A stretch of 64,000 nucleotides of DNA, from contig JBLDXI010000040.1 in the NCBI GenBank assembly GCA_047495785.1, positions 248,001-312,000 of the forward strand, written 5' to 3'. Of this stretch, positions 1 to 64,000 are shown piece by piece. The stretch's first letter is position 1. Each line of letters opens with the position of its first letter. The position numbers and the translations under genes were made by a program. The notes beneath the pieces were generated by a model, which was given only the letters and a program-made list of their open reading frames with translations, had not been told where the DNA came from and ran no database searches. The DNA is from Lepidodermella squamata. Its lineage: Eukaryota > Animalia > Gastrotricha.

Positions 1-743
1 ATTTAATGACCCGGTTAGACGAGGTTGGACTCGGTACCGATAAATTGAACGTTATTCTGTGCGCTGATCACGGCATGACCAAAGTCGTTGAACGGCTCAA
101 TCTCGAAGACTACATCAGCGTTTCAACTTACATCGAACGGGTAAATTTTAGAAAAAAATTGAAAAATTTCAAAAAAACTTCGAAAATTCTTAGATTCCGT
201 CCTATGGTGCTGTGATGAATATTGAACCCAAGGCAGGACAATTGGACTATGTCTACAAAACTTTGTCAGCCGCGGCTAAATCGACGGGCAAATTTTCAGT
301 TTATACCAAAGCTACGATGCCGTCTGATTTCCACTATTCGAGCAATGACCGCATTATGGAGGTCATTATTGTCTGCAATCTCGGATTTTTCATGGGACCG
401 GTAAGCAAAAATCAATCAAGCATAAAATAAATTTTTTATGAAATTACCAAATTAATTTCGAATTTTTCTGATTTTTTTAATTTTAATTTTTGGAAATAAT
501 TTTATAATTTTTTTTTAGAAAAAATCATCGGGTGGTAATACGGCTACGCATGGTTACTTGCCATCTGAGCGTCACATGCAGCCTCTGTTCATGGCCCGAG
601 GCCCAGCTTTCAAAACCGGTGGCTACAAATCGACGCGGTCTTTCAAAACAAAGGACATTTACGCCATGATTGCCCACATTGTCGGCATCAGCCCGCCGCC
701 AAATAATTCTACTCTGGCCGATGTCGCTAATTTATTCGCTTGA
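1..743 (+). CDS. Ectonucleotide pyrophosphatase/phosphodiesterase (ENPP/NPP family), 3' exons; gene begins before the window
   Basis: Motifs LNVILCADHGM, DFHYSSNDRI, ATHGYLP and MQPLFMARGPAFK. Exons ..140, 194-400 and 519-743 with GT-AG introns; AATAAA at 828-833. Confidence 0.9.
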
Positions 744-1133
744 TCGATTTCTGAGAAAATCGAAAATCCTGGTGCTATTTTAAATTATCGATATTTTATA
801 ATTGATTATTCGATTTTACAACGGTGGAATAAACATCAATATTTGCGTGTCTGGTTTTTTTATACGCTATTCCGGGTGATCGGAAAAATCATTTTTTGCG
901 CGCTCATTAATATATTAAGGTGCGCGTTAGAGCGTGACATCTTTTTCTTTCTCACCTCGGTGGTTTATAGCAACGCAAAAAACACAAAGGAAACAATCCA
1001 TTCTTTGATCGATTTTTTTCATGTATTTCTCGCCACCTTAAAACTGAACACCGCAGCAGTTGAGTGCATTTCCCCACGCTTCGATCATTTTCTTAGGAAA
1101 TTTAATTTTTTCCACTATAGAAAATTCGTCATC

Positions 1134-3355
1134 ATGGCATCTGTTGAGGAGAATCAGGCCGAAGATGATACGTATTTTATGAGGTCGAATAGCAGTAATA
1201 CCATGCTGCTACAACCCGGTGCGCAGCCACTCAAGCGTGACCCGAGTTTTTGTGGCTACGTCGAGGATATCCGCAATGCGAATGTTCTAGAAGAGCCGGA
1301 CCAGTCGGCGTTCTACCTCGATGAAAATGTTGACCATGAAGATCCGACGCTGGTCTCGCCTAGTTCAATTAGGCAGCAAGATTTAAAGATGGTTCGCGAT
1401 TGCGAGGCGATTCCGACCAACTTGAAGGAAGAAATTTGCAGCACGCTGCAAGGTTTGAGCAAAAAAATTCAGAAAAGAATTTGTTACGAACTTCCAAAAA
1501 TTAAAAAAAAATAAAGTCACAAAAAGGGTTCGAAAATGTTCGAAAGCAATAAAAAAATTTTTTTGAGCTTGGGATTATTCATGAATTTTTCCGAATTTTT
1601 ATGAATTTCATTTTGAATTTTAAAGTTTTTTTAGAATTCGACGCGATAGATATAGGAAAAAATTCTTAAATTTTTTAAAAAATTACTCCTTTCCAAATTT
1701 TGAATTAATGGAATATTTTCTCAATTTCAGAAAGGGGAATAAAAGCGGATGATCTGGTCGCGAAATCGGAGGAAGATGTCGACTTCCTATTTCCTGATCC
1801 AACTATTCGAAAGGCGGTCGGAGACTTTCGAGGTCTGGAAATTTGGAAACGAGACAAGGTGAGTGAAAAAAATCCAATCTGCAAATATTAACTTAATATA
1901 TAATAAATCAGAAAAAATTAATTAATTTAATACAATTTTTCAACTAAATAATTTTTATAAAATTCCTCAAAATTGAGGTTATGCTTCCCAAAACAATTAA
2001 AATATAATCGAATTTTTTCTCAATTTTTTTCCGTTTTTTTTCAAAGCTACCTACTGAAGCTTTAAGGCTGATAAATGCGTCAAAAGTTGGCAATCTCGAT
2101 GTAGTCAAAGAGATAACTTCAAAATCCGGCATTCCACCAACAGGCCGACACCTGTTGATCGACTGCCGCGATGCTCAATCGCACGACCGAACGCCGCTGA
2201 TGCACGCCGCTCGGCATGGCCACCTTGCTGTAGTCGGCTATTTGGTAAAGGCCCAAAGCGCCGACTACCACCTACGCGATGCTCACAAACTGCAATCGAT
2301 GCCGATTCATTTCGCGGCGCAGGGCGGCTTTGTCGATATTGTGCGGTTCCTTGTTGGCTTGGATTCTGACTTGGTCGAGGCGAAAAATCGATATGGCGAT
2401 ACGCCGCTCAACATGGCCGCTGTCTATGGAAAAATATCTGTTATCGAATGCCTAGGTAACGATAATCGAAAAATATTAGCTGTATATTTGAATATTCTCG
2501 AAAATAACATGTTGTCCGAAACTAGGTCAAATTCTGGAATAATTCGGAATTTTGGAAAATTGTGAAAAAACACTCGAAAATGCGAAATGTGAAGATGTCC
2601 TAAATTAGGTCAAAATTCAATGTGTCCAGAAGTAGGTCAAATTTCTTTGCATGGAACGATTTTAAGCTAAATTCCTTGAATTTCCAAAAATTTTCGAAAT
2701 TAGGTCGTATTGAAGGAGTTTAAATTTGTCCAGCTTTGGGTCAAATTTATTCAAATTTATTCGTTTGATTTTTTCCCTGTTTTATAAAGTTAATGAGAAG
2801 CGGGCCAATTTGGAAAATCGAGGTCAATACGGCATGACCCCACTGCTGTGCGCTGCTGAGAAAGGTCACGCCCACGTCATTAAATTCCTGGTTGAAAAAG
2901 GCGCCGATATCTGCGCCAAGGACGAGAAGCACGCCGATATGGGCGTGCATTGGGCAGCTCGATTCGGCCACTTGGACGCCGTTTCTTTCTTCATCGAAAG
3001 CAAACCCAGCCTTATCGAGGCAATCAACGGCCTGGGCCGAACCCCGTTACATCAAGCCGCGTTGGGGGGTCATTTGACCGTGGTGAAGTATCTGGTTAAG
3101 AAGGGCGCGAATTTGAGTGCGATGAGTAATGCTGATGACTTGATTTCGAACCCAATCCACCTGGCTGCCTATTTCGGCCATGTTGATGTTGTGGCCTACC
3201 TGCTGGACATGAAGCCTGAATTGGTGGAGGTTGAAAATCGAGATGAGAAAACGGCGTATTTGTTAGCTCGAGAGGAGAGGCGGACTGCTATACTCGACTT
3301 GTTGGAGAGTCGAGGAGCGAAGAAGATGTCGAGGCGTACAAGCATCATCGCTTGA
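1134..3355 (+). CDS. Ankyrin-repeat protein with a putative SAM-like domain before the repeats (4 coding exons)
   Basis: Exons 1134-1452, 1731-1858, 2047-2455 and 2790-3355 splice in frame at GT-AG sites. Repeated TPLxxAAxxGHxxVVxYL ankyrin motifs. Confidence 0.88.
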
Positions 3356-3479
3356 TGGCCTCAAATATTGTTATTAATAACCGAAATACACTTGATCAAC
3401 ATATTGAGGCTTGGTGATATATGTTATCCATAAAATAAAAACAGTTGAGAAATTTAGTATTTTGATTCAGAATAGCCAA

Positions 3480-4263
3480 GATGCAAAGCCTAAAAATATA
3501 GCTGCAATGAATTCTGATAACGACCGAACCGACAGCATAGATTGGAGAGCCGTTGGAGTCGAAACACGTCGGTGCCTTGCAAGAAAACTGATCTCAGTCA
3601 ATATTTCTAATTCTTCCGAGAGACGGAATTACGGCGTAACGGCGCGTTACAGCGCTGCGTTACGGCGCTGCGCCTGTTCAAAGAAACGCGGTAGACTAGG
3701 GACACCGGCGCGGCGCGATCATCGGGGCGGACGTTCAGTAGTGCCCGAAGGCAATCGTTCTGAAGGACATCAGGGCGCCTGGGTTGCCGCTTGGGTGCAG
3801 TGCAGAAAACGATGTTGCCATACGTTGACATGGTTCCAACGAGGCTTAGACACGCGGTTCGGCGCCACCTGCGAGAAAGGCCAGGGGCTCGACAGGCACT
3901 GCGAATGTGCGACAAATTGCGAGTGCAACGAGTGATCACGCGGTCCATGTGGGCCTTCCAGGTCAACTTAGCATCGAGATGGACACCGAGAACCGAGAAT
4001 GCGCATGACTGGTACTTGCGGGATTGCCGAGCCATTGAGAGTGAGTCGGGCATCTGCGCCACGCGAATGGCATCACTTCACTCTTGGAGGCATTGAACCT
4101 TTGCCGCCACTCGTGGGCCCACGTTGCTATCCGGTCGATCTCATTTTGGGTAGCACGCTCAGCTTCCGGAAAGTCCACCTCTTCACCGACAACTGTTAGG
4201 TCATCAGCATAGGCAGCGATATATTAGGCGCGTTCAGCAGATCTAAAGTGTAGACGAGCCTTG
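3480..4263 (-). mobile_element. Truncated non-LTR retrotransposon (I/Jockey-group) ORF2 3' fragment with frameshifts
   Basis: Minus strand reads YADDL (about 4195-4212), WRQRFNASKS and LGVHLDAKLTWKAH. Same family as the copy at 14.2-15.9 kb. Confidence 0.85.
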
Positions 4264-7200
4264 CATGAGACGTACTATAGGACACCGCGGCTTCTAAGCT
4301 CGCGTTACATCGCCCCCTCAAGGCCGCAGACTGTGCATATCGGGATGTGCATACGAAATAAATTTCAGTCCACTAACTTCGGAAATCGATAATTATTTAA
4401 AATTGAAATTAAATTTAAATAAATGTGAATTCTTGATAACGCTAATTTGTTCTTTTCCGGCTTCCGTTACCTACGTAAACCCTACAGTAGAACTACGGTA
4501 AAGCACTACGGTACGGTAGTTTTCCGATTAAAACTTACTTCTCTTGAAAACTAGAAATTTAATTTTCGAAAAACTGTCTTGTTTGGTAACTAAAATTCTA
4601 AAAGCTAACGTTCAAAAAACTAACGCGTGAAAACCACTCATGGAACACTTTCGAAAACTAGCGTTTCCAAAATTGTGCATGATAGCTTTTTCGAAAAACT
4701 AGCGTTTTACTAGCTGCAACATGTGGCAGTTATTGATTGCGCAACAATAGTTACCAATGTTACCAATGTTACCAAGTTGCCAATGCTGCAAACTTAGCCA
4801 AAGTAACAAAAGGCCTAAAACGCGAATATGTCGCACCAAACACCGTTTGATAAAAGTCATAAGAGCAGGGAAATCGATATAGATTCTGAAAGCCCTGGTT
4901 TCAGGCTATATTAGGAACCAAACAAATTTCGTTTCCCATGATGACGTAACACATATTACGTCACGTCAAAATAACACCTCAAGGGCTACCCAAAAAGGTG
5001 TTTGAGAGCAACTTTTGTGACTTAATTGCGATCAGAGTGTGACAGCTCGGCTGACGTCGTTTTGCAAGTGTGTAGAGGTTATGTCAACAGAGATTTCCTG
5101 AAATTTTTGACAGGTTCTGATTCACAGATGTTGCGTATTCGTCAAATATCAAAACAATGTCAAAAGTCATCTGTCGGTGACAAAATTGGGCTCCGTTGTA
5201 GCCAGGTCATAGAATTCGAGAGATATAGGCTCCAGATATTTTTCTGAAATCCCCAGTAATCATAGCTATTTATTTTGACAGCCTAAGGCTATGTAAGAGT
5301 CTTCTGGATAGCCGAAATCAGTGTCACCGACAGATAATTTCACCGTTTTTTTCACCGTTACCGACAGAGAAAAATCATTGATTTTCATTTTTTATGGGTT
5401 TTAGTGCAGTTTAGCAGGGCTAAGTTCACCAAATCTTTCACCCAGTGACTAAGGAGTAGTAATATAGTGATAAATCCAATTTATGAGTGCTAATTCGGCT
5501 CTTTCCCCATTTTCTCATTTTCACCAAAATGATGCCCATCGCAGCCCTTTTCGCATCAAGTCTATGGGAGTTCTAGCATCGGGAGCGCCATTTTTTTTGT
5601 CTCAAATTGATTCTTTTGATGACATTGATACTAATATAACGTCAAAAAGCGATGCAATCCATTCCCAGCGACTCATAATAGTCTCATTCGCTTCATAAGC
5701 TGAAAAGTGCCACCCAGAGAGTTGGTATGTTAATGATAAAATGATGATTTTTCCCTCATATTTCACCCGGCATGCCCAATCATGATCGCAAATAGTTAGT
5801 TTTCGTTCAGCTACCAAGAAAAACAATAAAACAACTCATACAAGGCTTCAGACACTATTTATAGTTTTTGACCATCAAAAGCTGGTTTACAAGCATCCTG
5901 TGTAGTATGGTAGTTTTGAAGGCCTGATTTGAAGACAATTGCGTTATAACGATATCGTTATAGATTTTTTTTCTTCTCCTTATACTCCCATCTATTCATT
6001 CTCTAGTTATCAGTTGCTCATTATTGATATAAATGGTGAAAAAATCCATTTGAAAAAACCCATTTTAAATATCTGTCGGTGACATTTGACGCTCTCTGTC
6101 TGTGACACAGTTTTTTGACCTCTATGGCCTAATTATGAATAAAGTCTTCAATTTGTTTCTATTAATTTGTTCCTTGGACCTGTGCGGAAGTTTTAGAATC
6201 AATAAAGCTGCTTTCTGACCAGTTTCTGATTAGGAAAATTAGTTACAAAAAAATGCCAAAAACAGCAAAAACATTTTTTCTCCGTCGGTGACGGACCTAT
6301 TTTCGACCCACCCAGCAATGACCGTTAACCCGAACGGGTCGCGAATATGCTCAAAACATAGCTCCCGGTGGCATACATAGCTGGTAAAAAGCGCTTGAGA
6401 ACATCTATCACTACTGCCTTCCCACACTGACTGATGTGCGGAAAAAAAGTTATGACTCTCTATCGGTGACTCGTGTTTTAGGCCAAAAGTTAACAACCAA
6501 AAAAATTCATACATAAGCGCAAAAAATGACCAATTGTATATGACAGCCAATGGCTCTGTGGAAAGAGTGCCTGTCTTCGTAAGAGATGGTGATTAAGGAT
6601 TGAGGGTTCAAAGCTCATCGCCAACCATCATTTTTTTCATTATCCCACTACGGTACCGTAGCTTTACCGTACTCGAGAAACAGTCGATGAGCAGAGCTAA
6701 AGAGGCCGGTATCCACCGTGTCTATTTGCCGGGTAACCTCGAGATTGACGACTCTTCGATCGAATGGGCCGCGGGATTTATCACGCGCCTGCTGTGCCTC
6801 AAGCCCAGCCCTGGGGTGCACAGTCAGCATGTCGCCTTGTGATCGTGGGGTAAAGCAACGCAGCCCAATAGTGATGTTTTACGAATCCTAAAGTATTGCC
6901 TTAGCGAACTTCAAGCTGACCTCGTTAACTGCAAGTCGCTTCATCCGCTCATCCCAAAAATTCGAGCAAAATTCACCGATATTCGCGACCAAACCATCAT
7001 TTTTCCTGTCTTACAGCGAGCTCAATTTATGGTGGCACGTAGAACGGTGCGTCATTTTAGAGATAAATGCGGCGGCCTTCCGAGCCAGCCTTAAAAAAAT
7101 CGGTAAAGATTAGTTTCGAATTTCAATTCTACCTCTCGTCTTCGATTCAATGTTTGTCCGCTATTCTGCTGCAATATTGATATTTACTGTGATTATCTTG

Positions 7201-7833
7201 ACAATTTATGTATGTAGTCATATTACAAGCCTTCATATGTTGTTGATCTGCTAAATCCTTCACGGCGACGCTTCCTCAAATAGCGATGTTGCTGTACTTA
7301 TAATGGCTAGAGGCTAGAGATAATTTTTATATTCAATTACTTGCGATCATAGCACGCGTTTCAGCTAGAAAACTGTTTTTTTTTCGAACTGGCGAAACAG
7401 GGGGTAGCCATTTCAGTCTTTTTTTCGCGCATTATAAGTCATTTGTAATCGCATTTTTTCCGCAATTTTCACCACCATGGCAGCTAAAACTATCGTAGTG
7501 ACCCTAGCCGACGGAACGAAAGCTAGTATCCCTCTCGGAGGCAATCCCTGTCGATAATCAGCCGCTACGTTCCCTTACGCCTGAGCCGCAAATATCAACG
7601 GTCCAACCGAATTAAAGTCGTCCGGCAGCTGAGAATTCTTTACAGCAAAAGATCGGCGTGACGTTGTGTAAAGATGTGTTGATCTCGTTGATCTTAAGCA
7701 AAAAAGAGGCTTAAGATGATTGCAAAAATGTAATGAGATGATTCATTGGGCGAGTTGGACTTTGGACCTCATTAAAAATATCACGCTTTTTCTGATTTTC
7801 TGCAAGCCGCGGCGTCCTATAGTACGTCTCATG
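4264..7833 (+). mobile_element. Non-autonomous P-element-like DNA transposon with nested repeats
   Basis: 30-bp terminal inverted repeats CATGAGACGTACTATAGGAC(A/G)CCGCGGCTT at 4264 and ending at 7833 (1 mismatch). Contains a P-transposase C-terminal relic. No TSD is visible at this copy. Confidence 0.75.
6688..7050 (+). pseudogene. Relic of a P-element/THAP9-like transposase C-terminus
   Basis: Translation SIEWAAGFITRLLCL...L*SWGKATQP aligns with SLSYMAGFITRRLGL...CSRGGLVHP of the transposase at 18.9-19.2 kb; internal stop codon. Confidence 0.7.
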
Positions 7834-9059
7834 TTCGGAACAAGCTCTATGCTCGATCCATAAAATGTTTGCAAAAAATATCTTTTTATGAATGGTTTTA
7901 CGCATTTGTTGGAAACGCGTGCTACGATACGGCCTTCATAAAAATAATAAAAGCCACAAATTATATAGACGCACGATCAAGTAGCAAGGCGGAGTCATGG
8001 ATACGAGCCAACTGACCAATCAGCGTGCGGATTTTTTTCAGCTTACAACCTCAAACACAATGTAATTACTGTGAGAGAGCGGAGCTGCTAATAAATGGGC
8101 TGAGATTATTATCGGAGATAAATGCTAAAATGTTGCAATATTTTGCTTATTGATTTGTTTTAATTTAGAAACTCTCCTTCAAGCCACCTAAGGTCGAGAC
8201 GTGGGGAGTTGGGAGGGGACAGTAGCCCCTTCGCTACGACGGTTATGCAACAGGCCGAGACGGAGCCACTGATTTCTCTTCGCTCCAGTCAAAGCCAGCT
8301 TCTGCTCAGAGACAACGACGGTCCCTTTGCGAAGCAGGATTGCCCACCCGCCATGCACGTTGCCAAGCAAGGCTTCAGCAAGGTCCTGTGCCTTATCACA
8401 GCGGAAGGTATCCTACCCTTTCAAAGAGATGAAGGAAGTAAGAGGGTAACAGAAGGAATCATTAAGAAGAAGTGCAACCGGATGAAATGGATCTTAAACA
8501 CAGTAAAACTCAAACTGGAGAGCCGGGGCAGACGAAAGGCGCTGGCGTCGTGAAAAAAACTGACCAGAATCAACATTGCCAATTGTTACAAGGGAAAACG
8601 TTTCGTCAATATGCAAAAAGATCCATGCCGAAATGATTCATCAATAGTTTTTAGTTTTTGCTTTCTTTGTCGTGTGACCATTTTTCACTTGTCAAGTTGT
8701 CTATGAGAAGTATGGCCAAATCACCACAACTGTCGAGTGATTTCGGGTGGATACTTCACCTCAATTTATCTGAAAAACCGGACCATCCATTTTCTTGCAT
8801 TTCCGTTTCAAATCCAACTATGTCTAACAGAATAAAAATTACTTACTGGCGCTTTCTTACCGTCCCCCCTCCCTTATCTTCTTATCTTTGTTTTATGCCA
8901 CGTAACAACAAACGTGCAACAATTAATAAATATTATTATTCCACCCCCGAATCGTATAACATATATTTATTTATTCATATTCTCTCCCAACACACCAAAC
9001 AAACCAACACGTCGGCACAGTTTGTCGATAATTTGATTGCTATTGTCCATTCCGAGGTC

Positions 9060-9200
9060 GATAGTCAAGTTTTGTTTGATCCAATCAGAATGTCAACGAA
9101 CTGGCTCACTAATTGCACCTTTTCAGGCAATTCACACCAGCTCTCGACTGCACGATCTCGAAGAATATATCGTGCGAATGTTTCAAAATGCCAGCATCTG
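9060..9200 (-). mobile_element. Possible CR1/L2-type LINE ORF2 C-terminal relic
   Basis: Minus strand reads LRDRAVESWCELPEKV, resembling the RVVxxWNxLPxxV motif. Confidence 0.35.
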
Positions 9201-10214
9201 CTCAGATTTCAAACGAATTTCATGAAAGTTCGGGTACTTTGAACCACGGGGAATCGTTAGGTTTCAAATTCGTCTCGATTCGAACAACAGTACCAGCTGC
9301 TTAACATCCCGAAACTTCTGCGCAGAATAACATCCGGCAAGCAATGTACTATTCAGCCATTTCCTCGGCGATAACGTAAGTGTGCCTAATTCGTTACAAA
9401 AATGATCTTTCTGCGCCATTTCTGCCATTGCGCGCACATTTCGATTGCTAGAGGTGACGCGCTATCGGATGAGCCACCCACGTGACTCTGCCACTTGGGG
9501 TTACGCAACAGTGGGTGCACAAAGTTGGCTGAGTTGCACGGGACATGATGTTAAAGGATTACTTTCAAATATCGCGTCGGTTTTTATGCCAAAGAATAAT
9601 TCGGACGATTCGCGAGGAAAAAATTAATGGGAAAAAGTTTTACGCGCACCCTAGATTTTGCGCACCGAAACTTGAGAGGCGCGTAAAACCTTCTCGCATC
9701 AATTTTTTCACTCGAGAACACCATGTTCAATCGATAGGGAATTGTCTGACCTTCATTTTGGTATAAAAACCGCCCAAATTATAATATTTGAGTCACACAT
9801 GTGACCAACCTTTTAACATTAGCGCGCGCGGCCCTGAAATTTACAATATTTTCGATTTGGCGTTCGCGTCCAAGTCCACTTTTACCCTCTGAATTCGCAA
9901 TCATTGTTCGCGTCCCGCACGGAACTAAGCGGGTCCGGAATTGAGCAATTATTTCAGCGTATTTCAGCTGCTGAAATCAGTTCCAGCACATTTCAGCTTA
10001 TTTCATGCCGGTCAGGGGTGCAGGAAAGGGAAACGAAAGGGAACGGAAGTGCTAGTACAGGTGAGAAGACAAAGGGCAACTTAATCACAGAGGATGAAGA
10101 GAAGAGCTTGAACAGGAACGATGAGCAGCGTTTGACTGTACCAAGTCAGTCGGACAGAAACAGGACAGAGGATTGCCGGAAGACGAAGAATACAAGGAAG
10201 AAAGGGTAAAGGGT

Positions 10215-10715
10215 AGACTAGGTCACAAAGACAGGGAGCGGGCCCGACGACAGGCGGTCATGGAGGACAACGACTGGCGACTTCATCGTCGTGGGCGGAG
10301 GTAAGCGGACGCCTTCGATCTGTTCGCGAAGTGGCAGGACATGAGGACATGTCTGCAGGCATTCTCAGCGAAGCAGACTTGAACTTGGGAGAAGAGAGAA
10401 GAGCTCGGAAAGGATAAGCAGGCGAGGTACGAGGTCGGCTTGCTCAGTGCGCGAAGTACGGAGGGGAATGGGGGGGGGGGGGGGGGGGGGGTATCGTACC
10501 CCAGACAATAAAAAGGTTCGCCAGATAAAAGTGGAAAACCCTCAGAAAAACCACAGAGAGGAACCTTTGGTCATAAAATAACGGCCCGAATATACCCCCT
10601 AGTTCGAGGATCCTGCGCACTGGGCGTGCTAGACTGAGTCAAAAGCCGTTTTCACGTCAAGGCCCACAACGACCAACTTGAGCTTGTCAGCACGGCACTG
10701 ATACGCCCGATGGGG
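10215..10715 (-). mobile_element. Fragmented LINE (same group as the 14.2-15.9 kb copy)
   Basis: Minus strand about 10690-10625 reads KLVVVGLDVKTAFDSV*H (RT motif). About 10350-10230 reads HVLPLREQ...SPVVVLHDRL, like the ORF2 end FVLPLRE of the 14.2 kb copy. Confidence 0.6.
10470..10491. repeat. Poly-G tract (22 G)
   Basis: Direct read. Confidence 0.95.
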
Positions 10716-10994
10716 GATTTGGACTGGAATGTTCATGACCTCTTCAATGCACTTATTTTGTTGTAAGTACACTCTCAAGGGGGATTGCGTATTCAATCGA
10801 CCCCTTGAGAGTTCAGCGTTCCGCCACTTTCAAGGTAATATATATATGAACGAAAAAATATCTATCGCTGGCGCGAAGCGCGGCGGATTATTCTGCAAAC
10901 TGTAACGAATTAGGAAGCGTAACCAATTGGGCACTTTTACCTCAATCCAAAATCATATTCATCATGCAGCTCGTTCCGCATGATTGAAGCGTAC

Positions 10995-11081
10995 GAGTAT
11001 TATTGCTTATCGATCTCACGAAGTGAGAAAAACCGCAAGAGTATTATTTCTTATCGATCTCACGAAGTGAGAAAAACCGCA
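10995..11081. repeat. Two-copy 44-bp tandem direct repeat
   Basis: GAGTATTATT(G/T)CTTATCGATCTCACGAAGTGAGAAAAACCGCA at 10995 and 11039. Confidence 0.9.
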
Positions 11082-11183
11082 TAACTTGCATAATATTGAA
11101 GGGCGGTGATATGTTGTTATGCATAACAAATATTGAGATAGACTCGGGCTGTTTATTTTGATTAACATCCAGGTAATTATAAT

Positions 11184-13290
11184 CAGGGGTTTATCCAGCT
11201 TTTTGTCTGAGGGGATGGGTTACAAAATTGAGGGGTTTTGGAGGTTGAAAATATGGCGCTCGCTCGCTACGCTCGCTCGCGGATAATCACTTTTTGCCCC
11301 TATATTTCTGTTATATTACATTATTTTATGAGAGAAATTACGCGCTATTTCACTTTTCTTCGTGTTGCGCGGCTTTTTATTCGAGTGTGCGGTGTGCGCG
11401 CTCAAATTTGTCGCTCAAAATGCGGCACGCAATACCGGTTACGCAACCAGCATTAGTGCGCGCGCTCATTATCGTAGTCACACGCTAAATTCGAATATGC
11501 AAATTAACATAACCGTGCTGTTTAAACTGTTTCGAGAAGGTCGACAAAAGAAAATAACTAAATTCATAGACTGCGGTGAGTTCTATTAAGGCTGCCGTTG
11601 AATATTAAATTTTCTGAGGTTAGTATCAACACCACTTCAGCTGCTGTCTATTAGTTTGCGCGGGAGCATATCCCTATTGGGTGCTTCTTTGATTTTGTTT
11701 ATCTCTGAAATAAATCGATTATTTGTCGGTTTATTTTTTACGCGATATTTTGGCATCGATCGTTATCAATTGCGTCATCAGCGACCACGTGGCAATCAAG
11801 CGACTGGTACTACGAGCTGTTTTATGAATGGAGTCGCCAAATTGTTCTACGCCTGGTTCAAAGTTATTCTACTCGATCTACGATCAAGAATCGCGGGATG
11901 CCATCATGGAATGCATTGGTTTTCAAGGCGCCAGGCGGGTGGTTAAAATCATCAACTCGATCTACTCGCATGTCAAAGATCATCCTGGAGAAGTCGACCT
12001 ACTGATAAGAATGTTGCAAGAAATGAATCTGTGTGGCAACGAGCTGATTCTGAACGCCCCTGTCTATGAAAGCGAGAAGCCACCAACTGGCGATATGGGT
12101 ACGCAGACCCAGCGGCAAATGGAGAACAAGGCAACCGAGACCGCGCCGGAAATTCAAACGACTCAGAAACCGACTAAGAAGTTTACACCGATCAAGCGAT
12201 CAAATGATTCGACCGTCATCGTGAATTTAAGACCCGAATGCGACAAGAAAATCCTTTGGTCAAGGATTGTCTCGGCCGTACCGGCAGCGAACATCAAGAG
12301 CTGCAGGCAAACATCTACAGGCATGCAGATTCGTCTCAATTCGAGCGAAGAAGCAGAAAAATTCAAGGCAATTGGGAATTTGGACGGGGTTCAATCCCTC
12401 GATACGATTAAGCGGAAGCACCGAATTGTTTTAAGAAATTTCGATAGCGACGCTGTTTCCGAGAATCAGTTAAAAACGGCATTCGGCGACAAGCTGATCA
12501 AGGTTATTGAATTACGAGGTAAGCAGTTGTTACTGGAACTGAGTGACTACGACTTGGCTGAGCGGTGTTTGAAGGACGGTTTCGCTATGAAGCCGTTCTT
12601 GTTACGATTCCGACCCTTCGTGATCAAAGCCCCTGATGTGGTTCAATGTTACCGCTGCCAGAATTTCGGCCACCTGGCGCGGGACTGCGTCGAAGAAGAA
12701 CGCTGTTTGCGATGCGGCCGTCAGCATAATGTGAAGGTTTGTCTGCGAGCGCCTCGTTGCTGCAACTGCGGCGGCGGGCACATGGCTAATGCTAAGGAAT
12801 GTCCGTCGCGTCGGCCTTCGGCTGGGTGATAGGATGCTGGCAGCAGTTGGGCCCCGGGTGGCGGCGCGTTTCGACGGCGGCCCGGGGCAGCAGGTAGCTG
12901 AGCTGGAGTGGTGGGCCTTTTAGGCTGAAGTAACCCCAATGGGGTTGTTGCGGAGTTAATGGTTAAACTGAACGTTCAATGTAAATCATAAACATTTCAT
13001 GTGGTTATAAGTGTGAGCAGCTTTTCATTTATTGCATGAAAGCTGTGTGTTGAAAATTGTAAAAATCTGTTAGATGTAATAGGACTACTATCAACTCGGT
13101 ACATCATACTTAGCCTGAGGGCTGATGGTGTTATTTTCTAACTAGATCTAATAAAGCAAGAGTTCCTCCGCCCCTACGGGATCAGTCATGAATCGCAAAA
13201 TACTATTACTGTCACTAAAAATTAGGGGATGACCGCTCGATTTGAGGGGATGTCCAGGGGATGGGTAGGGGATGGCTGGATAAATCTCTG
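11184..13290. mobile_element. Non-autonomous hAT-like element containing a gag-like ORF
   Basis: TIR CAGGGGTTTATCCAGC / GCTGGATAAATCTCTG (2 mismatches). 8-bp flanking duplication ATTATAAT at 11176-11183 and 13291-13298. GGGGATG subterminal repeats at both ends. Confidence 0.75.
11828..12829 (+). CDS. Gag-like LINE ORF1 protein with three CCHC zinc knuckles; no ORF2 downstream
   Basis: Intact 333-aa ORF ending QCYRCQNFGHLARDC-x4-CLRCGRQHNVKVC-x5-CCNCGGGHMANAKECP, typical of I/Jockey ORF1. Confidence 0.88.
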   Translation: MESPNCSTPGSKLFYSIYDQESRDAIMECIGFQGARRVVKIINSIYSHVKDHPGEVDLLIRMLQEMNLCGNELILNAPVYESEKPPTGDMGTQTQRQMENKATETAPEIQTTQKPTKKFTPIKRSNDSTVIVNLRPECDKKILWSRIVSAVPAANIKSCRQTSTGMQIRLNSSEEAEKFKAIGNLDGVQSLDTIKRKHRIVLRNFDSDAVSENQLKTAFGDKLIKVIELRGKQLLLELSDYDLAERCLKDGFAMKPFLLRFRPFVIKAPDVVQCYRCQNFGHLARDCVEEERCLRCGRQHNVKVCLRAPRCCNCGGGHMANAKECPSRRPSAG

Positions 13291-13356
13291 ATTATAATAT
13301 TATAATATATATATCAATCACTTCTATGCATATCATTAGAATGAGACTAGCTTTAT

Positions 13357-13764
13357 TTATATATCAGATTCACAGATCATAACATAATTCAGCATTGCCA
13401 TGTCATCCATGTTCAGCTTAATGGATTTGAGATCTTTGCCACTTTCTGTAATCTCATCGTCCCTCAGCTTTATTTCCTGCATTCTCTTGCGTTCTTCTCC
13501 AGCAAATGCGGTAGCCTCGCCAACCTCATCGGTCTCGCCTGAGCCTGAGTCCGAATTGCTTGGCTGGGTCGATGCGATATCAGGTTTACATATCGTAACA
13601 GCATTCAGCAATGCTATGATCTTCATGTTCCGCTGAATGACCTTGAGAACTTCGCCACTTTCTGTAATCATATCGTCCCTCAGCGTTAGGTCCTGCATTT
13701 TCTCGATTTGTGCTAACATTTGCTTTATCTCTCGCGGATCAGCCTGTTTTCCCTTGCTCGACAT
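13357..13764 (-). CDS. Small orphan protein with two internal repeats
   Basis: 135 aa from ATG at 13764. Repeats MQDLTLRDDMITESGEVLKVIQRNMKIIALLNAVTICKPDI and MQEIKLRDDEITESGKDLKSIKLNMDDMAMLNYVMICESDI. Confidence 0.55.
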   Translation of the reverse strand: MSSKGKQADPREIKQMLAQIEKMQDLTLRDDMITESGEVLKVIQRNMKIIALLNAVTICKPDIASTQPSNSDSGSGETDEVGEATAFAGEERKRMQEIKLRDDEITESGKDLKSIKLNMDDMAMLNYVMICESDI

Positions 13765-14099
13765 TATTTGTTCAGTTGGGCAAAGAGGTGGGTTCGCAAA
13801 TTTCAAGATTTAAAATCTAGAATTAAATGGAAATTATTGAATACTAGCAATGATGTTGGCAACTCTATAACATTTTGCAGGAAGTTTGATGGACAGCTAA
13901 CTCATACGTATATAGGTTCAAAGAGTTTACAATTTAAAAGCTATAATCTCAAATTTTATGTAGGCATTTTATACATCCAAAATGCGAATTAATTTCATCA
14001 GAGAACAATATTAAACAATATAAATTATTCAAATCAGGAATAAGAGTGCTAAGGGCAATTTTGGCCACTTACTTATCTTCGTTCACAAGTTTGTTAGTT

Positions 14100-15915
14100 A
14101 GTTGGAGCGTGCAATAACAACAATCAAATATACAACAAAGAGCAGTGTAGATGTTGTGATAGATTGAACGTATGGAATGAAATTCTAACGGCGACCGACG
14201 TCATTGAAAGTTACAGGCGAGACGAAGGGACTTCACTAGCAGCTTTTCACCGCGAATACGATACGCACAAGACCTACTGAAGAGAAAGCAAAGGATAGAG
14301 GAAGAGGGAGAGGCGGCAAGATCAGACATCGAAAGTGGGCAAACGACCCCGAGGAAGCCTGCTGGCGATCAAGGCCAGCGGGGATCGGGACACCGGGTTC
14401 GCGGAGAGGGAGGACGAACCGGACTGCATTCGCAGCATAACGGCGCTGGGTCTGTTCGAAAAAGACAGGCAGGCTCTTCACGCCACAGCGGCGTTCCAGC
14501 TCCGAGACACGGACCCGGTCATTGCGGCGGATGTTTAGCAGGCTGCGCAGACAGTCGTTCTGCGACACATCAAGCCGCCTCAGCTGCCTCTTAGGCGCGG
14601 TACAAAACACGACGTTGCCGTAGGTGGCGGCGGAGCGGACAAGGCTGAGGTAGGCGGTGCGACGACATCGGCGAGAGAGGCCAGGGGTGCAGGCAATACG
14701 GCGAAAGTGGGACAGGTTCCGGGTGCAGCGGTTGATGACCTGGTCGACGTGCGACTTCCAAGTCAGCTTGGCGTCAAGGTGCACGCCGAGTACACGAATC
14801 ACGGCAACTTGAGGGATCATCGAGCCGTCGAGGTGCAGACGGGTCTGGTACGAGCGCCAGGCAAGCGGCATTGCCTCGCTTTTCGACGCATTAAACTTCT
14901 GGAGCCACTCGCGGGCCCACTGCGAGATGCGATCGATCTCTGCCTGGGTGCAGCGTTCGGCCTCCTGGAAATTCGCACCCTCGCCGACGACGGTTAGATC
15001 GTCAGCATAGGCGTCTAGGGAACAGCCGGGGGCATTCGGCGCAGTTAGAAGGTCAGCAGTGTACACGATGTACAGCAGGGGCGACAGGGGCGACCCTTGC
15101 GGGACCCCGCAGTTCACAGTCCGCTGCTAACTGAGGAAGCCGGCGACGCGCGCTTGAAGCTTCCGGTCTCGCAGGAAATCGGTCAGCCAGGCGGCCAGGT
15201 TTCGAGGTAGAGGCAGTTCGGCGAGTTTGAAGGCAAGGCCGGCACTCCACACGGAATCGTACGCCGCCTGTACGTCAAGGCCGACGACGATGACCTTACA
15301 GTTACGCGACCGGCCGAGGTGGACGCGGTGCGCGATTCGCAGCGGTACGTCCGGAGCGGATCGGTGAGCACGGAACGCGTACTGGTTGTCACCCGTATCA
15401 ACAATTTTCAGTATTCCGTAAGATGAAATATGTTAATGAGCACTTTTCATTTTTCAGTGCGTGAAATCACAATGAAAAGTGCTCATTAACATATTTCATC
15501 TTACGGAATACTGAAAATTGTTGGTACGGGCAGGCAGCAGGCTGAGATCCTCCAGGAACCCACCCAACCAACGCGCGATGATCGATTCGAGTAGCTTGCC
15601 GTCAACTGGGAGCAGCGAGATCGGCCGCTGAGACGAGATGGCGCCATGCGGTTTACCGGCTTTAGGCACAGGGAAGACGGCAGCCTCCTTCCATTCCGGC
15701 AGAACGCAGCGGGAGCCGAGGCTGAGGTTAAACAGATGGCGAAGGTGGCGCTGAAGCGGCGGCCCGCCCGATTTGTAGAATATAGGACTGATGCCGTCCA
15801 GCCCAGGCGCCTACTGGGAAGTCGACAGCGACTGAGGTCACGAAATGGTCACTGGTATATCGATCGCCAACGTGAGCGCCGCCGCGCAGAAGGCGCATGG
15901 CAGCGTCGTTAAGCA
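14100..15915 (-). mobile_element. 5'-truncated, degenerate non-LTR retrotransposon (I/Jockey group): RT domain and 3' UTR
   Basis: Motifs RPISLL, VGLDVQAAYDSVW, GVPQGSPLSPLLY, AYADDL and LGVHLDAKLTW. Contains a stop and frameshifts, and is interrupted by the MITE at 15392-15530. Confidence 0.92.
15392..15530. mobile_element. 139-bp fold-back MITE with CCC...GGG ends and a 2-bp TSD (CMC/CACTA-like)
   Basis: 60-bp arms at 15392-15451 and 15471-15530 (1 mismatch) around a 19-bp loop, with CA on both flanks. Removing it plus one CA restores the RT frame LLPDNQYAFR. Confidence 0.9.
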
Positions 15916-16392
15916 CTTGAGACTAATACACTATGGACTCGACACGCGGACTCACTAATAACATGAATGTACTAGGCAGCGCCAGGCGAACGTGCGCACG
16001 CCCGCCGCCCTGTTACGCTGCCGGCTTCGCGCACTAGCAACCCGGCGCGCATGCACGCATCTTAGTCACAAAATTATACGTCAAAAGTACCATTTTGAGC
16101 GCGGGTCTCCTCCGCGAGGACAAGTGTAATTGACGTGTGATTGATATCATTCAATAGAGGAGGAAGTGTTCTAATGACTAGTTATAATTTCACAGCTATT
16201 CGAGACAAATAAATGAATGAAATCTTGATCGGAAATAGGCATGGTTACGCCGCAACCGCCGCGGCTAGGCTTTCATGTTAGCGCTACACGCTTTGTCAAA
16301 ACTAGCGAGTCGAAGACAGAGTTTAAATTTGCCTTAACATTCATTGTTGCCTACTTCTTGCTCGATTTGCTTACTGAATTTTGAACGTCGTT

Positions 16393-19243
16393 ATGCCTCC
16401 TAAAGGCAAACGGAAAGGTCAAGGCTTTACAAATAGGAAAGACCGACGCGCTACTGATAGAGAAGCTCGTCCTTATTATACGGCCAGGGTTTTAAAACGC
16501 CTTGCCCGCGAGGATGAGTCTGCCTCTGTCAACGGGCTGACACCTACACCAACACCTACGCCTCTTCCCGTCTCTCGCCCTGATTTACTTGAGCTGTGTG
16601 ACGCGGCTCTGAGTGACCGAGAAAACTTGTCGCTATCACTAATATCATCGACAGCTGAAACTCCAGGTTGCGGTTTCTTCGCGAGGCCGAAACGAAGCCG
16701 GTTAAAAAATTCAGGAAAATTTTGAAATATTGCGTTCTGATATTTTTAGATAAATTATCTCACTTAATCTCACTTCATAAATTTTAAATGATATTTCTGG
16801 GTTTCCAAAATTATTTTTCTAAATTTTTCAAAACTTGAAAATTGTTATAGCAATTTTGGTGAATTTTCCAAGTTCTATTTCGAATAATTTCTATTATGTT
16901 AACAGTTCCGCTCGGTGAAACCCTCAATTCCATCCCTCGATTTTGCTCGACCCCATTTCCCACGCCACCTCCAACATCGTTCGTCGATACTTTGGCTATT
17001 GTTGCCGATTTTGTTTCGCAAATGTCTTCTTTTGCCTATCCAGGTTAGTTTTTTCCCTTAAAAAATCAGCGCTACTTTTCTTGAATTTTCTTTAAATTTT
17101 TTAATTATTTAAATTTTTTATTATTTAAATTTTTTTTTAGTATCTCGCGTTGCGGAGCTTGAGGCAAAACTGACGCAATCCACCGTCGAAATTCAAGATT
17201 TAGAATTGAGGCTGGCTTCATCAACTGCCGAAATTGGTGCACTGAAGCAAGTCGTCTCAAATCTCGAGCCAGAAAATGCGGATTTTCGAGAAAAGTGCAA
17301 TGCCCTTGACAAAAACTTCGCAGAATTTCGTGTTCGCTACGAGTTGGAACGGCGTCGAACGATCAACAAAGTTAAAAATCTTCAAAAACGTGTGTCTAAG
17401 TACCGTTGCAAGGTGGCCAAAGCTGGCGAAGCACCGAAACCGGCCGTGATTCAACCACCTGAAAAGCCGAAACCTGTCCTTCACCCCAAGCTGACGATGA
17501 GTGGCAGCAATTTTTCGAAGAGCAACAACAGCTGCGCGGTAAAGATCCTAAGCACTACGGTTTAGTGACGAATTTGTTGCCTACGCGATGGCGCTTCAAT
17601 TACGAAGTCCCTCGGCTTACTACTATCTGTACGCTTCGAAAATGTTAATATTGCCGTCAGAGCGTTATCTACAGCGTCTTATACCCGTTGAGTATTGGGG
17701 CGGGCAGTCCGATGTTGCTTACAAGCTGCTTAAGGAAGAAGCTGAGATGAACGGCGACTTCAATAGCAAGAAAGGCCTCGTCATTTTGTCGTGCGATGAA
17801 GTCAGCGTTTCAAAGGCCTTGAAATCCACCCCAACCCGGGATGACCGAACTGTCGGAATGGCATTAGACGATCCGAATCAACGGGCTGAAAATATGCTCA
17901 GCTTTATGGCGACTTATCTTCAAACTGGCTTGCAAGTCAACATCGCCAATTACCCAGTCGCCAAAAAATGCGGCGCTGCATTTATGCACCAAGCTCGCGA
18001 AGATCGTCTTTACGACATCGGCTCGCGCGTCATTTGCACGGTCATGGATGGCGGTGGAACCAACTGGTCGTGGATCAACAGCGTGGGTGGCAAGTCGTTC
18101 AAGCATCCTTGCAACCCCGAGTGGGACATCTACATTTTAATCGATGTTCCCCATCTATTGAAATGTGCTCGAAATGACGTTCTCCACAAGCGGTTTATTA
18201 TGACAAACGGCGGCTGTGTCAGCTGGGATCTCATTCGAGCGCTATTCGATTGGGATAAAAAGCAGCAGTGGCGAATGATTCCTCGAGTCACTCGCCACCA
18301 CGTTCACACCATCTTTCTCAACGCTGCTTCGCCTCAAAAAATGCGAGTCGCCTACGCTGCACAAGTTTGCTCAAGATCGATGGCTCTAGCTATCATGGCC
18401 ATGTTCGGCCAAAGCGAGCGTAAATTCGACGCTGAAGCCACAGCCGAATTTTTCCATCTCTTTAATGACTGGTTCGATTGTTTGAACGGTTCTACCTACG
18501 AACGGGCGAAGGAGAACAGAAATCCAGCCCTTGAGCCCTACACATCTTGTGACGACCCTCGTCTCGCTTGGCTGGAGACTGAGTTTGTTAATCGACTAAC
18601 AGCATTGCAAATTGCAAGCCAGAAATCGCGAAAACAAACGTTTGATAACTCTGAAGGACGGCAGCCAGCGAAATTATAGCACGGCATTCAACGAGGCAAC
18701 CTTCAAGGGTTTCATTGTAACGTCGACAAATTTTCCAAAAGCAGCTCGATTATGTCTTCAATTGAACGTTCAGTTTGTGATGGCTAATCGATTTAACCAG
18801 GACGGTCTCGAACAGCTCTTTAGCCAATTTCGTCAATGCGGAGGCGGCAAAACTAACCCTTCAGTTTTTGACATTTTGGTCCGGTATTCGGCCCGGTATT
18901 CGGCATTCCTGGTGGCTCAAATGTGGGAGTGAAAAAACACATCGGCGGCATTCGGTTTAACACCACCATGCGTAAGCTGAAGAAGGAAGCGGTTGCAAAA
19001 ATCAAAGCTGCTAATTTGCTCAAAGTTGGCCTTCCAGCCGACCTTGGTCGTAATCCGCTGTCCTTGTCGTACATGGCCGGTTTCATCACACGCCGCCTTG
19101 GACTAAGCACAGACTCAGCTAACATCGAGTGGGACGAGTGGGTCGCCCAGTGCAGCCGCGGCGGTCTCGTTCATCCGCATTTCCACGTCAAGAGTATTTT
19201 GACCGCAATTTGCCACCTCAACGAAGGCGTTCTCCAGCCGTAG
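16393..19243 (+). pseudogene. P-element/THAP9-like DDE transposase, spliced N-terminus, frameshifted
   Basis: Motifs SPSAYYYL, ILSCDEV, TVMDGGGTN, IDVPHLLKCARN, QKMRVAYAAQV, NDWFDCLNG, NQDGLEQLFSQFR, YMAG and SRGGL. Exons 16393-16666, 16906-17043 and from 17141 splice in frame. Frameshifts near 17500, 18620 and 18920. Confidence 0.9.
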
Positions 19244-19890
19244 AAGACGCTGGCCGTAGGCAACCTCCTTTTCCTCGAACTTCTTCAGGCGGGCGTCCAT
19301 CATTTCGAACAAACGAGCGCCGTCGAGCGTCTGGAACTGGTTACGGATAGCAGGGTTAACAGGCGGGAGTTGCGGTGGGGGCGGCGACGCGGAGCCGAGA
19401 AGATCGCGAGTGGCAACCCGGAAGACGCGGCCCGGAGGGGGCTGAGGCGGCGCGGTCGGTGGCATGATCTTCTTCTGTCGAGCGACACGAGCACGTCTCG
19501 CCTCGGCGCGGGCAGCACGGGACTCGGCCTCCTGCACTTTAGCGGCCTTGAACTGAGGACAGCCGCGCCAGAGACTGGAGTGGCGAGGCGAGCCGCCGTC
19601 CGGACAGTTGACGCAGGCGAGGGATTCGCGCGGCGCTTCGCACTGGGCGGTTTTGTGGTTCGGCGAGGCGCAGCGCCCACACAGGAGGTCTTTCTCTGTC
19701 GCAGCAGTCAACTTCGACGTGCCCAAACCGGGCGCAGCGCATACACTTAGGCGGAAGGCCGTCCTTGAGAGGGCGGCACTTGATACGGCGATTCAGGAGC
19801 TCGAGGCCGAGGGTGAGAGCCTCGTCGCGCAACGCCTGTCTTGAGGACGACGACGCGGAGCGGGTCATCGCCGGGGGAGTGAACTGGCAT
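19240..19890 (-). mobile_element. Frameshifted LINE ORF1 (gag) fragment abutting the transposase 3' end
   Basis: Knuckles CMRCARFGHVEVDC, CGRCASPNHKTAQC and CVNCPDGGSPRHSSLWRGCP, split over two frames. Confidence 0.8.
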
Positions 19891-20447
19891 CTGGCATGTC
19901 ACGAATTTCGACGACGTTCGTCAGGTGCTTCAGAAGCTGGTCGGTGGTATAGAACCCAGGCAGCCGGGCAGTGATCACCGAACGACTGTCCTTGTCAGCT
20001 TGCTTGGCCTTAGGGTCTGGCACTGTCATGAATTAAGACGAATCAAGTCAACCAACAGAACACTTCAAAGTCAATTAATTTACTGATGATGATTGTTATT
20101 ATTCTAAAGATGATTTGTACGCATGCTTGTGATAAGTGAAGACAATAAAAGATTATGTTTAAAATAACGTCTGTTTTGGTGTTTTGGCAACGAATCAAAG
20201 ATATAATGGGACAGCGGGAAGGCAGGTGAGAGCTGATGATTAACCCTTAGATCCTAGGTTGCTGGAGCTACTAATAGGAATGCTGGTTCGGCTGCAAAAA
20301 TTTAGTAACGCGTCAACCCAACTCGGCTAAATGTAACGCGTTACGGATTAAAAAAATACATAACGCGTTAAAGACAGGAAAATGAAGCCTCATTAGCATA
20401 TGCACAGCTAATATTTTGTTTAGCTCAAGTTGAATAAACAAGATGGC

Positions 20448-20557
20448 CACAAGATCCCCTCAAAATCTTGTGGAAATCTTCACAAGACTTCCCCACCGAA
20501 TCGTGCGAAGATCTTGTGAGCTCGACAAGAAACCCACAAGATCTTCCCCCCGTAGGG
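20448..20557. repeat. Array of CACAAGA/TCTTGTG motifs ending in CCCGTAGGG; probable DNA-transposon end
   Basis: The motif occurs five times in both orientations before a GGG terminus. Confidence 0.5.
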
Positions 20558-21096
20558 TGGTCTCCAGTGCCAAAATTAATTTCAAGGAAATTCTTCACAG
20601 AAATAATTAAATAATTTTAATTTTATTTTTTAATTAATTTTATAACTAATTTGACAAATTTAAATATTTTGCCGCTCGAAAACGGCTGGGTTCGTACCCA
20701 AACCCCAGCCGTGCTAACCCGAACCCTCCCCGCCGAACCCCACACGTGCACGGTCTGGATAAGTTCACCAAAGAAGCCAATAAGACTTCCGGAACATCAA
20801 CCAATGTCATTTTCAAGGTCGATTTGGTAATGAAAGTGAAAGAAATTTTGGAAAAAGATGGAAAAATGACGCCGCTGTGCATTTTTTGTTAATTGTGCTG
20901 ATCTGCTGTTACATCTTTTAAATCTCATGTGAACTAAATTGTTTGAAATCAAGACGTACGGAGTGAGATTAAAAAATGCCGCAATGCAAGAGAACATCCT
21001 CTCGGCTGATCAGGCAATACCAGTTCAACAATAGCGTTAAACCTTAATAAACGTCAGGAGATTTGGCGTTTTGTAGTTAACCGTATGTATTCAGGA

Positions 21097-22257
21097 CGAA
21101 AGCAAGCCTGGCTTCATCGAGGCAATCAACGGCCTGAGACGAACCCCGTTACATCAAGCTGCGTTGGGTGGCCATTTGACAGTGGTGAAGTATATTGTTA
21201 AGAAGCACATTTTCAAATCCCACCACGAAACGTACCAGGGTAAAAATTAACAAAATCCGCCTATTACCCCGTTTTTCTCCACTCAAGTTTGATAAAATAT
21301 ATATCAACATAATTGTTAGAAAAACTTGGCATATTTTATATATTAACCACTGATAGTATTATCAGTCTTATCAGCTCTATATAAAACCCTAGTGTGTAAT
21401 ACAAAAAATCCAATTTCTTTTATAACAAATTTATTCATGTACGATCACAGCCACCTAAAACTCAAACAATTTGAAAATTTCTAAAATATGTTCATATTTC
21501 CATTCAAATTCCCCGTACTCGATTTAGTATTGAAATGATCTTTCAGACAGTTGATCTTCAAACTGCGAGTCGCAAGAGACCGTCATCAGTCAACTTGAGT
21601 TAGGATTCTTAGGGTGTCGTCTTGACCTACAACCTACAACCACATTTCGTCGAATAACCTTGGTCGTTCTCTCTTAAAGATCTCTTCAATACTAAATCGA
21701 GTACGGGGAATTTGAATATCAATATTGGAAGCTTCCAGGAGGTACGGTTAGAGATCCAGATAGATTACTATGATAAATCAAGATCTCCCCACACAAGGAG
21801 GGGCAAAAAGTCGATTTCCCTGACCTCTTGATTCTTCAACCGTTTCCAGGTAATTCGACCATGCTGAGTTCAACCCACTTCACATAATTGCTTAATTCGA
21901 CATAGTTTTTGAGATGGGGAGCGCATGGGGAAGGTCAGGCGACGCGGCGAGGGAACTTGACGAAATTTCAAAATTCCGCCCGTATATGCGTTGCCATGGA
22001 AAATATTTTTTAAAATTAAAAATAATTTTTATTACATTAATTTAATTCGTAAATATTAAAATTATTAAACTTACGTGAAGAAAAAATGGAGAAGCGGATT
22101 TTTGTTGTATTGGTGGCCTGAGTTGGTGGAGGTTGAAAATCGAGATGAAAAAACGGCTTATTTGTTAGCTCGAGAGGAGAGGCGGACTGCTATACTCGAC
22201 TTATCGGAGAATCGAGGCGCGAAGAAGATGTCGAGGCGTACAAGCATCATCGCTTGA
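21097..22257 (+). pseudogene. Broken duplicate of the last exon of the 1134-3355 ankyrin gene
   Basis: 21097-21205 matches 2995-3103 and 22116-22380 matches 3214-3479, including the stop and 3' UTR. About 110 bp are replaced by a roughly 910-bp insert. Confidence 0.9.
21206..22115. mobile_element. MITE-like insertion with an internal perfect 32-bp inverted repeat
   Basis: TTCAAATTCCCCGTACTCGATTTAGTATTGAA at 21503-21534 and its reverse complement at 21685-21716. Imperfect AACAAAATCCGC / GCGGATTTTTGTT near the ends. Confidence 0.6.
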
Positions 22258-22768
22258 TGGCCTCAACTATTGTTGAGAACCGTAATACACTTGGTTAACA
22301 TATTGAGTGTCGTTGATATTTGTTGTCACTAAAATAAAGATATCGCAAATTTGGGTATTTTATTTTAAAAAAATAGCCAAAGTATCTCTTATGCTTGAAG
22401 CAATGAAATTGTGTTTGAAGGGTTCATAACCCTACTGGTCGGGGACAGCAGCAATTAGACTGAATATTGATACAAAAGACAAATCAGTTGTGCAGTGTTT
22501 ACTGGGTGATTTATTATTACTTTCCTCTGATTTTATAGCCACAAAGGCTCGAAGCAAGTAATTAATTAGTTGCGTAACAGAATATATGGCGAGATGAAAC
22601 GGACCAATTTTTTTCAAAATGTAGCATTAGCACCGGCTGTGATGATTTTTGGCGTATTTTTGATACTTGAGACTGAGATATATCATTTGAATTCGAATAT
22701 CACTGTTGTTTTGTTAGACATTGGCATTTCAGACGCAAGGCCTAGAAATAACATTCAAATTCTGAATT

Positions 22769-23593
22769 TTAATCCGAGTTGGAGCTTGAGCTGGAGTCTT
22801 GAGACTTGGAGTCCTCATCGCTTGAGACGGAGCCGTTGCGCTGACCGCCACAGGGCTGCATGTCGTCCCGTGCGATATCGGCTTCTGCTGACCAAGGCGT
22901 CTGGTACTCCGGCTCCACCTCCAGGTCGCGGAAATTCTCCGCTTGATTTTTACGGTGCTCCAACAATCTGCTTAGCTGCGGCCAGAGTTCTGCAGTTAGT
23001 GTCACACGATTGTCACCTGATTGAATCCCGATAACAGCCGAATCGGCATAGACTGGAGAGCCAGGGGAGCCGAAAAGCGTCTGCGTCTTGTAAAAACAAT
23101 GAGGATTATCAACCCTGTCAATCAAGACGGAAGAAACATGAAAGGCCGAGCTCATCGAATGTTCCGCGTCAGTATAGCAGCCGATCACATCGACGGCTTG
23201 GTTTTCCTTAGGAACGGCGTCCTCGCTAATCGGGTCAAACAATGGGCAAGCCGTCAAGCCCAGGTTTCTCACTTGTTTCCACGCCTTCTTTCCCAATTCG
23301 ACGACGGTGACACCGAGATTTTGGAAGTCGTGAAAGAATCGGCCATCTATGCCGATTTCCTTTTCAACTTTCGCCGGCTTCTTAAGGCCACGGTAAAATG
23401 TGACGACAAATATATTGCCCTCTTCAAGGAGTATCGGCGCATTACCGCGACCAATATCGTCATTGCTCGCAATGAGGTATTTCTTGTAGTCAATCTCTAC
23501 AAGGTAACAAGCGGCCATAGATCGATTTGCTGGAGAAATGGTCCCGATCGCATGCTTAGCGTACGGCGAACTGTGCAGTCTCTGAGCTTGCAT
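22769..23593 (-). CDS. Trypsin-like (Trypsin_2/FAM111-like) pseudo-protease, paralog A; catalytic triad lost
   Basis: Intronless 274 aa, colinear with paralogs C and D. NYHV becomes SNDD, DLDV becomes NLGV, and GSSG becomes GSPG. Confidence 0.8.
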   Translation of the reverse strand: MQAQRLHSSPYAKHAIGTISPANRSMAACYLVEIDYKKYLIASNDDIGRGNAPILLEEGNIFVVTFYRGLKKPAKVEKEIGIDGRFFHDFQNLGVTVVELGKKAWKQVRNLGLTACPLFDPISEDAVPKENQAVDVIGCYTDAEHSMSSAFHVSSVLIDRVDNPHCFYKTQTLFGSPGSPVYADSAVIGIQSGDNRVTLTAELWPQLSRLLEHRKNQAENFRDLEVEPEYQTPWSAEADIARDDMQPCGGQRNGSVSSDEDSKSQDSSSSSNSD

Positions 23594-24477
23594 AGTTGGA
23601 ATTTTGGGCTCAATTAATGAAATTCTAGAATGGAAAGTGACACAATTGCCTAATTAGTTACCGCATGATATTCGCTGACTACTCAACTCGAATAATTGGC
23701 ATTGACCTAGGTAGTAACCTAGGATTTAAGAAGCCAATCCGTAGGAAAATAACCAAATTTGTACGGCGAGTAAATAACCATAACCCTGATAAAACCTAGT
23801 GAGAGGTCGCAAATCGAGTTGTCAACCAGAAAAATCATGATGCTGGTGATAAGAAATTATTAGCCGTAGGATTCGATGGAAATGCTTTACCATAATTATG
23901 GCTTGATTATAGTGGTAAATGGTGCTTTAATAATATTATTATAATTGTAATATTTACCGCGGGGTCGTAATATTAGAAGGTACTATAAATATTAGCGGTG
24001 TGATAAAAGGAAGAACAAGGACCACCACTAGACCACTAGATATTGTTTAGCAAACAACTAGCAACGCCAAAAGTCAAACAACCCAACTACGAGTTATCTT
24101 TTTTTATAACACAGTATATTTCGTAGTACGAGGCCCAGCTCCCGTCTCCTGTTGTCGTGGGGCGTGTTCCGTTCCGTCGCGAGTGAATAATAACGTGAAT
24201 ACCTCCGCACGTTTTTATGCTCGTCGAGGGCAAGGATTCTTGTTGACAACTCACCCGTATCCGATAAAACTGCTGTCTAATCTCGGCGCAGTTTTATTTT
24301 GCAGCTCATATCAACGGCGACGTCAGCCGCGGCAATGTTTATTTTATTTGGTGTGGCCAACCACTCGTTCACACCGAAAACCCACGATTGGTTTATTAGC
24401 AAAAAAAGGTTTGCACCCAGCCTAGGTACGAATGAGCTGATCGAGCAGCGACAACGTACTCACAGACCGCCGCACTT

Positions 24478-26156
24478 CATGAGACGTATAATAGGACGCC
24501 GCGGCTTGCAGAAAATCATAAAAAGCGTGCTATTTCTAATAGTCCAAAGTCCAATCAATGAATCATCTAATTACATTTTTGCAATCATCCAGTGTTTTTT
24601 TTAAGGAAAAGTTCGGTGTTTACCCAAAACAGTTCGGTGTTTACACCTATGAGCCTTATATGTACCGGAATTTTTGGGTATAAAACTGCGGGTAATTTAT
24701 ACCGAAAGTAGCTTTGCCTCAGTGACTTTGATTTGATTTGATTTGATTTCTTCAGTAAATCGCGGGTCTTGTTAAATCAATCATTTCAAATCAAATCGAC
24801 GAAAAATCCATGGTAAATCAATCAAATCAAATCATCCAAACAGTCTAAATCAAATCAAATCAAATCATCCGCATAGAAAACCTATATTATTACGGTAAAT
24901 TTCGGAGAATTGTTTCACATTTTAAGGTTGACTTTGGCAGGGTAACTTTAAAAGGGGTATAACGGCTCCAGTCTTAGCAATCCTTAAAACGGAAAGAGGT
25001 GTTTCAACGCAAATGCGGAAACGGAAAGTTCTCATGATAGGTAAAAGAGGGAATTCCAAGAGTTTTGAATACTCTAATTCAGCGTAAATCATGGGGGCTA
25101 AATCATTTGCAAATCAAATCATCGTAAAAACTTTGTAAATCAATCATCAGTAAATCAAATCAAATCACAATCAAATCAAATCAAATCAAAGTCTCTGCTT
25201 TGCCTTCTGTCTACAACTATTAGAAGCAGCGGCTGAAATCATGGGACAACTAAATTTTCGAATTTGCGAGCGAAGCGAGCTTAAATTTCGATTTCATGCT
25301 GGAATTGGTGCTGAGAATAGCCTAAAATTGCTTCAAAATAACGATGATATTTCTAAATAAGTTAATGAAAGCATCGCAGTTCATACTTCAGGCGAGATGA
25401 TACTTCGTAGGAATGATTGCTCAATTTCTTCACCATCAAATTCGAAGTAGCGGTGTAGTACCAACAACTGCGTAAGGTGAAGACCGCAGTCGAAGACGCG
25501 AGAAACGAATACACATATGTAGGAGTCAAAAGTGCGAGCGAAGCGAGGAGAAAAATTTACCGTAAACTACAGTATAAAGGCCGCACTCGAATAATCCCCG
25601 CAAAAACACCCCATTTTAAAATATTTGGCAATAATAAAGGCCGCGCGCGAATAATCGCCGCACTCCTTAATAGCGATTAGCAGTCACCCTCAATGAGACA
25701 CCTGGGGTGACTCCCGAGTAGACGGATTATCCGCACTTCTTAGCGAATATGTAAACTCATTGCGCTAGCTGCAGATCTTGATTACAGTAAAATCCGCCCT
25801 CTGGCGCACCTGTTACACCCGTTAGTAGTGAATAAACTGCTAGTTCAGCGTGACGGCTGAAAATTCAAGATAATAAAGGCCGCACTCGAATAATCGCCGC
25901 ACCTGTATAATCGCCGAATTTTTCATCCCTTTCTGAAAAATCAGGAAAATTAATTGTAACGTTAAAAATGCATGAGATGAAAGAGTTAGCAAGTTTCCAG
26001 ACCAAGGTGCTTTACAGGCGCGAGCAGGTTTCGGATTTCGGTGTTTACATCGCCAGTTTCCGGTGTTTCCGGTGTTTACGGCCGGGTAGCAACCGAGCGG
26101 TCATGTAATAGGAGCTTCGAAGCCGCGGCGTCCTTTACATAGTACGTCTCATGATG
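24478..26156 (-). mobile_element. Second non-autonomous P-like element, inverted relative to 4264-7833
   Basis: Ends CATGAGACGTA... at 24478 and ...TACGTCTCATG(ATG) at 26153-26156. 8-bp duplication CCGCACTT at 24470-24477 and 26157-26164. Confidence 0.8.
24720..25197. mobile_element. hAT-like MITE rich in AAATC/GATTT pentamers, nested in the P-like element
   Basis: TIR CAG(T/A)GACTTTGATTTGATTTGATTTGATT. 8-bp TSD CTTTGCCT at 24712-24719 and 25198-25205. Confidence 0.88.
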
Positions 26157-26407
26157 CCGCACTTTACTTTCTTTCATACCTGATCATTGTATTCAGGGTG
26201 ATGATGGATTACATGTACGGACTGGATATCGATGTGTCGGTGCGGGTTTTTGAAGATCGGTGGCACTGTAGAATTCCAGGGGTTGCCCTGTTCTATGGCA
26301 CGAAGGCTTAGATTTGGGACTTTTCTACCGACTCGGCCCGGACCTACACCACTTCTTTTTATTGTTCAGTTTTAAGTATAGGATAAGCCATTGAGGTCAT
26401 ACATAGG

Positions 26408-26645
26408 TCATACATCGATGTCGTGTGAGCCAAAGAACAATCGGCCATGCTTGCATATTTTCACTGTCACTTTGTTAGGCCCCAGACGGTGCTGGTGAAT
26501 TGAGATGTTAAATTTGCTGCCCTTTCCAAGCAGTATGGGCGCTTTATCGCCGCCGATTACGTGGTAGTTGTTCAGGAGGCAAGTCTTGGGTTCGATCACA
26601 CCAATTAAACCAGTCGCAGTAAATTTACTGCCTGGAATTTGACAT
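26408..26645 (-). pseudogene. Truncated trypsin-like protease, paralog B
   Basis: CQIPGSKFTATGLIGVIEPKTCLLNNYHVIGG...GRLFFGSHDIDV* is highly similar to the N-terminal half of paralog D; the rest is missing. Confidence 0.85.
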
Positions 26646-27349
26646 AATCGGAGATGCGCGTAAAACGTCCTTCGAACGACTTCAAAGGCTTCAAGACCGA
26701 GTGGTCCGCATAGTTATGAGTGTGCCTTTTTCCGCAGCCGCAGATCCTCTTCGCGGAAGCAACTAGGCTGGCTAGACCTTGTTCGAACTTCCAAGTTGAC
26801 CTTCAAAGTTCCCTAATTCCGCATCGACTACAGCAAAGCCAGTCTCAGCGGGCCAGTGTTTTTCAACACCCTGCCAGTCCACTTCCATTGCTCACAAAAT
26901 CGGCCAGTCGATATCAGCACCTACAACGGCAGCTTTCCGACCTGCTAATGTGGAATCAAGGCCTGCGCCACCGCCAATGACTGCAGACAGCTTGTATTAT
27001 AGACATTTACTTTGTTGTTGATTATTTTATACTAATTCATCTCACTTTGTTTTGACCAATAACGAAACGGAACAGACTCTGCACACTTTTTTGATACTGA
27101 CACCTAATTTTTCAAGTCTAGCTCTCAACAATGGGATCCAATGTCATTGAATAGATAAATAAATAAATAAATTACAACCGTTTTCCGTTCATTCATTGAA
27201 AGGTTTACGGCTAATTTAAATCGCGTGCTGTGCTGGAAATGCATGCTTTTCTTGTTATTAAATCGCAAAATATTTCGTTATTTTTACCATTCAATCAATA
27301 AAATTCTGCTAGTTCATTTTCTTTTGGAGGTTTCACACCTTGATCAGTG

Positions 27350-30073
27350 ATGGCAGTGCGCCTTATTACGCTTGTGTTGGCTTGCTCATATCTCCACCCT
27401 GTCTCCTCACTCTCAGAGAGAGCTGAAAACGTCACCTTTGCCATTTTTAACGGTGACGTCGTCTCAACCGTAATAACAACGACCATGTACCCTTACTCTT
27501 ATGACGGCTTCGTCCCGGGCCAACCGCCGGCGAAACCGTGGCCGTTGCCGATACCTTACGCATTAAATAACAACACCTGGAAACGCGGCAGTTGCAGCGT
27601 CCCATCAGATTGCCGCGATGCATCTTTGTGTGAGTTGACGAGTGACTCATGAAATGTCCTTTGTTTATGATGTTAATATTCACGTGGCAGCCGAGGTCGA
27701 TACTGCCGTTATCAGGCAAGCAATAGCTCAACTCGAATCAGTCACCTGTTTGCGGTTCGAGGAGCGACCTTCCATCAACGTGAATACGTCAAACTCGATT
27801 ATTTTCTTACAATATGGGTGAGTTGCTGTGTTGCAGCTTGGAAATTCATCATGAGTCTCTTTTTCAATCAGGAACTCCCAAGGTTATCATAGCGTTGATT
27901 ATCCTGCAAAGCTCGTTGCTATCGGGAATTCTTACGGCATCCAAGATTCAAGCTTCGCGGTTAGTTTCCTACTTAACACTAGAAACAAAAATCAGCTATG
28001 GCTTCGAATCAGGTTCAATTTGCGATTAGAAAAATTGGCTACGTCCTAGGGCTGACGTATGAGCTCAGAAGGCCAGATCGTGATCAATATCTCACAGCCT
28101 ACCCTGGCTCCGAGAACAGGTTTGATTCATGACTTATTTCGGCTACTTAGATTTCTGCATTCTTCCGAATAGCTACCCTGTAAATACGGCGCAAACGTAC
28201 TACAACTCGACTCCGTTTGACTACGAGTCGCTCTTCAATCCTATTATGAATATGGTGGGCGATCTGAAGGTGGGCGAGAGGTACCCACCCGACCGGCGAT
28301 ACGTGACAAGCTTGGGACAGTCTAGCCACCTGTCACTGCTCGACATGGTGAAGTTGAACACGCTCTACAACTGCTTCAGTGAGTTTAAGCGGCTGCGAAG
28401 AAACGCTGTTAATCAAACGTCTTTTTTTAGATTCTGATCCTTGCAAGAACCCAACGATCACATGCCAAAATAGTGGCTACCCTAATCCGAGCGTGAACTG
28501 TACAAAATGCTTCTGCCCTGTTGGTCTTGCTGGCGATTTTTGCGAAATCCCATACCCGACCGATACAGCGAACGGCTGTGGCGGCGAAATCTACGTTGAG
28601 CCTTGTACTACGGTTGACATATCAACACCCACAGTTGGCACAACGAATTCGACTCGTTGCTCGTGGCGTGTAACAACGGTTTGTAAATGATTTCCCTTAT
28701 CGATTTCCTGCACGTTTCCTTTCCTTTTTCAGGGTGTTACGAGTGGATTGATCTTCGCGTTTCCAACTTGGCTCTTTCTGGAATATCATGGTGGGCGAAT
28801 CTATGCTAATCTGAGAATATCTGTCTAATAACTTTATTCTTAGGATCTGTAAATTGCATGAACTTCGTCCTCATAAGAGGCTTGGGGCTGGAGAGCAGAG
28901 TTCCCGGATTTATGTGAGTGACGAAATTAGCCTTGAAATGGCTACAAATTTTTCCTCCGTTTAGATTTTGCAGTGTCGCTAATATGAACGGGCGTGTTTT
29001 TGTAACCAACAACAATCAAGCTTTGTTCTACTCAGGCATAGTGTACCCGGAAGCGGGCGAACGCGGCCGTGTGACTGTCTTCGCAACTTGTCCCGGCGTT
29101 AAAGCGACCGAGTTGAGTAAGGAATGCCGAATCACGCCAGTGGCAAGTGACTATGAAGGATCGCTCATTTCCAAGACTGCAACTGGTGCAACCTGCTCGC
29201 GCTGGTCCGAAGATTCCGGGCTGCGCTACATGTATATACCGAGAGGCGATTTTAATGCCTCTGGAAATGCATGTCGCAATCTCTATTTTTCTTCTTTAAA
29301 ATGCTGGAGTAACGGTGGAATTACCGACTGCGAGAATTACGACAAAATTAAAAGCTGCAGTGAGTCATTTTACTTTGAATGCAATTTAGCTCTATATCGA
29401 ATCCCCCTTTCTTAATTTAATGGCTTAATAGCTCAATTGGCTTCGCGTTGCATCAACTCGGAAACTGGCCAGTTCGAAGCGTGCAGGCGGTACTGCTTGG
29501 TTGGGGAAACTGCTTTTAAGGAATGGACAACTCGTTTCATGGACACCTGCAGTAAGGGCGTGAGTTAAAATAATCTAATCCAATCTAGCCAAATTAGCGC
29601 TGTTTGTGTTGTAGAACGCCAAGAAATGCGTCAAAGGCTCGACTTTTCGTTGTATCGCTGGCGACCAAGGCTGTGCCACCGGTGAGAGTAAAATCGTGAG
29701 CTATAGAAAAATTGGGAAATTTCGGCAAGAATTCTGCAATCTACTTCTTTAGATGTTCAACACCTACGCCTTCTTCGGCCGTAATTTACTAGCGTGTAAT
29801 CATCGAGCTGATCTCAATTGGGTTTGTTTCGGTCGGAATAATGCTGATAATATCGTTGATAAATCATTGCGTATAGAAATACATCCGCTGTTACCGCAAC
29901 ACGCCAGGCAAGCCGTTCGCAGACTGCCGACGTTCAGATTTCGGATGCAAACCGACTGAGGTTGGTCATAATTCTCCGCTTTTTAAGCCTGAAAAAACTC
30001 CTCTGCTCCTTAACAGGTTTCGGATGCAACGCCGACGTTTACGGATCCTTTCAAATGCTACGAGGGCATGTAG
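27350..30073 (+). CDS. Secreted astacin-like (M12A) pseudo-metalloprotease with EGF, CUB, kringle-like and Cys-rich domains; multi-exon
   Basis: Signal peptide MAVRLITLVLACSYL; astacin landmarks WPLPIPY, TCLRFEER, RPDRDQY, FDYESL and LSLLDMVKLNTLYNC. EGF CQNSGYPNP..CFCPVGLAGDFCE; CUB CGGEI..CSWRV; kringle-like YEG..SKTATGATCSRW..NACRN. Last exon 30017-30073. Confidence 0.85.
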
Positions 30074-30623
30074 CTGTCACTCAAAACTCTCTAGTTTGAA
30101 TTTGGAACATCATAACTCATTCTTTTGATCTGTTTCTGCTTTATGGAATATTAATATACTAGTTTTTTCTTCACGGCAAATCTGTTGCCGGTAATGTTGA
30201 TCAGCCAAGTGGACGGTCTATTTTTCCTTAAAATAAAATGCGTAACAGCCATACTTTTTCTATATTGCCACGGAGTGCGATAAATTAATTTCTTGATTCC
30301 ACCTGCTTCTATCAGCTCAACACATTTTTTATCGCAAAACAACCGATTAACCGAGAAGGGGCACAGGAATCGGCCGAAAGCGGGGCGTTAAGATCGCGAA
30401 TTAGAGGCTCGGCGAAACTTGCCGTACTCGATTTACTCTCCATTCGTCTCCGAGACTCTTTCCTATTCGTAAATCTCGGCCGGCTCCGTTCAGTCATAGA
30501 CTTTTTACTTGTGCTATAGCCTCAGAATAAAAAATATCAATTCAGATAACAAATCATATAATATCAGAGTAGACTTCTGCAAGTTTTTCAACATTGGCAT
30601 GCCGGGCGAACTCTTTCACTTGA

Positions 30624-31730
30624 TTAGTTTTGTTTATAAAAAATCACACCCGCTAACCCCACCAACCCCGCCACCGCAACCGACCCAGCAAAATATAGAC
30701 TGACTTTGAGGCCGGTCCTGCTTTCGCCACTCTTGCGCGTCAGCGGAGGGGTATTTGCGAACCACTGGTTTATTCGAAATTCGAAGTCTGACTCTGAGTC
30801 GGACGATTTTTGAAGATTTTGCTCCTGCTGCTCGTTAGTATTCGTAAGATTGTACTGCGGTGAGAAATCAACATCTCCGAATCTCCCGTTACCATCCTGA
30901 AACTCCGAGTTCGGTATCTCGCTCAAGATTGGTTCCATTATTCCGACAACAATCTGACCAACATAGACTAGACTGCCTGTGGAGATATCATCTTTACGCC
31001 CGGCCGTCCTTATATCTTTTTTCACACGTTCCAAGATTGCTTCAATTAGCGTTGCTCGATTGACGCCAGTATTGTCCCCGACATAGCCGGAATGAATGGC
31101 AACAACATCAGAAACTTGACCATCAGAGAGTTGACTGCCTGAGGAACCGACATCCGTTTGCCCCGTGTAAAAAACGAACGGATGCTGGACTTCAACAATT
31201 GTGCCTGTAATAACAAAGCTGCTTCCAAAGCCGAACATTTTTAGTAGATAATACAAGAAGCTCGCACGCGAAGGTTCCACGCGAGGATAGCCGATCACAT
31301 CGACAACTGCGTTCACATTAGGAATGGCGGCCCGGCTTCCTGGGCGAGCCAATGGGCAATCGGTAATGCCCAGCTTATTCAGTCGTTTCTCCCAATTCTC
31401 CCCCAATTCGATGACAGTAGCATCGATGTCGGGATAGCCGAAGTAGAATCGGCCATGCCTGCCGATTTTCACTGTTGTCTTGTTAGGTCCCAGAAGTTGT
31501 GGGTGAAAGGCGATGGCGAATTTATTGCCCCTCTCAAGCGGCATGGCCTTTTCGCCGCCGCCGATTACGTGGTAGTTCGCCATGAGCCATGCCTTGTCGT
31601 AAGTCACAACAATGAAACCAGTCGCAGTAGATCCATCGGGTAAAATGATTTGTCCGCTCGCATGCATAGAGTACGGCGAATCACGTTGTAATATTTCAGG
31701 CTCTGATCCAGCGGTGCATCGCGGTTGCAT
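30624..31730 (-). CDS. Trypsin-like serine protease, paralog C, with a C-terminal tail anchor
   Basis: Intronless 368 aa with no signal peptide. Triad ANYHVIG, DIDATVIEL, TDVGSSG. C-terminus SLYFAGSVAVAGLVGLAGVIFYKQN. Confidence 0.88.
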   Translation of the reverse strand: MQPRCTAGSEPEILQRDSPYSMHASGQIILPDGSTATGFIVVTYDKAWLMANYHVIGGGEKAMPLERGNKFAIAFHPQLLGPNKTTVKIGRHGRFYFGYPDIDATVIELGENWEKRLNKLGITDCPLARPGSRAAIPNVNAVVDVIGYPRVEPSRASFLYYLLKMFGFGSSFVITGTIVEVQHPFVFYTGQTDVGSSGSQLSDGQVSDVVAIHSGYVGDNTGVNRATLIEAILERVKKDIRTAGRKDDISTGSLVYVGQIVVGIMEPILSEIPNSEFQDGNGRFGDVDFSPQYNLTNTNEQQEQNLQKSSDSESDFEFRINQWFANTPPLTRKSGESRTGLKVSLYFAGSVAVAGLVGLAGVIFYKQN

Positions 31731-32991
31731 TTCCTCCTGAATCGTTTAGTTTATGTTTGCTGGTTTTGAACAAAACTGTAGAATCTAAACGAGGAGACTG
31801 GCATTAGTTTAAATGCAGAGGAGACTGCATTTCACAAAGCACTCAATCTTTCTACATTTACTGAAAAAAAGAATACTCGAGTGGGGAGAGGTGGGGGGAG
31901 TAGGGAGGCTGAACTCAAAAAGCACTACATAATCGAGCTATTTATTTGATTTTATTTGCATGCAAAAAAATTGTTCAAAGCTAAAGCAGAAGAATGCGGG
32001 CAAAACATTGGTTTTCTGCTCTAGAAAATCAGGAAAAATGGCAATTTCAGGGCATGAGGGTTACAAAATTCCGTAATTTTTCCTTGATTTTACAAGTACG
32101 GTGCATGATTTGTTTAATTTTGGACACTTGTGGGGTAATTTTGGAGACCTCATTAGCATATTCATAATCAGATGCGTGCAGAACTTTAAGGGTTACTTGA
32201 AAGTCCGAAAAAAAATTCGGAATGGCCCCACGGCGTCAACTAGTGCTGGTAAATTTTTTCGAAAAATCGGCTTTCAGGTTGACAGGGAATGAGGGGGTCC
32301 CAAATGGACGTTTTGAGGCATCGAAGCTTTTTATTTATAATAAAAACAGGTACATTTCAGACCACCTTTAATTTAGTACCGTTGGAAAGCCCGTCTTTCT
32401 AGGCAACTTGCAATTTTAATGGGAATTTTTTCAACCTCACTGATAGAACACACTTACGTGTGGAAGTTGTTCTGTCCATTTTCTTAATACGAGGCAGATT
32501 ACCATCGAATTCGAAAATATGAGCAGCGTTAGTAGTCATCTAATACTGAGTGAATACTAATGTAGTCATAGTAAAAAATGATAATGATAAGAAGTTGAAG
32601 GTGTAAAATTAAGTTGAATAAACTATACATATTAATCCTGTAATATTTTTTATGTTTAATCATTGGAAACCTATAATAATAGACGGATTCATGGCAATGA
32701 ATTATGCTGCAGTCTGTGACGATGAAAAACTTACATAGCCTTAATGCTCACGTTTCTTCAACTACTTGTGATTGTGGAAAGCGTCTTGCCGGAATGCTTA
32801 GCTTACATTTTGTTTGAATAAAAAAATATAAAAAGTAGTTCGGATTAAGTGCAGCGTCGTTGGCGGTAAATATGAGAAAAAAATTAAACAAGCCTTCTGC
32901 GGCGCTGACAACAATTTGGCAGCATAAGGATGTACAATTGTAATGGAAGACTTTAACAGGCGTTGATTAGCAAAGTTTGGGCACCTACGCT

Positions 32992-33474
32992 CATACGGGC
33001 GCCGTCGTTCACAAATTCGAAAAACTGAGAAATTTTCAACATAATGGTTGCCCCCTTAAAAATTACGATTTCGCAATAAAAAACACAACCCAGTAGGTAA
33101 TCGATGACGCTCTGCACACTGGTTACCGATTTTTCTCTCAATTAGCTAATCGTAACCGGCAATTAGCGAAAAATGAAAATATTTGAATCGAAGTGTTTAT
33201 CAACTCATTTCTAGGGTTAAAAAAATCGCTGATTCCGAAAATCATATTTTCAACTAAAAATTCGGCAATTTAATTTTTTTCATGTCATTTAGGCCCAATT
33301 TTCGACGAGTTAGACATGTAATAAAAATCTGGAAAATTCACCAAAATGTGCGGCTCAAAAAGTTGCTACAAAGACCTGTTTTCATCGTTCTAGAATGATT
33401 TTTAAGGATGGTGACCATTGTCTCAAATGACAAAAATTTTGTGAAAAACATTTGTGAACGACGGCGCACGTATG
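32992..33474. mobile_element. About 480-bp MITE
   Basis: 25-bp TIR CATACG(G/T)GCGCCGTCGTTCACAAAT at 32992-33016 and 33450-33474. TSD is either the flanking CT or the internal TA. Confidence 0.75.
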
Positions 33475-34353
33475 CTTGAGAGGTTTACAGATTTATCTGC
33501 GCTGCGGAAGCAATACAAATTGGCCTTTAACTTCCATGAGGCGACCCAATTTGCGACTGGGCTATTATAGGAAAACGAATGCGGTATTCCATTTAAAAAA
33601 ATTTGTGTTGTGTATAACTCTATACTACTTTATTGAGAAAATGAAACGAACATGATAAACGGAGTTCCCAAGGCTTAAAATTTACAATTCGAATCTAAGT
33701 CGAACAAGTGAATACTTACGAATCAGTTATCATATGAGAATCACAATATTGTTCTTAGTCATTGCGCCGATGCTATCGGGCACATTCTCACACTTTGCCA
33801 TCCGCAAACACCTCCCTGAGCCGCTTGGTAGCCACGGAAATCGCGAAGCGCGTTCTTCGGTCTGGGAAAACACCAAAGAACCGGGCTGAATTGTGATCTC
33901 GGGTCAAGAGGTAAAGATAACAAGCTTAAGTCGAAAGATGTCGAGCCATTTGACAAAGGCAATTTTCGTTGAAAACCGAAACGAAAAATGAAGTTCGAGA
34001 ATCGCGAAGCATAATATTTCGCAGGAGATCACAAACATGCAGATCCGAGACACGGCAATGCTCGAATTCACGGGATCGTTGCCATTCAAAAATGTTGCGA
34101 AATCCAGCGAGTTGTCGACGTTGAGTCGACCAGAGACTTCCCCTATCAACGCTTGACCGCCGTAAACGAAGAGATGCGTAGCCATAAACAGTGACTGAGC
34201 CGTCAGCCGTCACCAAGGCGAAACCATACCGGCATAGCTTTGGCGCCGCGAATCATGCAGCCAAGCTGCACAACTTCTGAGAAGGAATCCCGAGGAGGAA
34301 TCCAAGTAGCCGAGAATAGAGAAACAGGCCAATTTCAGGCCCAAAAGGTTTTT

Positions 34354-35319
34354 TTACATTATTCGACAGTCGAAGCCCGAGTTTGAGTTGGACGCTTCGG
34401 ACTTGGTTTTCTCCCACACTGAGATTGAGCTTGACCCCGAGTCGGGTGAATCGAGTTCCGCGTCCTCAATTGACATATTATCCTGCGAGATATCAGCGTC
34501 CGCATACATCCCGGGAACAGTCGAGAATTCCGAGTAAGGTATGTCACTCAAATCCAATCCAACCCTTCCAATCGCCCGCAAGCGATCCTCGCGGATTTTC
34601 TTAAGCAGCGCGGCCCTTTTTTCTTGATTCTCCCTCATTGGCCTTCTCACACCCTCCCAGATTGCTTCGAACAGCGTCGCGAAGTTGTAACCAACATTGG
34701 CATTGTAGCCGCAATGGACCCCGACAACGACCGAGCCAACGTAGACTGGGCCGCCTGATGAGCCCGCATGCGTTTGCGCCGTGTACAAAACAGTTGGATA
34801 ATCAACTTCGCCAATTGTTCCGCTAGAAATACGACTGACCAACCTCGCATGCGAAGGCTTTATGTAAGGATAGCCGACCACGTCGACGGCTGCGCTAACA
34901 ATAGGAATGGCGGCCCGGCTTCCAGGGCGAGCCAAAGGGCAATGGGTGATGCCCAGCCTTTGCAGTAATTTCCACTTTTTCTCGCCCAATTCGATGACAG
35001 TGACATCGAGATCGCGTAAACCGAAGAAGAATCGGCCATGCTTCCCGATTTTCACTGTCACTTTGTTAGGTCCCAGAAGGTGTTGGTGAAATGAGATGGT
35101 AAATTTACTGCCCTTTCCAAGCGCTATGGGCGCTCCATCGCCGCCAATTACGTGGTAATTGGTCAGAAGGTAAGTCTTGGGTTCAATCACAACAATGAAA
35201 CCAGTCGCGGTAAATTTACTGCCTGGAATTTGACAAATCGCATGATCAGACCACGGTGAACCACGTTCTAATGGTTCGGCTTCTGAGCCAGCGTTGCATC
35301 GTGGTTGCTCACTTGCCAT
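34354..35319 (-). CDS. Trypsin-like serine protease, paralog D, with a C-terminal CaaX-like box
   Basis: ATG at 35319 (MASEQPRC). Triad LTNYHVIG, DLDVTVIEL, THAGSSGGPV, followed by VVGVHCG. Ends CRIM-stop. Confidence 0.88.
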   Translation of the reverse strand: MASEQPRCNAGSEAEPLERGSPWSDHAICQIPGSKFTATGFIVVIEPKTYLLTNYHVIGGDGAPIALGKGSKFTISFHQHLLGPNKVTVKIGKHGRFFFGLRDLDVTVIELGEKKWKLLQRLGITHCPLARPGSRAAIPIVSAAVDVVGYPYIKPSHARLVSRISSGTIGEVDYPTVLYTAQTHAGSSGGPVYVGSVVVGVHCGYNANVGYNFATLFEAIWEGVRRPMRENQEKRAALLKKIREDRLRAIGRVGLDLSDIPYSEFSTVPGMYADADISQDNMSIEDAELDSPDSGSSSISVWEKTKSEASNSNSGFDCRIM

Positions 35320-36018
35320 TTCAGGTTCAATGAAAAGTTTAAAAATAAAATTCACAACGATAAGCAAGTCTTCGTTAGGTGTAGAAGTGGATAATTTTTC
35401 CTATTTTATCAACGTGTAAGCCGTGGTGACTCATCGCTCGTCGACACGAAGTTCTGCCGCAAGTGAAAGATCGTGGTCTAGTGCCCAAGGCAACGCGGTC
35501 GAATGAGGCGTGTTATATTCAGCTCAATCTGTGTGAGCCACACAAAAGATCTCCGGGACATCCATTGATGATCAGACACTCATGATTCTATAAAGGTCAC
35601 TATAGCTGGCGACGTAATAAGCGAGAAACCGAAAATAATATGGAAGCAGTAAGGATTTTTCGACAACCCCTGTTTCACATACTTCTTCATTCATTTTTTG
35701 CGGCTTTTTTTGCTATGATTCATCTTTAATAAAACTTTATATACACGACGCATTTTACGACGTTATACAGTGATTTAAACGTTCGCGTGTATACAAACTT
35801 CATGAGTATTTCTAAAAAACTAGCTGAAACTTACACCCATTGCTACATTATAGCGTGGTAAAGCTATACATACCCAATGTAACACTCGGTGCGTGAATCA
35901 TTCAAGCTGTTAGAAGATCGATCATGCAAAAATGGGGTTCGAAAATCATATATTTATTACTGATCCAAAGTTCCCATCCTTACTACTTATTGATTTCATG
36001 TTATTCAATGGGGCTGCT

Positions 36019-37284
36019 TCACAAAACTGCCAGCTCAGATTGTAACCAGGTATGTGGGCATGAATCGATAAAGTTTATGCGACGTAGGTGCGAATTCAAA
36101 GCAGCCGGTCTTTCACTGAAATCAGACCAGTCGAACTGAAATTGAGCTGGATCAATCGTGGTATTCCGTTGAGGAAATTCTGAATCACAATATTCAGGCC
36201 TATATTGTGATTCAGCCATCGAGTAGCAAATTCCTCTTCTCAGGACCAATGTCAAATTATCGCCTAATTTTTCGTGTTGGTACGTCCAATGGACCGTGAC
36301 ATGAGGCTCAACGGCCAAATGCTTTGCCGGATCAATACCAGCCTCTTTGAATCCAGAAACTTGGCCTAGAATAACGCCCGACCAGCCAGGTTGCTCCTCG
36401 GCAATAATCCAATAATATTCATTCCGCAGCTCGTTCCACATGATTGCACACATAATGCTAAACTCGCTGTAATCATCGAGTTCAATGAGCCGTTGAAATA
36501 ATTCGTCAAAGCTCGAAAAGTTTCGAAATCTCTGGCCGACTTTGATCATTCTTTCCCGAAATAATTTCAGATGAGCTGTTTTCAGCACCACAGGGAAATA
36601 GGACATGCAGTTGAAGGGCTCTGAAAATGAAGTGAAAATATTGTGAAATTTCTGGAAATTTAACCAACCTTTATAGCCGCTAAATTGATATGTTTTAAGA
36701 GGAGAGGTTCGCCAGTATAACGAGTCATCCTTTGGTTTCCCGAAAACCGGTCTAACAATCGGTTTCCCATCGCGAAATAAGTCGTAAAGTGTGACTCTCG
36801 ATATGAAAACTGCATCCGTATCGGCCATCGCGATAAATTCCGATTTTGTGAAGTTATCGATCCAAAACTTCATCCACTGCGATTTATGCCAACCATAAGA
36901 ATCACGAGGACCAGTTATCGGCCCGACTAAGTCAAGGTTGAACTCAATCGATTGCCCCAAAGCTTGCAGAGTGGTTTTCTCGAACTCATCAGCGTAATAG
37001 CTTGCATTTTCTCGTTCAGAATCGGACAAAATTCGTAATTTAAGGGCGTTCCTAGGCCAAAATATGGCCAAGGACCGAAGGAAGTAATCGCGGTATTCAA
37101 CGAAACTTTCCTCAGCCGAACCAGCAGGTACAATAATTTCAATGTCAGGCCATGGGTGAAGGATATTCAAGCAATTATCTCGGTTCTCGCTTGGAAGAAA
37201 TGATTGATAAAATAAATACAGTAGAATGGAACATAGCCAAAGGATTAATGCAAAAAATCTTTGCTTTTTGCATATTTTCAGCAT
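36019..37284 (-). CDS. Type II membrane GT-A-fold glycosyltransferase-like protein
   Basis: N-terminal TM (FFALILWLCSILLYLFY) and DXD motif (KFWIDNFTKSEFIAMADTDAVF). Probable 48-nt in-frame GT-AG intron at 36668-36621. Confidence 0.7.
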   Translation of the reverse strand: MLKICKKQRFFALILWLCSILLYLFYQSFLPSENRDNCLNILHPWPDIEIIVPAGSAEESFVEYRDYFLRSLAIFWPRNALKLRILSDSERENASYYADEFEKTTLQALGQSIEFNLDLVGPITGPRDSYGWHKSQWMKFWIDNFTKSEFIAMADTDAVFISRVTLYDLFRDGKPIVRPVFGKPKDDSLYWRTSPLKTYQFSGYKGWLNFQKFHNIFTSFSEPFNCMSYFPVVLKTAHLKLFRERMIKVGQRFRNFSSFDELFQRLIELDDYSEFSIMCAIMWNELRNEYYWIIAEEQPGWSGVILGQVSGFKEAGIDPAKHLAVEPHVTVHWTYQHEKLGDNLTLVLRRGICYSMAESQYRPEYCDSEFPQRNTTIDPAQFQFDWSDFSERPAALNSHLRRINFIDSCPHTWLQSELAVL

Positions 37285-37489
37285 TGAAAAAAATCTTCAA
37301 TGATGCGTTATGGTTTCTCTAAGCATATTCTCAATCAGCTTCATCAATACACCCTAAATTTCCATTGGATTATATGAAAAGGCGCTTTTATTGATGTAAA
37401 TAGGCAAAACTTCAGGTGACTCTGAGGCATTCAAAATAAATCCTTTTGAGATTCAAAAACCGTAGAACGAAAAGACGAAAAAGTCGAAT

Positions 37490-39761
37490 TCAAAAGAACG
37501 GATTTTTGTACGGCTTCAAAGCTGGGTAAATGCCGAACATGCAAACTGGTGTTAACACAACTAAAATGCCGTAAATAACCGCAATAAGTCTCTCGATGAC
37601 CAACGCAGTGAATTGCCACCTCAATTGCCGTAGATCCAGAGGCTTCGGAGTGTCCAGAAAGTCTGTATGTTCCGTTTGACTCCGGCCTAGGAAGTTGCTT
37701 TGGCTCTTCCTCGCCTTTTTGTTTCTCGTCCCCATTCGACTTTGGCGTTTAGGTTTATGAGGCTCGACTTTGACCCCATCCAAATGCTCATCAGCGTATT
37801 TATCGAACAGCGAATTGTATTTAATTTCTGTGGAATAATCTGCGGTGTAATCCTGGCTTAGTGGCTTATGATGATGGTGGTTATGATGCTCGTCATCGCT
37901 ATCGTCATCGCTGTCATCCGGCTCGTGATCTGGCGGGCGGTGTTCAATGAGAAGCAACTTAGCAACGAATTCGATGGTTCGCATCATCCAGGGTGGGATT
38001 TGACGCTTGTGGTGCTCATTTATGCCTCGTTCGTCAATGTTTTCCATGGCGAAGAATGCCATTCCTTCACCAAGCTAGAAAAAAATGAATATTTATTAAC
38101 ATTTATTAAGAAAAAACGTAGTTCCTATTTGTGCATGTGGGTATATATTTCAACTATTTTTATAAATCTTTACAAATTGAAGTATTTTCGAAGCATTTTT
38201 GGCTAGAGTTAGGGTTAGGGTTAGGGTTAGGTTTAGGTTTAGGGTTCGGGTTAAGGTTAGAGTTAGGGTTATGGTCAAGGTCAAGGTTAGGGTTAGGGCT
38301 AGTTCCTGGGGTTAGTAGGATTGGGTTTAGGGTTAGGAAACGAAAATGTTCTTGTAATTTCGAGCTTTGAACAAACCATTGAGAACGCAATGTATCCCAT
38401 CTGTAGATCGATGTATATGGACAGAAGGGGAATGTGATCGCTAGATTTCGGCATATCTCCGATAACCATGACTTGAAACACCGAATAAGCCAGCAAACAA
38501 GTAAAGGAAATCTGAACTTTTTCAATATCGCCGAGTGGCAACGTGAACGCGGCCATGTGTGCCAAGGCAATCAGCAAGCTCGGTATAATGACATTCATCC
38601 TTGGACATTTCAAAAATTAAATAATTTGGTAAGCAGTATATTTCCTGATTTACTTACATGTAATACATTACTTTACGTCTAATAGTAATGTAGAATTCAA
38701 CGTGATCGAACGAATTCCATGGTTCCAGGTAGGAATAGTCCTGTTTGGCTTGTGACGTGGCCACCAAATCCCATTGTTCGTTAACAGTAAAATACTTCAA
38801 CGTTACATTGTTTGCAAATTGGAACGTCATGTATTCCCTCGTATATCGCCAACTAGATAAATCGGATTAAGATGCAGTATAGTAAAATAAATTTACGTCT
38901 CACCTTTCCAACTTCAGGGCGCAAGTTTGCGTGTCAAAGGGGAACCTATAAATTGCCGAGAAACACGTTAACTCAGCACTAAATTGAAAATTCAGTTTAC
39001 ATGGTTAGATCGTAGTCGCAGTAGATAGCGAAAGTTCCGCCCGGGCTGAAATAGGCCTGTCCGTTAGAATAAACACGAACTTTCTCACCCTCCATCCGCA
39101 TTAATTGATATCGCCCCTCGGAATTCATCTATTAAAAACAGAAAAAAGCAGAAAAAATATATTCCGATTGATAGAAAATCCGAACTCACCTGAGCAACAT
39201 CTGGTACCCAAATTTCTTCCGCTGGTAAAACTGCACGTATAAAATTGAGGCTGAAGCGTCGAATTGACGAGCAAATGATGACTCACCAACGTAATCAACG
39301 CAGTTGTAAGGATAGTCATTGACCCACACTCGAAACTCATCCATCCATCTCTTCAAAATTCACGAGAAAATTTTGAATAGCATACAGAGAAGTCTGGATC
39401 TTACCACGCCAATGTAACCAGAAATCTTCATAACTCTATCTCGCTCGACCTGTTTACTCCATGAAAATCAGCGCTCTGAATGAGTATGGTGACTTACGAC
39501 ATCGTTGACCTGCGATAGGACGAAAGTGAGTTTCACGATAACAGTTTCGCTGGAATTTAATTTCGGACGTTCCCATCTATTGTAGGGTTGGAAATACTTC
39601 ATATTGACATCGTGGTCGGACGCTTTGCCATCGACATTGCCTCGGCAAGCTGGTGGCCGTGGTTTTGGCGCCGGTAGAGGCACATTCACCTCAGCAGCGC
39701 CATTGGAGATTCCATTGGAGAAAAATAGCAAAAGCGAAAATCCGACATGGTTGCTGATCAT
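37490..39761 (-). CDS. nAChR-like Cys-loop channel subunit (non-alpha type), copy 1, 9 exons
   Basis: Signal peptide; YNRWERP, WMDE and IWVPD; Cys-loop CDYDLTMFPFDTQTC; RRKVMYY; M1-M2 FTLPLGDIEKVQISFTCLLAYSVF; M4 WQFTALVIERL. No vicinal Cys in loop C. Confidence 0.92.
38209..38337 (+). repeat. Degenerate (TTAGGG)n telomere-like tract inside the last intron of nAChR copy 1
   Basis: About 21 hexamer units, many of them perfect TTAGGG. Confidence 0.85.
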
Positions 39762-41059
39762 TTTGATCGCGCAGAATATCTAGAGCTGGAAAACTGTTAG
39801 TTTTTACAGTCTAGAAAACGGTTTTTTATTGAGACTAATTTTATTGCGTCAATAAATCGAAGCATCACCCCGGGGCAGACTAGAAACAACACTGTTGTAT
39901 ATACTAATAGGGGGCAATCTAATGACATGCGATCATCTATTGATCGCGACGTATTTGCTTATCAAGTGTGTGCTTGTGCGACATCGACTTCCAGCGGGCA
40001 GAAATGCATGTCGCGGCACTCTACAGTTGAAGATCAGTCTTCGCGGAGTGCGATTTTCGACCGCTATATTAAGATTTCTGGCTATTTACTGTAAATGACA
40101 TAGCCCGGAGGCATTCGAGATTCTCAAAAAATTAACCTGAATAATTTATGATTTGGAAGGTTCGCCTTGGCAATCATAAACAACGGATAAGCCCTAAGCC
40201 CCCATTCTTAAGGCGTGTCCTAATTATGTGCTAAATTAGCCCGGTTAAGCCTTCAAATACGGGAATGTGTAGCGAAGATTCATCTTACCGCTGACAGTTA
40301 ACAAGGGAAAGTGGGGTCTAGCGTATTTTCTGTATTTTCCAGCAAATGGCAAACAGGTGTATTGACTTGAAGAGGGGCCATTCTGGCATTCCTAGATTTT
40401 CCAACCCAGTTTTTCTTGAGAATTTTCAATTTTCAAAATGATTTTCCACTATTGCGATAGGAGAAAATTAACCGATTTTTGAAAAAAACTGGCGAAAATA
40501 TGTGCTGACATGATTACGGGTCGAAACCAAAGTGTACTTCGCCTGTTTTAGTGAAGTCTTTCCAACCTTCAGTACCTTGAGAACCCAAAAATACGAGGTT
40601 AAACCATGAAAATACCAATCATGGAAGTGAAAAGGCCGGGTGTCCACAACAACGAGAGCTCATCTACCTATGTCCCCAGCGGCAGCTGTCACCATTTTAC
40701 GTTCACTGTAGCGATAATCCATTGTAGCCACTTTTTCACTATATCGATAGTAGCTAAATCCCCATTCCCCATAGTACTCTAGAGGAAGCTAAATATAGTA
40801 ATTCACGCACCAGCGAGTCCGTCCACTATAGCGAAAATCCACCATAAGAGGTATTCACTGTGTCTCGGTTTTCTACTGTATTAAATCAAGATAATTTTAG
40901 GATCTAAATATCTACGCTACTGCACAGTTGAAGTCGCAAACTGCACATTTTCGGCCTAGTCTTTATTAATGCGCTCAAAAAGGGGCATGGAAACGAACGC
41001 AAGCTGCTGAAAGTATTACATTGCCTGGGACGGCCTCTAGAATACGTCCAATTCTCCGC

Positions 41060-41270
41060 GCACGGCCTTGAGTCTGAACAACCCAACATCCGGAAAATCG
41101 GATAATTACGTCTCGCCATTCATTTATTCGAATAAAATCGATCAAAAGAAAATCGTAATAGAAATAATCAATTGAAATTAGGCGTAAGCGAAATCTGTTA
41201 AGTCTGATTAGCCTCAAAAATAGCTTGGGTATGACGCAATGCTCGGCGCAACAGGAAAAGATACAATCGC
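41060..41270 (-). pseudogene. Duplicated last codons and 3' UTR of the 45368-46489 ankyrin gene
   Basis: Encodes IVSFPVAPSIASYPSYF* versus IVSVPVAPSIASYSSEF*; downstream DNA aligns with 45230-45425. Confidence 0.85.
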
Positions 41271-41829
41271 CCAGACCGGCATTTGCACTGCAGAACAACG
41301 CCGAACACAGGGGTTGAAAATGTCTGCCGAACAAAGGGTGAAATCGAATTGTACTGACTTTTTCGGGCTTTTATGCAAATTTGTTCGTCCTTGTTCGGAA
41401 TTCTTCAAGGAAAATAACTACGGCCAAAAAAATAAAAATTTGCGAAGGCTGTGGGAGTTGAACCATCGTCTAGATTATTATTTTTAGCTCATTTTTCCAG
41501 TCTAATTAGCTGGGACGGGCCTTATTAGATTAAATTTGGCTGTATGCGAAGGTTCTAAAAAGCCGCTAAAAACCTTGAAATTTTTTACAGTGTAATAATT
41601 GAGAGAATAAATTTTAATACCAAGTAATACCACACTTCTTTGAGTTAGCAGACAGGCTATGCTGCCAATCAAAAACATGATTTCACCCAGATCTTGCTGG
41701 AGCTGACAAGGTAATAATTTAGCATCTTTAGCAAATAACTTCGCTTCGAATTTTTTATTAGATCACTAGAACAATGTTCTAAAATAATGACAAGGCAGAA
41801 AAGCTCAAATCCAATCGTGCAGCTTGCCA

Positions 41830-41930
41830 GAAACGCTGATATCGCAAAGCTTGTTACTATAGAGAGCAGCAAAACGATTGGAACTATATCAAAAGCTTTG
41901 GACAGGTCGAGATTTGTATAGAGCAACATG
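41830..41930 (-). mobile_element. Short reverse transcriptase relic (CR1/L2-like)
   Basis: LDLSKAFDIVP..LLL motif. Confidence 0.55.
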
Positions 41931-42379
41931 GGCACATCACATCTAATATTCTTTGATCGAGAAATTCTAGCCAAGGAAAATCTATAGCCATCCTGAGATA
42001 CATTATGCAATTGCGATTCACAACTTCAGCGACATACGAATCATTGATGTTCCGATATCAAGTAATTCCTTTATAGGTACATTGATGAAGGATATTCAAG
42101 CAATTATATTGTCGTATTTTCACGGGAAATGTTGCAAGAGGATGCAGAATTGAACATGACGGCAAATATTTGTGTTTTTTTGCATATTTTCAGCATCGGA
42201 GAACAACACAATGAAGACAACAACACAACTCTGGCTATGAAATTTCTGAATGATAAATAACGATTTTAGTTCAAGAGCTAGAAAAAAGCACTTTAATTGT
42301 GAAAAGGCTCGAGAGATTCTCAACCATAGTTCAACAACTCGAAAAACTCCAAGCTCAAATCGATATTAGGGAATGGTTA

Positions 42380-44691
42380 TTAGAAGAACGGATTTTTGTA
42401 TGGGTTTAAAGCTGGGTAAATGACGAACATGCAAGTTGGCGTTAAGACGACTAAAATGCCGTAAATAACCGCAATAAGTCTCTCGATGACCAACGCAGTG
42501 AATTGCCACCTCAATTGCCTTAGATCCAGTGGGTTCGGGGTGTCCAGGAAGTCCGTATGTTCCGCCTGACTCCGGCTTAGGAAATTGCTTTGATTCTTCC
42601 TCGCTTTCTTGTTTCTTGTCTCCATTCGACTTTGACGCTTAGGTTTATGAGGCTCGACTTTGACTCCATTCAAATATTCATCAGGGCATTTATCAAAAAT
42701 CGAATAGTATTTGATGCCGGTCGAATAATCTGCGATGTCTTGGCTTGGTGGCTCTCTATAGCTATGACGCTCGTCATCGCTCTCGTCATCACTATCATCC
42801 GTTTCGCGAGTTGGCGGGTGGTGTCCGATGAGAAGGAGCTTAGCAACGCATTCGATGATTCTCATCATCCAGGGTGGGATTTGGCGCTTGTGGTGCTCAT
42901 TTATGCCTCGTTCGTCAATGTTTTCCATAGCGAAGAAGGCCATTCCCTCACCAAGCTGATAAAAAATATTAGTAAATATCTCAAAATACAATTTGCGCAA
43001 CCATTGTCTGTTTTTCAAACTTTGTGAGGGAAATGATTTTGAAAAATTGTGATTGAGAGATACAATTCCATCCTTTATTCGCGATTTTACCCAAAAAATT
43101 CATATATTAACCAGAGAAATCCCGTAAAAACCCGATGGTAACTGGTTCAGCACGATGTCAGACAATTATAACTAACCATAGAGAACGCAATGTATCCCAT
43201 CTGTAGATCGATGTATATGGACAGGAGGGGAATGTGATCGCTGGATTTCGGCATATCTCCAATAACCATGACTTGAAACACCGAATAAGCCAGTAAACAA
43301 GTGAAGGAGATCTGAACTTTCTCAATATCACCGATTGGCAACGTGAACGCGGCCATGTGTGCTAAGGCAATCAGCATACTCGGAATGATAACATTCATCC
43401 TTAACCAATTTCGAACAGTCAGTTATATTATAGTAGGTATAAATAGCTCTTACATGTAATACATTACTTTACGTCTAATAGTAATGTAGAATTCAACGTG
43501 ATCGAATGAGTTCCATGGTTCCAGGTAGGAATAGTCGCGTATTGCTTGTGACGTGGCTACGAGATCCCATTGTTCGTTAACAGTAAAATACTTCAACGTG
43601 AAATTGTTTGCAAATTGAAACGTCATGTAATCTCTCGTGTATCGCCAGCTAAAAGAATCGGATTAAAATGTAGAAATGTTTCAAAGATTAATGTCCCACC
43701 TTTCCAACTTCAGGGCGCAAGTTTGCGTGTCAAATGGGAACCTATAAATTGCCGAAATACATAACTTTTGCTCTAAAACTTTAATTTTAATTTACATTGT
43801 TAGATCGTAGTCGCAAAAGATAGCAAACGTTCCGCCCGGGCTAAAATAGGCTTGTCCGTTGGAATAGACGCGGACCTTTTCGCCGTCCATCCGCATTAAT
43901 TGATATCGCCCCTCTGAATTCATCTGTACAAAGCAAAAATGAAGTGAAACGCAAAAAAATCGGACAATTTTAGAAACATTTTGGGAAAATGAGCATTCTA
44001 GCGTTCATCTGGTCTTATTATGATGATTTGATGATTAAATCTAGGGGAATAAATATATTCTATATGTGATTTTAGACATTCATTATCATTGATTTCGAAC
44101 TCACTTGAGCGACATCTGGTACCCAAATGTCTTCTGCTGGTAGAACTAAATATTGAAAATTACGGTTAATGCTTACAATTTAGGAGGAACCATGGAAGAA
44201 CCGAATGCTCACCAACGTAATCAACGCAATTGAAAGGATAGTCGTTTTCCCATACTCGAAACTCATCCATCCATCTCTTCAGAAATTCCAGCAAACATTT
44301 GAAAAAGCAAATCCTTGAATCAAAATCTTACCACCCCGATGTATCCAGAAATCTTCATACCTCTGTCTCGTTCAACCTGATGTTTAACCCAGCATGAGTT
44401 ACTAAAAGGAATATTACATTAACATTGTACGCTTACGACATCGTTGACCTGAGAAAGGACGAAAGTGAGCTTTACAACAACAGTTTCGCTCGAATTCAAC
44501 CTAGGCCGTTCCCATTTGTTGTAGGGTTGGAAATACTTCATATTGACATCGTGGTCGGACGCTTTGCCGTCAACATTGCCTCGGCAAGCTGCTGGCCGTG
44601 GTTTCGGCGCTGGTAGAGGCACATCCACCTCGGGTGCGCCGTTGATTCCGATAAAGAAAAACAGCAAAAATCCGAAAACAATGCTCGTCAT
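42380..44691 (-). CDS. nAChR-like Cys-loop channel subunit, copy 2, 9 exons
   Basis: Same exon structure and near-identical protein to copy 1; introns have diverged. Confidence 0.92.
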
Positions 44692-45367
44692 TTCGATCTT
44701 GCTGGATAGAGCTGTAAAGCTGTTTTTACGGTTCCAAAATGTTTACTTGATAATTTTTATATCGAGGAATTTAAGCTAATTATGAACAAGTTTAAACTAA
44801 TTTTAGTATTTTTTTGAACGGTTTGCCAGATGACAAAGCGATGAGGACATTTTTGCCGGAAAATAACCGGCAACTTTTAAGCGCGCATTTTGCTGAATAT
44901 TTGCCTTTTTCCTTGATTAACCCTGAAACCAATTTTTCGGCCACCCCTGATGGCTATCCGGTTCAAAGATCTTGATTCTTGATATAAAAATCTTAAAAAG
45001 ACGGAAATTTTGCCAAGCCCCACTTTTCTCTTGTTAGTGGACAAACTACGTTGTTCCAAAAACGCCTTGATCTAAATAGTAGAGAAAGATGACTTTGAAG
45101 AATATTTTCTGTGCCTCTATGAATCAGTGAAATGTTCGTCTTTTTATGGATGGAAACGAGGTTACAGATGACTTCTATTTAGGTGCTCCTCGTATAATTC
45201 CGAAAGGCTAAGCCCAATTCAGCACGTGACCTGGCCTTAACAACCCAACATCCGGATAATTGCATCTTGCCAGATTCATTTTTACAATAAAATCAATCAA
45301 AAACAATCGTAATAGACATAATCAATTGGAATTAAGCGTAAGCAAAATCTAAGAAGTTTGATTGGCT

Positions 45368-46489
45368 TCAAAATTCGCTAGAGTACGACGCAATGCTCGG
45401 CGCAACTGGAACAGATACAATCGGCTGTTCTTCGATAAGTCGCGGCGACAGCAATGGAAGTGACGTATGCATCGCCGAAGAGTCGTAAACAGGGCCTGAA
45501 CTTTCCGTCTCAAGAACGCGAACAACATCCTCCTGATTACGTTCTCTGGCTAAATCCAACGGAGTTTTCCCGTCCTTGTTCTCGGACTTTCTAAATTCAG
45601 GATTGCTCTCGAGAAGGAAAGCTACAACCCCAGGATGGCCCTCTTCGGCAGCTAAATGAACAGCCATATTGCCTTTCGTGAATTCCTGCGCGTAGATATC
45701 AGCCCCTTTTGAGACTAGAAACTTCACAACATTTAAATGGCCATTCGCTGCTGATTGAAGCAACGGAGTTCGGCCTTTAACGTCGTACGACTCAAGATAG
45801 GCCCGTTTCGACACCAAATACTCAACCACAGCAATTTGGCCATGGGACGCAGATCGTGTCAAAGGCGTATTGTTGTCCTTATCCGCATACATCAGCAAAT
45901 CCGGGTATTTTTCAGTCAGAAACATCACGCAATGCAGCCGGCCGTTATCTGCAGCTAGATGGACTGCTAACGAATTGGTCGCATCAATATGTTTGACATT
46001 CGCGTTCAGCTCATCAACCAGCAACCGAACCATACCAGGGTGTCCATTGATCGAGGCGTCGAAAAGTGGTGTTCTGTTGTTGTTTGATCGATCTGCATGG
46101 TTTGCTAGGTAGGCACGGCATGTTGGCGCTGGCAGGTCGTATCGCGTTAAAATATCCCGAGCTGCGATTAAATTGCCAGTTTTCGCCGCCGCGTGGAATA
46201 GCGTTGACTCGTTGGGTAATTTCTCGATTTTCCACATTTCAACCTTACGCCATGTTATGATTTGCGTCAAAACTTCCGCAGTTGTAAATGCTGGGGCAAT
46301 CACATCGAGAGGTTTTGTCAACAAATCTCCAGCCGACCAGCCTTTTTCTAAAAAAAATACAAAAAATAAGGGTAATTAAGGTAGATTTTTTAATTACTTT
46401 TCAAAATTGTGTAAATCAACTGCTTGTTGCGGTCGTCGATTTCCGAACAGCCGCGGATCAAGTCGTACGATTCTGGATCCGAAGGCATT
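45368..46489 (-). CDS. Ankyrin-repeat protein with a putative SAM-like N-terminal domain (2 exons)
   Basis: Exon 1 46489-46399 (MPSDPESYDLIRGC...), GT-AG intron 46398-46348, exon 2 46347-45368 with about six ankyrin repeats. Confidence 0.88.
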
Positions 46490-46928
46490 CTAAATAATGA
46501 CTATAGTCTATATACCTAGCATGGAACTGGAAAAAATGGGCGTTCACGTGTCCATTTATGCTAGAGCATAGGCTTATCTCGGCGCATACAAGCGTAGAGT
46601 TCCTTATCTAAATTGGCCTGATGTTATCTGTTGTTGCGCGCGTTGCTATGGCGACGCGTCGCAAAATGGCTTCCCGGTGCATTTCCGCTCTAAAGAAGCC
46701 GCTGATGATTCATAACGATTTTTGATGGTCAGTTGAAGCTAGAAAAAAATTGTATCGATCAACATGTGTGTTATTCAATACCCTTACACAACGTTTTTCA
46801 TGTCATTCGATCTTCAAACGTTTTTTTCGAGCTGCACTTGAACACGGAAAAAATCGTCGCACTTATGATCGATTCAAGAATGTAACTGCGGTTAGCAGTG
46901 AAAATTTGCTAATTCTACCTCGAAAATC

Positions 46929-49556
46929 ATGAAATTTCTATGTAAAACGTGGAAAGTTCACCCTGTTGGCAACGAGCCGGCAACCATTGACGTAGCCTGG
47001 CGGGATTATCGGATGTTCGAAGCTGTGAATTCGACCACACCGCTAACCTCAATGCATCGCCTGAAGAAGAAACACTGCCATATAATAGCAATTAGTCTCG
47101 CTGTTGGGTTATTACTGCTTGTTCTGCTTATTTCTCTGATTTTAACGCTCAAACCAGGTTCGGCATCAATTCGGGACCAAACGGAGGATTCGAATGCTTC
47201 GACACCTATTTCTGCATCGCTGATTTCATCGAATGCATCTAGCTTGAACTCTTTCTTCAAGAAACATTTTGACTCTGATTTTGCGAGAAATGTTTCGCGT
47301 TCCAACTCAATTTCAAACTCAACCATACAAGAACCTACGATCAATGCGGTTTCGAACGTCACTAACACAACCCTGGCATTTGATAGGCTCTTCTCAGCAA
47401 TGATTCAGAAACTAGCTCAGGCGACACCTTTGGACTTTCACGAGATTCCTATCGAATGGGAAGATCTTACTAAGGAGGCATTCAACTTCAATCAAACTTC
47501 CAAACAATCAATTCAAGCCCGCAAAGATGAAGAAATCCCAGCTATGAAAGATTCATTCATAGCCAAGGTCTTGAGTGATTTAGATGAGAACGTTTCTACA
47601 ACTGCCAGCCCGAATCAAACGGCTCAGCTTGATGATTCTAAGGCCTCAGCTATTTCTACAACTGCCAGGCCGAAGAAGACGGCCCGAAGCGATGATTTCA
47701 ATAGCTCAGTTGTGCCGGAAATTCCTACCTCCAATATTGGTCTGCTCAAGAGAGCAGTAAACGCATTGAATGCGCCAACTCCAGTTTTCACGGATAATTC
47801 CTCCTTATCCATTGGGGAGATCACTGGACTTGGTATCGGTGGAGCTGCGGCTGCAGGAGCAGCTGGGACTATCGGAGCTTTCAGCTCATTCTTCAGCCCT
47901 AATTCCGATTCTTTTGGATCCCTGCCAAATGAAGTGATGGACGTAGAATTTCCAGACCCATTTTCTGAGCCGGTTGATCCAGCTTTTGACTCAACATCTA
48001 TGGACCCTATGTCAAGTCCAGGTCTCTCCCCGGGTATCGGCGGCGGCGGCGGAGGTGGAGCAGCCGGGGCTAGTTCTGCGTTTGCCTCAATATTCGGAGC
48101 TATCGGAGCAGCTATTTTCGGCGGAGTTGGCGGCGTTGCTGGGGCAGTCGGCTTTTCAGAATTTGCTTCGAGTTTCCAGGGCGCGAATGATACTAAGATC
48201 GACGTGTTCCCTCAAATCTCGACTACAGCGAGCCCTAGTACGAGTGCGAGAAAAATTCGCGAGGTCTCAACTACGGCAGTTAACGCGACCTATTCTCCGA
48301 CTGAACCAACCTTGCTGGATGTAACAACCGAATCCGCGAGATGGTTAACTACAGTAAAGAAAAATGCGACGAATGCAAGAAGTAACATCCACAACGTTAC
48401 CATCCCACGCCCTTATCCCATTAGAAATGAGTCCATGGAAGTTTCCAATGGCAATTTGACGGGGAATTTAACAGACAATATTAAGGAGGATTACGTAACA
48501 TCTAAACCTTTTCCAGTTAATTCAACGTTGATGGTGCTCAATTCTTCGAATTTTTCTGACTACAACAGCACATCAGTGCTTTTGAATATTCGGAATTTAA
48601 CGACAAATGTTAAGGAGGATTACACAGTATCTAAGACCTTACCGATTAATTCAACTTTGGCTTTCAATTTTTCGAATTTTTCTGACTACAACATTCGGAA
48701 TTCAACAGGAAAAGTTAAAGAGGATTACGCAGCGTCTAAGACTTTTCCGATTAATACAACGTTGACGCTCAATTCTTCGATTTTTTCTGACTACAACGAC
48801 ACATTAGTTCAAGTGAATTTGCCCAATTTAACTTGTTTTGATTTCGTCACCCGTTTAAGACAAATCTTGATCATTCCGCCGTCTCATCGCCTCGCTTTCG
48901 AGACACTGAACTCAACGGACAAAGTGTCCTGTCCTAACTCTCTTCAGGATATCTGCCTCAGTGGTTTGTTCATCTCCAGTATCGGCGCAAGATTTACTGG
49001 AAGAAGGAAAATTGTCAGTTTCACCGATTGGTTTCGCTTCAGACAAAGTTTATTACGAGACTCAGAGAAACGTCCAATTGTCATAAAGTTACCACTGGAT
49101 ACATGCTTCGAACTACAGCTGAATCTTACTAACTCACAACTTTCGAATCATTCAACTTTTCAAGATCAAAACATCTCTTTTGTCGAAAGAAATGAAGAAC
49201 GAGTAGTGAACAATTTGGAAAACGAAGACGATTCATGGAATGAGACTTGCAATGACATAACTTCGCGTTTTGAAGGCTATTTGATGATCCCATCAACTCA
49301 CCATATCGATTATGCAAAAACTGTATCCTCAAAGGCTATCAATGATACCATACTCTGTCGCGATAATCTGCGCAATTCTTGCTCTGAGGGCTTCAGAGTC
49401 GTTCCTAATGACGCCCGTCGATCTATTTATGGACAGAAAAAGGTCGTTGGCCTTAATGAATGGTACAGCCTGAAGTCCAACTTGGGCGATGACACAATTA
49501 TCTTCGTTAAGCTGCCATTTGAAGTATGCGTAGCTATTCTTCGAAATCTAGCGTAG
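46929..49556 (+). CDS. Single-exon type II membrane, mucin-like protein with internal repeats and a duplicated Cys-containing C-terminal domain
   Basis: 875 aa. TM IIAISLAVGLLLLVLLISLILTL, many NxS/T sites, Gly/Ala-rich segments, three KEDY..SK..P.N.T..N.S.FSDYN repeats and two C..IP..H..C..L..C..G..K.V...W..KLP...C domains. Confidence 0.75.
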   Translation: MKFLCKTWKVHPVGNEPATIDVAWRDYRMFEAVNSTTPLTSMHRLKKKHCHIIAISLAVGLLLLVLLISLILTLKPGSASIRDQTEDSNASTPISASLISSNASSLNSFFKKHFDSDFARNVSRSNSISNSTIQEPTINAVSNVTNTTLAFDRLFSAMIQKLAQATPLDFHEIPIEWEDLTKEAFNFNQTSKQSIQARKDEEIPAMKDSFIAKVLSDLDENVSTTASPNQTAQLDDSKASAISTTARPKKTARSDDFNSSVVPEIPTSNIGLLKRAVNALNAPTPVFTDNSSLSIGEITGLGIGGAAAAGAAGTIGAFSSFFSPNSDSFGSLPNEVMDVEFPDPFSEPVDPAFDSTSMDPMSSPGLSPGIGGGGGGGAAGASSAFASIFGAIGAAIFGGVGGVAGAVGFSEFASSFQGANDTKIDVFPQISTTASPSTSARKIREVSTTAVNATYSPTEPTLLDVTTESARWLTTVKKNATNARSNIHNVTIPRPYPIRNESMEVSNGNLTGNLTDNIKEDYVTSKPFPVNSTLMVLNSSNFSDYNSTSVLLNIRNLTTNVKEDYTVSKTLPINSTLAFNFSNFSDYNIRNSTGKVKEDYAASKTFPINTTLTLNSSIFSDYNDTLVQVNLPNLTCFDFVTRLRQILIIPPSHRLAFETLNSTDKVSCPNSLQDICLSGLFISSIGARFTGRRKIVSFTDWFRFRQSLLRDSEKRPIVIKLPLDTCFELQLNLTNSQLSNHSTFQDQNISFVERNEERVVNNLENEDDSWNETCNDITSRFEGYLMIPSTHHIDYAKTVSSKAINDTILCRDNLRNSCSEGFRVVPNDARRSIYGQKKVVGLNEWYSLKSNLGDDTIIFVKLPFEVCVAILRNLA

Positions 49557-50077
49557 TATAGCAGTAATTACGTGGTCACCGCGTCCTGTTTCGTGATTAT
49601 TAGCGTGAAATAAATGTTTTTAAGCGTAGTGAAATTCCAAAGGCTTCTTTCGGTGCCAAATCAGCAGCTATTTAGTCTGATAATCAATGACGTTAGTGGG
49701 CAGTGACAGACGTGTGAGCTGCTTATCGCGCGTGCCTTGCCGCATCGATTTTTCGCCAAGGGATAGCAAGTATTTAGTAGGCTCGGAAACGGGTGCAGCT
49801 TCTAGAGCAATTTTTTCGCACTTAACGAAAAAACAGGTATTTCCGTCTCAAAATATAACAACATGCCCTATCATCAAAAACTGCTAAGTTGGCGCACGAA
49901 ACTGGCTGATTACATCATGGCGAAGCTTGAAGAAGCTGTCGAGATTATCAAGTCGCTGCTGCAATGGTCAGCTATCTCAAAAAGCTGCGAAATGCTGAGC
50001 GAAGATACTGTAATGGACGTTGCTCGACTTCAAATAGTTTTCAATTCAGAATAGATCGGGAATTTATTCAAATAAAG

Positions 50078-51637
50078 TCATTTGTTACAAATACTTTGTT
50101 TTGCTATCATCAACAAGTCATTTTCGGAAGTTTCTTCCGGCCGATGCGAATTATTGCATAAAACGAAAAATTCGCCAATTATTACAGGAACCCTTGAATC
50201 CGGGAATTGGATCAAAATTTGCAATTTCGGTTGCATTGAACCAAGATTCGTCCTGCAGTATTCCTTTCGACTTTGGTACGAAATATCCATGTTCACTTCC
50301 ATTTTCAAAAATCGCTCTGAAGAGATTTCGAACAGGTCGAATTCAGAATTGGTGCTTTCAGCGAAAAATCGAACTTTCGCTTCGTAGGAAAATAACGGGA
50401 AAATAACGTTGTTGTACGAAAACTGCGCTTTCGCTTGAAGATCTTGTATAACTTCGAATTTTTCATCTGGCTTAATGACACATGTGAATTTTACGCGATT
50501 GAGTGACGTCATAGACAAATCGATAAACCCCGCAGCTTGATTCAAATAGGTCGAATTTTCAAACGTGCAGCTTTGAAAATAATCCCTAGCATCTTCGATG
50601 TAATATTCAGCAATTACATGTCTGTCATTCAGGCAGCGAAGTGCCTTATTTTCGTTCATAACAACAAGTTCATCCGAATGTTGAGGGTTGGAAAAACTTC
50701 GATAATCACCGATTGCTTTGTCGTAAAATTCCCACTCAACTTGAGATGTATGGTCGTTGTAGCATTGAAGCGTTACCCTTTTTGACAGACTAGCAACCCG
50801 CAAACGCGTGTTGCCATATTTCCCAGAATCCGAGCCACATCGCCACCATTCCAAATCGTGCATTCTGTTGATATCTCCAGGTCGACAAACCAGCTCGTTG
50901 TATCGACGCAATTTCGAAGATTGATACAAAAATGGGGAACAGTTTTTCGCGCAGCCAGCCCTTAGATTTGCATAAATATCGCGATAAGTGCTGTTTTCAT
51001 TCAACTCATCGCGTATGTCTCGATCGAAAATCATTGTTTTCCCCCGATCAAACTTTTTTGGGTAGGACATTTTTAGCTTCGTTTGATGGATTGTGATTCC
51101 ACGCGTTGTATTGGCGAAATTTTCGCAATTTGCGAACTTGGGAATTATCCTTTGAATGTCGGCTGTAGAATTGGCTTCTGGGAAGCCTAGAAATAACGCA
51201 TTGATAGGATTTTGTTCGCTTGTTGGTAAACTGAAAACAATGATCCTCCCGCCTTCATACCAAGATGTCCGTGCAGGTCTATAAAAGAAAGAGTTTCCCT
51301 GGAATCCGCATTCTTTGAATAAAATCGAAAGAAAGCCAGCGCCAGTTATCGAAATTGAAGGAACGTGATTCCTGTTCGCGTAACTCGATAATATAACAGA
51401 ACCATTCGCAATAAATGAGAAGTCCGTTGAATTTCGGATGACCAAATCCAATTGGACCGTGAAAAAATCATCCAGGCAAAGATAGCCGCAATGGTAGAAC
51501 AAGAAAGCTAAAGCCGATGGTTGAAGCGAGCCGTCGGTGAGCGAAATATCGAGTTTCATAGTCCAATCTTCGAGAATGAAGCCGGCCCTCACATTCAAGG
51601 CATGGAGTACAACAAAAATACTCAAAAAACACCACAT
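50078..51637 (-). CDS. Secreted orphan protein (single exon, Cys-containing)
   Basis: 519-aa ORF with signal peptide MWCFLSIFVVLHALNVRAG; no family recognised. Confidence 0.7.
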   Translation of the reverse strand: MWCFLSIFVVLHALNVRAGFILEDWTMKLDISLTDGSLQPSALAFLFYHCGYLCLDDFFTVQLDLVIRNSTDFSFIANGSVILSSYANRNHVPSISITGAGFLSILFKECGFQGNSFFYRPARTSWYEGGRIIVFSLPTSEQNPINALFLGFPEANSTADIQRIIPKFANCENFANTTRGITIHQTKLKMSYPKKFDRGKTMIFDRDIRDELNENSTYRDIYANLRAGCAKNCSPFLYQSSKLRRYNELVCRPGDINRMHDLEWWRCGSDSGKYGNTRLRVASLSKRVTLQCYNDHTSQVEWEFYDKAIGDYRSFSNPQHSDELVVMNENKALRCLNDRHVIAEYYIEDARDYFQSCTFENSTYLNQAAGFIDLSMTSLNRVKFTCVIKPDEKFEVIQDLQAKAQFSYNNVIFPLFSYEAKVRFFAESTNSEFDLFEISSERFLKMEVNMDISYQSRKEYCRTNLGSMQPKLQILIQFPDSRVPVIIGEFFVLCNNSHRPEETSENDLLMIAKQSICNK

Positions 51638-51700
51638 TTTTATTTACCCGAAGAAAAATCACCTGAAAGCTGTAAAAATGATATTTTTAAGGAGGATTTT

Positions 51701-52825
51701 TCAATAATTTGTTGCTTTGTTGTAGTAATAAGCTGAGAAACCGAGCTCAAATATAATGGCGCTTGTAAAGGCGATCATGTCGATAAAATGGCAGAAGCGC
51801 ATCTGTTTTCGGAAAACGAGGCACATTTTAGCTTTCATAATGGTAGGGAAGCTTGATATAAGTTGGCACATTAGCGCGGCGTAGATGCAGCAAACTGCTG
51901 CGAAGAATGTACAGACAAGGATGTAGTCATAGGCGAGAACTGTGTTGGAAGACTTGGGCAATGTGGCTAAGATGTGGTCTTGAATGATGAAAATTGATAG
52001 TAGGATCGTGCAGGCGAAGGAAGCGCGATCAGGCGTGTCGGGCGGGATTAGGAAAGCAGCGAGAACCAACAAGCCTAAAATAACGTTAGGAATAAAGAAA
52101 TTTGTCATGTAGTACTCAGGTTTCCGCTTGATGGTTGAATACAAGTTGAACTCGGTGAAATTTGCGACAGGGGATGAATAGGTCGTAATATTGGCAACGC
52201 CACTTGTTAGCGACCAAACCGAAGTAGTCGCCAAAACCTGCTCGAGGCTTACCCCACTAGCTTTTACAAATTGGGCGTATTGCACTGGGATGTTAAGCGT
52301 AATGGTTGCCCAGCAAGTTTGCTCGTCAAACGGGAAGTTGTAGAAATCCAAATCGCAGTAGGATTCGAAACGTCCAGCTAATATGTAGACGAAATTACCA
52401 CCTCGGACATCGATTACGATTTGGCGGCTGTAGCTATCATCGCCTAGGCCAATGCCTGCTAGCGAATTTCTGTGGACGATGGTAGGCCGCCAGAATCTAG
52501 TTGGATCTTCGTTGACCAACTCGTTAACATTGACTGGCCAGTCTGGATTGCTCGCGACAAATTGAGCAACGCATGGCACGTTCCACGCCATTTGAAATAG
52601 GCCGATAACTGCTGCAGATTCTGCCACGTCATCAATGCCGAGGATTCGGTCTAAGGCGAATTCTGCGGCTATTAGAGCAGGCTTGCCTTCTAATTCGAAC
52701 GGCGAGTTCACATTAGGGGCAATGTGGCAATTGTCTAGGAGTAAGCTGCCCAGATCAACTGATTGGCCACTAATCAATGAACTTAAGGTTATCAGAGCCA
52801 GATAAGATGTTAATTTAAATTCCAT
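51701..52825 (-). CDS. Intronless divergent Cys-loop ligand-gated ion channel subunit
   Basis: Signal peptide; ILGIDD and FWRPTI; Cys-loop CDLDFYNFPFDEQTC; KRKPEYY; M2 PPDTPDRASFACTILLS; very short M3-M4 loop. Confidence 0.92.
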   Translation of the reverse strand: MEFKLTSYLALITLSSLISGQSVDLGSLLLDNCHIAPNVNSPFELEGKPALIAAEFALDRILGIDDVAESAAVIGLFQMAWNVPCVAQFVASNPDWPVNVNELVNEDPTRFWRPTIVHRNSLAGIGLGDDSYSRQIVIDVRGGNFVYILAGRFESYCDLDFYNFPFDEQTCWATITLNIPVQYAQFVKASGVSLEQVLATTSVWSLTSGVANITTYSSPVANFTEFNLYSTIKRKPEYYMTNFFIPNVILGLLVLAAFLIPPDTPDRASFACTILLSIFIIQDHILATLPKSSNTVLAYDYILVCTFFAAVCCIYAALMCQLISSFPTIMKAKMCLVFRKQMRFCHFIDMIAFTSAIIFELGFSAYYYNKATNY

Positions 52826-53571
52826 GTCTGATTTCAGTATTAATACGAATAACTTGCTTTTCTGATGTAAGAGCCGTAATGTATAAACACGGGTTTAACG
52901 TTAGATTTATTTGAACAGATGCGGACGCAACTGGCCTGTTTTTTGACAGTAAGCTATACATGCCAATGTTTACTGCAGAATATGCGATATGTCGGCGAAC
53001 ATTGATATTCACTGCCTTAAGAGAGGAAAAGAAGAGAGGAAACCTAAAAACTGTGTCAAGGTGTGAATTCGTCACCGTCCATATTTTATAGGGCACACAG
53101 AATCAAGGTCGAAATGGTACGGTGGGGAAATACTAAATGAAGTAGGATTCTCGATGTGTGAAGGGGGTTTAGCCATTAGCCATTGACCATTGACCCTGTG
53201 GTTCTGGAGTTTTCTTACCTGGAACTCTCGAAGTGGGGGGAAGGGGGGTACGGTAGGGGTACGGAACCCCCTTCCGCACCCCTGGTACTTCGCACACTGA
53301 CTCAAAGGCGCATCACCATAACCTATTAGTGAAATTATAATTAAGGATTATACCTGCCTATTAGGACTATAAACTTTCTTGAGGACGTGGTTGGATCTCA
53401 ATCAAATTGCATCTCAAATAGGCCCCGGAAATATCAATGTTCCGTGCTGTCTTGTTTTTCAGATGGCATGACTCTGAGAATAAAATGTCTCGAGTATATA
53501 GCTACCTAATTAGTGCTTGAGAGCATGGAATATTCCTTGCACATCACAACACTGTACTATCACTTAAAAGC

Positions 53572-56184
53572 ATGCTCACCTTATTCCGAATAGCAATTCT
53601 ATGCATGCTCGACCTAGCTGCTCTGGGAGCAGACGTAAATATGAGATTTTTGGCTTTTGTTCCGTCAACGGGCAATGCACCTCGTCGAGGAGACATGTGC
53701 CAAGCTGCTATGCAAGTCGCAATAGACGCTCTCAATCGAAGTCCTGACTATCTGCCCGATTACTACATTGAGACTCAGTTTCAAGATGAGGGAGACAAAA
53801 GCATCCTAGCGATAAACGAAACTTTTCAGTTCGGTCAAAGCGAAACAGTGGATTCTCCGATTTCGCCATTGATTGTTGGCCCATATTTCTCGGTAGGAAA
53901 GCTCATATTCCAAATTCCAGTGTTCCGATTACGGTTGGAAGGGAGAGAACGAACCTCTCCTACCTGTTCTTCGAAATTTTCGAGTTTCGCGAACAAATTG
54001 AATTATGATTAGCAAATGTTGGGCTCAAAAATGCTCAGTTTACCCCTCTGAGAGCGGGACCAAGTCGGAACACTGGAAATTTCCATAAAACTCAATAAAC
54101 CTAGTTTAAAATCGGTTAGCAAAATTGAGAATTAAATTATTTTCAATGCTTCGGTAAATTTTGAAGAATTTTCTAATGATTGGCAAATTTTGCAGCAAGG
54201 GTGCCAGCATATGAGTTCTGTCATGGAGAACCTTGACATGGTAGCAGTGCCAACAAGTTGCATGGACTCGTCATCTGATGGACACGAAGATATATCGCAG
54301 AAAAACGTCTTCCGTTCAAAGCCACTTCTGTCCCTTACATCCAATCTCCTCGCCGCTTTCGTCGCTAACATTGGCAAATGGCGGAATGTAACTCTGATAG
54401 GAAGCATGGATACAAATCAAGAAAGCCAAGACCTTATCGCTCTAGGAAAGATGTTGAATAATAATGGAGTTCGACTGCGAGTTCTGGATGCTATCACAGA
54501 TTTCACGCTACCACGAGTTGTTAGTTCATTGAAGGCTAGTGAATTTAGGATAATCGTTCTAGCTTTGACGGAAGTTCGCGACATCTTGGACTTTCTCTGC
54601 GAGGCCTATAGCAATGGCATTCATGGGCAGAGATTCGTCTTTATCGCTCTGTCGTCCGGAATTTTCGACCCAGAAACAGACATAACTGGCAATTATTCAG
54701 AAAGCTGTACCGCGGAGATGTTGCGGTCTCAACTGGAGCGAATTTATTGGGTCGGCGAATTCATGTTCCCGCGTCAAAATTACAGCCGTAATTTTCTAGG
54801 CTATGATTTGCTTGACTTTGAGGAGGCCTTTCAAAACCTAACGAAAGGCGAGAAAAGCCCTGGATACATCGAGCGATTCATGTGCCACGACGCTATGCTG
54901 CAATCGATTCAGATTTTAGATCAAGCTGATAGAGACTTGAGACTAATGAACGAATCATTACTCAGCCACTATTCCAAGCCAAAATTGGTCAAGAAAATCC
55001 TCATCAAAACTGCTATGGCTAGTGAGTATCAAAGCCTTAGAGTTGGGAAGAAGCGTTACTCGCAGCGGCTGGAATTTGACGACGAATTGATGAGCGTCTA
55101 CCGATGGAACCGGGATTCTGGGTTCGTTCTGCTGTTCACGGCTAAACGTAATCAATCGAAAAACATTTCCGACATCTCAAGCTGGAATTTTCGTCAGGTC
55201 ACAGAAATTCCACTAGAGGAACATAAGGAATTTCCTGATACATTCTACGTCACATACGAGCGGGAGATCTACCTTAGATTACTTGAAGCCGGGTCATCGC
55301 TAAGCGGATTGTTCCACGTTTCCCTAATGATATACTCATTTTTCGACCGGAATCGATGGGGCAAATTGCATGACCTTGCAATTTTGACCGGTTCCCTTTT
55401 CATCGACTTTTCCATTCCGTTCTACCTCGAGAACAAACGGGATACTACATGGGACGATTTCCTCTGTATGCAGCACTTTGCTTTTGCCGTTATCGGATTT
55501 TCAATTGTAAACGGGCTTATAGCTGCGAGAAGTGTTGTCCTGTATTACGCGATTCGCAAATTCGATAGGCTCATGAAGCGTAAAACCCGCGACAAGTCGC
55601 GAAATCGGTTGTCTACCTTTACGACTCAGCGTTCATCTCTCGCCCTTCAAAGCGAATCTAGGAAAGAGGTGAAATCGGTCTTCAAGCTCGCGAGAATATT
55701 CGTATTGAGTAATTTGATAGTAGTAGCAATCTGGGCTATCTACGATCCTGTTCGTGCTTTCCAAGTTGTTGTCGCTCAGTCGTACGATGAGTCACTTGAT
55801 GCGCATATCATTTTCGAATATTCCGACTGCGAAGGCGGTACCGAGCTGGCATTCCTCGGTGCGTTCGCTTGTTATCATCTTACTGCACTAACAATTGGCC
55901 TGATCATGACGTATTTGACTCGTAAGTCTCGTGCGAAAGCTGAGTGCTACTTTGCCCACGCTAGAACGTACGGAATTGCGATTTTGAACAGTTCAGTGCT
56001 GTTCGTAGCGATTTGCATGATTCAGGCCATAGTTCGTGATCATCCTCATGAGGCATTCATTATGGCAGCTGTCTATCTACCGTACACAATATCGACTAGC
56101 ATCGCCGTTTTTTGGACTAAATTAACCGGTTTATTCGATAAAATTACCCTGTTGATAGTACCAACGAGAAAAACACAACATTGA
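53572..56184 (+). CDS. Class C GPCR, GABA-B-receptor-like (Venus flytrap plus 7TM), divergent
   Basis: Signal peptide; QAAMQVAIDALNRSPDYLPDY, IVGPYFS and RIIVL; seven hydrophobic segments with WAIYDP and a conserved Cys. One intron 53893-54195 splices in frame. Confidence 0.85.
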
Positions 56185-57238
56185 CTATGAAAATGAAATT
56201 CAGCGAGACAAGAAAAATTATGAAATCAAAAAAATCTACCAGTTTAAAATAAAAATTGAAAAATTGAATTTTCGACTTGGCAAATGATTTTTGCCTCGTA
56301 GATAAGCGGCAAGAAATCAGAGACCAAAGAGTTATGAAAACGGAAGCGCCGTTGTGGCAGCTCAAATACGTTACCATATACATTGTCGATGAAGTTTTTG
56401 GTATCGAAGAATAGAAAACGCCTTGTAGGAAGACGAAGGCTAGGAAGACAGTGACAGCAAACGATGACCGGTCTGGTATTTCTGGCGGGAAGGCTAGGGT
56501 GCCTAGAATCATTGCCGCTAGAAGGAAGGTAGGCAGGAAAATTGTCCCGAAGTAGTAATTCGACTTTCTTCGCATGTAGAACAGATAATTTACGGCATTC
56601 AAGTCGTTTTTAATCTCAGTTTCAGATTTGTCCAGAAGCCAAATATCTGCCTCGTTGCCGAATGCTCCGATGAAATCTGAGATTTTCGTATCGTTCGTGA
56701 ACCAGAGTTGCTTTTCAGACTTGAGGCCCTGGAATCCGGTTAGTATCACCCGGCATCGCTGGATGTCAAAGGGGAATTTAATGAGGTTGAGAGAGCATGA
56801 TGTGACGAAAACGCCCTTGGCAGACCACTGCGCCTCGCCGGTGTTCAACACCAAAATGTCACTGCTGTAGTCGGAGAAAAACTCTGACGAACTGCCGATT
56901 TGGTTCCAGATGTCTACTTTCGGCCGCCAGATGTACTCCTTTGAGAACCAACACTCAGACACTTGTTTTGTCGTAGCGTTCCATACTGCGCATTTCGGGA
57001 GTTGCCATGAGAACACAAACATAGCCTGTAGTGAGAATGTCTGAGCGATATCGTCGATTCCAACAAATGAAAATGGAGAGAAGACCGCGCTGACTTCAAC
57101 AGGTCCTTTGTTTGGTCTTGTGAATCGCGAATTTAGGTACTCGCAGTTGCTAGCTAGATCTCTACAAAATCCTGAGGATTGAGCGCTGCAAACTTCGACC
57201 AAAATCCAACTGAATATCAGAAATTTACCAGACATCAC
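56144..57238 (-). CDS. Intronless divergent Cys-loop ligand-gated ion channel subunit
   Basis: Signal peptide; FVGIDD and IWRPKV; Cys-loop CSLNLIKFPFDIQRC; RRKSNYY; M2 PPEIPDRSSFAVTVFLA; short M3-M4 loop. Confidence 0.92.
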   Translation of the reverse strand: MMSGKFLIFSWILVEVCSAQSSGFCRDLASNCEYLNSRFTRPNKGPVEVSAVFSPFSFVGIDDIAQTFSLQAMFVFSWQLPKCAVWNATTKQVSECWFSKEYIWRPKVDIWNQIGSSSEFFSDYSSDILVLNTGEAQWSAKGVFVTSCSLNLIKFPFDIQRCRVILTGFQGLKSEKQLWFTNDTKISDFIGAFGNEADIWLLDKSETEIKNDLNAVNYLFYMRRKSNYYFGTIFLPTFLLAAMILGTLAFPPEIPDRSSFAVTVFLAFVFLQGVFYSSIPKTSSTMYMVTYLSCHNGASVFITLWSLISCRLSTRQKSFAKSKIQFFNFYFKLVDFFDFIIFLVSLNFIFIVNVVFFSLVLSTG

Positions 57239-57628
57239 AGGTTTTGTGGTAAAATTCAGTGTAAATGAAGTTTATTTTAGCGTAATTTTCCTATTTTTGT
57301 CCTCATTTTCCCAAGAGCCTGAATACAGTCATCCTCGTAGGATGTCTCATAGGTATAGGTCAGTGCAAGATGAATTGTTTTCGGAAATTGCAAGGGGCAA
57401 TAATTTGCCCTAATTGGGACAACTAGTTTTATTGATTTATTCGAAAACGATTCGCAGCTATTTCCTGGATTTCACGCAGGTTTTCAATAATGCTTCTAAC
57501 ATTTTGACACATGTGAGATAGGTAGGGTTCATGGAACTACTCCCAGCGCTGGCGATTTCGCTCTTCAAATACGCGAAATCATCCGCATCTGAAAAATTCA
57601 AAACTTTAACTCGCGGTGATTCAAAATG

Positions 57629-58990
57629 TTAATACAAACCTAATCCTTTGATTTGAAGCTTGGATTTGCTCGAAATCCACTGCTGTTTGAGTTTGTCCAA
57701 TGCTACGACCGGGGTTGTCGACTCTAAGTGGCTAGCGCAAAACACAAAACGCCGACATTTTTGGTCGGTATAATTGCTGATTAAATCGATGGCGATGGCC
57801 ATTACTTGATCGCAAGTCATGTCCAGACAGTTGGCGATGTTCTCTACTTCTTTACCCTGCGCTACAGCTTCGGTAACCTCTGGAGCAGCTTTAAGAGAGC
57901 TGGAAGTTGTGTGATAGCTCATTTGAAGGAAGGGAGGAGCCGATGCACTCATTTCGAGCATTGGACCTTTGGAAATGGGTGTTATCTCTTTTGAACGACC
58001 AGAATCGACTTGACCATGGCTTTCAGAATCGTCGCTCATAGAAGCTTCAGGAATCAATCCTGACACGGGAAAGGAAAACGGAAACGCAGCACTAGCAAAA
58101 TTTATGAATCCGTTGTTGGCCCCTTCGGTTTCTCCTACAGCATCACCCTCGAGCATCGAATTTTCGGGTTCGGAATCGATCGTGGGCAAGTGTAATGGTT
58201 CTTGAGCTGAAATTTGCTTTGTTACAGTAACATGGGTTGTATCATTGTAAAAATCCAGAGGAACAGGGGCTTCTACAAATGGGAGGGAAGAGTCCGTATA
58301 ATTCCGAGGTTCATTGCTGTAGTTTGTCGAGATGTTTGAACTCGCCAAAACGCGGTCGATCCTTGAACTGAGGATCTTCAAAGCTGATTCTAGCGACGAA
58401 ATAGGGGCATCCGAGTCGACAGAAGTGAAGTTAAGGGTTGAGTTACTTTCCTTCCAATTCAGCGTTTGGTTTGAACTCCGAAGATTGTTTCGCTTGTACT
58501 GATACAAACCAGTGAAATTCAGCATATTGTCATCGTAATCAATATAATCTGATTCATTGAATTCGCCGTAGTCGTCGAAAGTTTCAGGCGCAAGAGTACT
58601 AGGCTTCTTCGCTTGCTTCAATTGCTTGCTCGAAACAGGCATGATTTCATTGACAGGAACGTCAAAACTCGCCAGTTTCGATTCTTCAGCCGATTTTTCC
58701 TTGGCTGAGGGTGGCCGTTGGCTTGCCAACACTGCTCCAGCCGCTATCCCTGCTATTGCCATAATAACGACTATGGTAACTAGAACCGCGACGATGCGGC
58801 ATATACAGCACTTTCTAGTTCTCATAAACTTCCGAACGCCATTTTCTTGCTCGAAACGGTCGATTGAGGAATCGGTATGCACTGAGAATGAGTCGCTCAA
58901 GCTGTATTGCCGTTGAACCTGGTGACTTTCAGGGATCCAAACGGAGTGGTCTTCAAGCACCGGTTGTACTGAGGAGTGATTTTTCGGCAT
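57629..58990 (-). CDS. Single-exon type II membrane, Ser/Thr-rich protein with a Cys-containing C-terminus
   Basis: 453 aa. RKCCICR followed by TM IVAVLVTIVVIMAIAGIAAGAVLA, a low-complexity stalk and a four-Cys terminal segment. Confidence 0.7.
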   Translation of the reverse strand: MPKNHSSVQPVLEDHSVWIPESHQVQRQYSLSDSFSVHTDSSIDRFEQENGVRKFMRTRKCCICRIVAVLVTIVVIMAIAGIAAGAVLASQRPPSAKEKSAEESKLASFDVPVNEIMPVSSKQLKQAKKPSTLAPETFDDYGEFNESDYIDYDDNMLNFTGLYQYKRNNLRSSNQTLNWKESNSTLNFTSVDSDAPISSLESALKILSSRIDRVLASSNISTNYSNEPRNYTDSSLPFVEAPVPLDFYNDTTHVTVTKQISAQEPLHLPTIDSEPENSMLEGDAVGETEGANNGFINFASAAFPFSFPVSGLIPEASMSDDSESHGQVDSGRSKEITPISKGPMLEMSASAPPFLQMSYHTTSSSLKAAPEVTEAVAQGKEVENIANCLDMTCDQVMAIAIDLISNYTDQKCRRFVFCASHLESTTPVVALDKLKQQWISSKSKLQIKGLGLY

Positions 58991-59161
58991 TTTTTTGTAC
59001 TAAAACTAACATTACTCCTCATACTACAACGATACGGCATTAGTGATATAGATACCGGCTAATTGTTCCGCCTTAAAATCGATGATATCTCTCTCGCGGC
59101 TGTTTCTAAATAAAGACCGCGTAATTCCTAAGCACTTGGCCGGTGCATTTATCGAATTTTA

Positions 59162-60782
59162 TTATTTCTGCAACAGACGCGCGTTTTCTTCGCGCAGTTG
59201 TTCTATAGCTATGTCTTTTTGAGCGAGTAAATTTCTCAGCGTATGTACTTGGATAGTCAGTTCTTCAATATTGAGCCGAGCTTCGTTGAGCTGTTTCGCT
59301 AGGTCGCTGTTGTTAGGCTCGTTTTGGACCTCGTGGCCATTTAGCAAAATGGTCGGATTTTGCGTTTCTTCGAAGCGGAAATGCAAGGCTAATTCAGCAT
59401 CTTCGATCGCTTCCCGCTCTTCTCGAAACACGCCGTATTCAACAGCGAATCGATCGAGCTCAACAGAGAAATCGAAAGTGAAGATCTATAAATTGAGAAA
59501 AAGTGCATTGAAGATTACAAGTTTAAATGTTTTTAATTTTATGGCAAACCTTATTGAAAATTGGAGGCAGTAGGGCGACACTACTTTCCGGCAGGGTGGT
59601 TTTGAAAAACCGCATAATGCTTTCGAGGCCATCCTCTTCTTCAGTCATCAGCGTAGTTTCATGCATGGAAATCATCAGATAAATGACACGGAAGATCATC
59701 TCAAAATTTCCATAGAAAATCAGATCTAAAAGTCTTCAGTTTTTAGCAATGGTTCGGAATAAATCGATAAAATTACCGAAAATTCTGACCACAAATGGCA
59801 GTGGGAAGTTGCTGGCGAAAATCGTCAGAAACCATGGTGGAGCAAATAAATCTGGCAGAGCCTGGTGAACAAGTAAATGAGATAACAAAATAGGCTCCAA
59901 GGTATCCAGAAGTCTTGTAATTTGGTAAAGACTCCTATGAAGACCGATCATATCAGGCTGAAAAACGCTTCGATAGCCGAATCCATACATCAGGCCCAAC
60001 ATCAGTTCAAAGGCGGAGAATTCGCAACTCGTATGCATGAGCAGGACCCCGGCGATGAACGCAAGGCCCTGGCAGTAGCCTACTTCTTTGTCAAGTTGGG
60101 AATAGGCCTTCAAAACGTTCCCCAGACCAATCTGGCCAGCTGAATCCTTACCGGAGAAAAAAGAATGGCCAGGGAAGGTTCGGCCTATATCCAACTTGAT
60201 TTGGGTACAGGAATCTGAGGCGTTATCAGCTGTTTTGACTAGGTTATCGTAATCTTCGTTCGTAACAGCAGGAACAGCATTTTTACGGCCAATTATTGTA
60301 AGCTCTCTATTCAGGAGCCAAAGCCATACCTTCCCTCTGAGATGCTTCGGAATGCCCTGAGCAAGGAGATGCTCCAAATGTTGTTGGTCAGTGCTGTTCG
60401 AGTTTTCCTGATTCAAGAGCGAAGACCAAGCTTCGGCTGATTCGAATGTTTGATCGAACGGGTCGTCGTAATCAAGCCTTTCCTCCGCTTCCTTCAATTG
60501 ATGCAGCTGTTGCAAAACAGGGGTGGCAACTAGTTCGAAAATCGACCTACGCCTCGAAGCCACTGTCATTTTATCGAGTAAGACGCTTCCTGGCAGGCTA
60601 GACACGCTGTTTTTCCGTTGTGCATCTAGCCATTTGGCTGGCACGGAATTTAACCCGCATTTTGTTGCGAGTAATGGATGTGGCGAGTTTGGCACTCGCA
60701 TTATTTCGATAAAGTATTTAGACGATAGACTGTGGTGTAGAGCGTCCCTTCGCAGCCTGCTTCTAGGCGGCGCGTTGTCCAT
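59162..60782 (-). CDS. TBC-domain RabGAP, TBC1D1/TBC1D4-like
   Basis: RRSIFELVATP and RLDYDD (TBC1D1/4-like), GIPKHLRGKVW, QIKLDIGRTFP, VGYCQGLAF, FAPPWFLTIF and a C-terminal coiled coil. Exons ..59777, 59725-59550 and 59485-59162; the 5' end is uncertain. Confidence 0.9.
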
Positions 60783-60975
60783 TACTTTTGTGGCTTTGGC
60801 TATTAAAACTCTGTCTAGTACAATGCATACGGCGTAAAAACAAATTGTCAGTAGTGAAAAGCTTGATACTAGTGGCTGCAGTGTAGGTCATTAATATTTG
60901 ATGAGTAGAGGTGTCGCTATAATACCAATGTGTTTGCACGTGTTCGACTCGTAAAAACACACATATTTTTACATA

Positions 60976-61723
60976 AAGTACGGATGATAATTTTTTTGCC
61001 TCGCATTTTTTTAATAACTCCGTAACCATGAGGAATTTTTTGGAGCGGGTTTCACCGGTCGATAGATCTAGTCTGTTGTAAACTTTCCTAAAATTCTCGT
61101 CCAATTGCGATACAATTTGAGAAATTGGTGACGAAAATGCTTCTTTTGATTTTTGGTGAAAAAGTTAATTTTTGAAAAATGCTATTTTGCATCAGATGTG
61201 ACTTTTGGCAATAATTTGCCTTGTCAGAGAGGTCAGATGTAGTCGAGAGGTGGTCAGCTGTTCATCCATGACGCCGATTTCCACAAAAATCAACAGTTGC
61301 ACAACCAGAAGCTTCCAGCTTTGCAAATTTGGTGCAGCCCCCCCAAAATGTCAACATTCATTTGGATCTCATTTCGTTATTGAGAGACGTTTCTGTCCGG
61401 TCCAAAGTGAAAATCTCGGTTAACGGGGCGGTACTGACATTACTCCCTGCTAAGAATATGGTCCAATTTAGCTTTACCACAGGAAAATGACAAAAAACGC
61501 TAAAACCAGGGAAATAGCATTTTTCAAAAATTAACTTTTTCACCAAAAATCAAAAGAAGCATTTTCGTCACCAATTTCTCAAATTGTATCGCAATTGGAC
61601 GAGAATTTTAGGAAAGTTTACAACAGACTAGATCTATCGACCGGTGAAACCCGCTCCAAAAAATTCCTCATGGTTACGGAGTTATTAAAAAAATGCGAGG
61701 CAAAAAAATTATCATCCGTACTT
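60976..61723. mobile_element. MITE with long (about 212-bp) perfect TIRs and a probable TA target duplication
   Basis: 60973-61187 is the reverse complement of 61512-61726, flanking TA included; 324-bp spacer. Confidence 0.9.
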
Positions 61724-63184
61724 TATAAAGCGGGATATTTATTACAAAGCCAGAAAAAGTTGAATCCAACAGTTTAGTATCTTTCTAACTCCAGTAAGCT
61801 TCAAGATTCCCAAGATTCCTGAAACAGCAAAAGCGCAGAACAGCGAATGCGACAAAACAGCAAATTTCCCATTCCGCGACAAAACAGCGGAAAATTACAC
61901 CGCGGAAAATTACAAATAGCGCTTTTGCTGTTTTGTCGCGAAATGAGAAATTTGCTGTTTTTGTTATTTTTGCTGTTAAGCCTGTCCGCTGATGCTATTG
62001 TACATTGCCAAAAAATTATGGGATTTTTAGTCCTAATTTCCGATGTCCCTATCAGAAGTACAAGAGCGACTGCTCAAACCACAGGCTAAAATGGGAGAAT
62101 AAAATAATAAAACTACTAAGAATTTTGTCCAGTTACCATAAGCCGTAAAAGCTAGACAGTATAAATCCAAAAAAATGCAAATTCTCGTTCACATGGAAAA
62201 CAGGTAGAGGCAACAGCTGGTCATTCGCTAGCACTGAAAACTCTTTCACGTTTTGTCAGACGGTTGAATCAGCTTTTCAAATCATTGTTATACGCGCTTA
62301 ATTTGCATTTCAACTCATTTCAAGCCCAAAAAAGGAAAAAAACCGCGCTAAATAATGAATCATACTGTGTATGTCCATTGCGGCGGGTTTTTTGCTTTGC
62401 AGCGTAAACAAACAATAAAAGGATCCAAGCCAATTAATCCGGACTAAATAAAGTTCAATAATACAAACAGATTAGATACAAATCGATTTTTCTATATTTT
62501 TTAATCCCCGTTTTTGTCTGAGTTAAGTTGTTTACTCAACATCAGGCACCCACACACTATGCATGAATCGAACGCAAATTGATGTACGCATAAATAAAAT
62601 TGTGGAGTAGCCTTATTATTTATTTCGGCGCACTTCACGCAACGGAAAACGATAATAAAATGCCGTCTGCTTCCTCCCGGGACAACCGGCTATTAGCATC
62701 GCAGTGATTCCTCCGACTTGGTTCTTACTGCGCCTCTCACTCGGCAAGTTGAGCGGATAAGCCGCCTGCTCATCTTGATGGCTTCCCAGGCTGCAAAATT
62801 CAACACTAGAATAATTAATGCCATTAAAGTGCATTACACTTAGCTGTCAATTCTGTTTGTATTAACTGCGCTGAAACACGCAAAAAAATCGAATTTCAAC
62901 CAGCTAGGCGGAAGACTTTCGACTTTGATGATGACATCAATTTGCGCAGTCGGCGGCGTTTCTGCCTTCTGCAGAAACAATCGATCCATTCAACTTTTTT
63001 TCTCGCACCCTCTAGTTTTCTCAAGCACCCACGACTATTCTTCGCCAATAACGCGGTAATAAGGGCCCCTATTGTTTGAATAATGAGATTTGAGCTAAAA
63101 ATAAATCATGTACCCACCCCTTGCTGTTATATGTCATTCATCATCAGTATTTCTCGTTTTTTTCGCCTGGATAAAAAAAAAGAT

Positions 63185-63959
63185 ATGTCTTCTTCGCATC
63201 GAATAGGCGTTCGTGGGTCTCTTTACGATGAGATGTGGCGATTTTTCCGGAAATTTCAAATGGATTGGTGCCTCGTGTGGAACAGCGTCCACGACGGTTC
63301 AATTGCTTCGGCTATTCACATGATGGTATTGACAATAAAATTGTAAAAACCCACCTTAACTCTTAAAAAATCAGGTCTCGAGCGTACTTTACATCCTGAT
63401 GTGTCTTTCAATCATCTACTACGCTAATTACTTCGGCGGGCCGCAGGGAATGTCGTTAGGATACGAATATCGAGAGGTAAAGCCTCTTACAAGGAATTTC
63501 GTTATAACGTAAAAGCTTTACCGATAGATTATACGGCATGGCGAATTGTTGTGGTCTGCTGGCCACGAAGAGAAGGATGGCGAAGCGGCTGTTCATACGT
63601 TCTCTGATGCGAAAAGCTGGCTGTTGCGGCGGAAGAAGGCGAATGAAGTCGCTCGGGAGATGACTACGTCAAAGCTGCCCGGCATTTTCGAGAAGTTGAT
63701 ACTTGAGGCGAAGCGAAAGGTCCTACAGCAGGGCGAACACGGCAACGATGACGAAGATGAACTGGACGATGACGGGCACGATACTCAAGAACCTTTGCTC
63801 AAGGAAGAGGAAAAAGGTATGTTGTCATGACTTCAAAACTTCATGAAACAAAAATCATTTTTCGTTCTAGAAAAATTGGTCACACCTTCAATGGCTATGC
63901 TGATCTTTTCAAGCGTAAATCTCGTGATATCCATAGGACTTTACATCGCAATTCAAAAA
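63185..63959 (+). CDS. LAPTM/DUF4728-like multi-pass membrane protein, 5' exons; continues beyond the window
   Basis: Exons 63185-63325, 63375-63476, 63528-63816 and 63871-63959 splice in frame. TM1 SIASAIHMMVSSVLYILMCLSIIYY and TM2 MAMLIFSSVNLVISIGLYIAIQK. The family call is tentative. Confidence 0.6.
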
Positions 63960-64000
63960 GTTGGTCTTTCATGAAGTTTGGCAATTAATGAAGTTTTCGT

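Follow-up and report, generated by a model that had tools for sequence, protein, structure and literature searches.

To our knowledge, animal serine proteases of the chymotrypsin fold are overwhelmingly secreted, and those few that work inside cells (HtrA2, FAM111, TYSND1) reach their sites in other ways. A first-pass annotation of a 64,000-nucleotide stretch of DNA from the gastrotrich Lepidodermella squamata (hereafter the window) described an array of four trypsin-like paralogs on one strand and proposed that none of them carries a signal peptide. This locus raises the question of what kind of proteases it encodes, where in the cell they would act and whether all copies are still enzymes.

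Organization of the gene cluster

The array was confirmed by our analysis: three intact single-exon open reading frames (paralogs A, C and D) and a fragment (B) are located on the minus strand within 12.5 kb (Table 1). Besides, a fifth, decayed copy was detected outside the region annotated before (tblastn E=0.001, profile match E=0.003). In this relic the catalytic Ser is replaced by Asn, an internal stop is present and the sequence adjoins a reverse-transcriptase fragment. The window also holds retroelement and transposase genes.

Table 1. Positions of the gene copies and associated features in the window
Feature	Position	Strand	Description
Fifth relic	3399-3623	minus	Decayed copy spanning the stretch from the Ser motif to the pocket His
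Paralog A	22769-23593	minus	Intact 274-aa ORF; catalytically dead; without membrane anchor
Fragment B	26408-26698	minus	Pseudogene; ~96 codons, N-terminal part only
Paralog C	30624-31730	minus	368-aa single-exon gene; intact triad; C-terminal hydrophobic helix
C-terminal helix of C	~30630-30707	minus	Residues 342-367 in the model, followed by only 3-4 residues
AATAAA signal	33629-33634	minus	720 nt downstream of the D stop; contig cover of D (run X1) ends there
Paralog D	34354-35319	minus	321-aa single-exon gene (from ATG); protease domain ~residues 11-255; ends CRIM-stop
CaaX codons of D	34357-34368	minus	C-R-I-M

C and D share 46-47% identity, and tblastn linked D to C with E 1e-72 and to A with E 1e-40. 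As neither C nor A has an above-threshold Pfam match, their membership in the family is based on this homology. Nucleotide similarity among the loci stops near the ATG. Alignment of the three intact copies recovered the SP(Y/W)xxHA motif in all of them, as had been annotated. The acidic motif that had been placed behind the protease domain of every full-length copy was recorded for C and D, in the form LS(E/D)IP(N/Y)SEF. The C-termini differ as described: C ends in a hydrophobic helix, D in CRIM and A in a Ser/Asp-rich tail, its stop immediately preceding the remains of the FDC/FEF tail motif. B, rightly called truncated, is 71% identical to D in amino acids and 87% in nucleotides; it lacks a start codon, retains the motifs around His and Asp and stops directly after the latter. 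B and the fifth relic are dead remnants of gene turnover.

Fold, catalytic residues and predicted specificity

AlphaFold models of D and C showed a pLDDT of ~90 across the protease domain. In D the domain is followed by a long helix (217-252) and a disordered acidic and Ser-rich linker; a disordered linker also follows the domain in C, and according to the alignment the second barrel of C is extended by an insertion of 13 columns. Foldseek yielded at least 500 matches in the PDB at E<=0.001. The best 50 listed were all chymotrypsin-fold proteases, headed by V8 protease, Spl, Esp, Bacillus glutamyl endopeptidase and the Ryegrass mottle virus protease. Sequence and profile searches of the PDB found SplB, V8, SplC and the SeMV protease 1zyo. 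The first-pass annotation had described the proteins as HtrA/FAM111-like. However, HtrA and DegS occurred only lower down the Foldseek list, a profile search of the PDB at E<=1 found neither HtrA nor FAM111, sequence and profile searches of the PDB at this cutoff contained no FAM111 chain, and no PDZ or UBL domain was found by Pfam. Among solved structures, the nearest group is that of the S1B glutamyl endopeptidases and sobemovirus-type proteases.

D matched Pfam Trypsin_2 (PF13365, clan PA) with 38.5 bits (E=2.4e-9), above the curated threshold of 27.6, whereas C remained under it with 17.7 bits and A had no Pfam match at all; by this measure the earlier Trypsin_2 assignment stands for D only. 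Similarly, the NYHV / DxD / GSSG triad ascribed to all paralogs is complete only in C (His54, Asp103, Ser197) and D (His56, Asp105, Ser188), which fold as chymotrypsin-type proteases in their models and are predicted to be active. B retains the His and Asp motifs only. In A, His is replaced by Asp, Asp by Gly and Ser by Pro, and the S1-pocket His is changed to Gln. Since triad and pocket His are lost and the frame is open, A is an intact but catalytically dead copy. B had been regarded as the only dead copy and as a decoy; it is a plain truncated fragment, and the candidate for a regulatory dead copy is A.

The S1 pocket of D consists of Thr183, His202 and Asn212. Counted from the catalytic Ser, these are positions -5 (Thr, within TxxGxSG), +14 (His) and +24 (Asn), and C shows this pattern as well. 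Thr183 and His202, residues typical of an acid-specific S1 pocket, have their counterparts in C. The pattern TxxGxSG with His at +14 and Asn at +24 is at least 90% conserved in 50 remote relatives. Its spacing equals that of T279/S284/H298/N308 in SeMV, for which mutation analysis defined the Glu-binding pocket (PMC4488728). Because these three positions match those of glutamate/glutamine-specific enzymes (staphylococcal V8/Spl, sobemovirus protease) and not those of HtrA or FAM111, the motif spacing predicts that C and D cleave after Glu or Gln (P1).

V8/GluV8, SplA-F, Esp and Bacillus glutamyl endopeptidase likewise have a compact two-barrel chymotrypsin fold with a His/Asp/Ser triad, and they, too, carry Thr at -5 and a His downstream of the Ser motif. 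However, identity to these S1B enzymes is only ~20%. They are secreted bacterial proteins with signal and pro-peptides whose activity needs a processed N-terminus, whereas the cluster proteins are animal-encoded, lack a signal peptide, begin with a conserved lead of 25 residues and bear, towards the C-terminus, a helix, a long linker and a membrane anchor. HtrA/DegP and FAM111A/B resemble the cluster proteins in being of the Trypsin_2 type and intracellular or compartmental rather than digestive. HtrA (S1C) carries one or two C-terminal PDZ domains where the cluster proteins have none by Pfam and a tail predicted to be disordered; in FAM111 the protease is C-terminal, behind UBL and PIP (PCNA-binding) regions, whereas here the domain lies ~25 residues from the N-terminus.

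Start codons and putative C-terminal anchors

The absence of a signal peptide was borne out. Hydropathy revealed no N-terminal hydrophobic segment in any copy, such as a secreted S1B-type precursor would have. The start Met occupies homologous positions in the three paralogs. Each ATG is preceded by a nearby in-frame stop, at distances of 6, 21 and 28 codons, and upstream the loci share no acceptor site.

Tail-anchored proteins lack a signal peptide and span the membrane once, with a helix no more than ~30-40 residues from the C-terminus. In C the sole hydrophobic segment of the protein is a C-terminal helix at residues 345-365 (Kyte-Doolittle 19-residue mean 2.05), and C probably adopts a tail-anchor topology. 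CaaX prenylation requires a Cys at -4 and an aliphatic residue at -2, and the last residue selects the transferase. The CRIM end of D presumably fits the CxIM form of lamins and K-Ras, and this one C-terminus suggests a farnesylation-type CaaX box. As sequence devices, the varied membrane-targeting signals annotated before are thus supported. Together with the missing signal sequence they indicate that C and D should sit on membranes and face the cytosol; the use of different C-terminal devices likewise implies an intracellular, cytosol-facing location.

On this basis, our preferred reading, to which we assign a probability of roughly 0.6, is a lineage-restricted tandem family of intracellular, membrane-anchored Trypsin_2-type endopeptidases with Glu/Gln specificity, accompanied by A as a dead regulatory paralog. 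Each protein would be made in the cytosol from a single-exon gene without a signal peptide. The protease domain would be held at the cytosolic membrane face through the long, disordered and acidic linker and an anchor at the C-terminus, namely the tail-anchor helix in C and the putative farnesylated CaaX box in D. C and D would be active, and A, which has lost catalysis, would be soluble and regulatory or substrate-binding.

Relatives and a possible role in defence

No match better than E=1.8e-10 was obtained when 1.84 billion protein representatives were searched with a profile. The family is therefore an orphan, and one-to-one orthology with a housekeeping protease, which would have spoken against a new system, was not found. 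The metagenome and viral contigs searched contained no relative either. The nearest sequence relatives found are proteins from cnidarians that join Trypsin_2 to a Death domain (e.g. Montipora foliosa XP_068688278.1) and K/N-rich Trypsin_2 proteins, probably of protists, that begin with Met-Gly; both groups are only remotely similar (E 1e-10 to 1e-5, 20-25% identity). A bacterial EAD11-Trypsin_2 protein was also among the remote matches. In the databases searched the family is lineage-restricted and without close relatives. The cnidarian and Met-Gly proteins are likewise eukaryotic and lack a signal peptide, and an N-terminal Trypsin_2 domain is followed by a targeting or adaptor tail. However, they end in Death, UBA/ubiquilin-like or UCH domains or carry N-terminal acylation motifs, instead of the tail-anchor or CaaX box found here.

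These relatives bear on the proposal of the first-pass annotation that the cluster is an innate-immune or cell-death module. The anchored proteases would then be latent effectors or transducers at organelle or plasma membranes, switched on by infection or damage, perhaps through cleavage of the acidic linker, with the dead paralog A as a decoy or inhibitor. Tandem birth-and-death evolution with a high dN/dS, a dead but open paralog and remote relatives such as the Trypsin_2-Death and EAD11-Trypsin_2 proteins are in line with this, as is the recurrence of trypsin-like peptidases as effector and signalling domains of bacterial conflict systems (PMC8195603). However, Pfam revealed none of the immune adaptor domains, such as Death, TIR or NACHT, in A, C or D, the cluster proteins resemble Death-domain proteins no more than they do generic Trypsin_2 proteins (E ~1e-5), and relaxed constraint explains fast evolution and pseudogenes equally well. 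We therefore regard a role in immunity or cell death as speculative and unlikely. A more elaborate version is slightly more doubtful still. It envisages an intracellular protease switch of a kind new to animals, Glu/Gln-specific and membrane-parked, in cell-autonomous defence or regulated cell death, with interchangeable anchors and release or activation by cleavage of the conserved acidic linker; tail-anchor or farnesyl would direct the proteases to the cytosolic faces of different membranes, and the soluble dead paralog would restrain them or mimic their substrates.

Comparison with viral proteases

A domesticated or relic viral protease, derived from the 3C-like protease of a sobemo/barna-like RNA virus or from another mobile element and duplicated after integration, is improbable, even though the structural matches invite the idea. 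Barna- and sobemo-like proteases were the top matches in the viral structure library searched with Foldseek, and among the top PDB matches the Ryegrass mottle virus protease had the highest target-normalised TM (0.78). The sobemovirus/barnavirus proteases (MEROPS S39; SeMV, RGMoV) share the TxxGxSG consensus and the Glu pocket with the spacing T279/H298/N308. Moreover, the cluster genes have no introns, retroelement and transposase genes are present in the window and the fifth relic abuts a reverse-transcriptase fragment. Nevertheless, the pocket motif also occurs in cellular V8-type enzymes, the Pfam Peptidase_S39 match is poor (E=0.09, 12.8 bits vs a cutoff of 21) compared with that to Trypsin_2, and the His-Asp spacing is 48 residues vs 32-35 in the sobemoviral consensus. 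The viral enzymes are parts of polyproteins, flanked by a membrane anchor on the N-terminal side and by VPg on the other, whereas the cluster genes stand alone and the anchor is C-terminal. The large ORFs of the window include no RdRp, VPg or capsid and offer no polyprotein context, the top sequence matches are short proteins of cellular type and not polyproteins, and viral contigs yielded no relative.

Selection, turnover and expression

The proposed birth-and-death evolution is supported, and the tandem family evolves fast. For C vs D we obtained a dN/dS of 0.57 (bootstrap interval 0.42-0.79), which is high for an enzyme and significantly below 1, and triad and pocket are intact in both across a dS of ~0.5. 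C and D thus evolve fast and yet are constrained, under weak purifying selection. The branch of A has a dN/dS of ~0.8 (interval 0.56-1.12), indistinguishable from neutral drift, at a dS of ~0.47. In neutral simulations a frame of the length of A stayed open in ~1% of runs at 0.2 substitutions per site and in ~0.1% at 0.4. We infer that A may be kept as a substrate-binding or regulatory pseudoprotease.

Sequencing run X1, which consists of short contigs and which we only guess to be RNA, covers the ORFs of C and D and their downstream parts. Cover just upstream of both ATGs is zero or near zero, and no splice joints were found there among the X1 contigs. If X1 is RNA, as presumed, this cover fits transcription of C and D.

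These data also bear on the view that the cluster is decaying and has little or no present function, the open frames being recent survivors of a vanishing family. Two of the five copies are fragments, one is without any catalytic residues, dN/dS ranges from 0.5 to 0.8 and no ortholog is known among the representatives searched. However, the constraint on C and D, their preserved triad and pocket, the rarity with which a frame like that of A survives neutrally at such divergence and the presumed transcription argue against decay, and we consider it as improbable as a viral origin. That the genes encode ordinary secreted proteases with a missed signal-peptide exon, as the secreted V8, Spl and Esp as closest solved relatives might suggest, is very improbable in view of the homologous start Met with near upstream stops, the lack of a shared acceptor site and of X1 cover or joints upstream, and of a tail-anchor and a CaaX box that make sense only on a cytosolic protein.

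Implications

The remote matches further show that, among eukaryotes, Trypsin_2 proteases lacking a signal peptide are repeatedly combined with targeting or adaptor tails, namely Death domains in cnidarians and, in probable protists, ubiquitin-related domains or Met-Gly starts. If our reading of an intracellular, membrane-anchored family is true, proteases tethered by a tail-anchor or prenyl group, facing the cytosol and with predicted Glu/Gln specificity would represent a new layout in intracellular proteolysis, and a naturally dead paralog accompanies the anchored enzymes. The genes are short, intronless and easily expressed, so the system is simple to test. Should the link to immunity hold, it would widen the known parallel between the trypsin-type effectors of bacterial conflict systems and defence in animals.

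Results

The window carries three intact, intronless protease paralogs (A, C and D), the truncated fragment B and a fifth, decayed copy, all on the minus strand (see table). C and D share 46-47% identity, and A is 33-41% identical to C or D (tblastn). Fragment B is 71% identical to D in amino acids and 87% in nucleotides, lacks a start codon and runs into a stop directly past the Asp motif. The fifth relic spans the Ser-motif to the pocket His of the S1 site, contains an internal stop and lies ~19 kb away from the cluster. The surroundings are clearly animal, with a Cys-loop receptor, a class C GPCR, an ankyrin protein, a RabGAP and retroelements.

Protease copies and neighbouring genes in the window
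Feature	Position	Strand	Remarks
Fifth relic	3399-3623	-	tblastn and family-profile scan of six-frame translation
Reverse-transcriptase fragment	3966-4223	-	YADD motif; adjoins fifth relic
Zinc-knuckle gag-like ORF	11828-12829	+	mobile-element gene upstream of cluster
Reverse-transcriptase fragment	14236-15117	-	mobile-element gene upstream of cluster
TNP-like transposase	17588-18679	+	mobile-element gene upstream of cluster
Paralog A	22769-23593	-	intact single ORF, 274 aa
Fragment B	26408-26698	-	tblastn and family-profile scan of six-frame translation; ~96 codons
Astacin-type metalloprotease, multi-exon	27347-29415	+	between B and C; EGF-like part, probably CUB-like part; ORF translations only
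Paralog C	30624-31730	-	intact single ORF, 368 aa
Paralog D	34354-35319	-	intact single ORF, 321 aa counted from ATG
421-aa single-exon ORF	36019-37284	-	directly upstream of D; N-terminal hydrophobic segment; weak sub-threshold DUF6492 match (E=6e-4)
875-aa ORF	46929-49556	+	no Pfam match at E<=0.001
519-aa ORF	50078-51637	-	no Pfam match at E<=0.001
453-aa ORF	57629-58990	-	no Pfam match at E<=0.001

The protease domain matches Pfam Trypsin_2 above threshold in D and below threshold in C, and A has no match. AlphaFold models of C and D, which were built with the remote relatives described below, have a two-barrel fold, behind which come a long helix and a disordered remainder; the pLDDT is ~90 across residues 11-255 of D, with similar confidence in C to about residue 245. 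The top Foldseek ranks are taken by V8 protease, SplA-D, Esp, the Bacillus glutamyl endopeptidase and the Ryegrass mottle virus protease, with HtrA and DegS ranking lower, and in the viral library barnavirus and sobemo-like proteases were matched. Sequence and profile searches of the PDB returned SplB, V8, SplC and the SeMV protease 1zyo. These matches place the domain, as judged from models and sequence, with the compact, acid-specific branch of the clan. The likeness to HtrA and FAM111 proposed in the first-pass annotation was rejected, since the domains of these proteins are missing and neither was found by the profile search of the PDB at E<=1.

The catalytic triad consists of His56, Asp105 and Ser188 in D and of His54, Asp103 and Ser197 in C. 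Conservation among 50-54 aligned sequences is at least 90% at Thr183, Gly186, Ser187, Ser188, Pro191, His202 and Asn212 (numbered as in D), and these columns also contain the TxxGxSG consensus of sobemoviral proteases. The spacing of S284, H298 and N308 in the SeMV protease equals that of the Ser, the His at +14 and the Asn at +24 in the family, with SeMV T279 at -5. Mutation analysis assigned these SeMV residues to the glutamate-binding S1 pocket (PMC4488728). From this motif spacing we infer a predicted cleavage after Glu or Gln.

Hydropathy analysis revealed no N-terminal hydrophobic segment in any copy. The start codons of A, C and D occupy homologous positions and are preceded by in-frame stops at distances of 6, 21 and 28 codons. 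The loci cease to be similar in nucleotides near the ATG, and no shared splice acceptor site was found upstream of the start codons. The earlier claim that the proteins lack a signal peptide is thereby upheld, as is the description of differing C-terminal ends. C has a single hydrophobic segment (residues 345-365 of 368; modelled helix 342-367) at its C-terminus and is thus by definition a predicted tail-anchored protein. D ends in CRIM-stop, which we take to fit the CxIM type of farnesylation box present in lamins and K-Ras. Either predicted anchor would hold the protease at a membrane, facing the cytosol. Homology of the tails extends as far as the anchor (...SGFDCRIM in D, ...SDFEFRIN... 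in C and, beyond the stop of A, ...NSEFECYF), and D translated beyond its stop shows a weak likeness to the beginning of the C helix, which suggests that an ancestral tail-anchor may have been cut back twice. Speculatively, the linker could be processed at its caspase-type DxxD sites (DVD, DAD) and at its Glu sites. No description of tail-anchored, farnesylated or prenylated trypsin-fold or trypsin-like proteases was found in the literature.

The array described earlier is real, and it does hold a dead copy and a truncated B; the catalytically dead intact copy, however, is A, and B as a start-less fragment was dropped as a decoy. A carries Asp, Gly and Pro in place of the triad residues and Gln in place of the pocket His. 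Its frame is open over 274 codons despite the lost triad; in a neutral simulation that did not count indels, a frame of this length stayed open in ~1% of the replicates with 0.2 substitutions per site and in ~0.1% of those with 0.4. The A branch has a dS of ~0.47 and a dN/dS of ~0.8 (bootstrap 0.56-1.12; three-taxon split of Nei-Gojobori distances). With moderate confidence, A would be a pseudoprotease that has been kept and not a pseudogene of recent origin. Between C and D the dN/dS is 0.57 (0.42-0.79), so that these copies evolve fast and are yet constrained.

Among runs on record as RNA, none contained the C/D stretch. Two sequencing runs, X1 and X2, match it, both as assembled contigs, and their cover was read over C and D. 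Cover of 30000-35999 by X2 is fairly even and DNA-like. X1, which is RNA by guess only, covers C with its downstream part and D from ~33600 to 35400, and drops to nil or almost nil over 31800-31999 and 35400-35799, directly upstream of the ATGs, where its contigs have neither joints nor loose ends. The X1 cover of D ends at an AATAAA (33634-33629). This pattern is compatible with single-exon transcripts of C and D. A probable high-copy repeat occupies the intergenic stretch 33000-33400, where X2 contigs show many joints and reach a depth of 3,100-3,900, compared with ~100 elsewhere.

Discussion

With D as the query, a word index of 5.8 billion proteins gave no match, and metagenome and viral contigs scanned with the family profile contained no relative. 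When 1.84 billion representatives were searched exhaustively by profile, 137 proteins matched at E<=0.001 (P0001-P0137; best 1.8e-10), these remote matches sharing 20-25% identity. For the neighbouring RabGAP gene, identity to proteins of annelids, molluscs and arthropods reaches only 42-45%, which indicates that the organism's own lineage is missing from the protein database. The orphan status is judged against that database, as is any restriction of the family to one lineage.

Most of the 137 matches are rich in K, N and I, come from metagenomes or run assemblies and are probably protist. A smaller set is cnidarian, from Montipora foliosa (XP_068688278.1) and Sanderia malayensis (P0043, P0027, P0054, P0101); these proteins of ~345 aa combine Trypsin_2 without a signal peptide with a C-terminal Death domain, an architecture for which no description was found in the literature. 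One bacterial match combines EAD11 with Trypsin_2, in agreement with the conflict-system effectors described in PMC8195603.

Direct support for the immune or cell-death role proposed in the first-pass annotation was not found in this analysis; such a role is possible by analogy. The evidence best fits a new orphan family of serine proteases, predicted to be membrane-anchored and cytosol-facing and probably Glu/Gln-specific, which also includes one pseudoprotease paralog and two relics. Many of the K/N-rich matches start with Met-Gly, as in N-myristoylation, and in some the tail is UBA/ubiquilin-like or UCH, which suggests that anchoring cytosolic trypsin-fold proteases may be a wider habit.

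Follow-up and report, generated by a model that had tools for sequence, protein, structure and literature searches.

A tandem array of four protease gene copies, which we designate A, B, C and D, occupies positions 22769–35319 on the minus strand of the window, the 64-kb stretch of DNA analysed here (Table 1). The copies lie about 3.5–4 kb apart, none of them contains an intron, and retroelement debris is found between them. The window as a whole is eukaryotic in style, with long single-exon genes, Cys-loop receptor genes, ankyrin genes and debris of non-LTR retroelements. At the upper end of the array, the open reading frame of gene D runs uninterrupted from an ATG at 35319 to its TAA.

Table 1 Positions of gene D, its parts and its paralogs in the window.
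Feature	Position	Strand	Basis
Gene D, intronless CDS, 321 codons plus TAA stop	34354..35319	minus	ORF list, translation
S1B/Trypsin_2-type protease domain of D, residues about 10–216	34672..35292	minus	
Catalytic codons of D: His56, Asp105, Ser188	35152–35154, 35005–35007, 34756–34758	minus	codons checked
Long basic helix behind the protease domain of D, residues 217–252	34564..34671	minus	DSSP on AlphaFold model
Disordered Ser/Asp-rich C-terminal tail of D, residues 261–321	34357..34539	minus	pLDDT, composition
Candidate CaaX box of D: TGT CGA ATA ATG, Cys318-Arg-Ile-Met321	34357..34368	minus	
Stop codon of gene D, TAA	34354..34356	minus	run of A after TAA without effect on the stop frame
Candidate cryptic 81-nt intron (AAT/GTAAAA ... 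TTCCTTCTCAG/A)	34277..34357	minus	script scan; rival reading
First canonical AATAAA past the D stop, about 720 nt downstream	33629..33634	minus	pattern search
Paralog C, 368 aa	30624..31730	minus	tblastn, 47% identity; alignments
C-terminal hydrophobic helix of paralog C (VSLYFAGSVAVAGLVGLAGVIFY, then KQN-stop)	30636..30704	minus	Kyte-Doolittle 19-residue mean up to 2.05
Fragment B, D-like pseudogene piece, residues 11–106 only, 71% identical	26411..26698	minus	tblastn, ORF list
Paralog A, 274 aa; all three catalytic residues replaced	22769..23593	minus	alignments

The translation of gene D ends in ...SNSGFDCRIM followed directly by TAA, placing a cysteine exactly at position -4 of the translated end. 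A preliminary description of this DNA had reported the CRIM-stop end, and re-reading the codons and the TAA on the minus strand confirmed it. A contig of a DNA run (X2) that spans 34125–34699 agrees with this reading, showing one mismatch to the window and no gap; X2 is possibly the sample behind the window assembly, so that its agreement tests the accuracy of the assembly only. For the other end of the gene, we took the ATG at 35319 as the start, the ORF list also holding an upstream TTG at 35367; the ATG is favoured because the aligned starts of paralogs C and A are also ATGs, no more than a few codons away.

Residues 39–193 of protein D match the Pfam family Trypsin_2 (PF13365) with 38.7 bits, above the cut-off of 27.6, and the same family scores 17.7 bits in paralog C, below that cut-off, and gives no match in paralog A. 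The catalytic triad of D is intact and in the order His-Asp-Ser, made up of His56 (TNYHV), Asp105 (DLDVT) and Ser188 (GSSGGP), whose alignment columns are nearly invariant. In the AlphaFold model of D (mean pLDDT 74), the double-barrel domain is confident, with pLDDT mostly between 80 and 95. A Foldseek search with this model returned the staphylococcal proteases V8, Esp and Spl together with sobemovirus proteases as its best matches, at E-values of 1e-10 to 1e-8, those to V8, Esp and Spl having a probability of 1.00 and a TM-score by target of about 0.7. Similarly, a profile built from D, its paralogs and a few distant database relatives matched, among solved structures, V8, Esp and Spl at E-values of 1e-18 to 1e-11 (1e-18 for V8), as well as mammalian FAM111A at 6e-11. 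The staphylococcal S1B enzymes V8, Esp and SplA-F, the best profile and structural matches of D, have the same His/Asp/Ser order and a GSSG-type serine motif at an identity of only 16–21%; unlike D, which has no signal peptide and continues into a helix and a disordered tail, these bacterial enzymes are secreted and made with a signal peptide and a propeptide. NCBIfam gave no match for D. A PADLOC search yielded only weak protease-domain matches (LmuA, 2e-4), which we do not count as a sign of a defence system.

No signal peptide and no membrane helix were detected in D: its N-terminus is hydrophilic, and its highest 19-residue hydropathy value, 1.37, falls within a beta strand. The hydropathy scan also found no hydrophobic segment near the C-terminus, which sets D apart from proteins of the tail-anchored type. 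Lacking both a signal peptide and a transmembrane helix, D should be cytosolic or nuclear. Its fold and triad are those of a trypsin-fold serine protease of the S1 clan (S1B/Trypsin_2 type), with predicted proteolytic activity. An intracellular site had been called unusual for an S1 protease; it has a precedent in nuclear FAM111A, picked up by the family profile. Like D, FAM111A is an intracellular animal serine protease of the Trypsin_2 type; the relation is distant and does not imply a common subfamily. FAM111A bears PIP and UBL regions at its N-terminus and is not known to end in a CaaX box.

Behind the protease domain and the basic helix, the last 61 residues of D include 14 serines and have a net charge of -9, and residues 261–321 have pLDDT values below 50 in the AlphaFold model. 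The flexible Ser-rich linker described earlier ahead of CRIM is thus real, and because the tail is disordered in the model, the C-terminus should be accessible. Compared with the rules for protein farnesyltransferase (FTase), the box of D has an uncharged aliphatic Ile at a2 and, at X, a Met, which belongs to the FTase class (M, S, Q, A, C). In a yeast CXXX screen, charged residues were excluded at a2 only, and a1 tolerated many residue types (PMC10320760); in Ras-based data, Ile at a2 and Met at X are the two positive patterns (PMC10320760). Human FTase farnesylated CRII, CRIQ and CRPQ, all with Arg at a1, in a humanized-yeast Ydj1 reporter, CRPQ being farnesylated and not cleaved (PMC11152559). 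The humanized-yeast reporter also showed prenylation of CAIM, CIIM, CLIM, CSIM and CVIM, so that every C-x-I-M sequence and every sequence with Arg at a1 assayed in that study was prenylated (PMC11152559). The Arg at a1 of D is therefore compatible with FTase, both by the tolerance seen in the screen (PMC10320760) and by the precedent of CRII, CRIQ and CRPQ (PMC11152559). These data bear out the earlier statement that CxIM termini such as CVIM and CSIM are farnesyltransferase substrates, both having been prenylated in the reporter (PMC11152559). The same description had termed Arg at a1 non-canonical, which is apt as a name and does not hold as an obstacle, since a1 is tolerant and the three Arg-a1 sequences were farnesylated. 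From these rules and precedents, farnesylation of D at Cys318 appears biochemically likely, with a little better than an even chance.

The Arg-a1 boxes that resemble that of D come from the hepatitis delta virus large antigen (CRPQ), HCMV IRL9 (CRIQ) and influenza PB2 (CRII) (PMC11152559). CRIQ and CRII have C-R-I in common with CRIM; unlike D, the bearers of all three are viral. A limited full-text literature search found no farnesylated trypsin-fold serine protease, and nothing relevant emerged from literature searches on CRIM as a farnesylation sequence or on paralogs of which one is tail-anchored and the other prenylated.

We calculated how often such an end would arise by chance from the amino-acid make-up of 13 long ORFs of the window. 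Per protein, the chance of a Cys at -4 is 0.019, that of C-x-I-M is 2.6e-5 and that of a broad FTase-like CaaX end is 2.5e-3. A proteome of 15–25 thousand proteins would accordingly hold fewer than one C-x-I-M end by chance, and about 40–60 broad CaaX-like ends.

The tail of D, S-N-S-N-S-G-F-D-C-R-I-M-stop, aligns with S-D-S-E-S-D-F-E-F-R-I-N in paralog C, which continues for 47 more residues, and paralog A stops at ...SNSD, ahead of the FxxRI motif. At the aligned position of Cys318 (TGT), paralog C has Phe318 (TTT, 30777–30779). Conservation of the Cys at -4, which had been put forward as a check, thus fails among the paralogs, the residue being confined to D. Searches for relatives outside the array returned at most distant matches. 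A word-indexed protein search found no orthologue of D; a full HMMER search of 1.84 billion representative proteins likewise found none, giving eight distant Trypsin_2 matches with a best E-value of 1.4e-8 and 25–34% identity; and scans of metagenomes and viruses found no relative of D. The best database match, P0001, is a protein of 5162 aa with 14 separate Trypsin_2-like stretches. The family, with no close relative among the 1.84 billion representatives, stands as a case of a fast-evolving, lineage-specific array of intracellular proteases.

The coding DNA of C and D can be aligned, with a dS of about 0.55, and the homology breaks off sharply at CGAATAA, two codons before the end of D. Behind the common tail motif, C carries a membrane helix and D an optimal farnesylation box. 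The helix of C is single and Gly/Ala-rich, lies three residues from the stop and is found in a protein without a signal peptide, giving C a tail-anchor-like topology. This makes it possible that tethering to the cytosolic face of membranes may be a family trait. Between the flanks of A, C and D, no similarity above that of shuffled sequences was seen. The 3' flank of D was considered as a decayed version of the tail-anchor exon of C and rejected, its Smith-Waterman score lying below the shuffle mean; a 'GLK...LY' resemblance seen by eye between the D flank and the helix-coding part of C failed the same comparison. LIR and FFAT motifs, considered in the conserved tail segment S-x-S-x-S-x-F-[DE]-x-R-I, were also dismissed, their spacing being wrong by eye. 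In paralog C, the codons CGA ATA AAC on the minus strand hold a canonical AATAAA (30769–30774), and the ORF of D ends at the aligned position.

One reading of this comparison is that the CaaX box is accidental, CRIM having arisen neutrally when D alone changed Phe to Cys and gained a new stop, so that D would be a soluble intracellular protease, with farnesylation incidental or absent and no selected role. The restriction of the Cys to D, the abrupt halt of D/C homology just ahead of the new end, the lack of a second membrane signal in D, the 40–60 broad CaaX-like ends expected by chance and the only moderate constraint on the family, with a dN/dS of about 0.5, all speak for it. Against it, chance would yield the specific C-x-I-M end less than once in a proteome, and two changes must have coincided, a Cys arising exactly at -4 and a stop falling directly after an optimal Ile-Met; moreover, the sister paralog C has another type of C-terminal membrane anchor. 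Whether selected or not, D would probably be modified, given that the C-x-I-M and Arg-a1 sequences assayed were all prenylated (PMC11152559). Weighing these points, we regard an accidental box as rather unlikely, and retain a farnesylation signal as the preferred reading.

That reading requires D to be expressed with the terminus given by its ORF. None of the runs on record as RNA contains the gene D stretch. A further run, X1, which we guessed to be RNA, consists of short contigs whose depth is a crude measure; it has depth over gene C and over 33766–35261, gene D itself being covered at 34327–35261, and almost nil in the spacers at 31709–33000 and 35449–35822, while coverage by X2 is even over everything. 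The pattern of X1 looks like transcription of C and D, though it is not proof of it. X1 depth crosses the D stop, dropping in this crude contig depth from about 18 to about 6 just below it, and declines below about 33579. The first canonical AATAAA past the stop lies close to that point and may mark the end of a long 3' UTR of D. Four joints between opposite strands are present in X1 contigs within 33032–34404, one of them (34285 to 34404) around the D stop, and a search for inverted repeats left them unexplained.

The true C-terminus would differ if the GT within ATG-TAA served as a splice donor and 34277–34357 were removed, in which case ...CRIM would be exchanged for ...CRIISCAAWLHDSRRQSYAGMVSPW and D would end in ...FDCRIISCAAWLHDSRRQSYAGMVSPW, with the Cys internal. 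The donor AAT/GTAAAA is followed, 81 nt downstream, by a good pyrimidine-rich CAG acceptor (TTCCTTCTCAG/A), the nearest canonical AATAAA is some 720 nt past the stop, and some X1 depth is present downstream of the stop, all in keeping with such an event. However, a GTAA arises automatically in every end of the form Met-TAA, and this donor is weak, having neither an AG on its exon side nor a G at +5. Weaker joints of X1 are on its list, but a 'skips 80' joint is not, and among the short contigs of this presumed RNA run no skip joint of any kind is listed at the D end; the fall in its crude depth from 18 to about 6 occurs just where an exon would be expected. The peptide that would be added is unlike the tail of paralog C and has no recognisable feature, and the paralogs are all intronless. 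Splicing to a different terminus is, in our assessment, distinctly improbable.

Gene D could also be silent or dying, as one copy within a lineage-specific tandem array, which would make its terminus biologically meaningless. The array does contain the pseudo-protease A, in which the catalytic His, Asp and Ser are replaced by Asp, Gly and Pro, as well as fragment B and the retroelement debris between the copies, and the absence of the D stretch from the runs on record as RNA points the same way. Set against this, the 321-codon ORF of D is intact with all three catalytic residues present, and X1 depth tracks C and D and not the spacers, as a transcriptome would. In addition, dN/dS is about 0.5 for D versus C (within the domain) and about 1 for A versus C, so that D and C both look functional by this measure when set beside the dead copy A. 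Decay of D seems very unlikely, and we read D as probably a live gene.

The features of D suggest the following course. D would be made in the cytosol as a protease domain and a helix followed by the 61-residue disordered, acidic, Ser-rich tail ending in CRIM. The host farnesyltransferase would then, on balance probably, add a C15 farnesyl group to Cys318 on the exposed tail; cleavage of -RIM by an Rce1-type enzyme and methylation of the carboxyl end are possible later steps. Through its farnesyl group, D would bind weakly and reversibly to endomembranes or to a partner that recognises prenyl groups, with the long flexible tail acting as a leash. We infer, for D, translation of exactly the CRIM terminus, lipid modification, a membrane location and a selected function.

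By the two-signal rule, a lone farnesyl group without a polybasic stretch or a nearby palmitoylatable Cys gives only weak, transient membrane binding. In D, a polybasic stretch is absent, the 20 residues nearest the CaaX box contain no further Cys, and the tail is acidic, so that stable membrane anchoring is not expected. The earlier proposal of a lipid-anchored S1 protease on the cytosolic membrane face is consequently upheld in part: D belongs to the S1 clan, its triad is intact, the missing secretion signal points to an intracellular enzyme, and its end fits the FTase rules very well, but 'anchored' is too strong for one putative farnesyl group on an acidic tail.

The closest parallels for the box itself are the C-x-I-M ends of the farnesylated proteins K-Ras4B (CVIM), lamin A (CSIM), lamin B1 (CAIM) and PEX19 (CLIM). 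Like D, these proteins have a Cys at -4, an Ile at a2 and a Met at X behind a flexible region. They also have a second signal or a partner, in the form of a polybasic stretch, a nuclear localisation signal or cargo binding; D differs from them in its Arg at a1, its acidic tail and its protease domain, and its farnesyl group is a prediction. Tail-anchored proteins offer the other comparison. Paralog C matches them in having its helix near the end, where it would, in the manner of a prenyl group, keep the protease at the cytosolic face of a membrane. A helix of this kind is missing from D, and the DNA downstream of D is without significant similarity to the helix-coding part of C.

The known prenylated proteins are chiefly GTPases, lamins, chaperones, kinases and phosphatases. 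In the case of the trypsin-fold protease D, the four residues of the CaaX box give good grounds for predicting prenylation, short of a demonstration. Should D be farnesylated and C tail-anchored, one protease scaffold would have acquired two different membrane tethers, which would suggest regulated proteolysis on the cytosolic side of organelles in an invertebrate. Taken further, the array could represent undescribed, lineage-restricted intracellular trypsin-fold proteases held at the cytosolic face of membranes by interchangeable C-terminal anchors on a common disordered leash, C using a tail-anchor helix and D a farnesyl group, with the dead, anchor-less A possibly serving in regulation or as a decoy; this would make D the first prenylated member of the S1 family. 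We offer this wider scheme as a speculation that, taken whole, is doubtful.

Several other features lie in the window. Two paralogous small ORFs on the minus strand, of 190 aa (37490–38062) and 212 aa (42380–43018), both have a conserved N-terminus, an acidic Asp/His-rich stretch and a C-terminal hydrophobic segment; Pfam gave no match for the first of them. Also on the minus strand, a 421-aa ORF at 36019–37284 carries a hydrophobic segment at its N-terminus, and its Pfam match to DUF6492 stays below threshold (19.4 bits, cut-off 22.9). An Rfam search found nothing in the window. Mobile-element debris, partly within GC-rich (55–56%) islands, is present at 3607–4062, 11828–12829, 14236–15117, 17588–18679 and 19115–19726, and comprises reverse-transcriptase-like ORFs, two Gag-like ORFs with CCHC knuckles and a transposase-like ORF. 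Finally, two single-exon ORFs on the minus strand, at 51701–52825 and 56144–57238, resemble by eye subunits of Cys-loop ligand-gated channels, with a signal peptide followed by TM helices.
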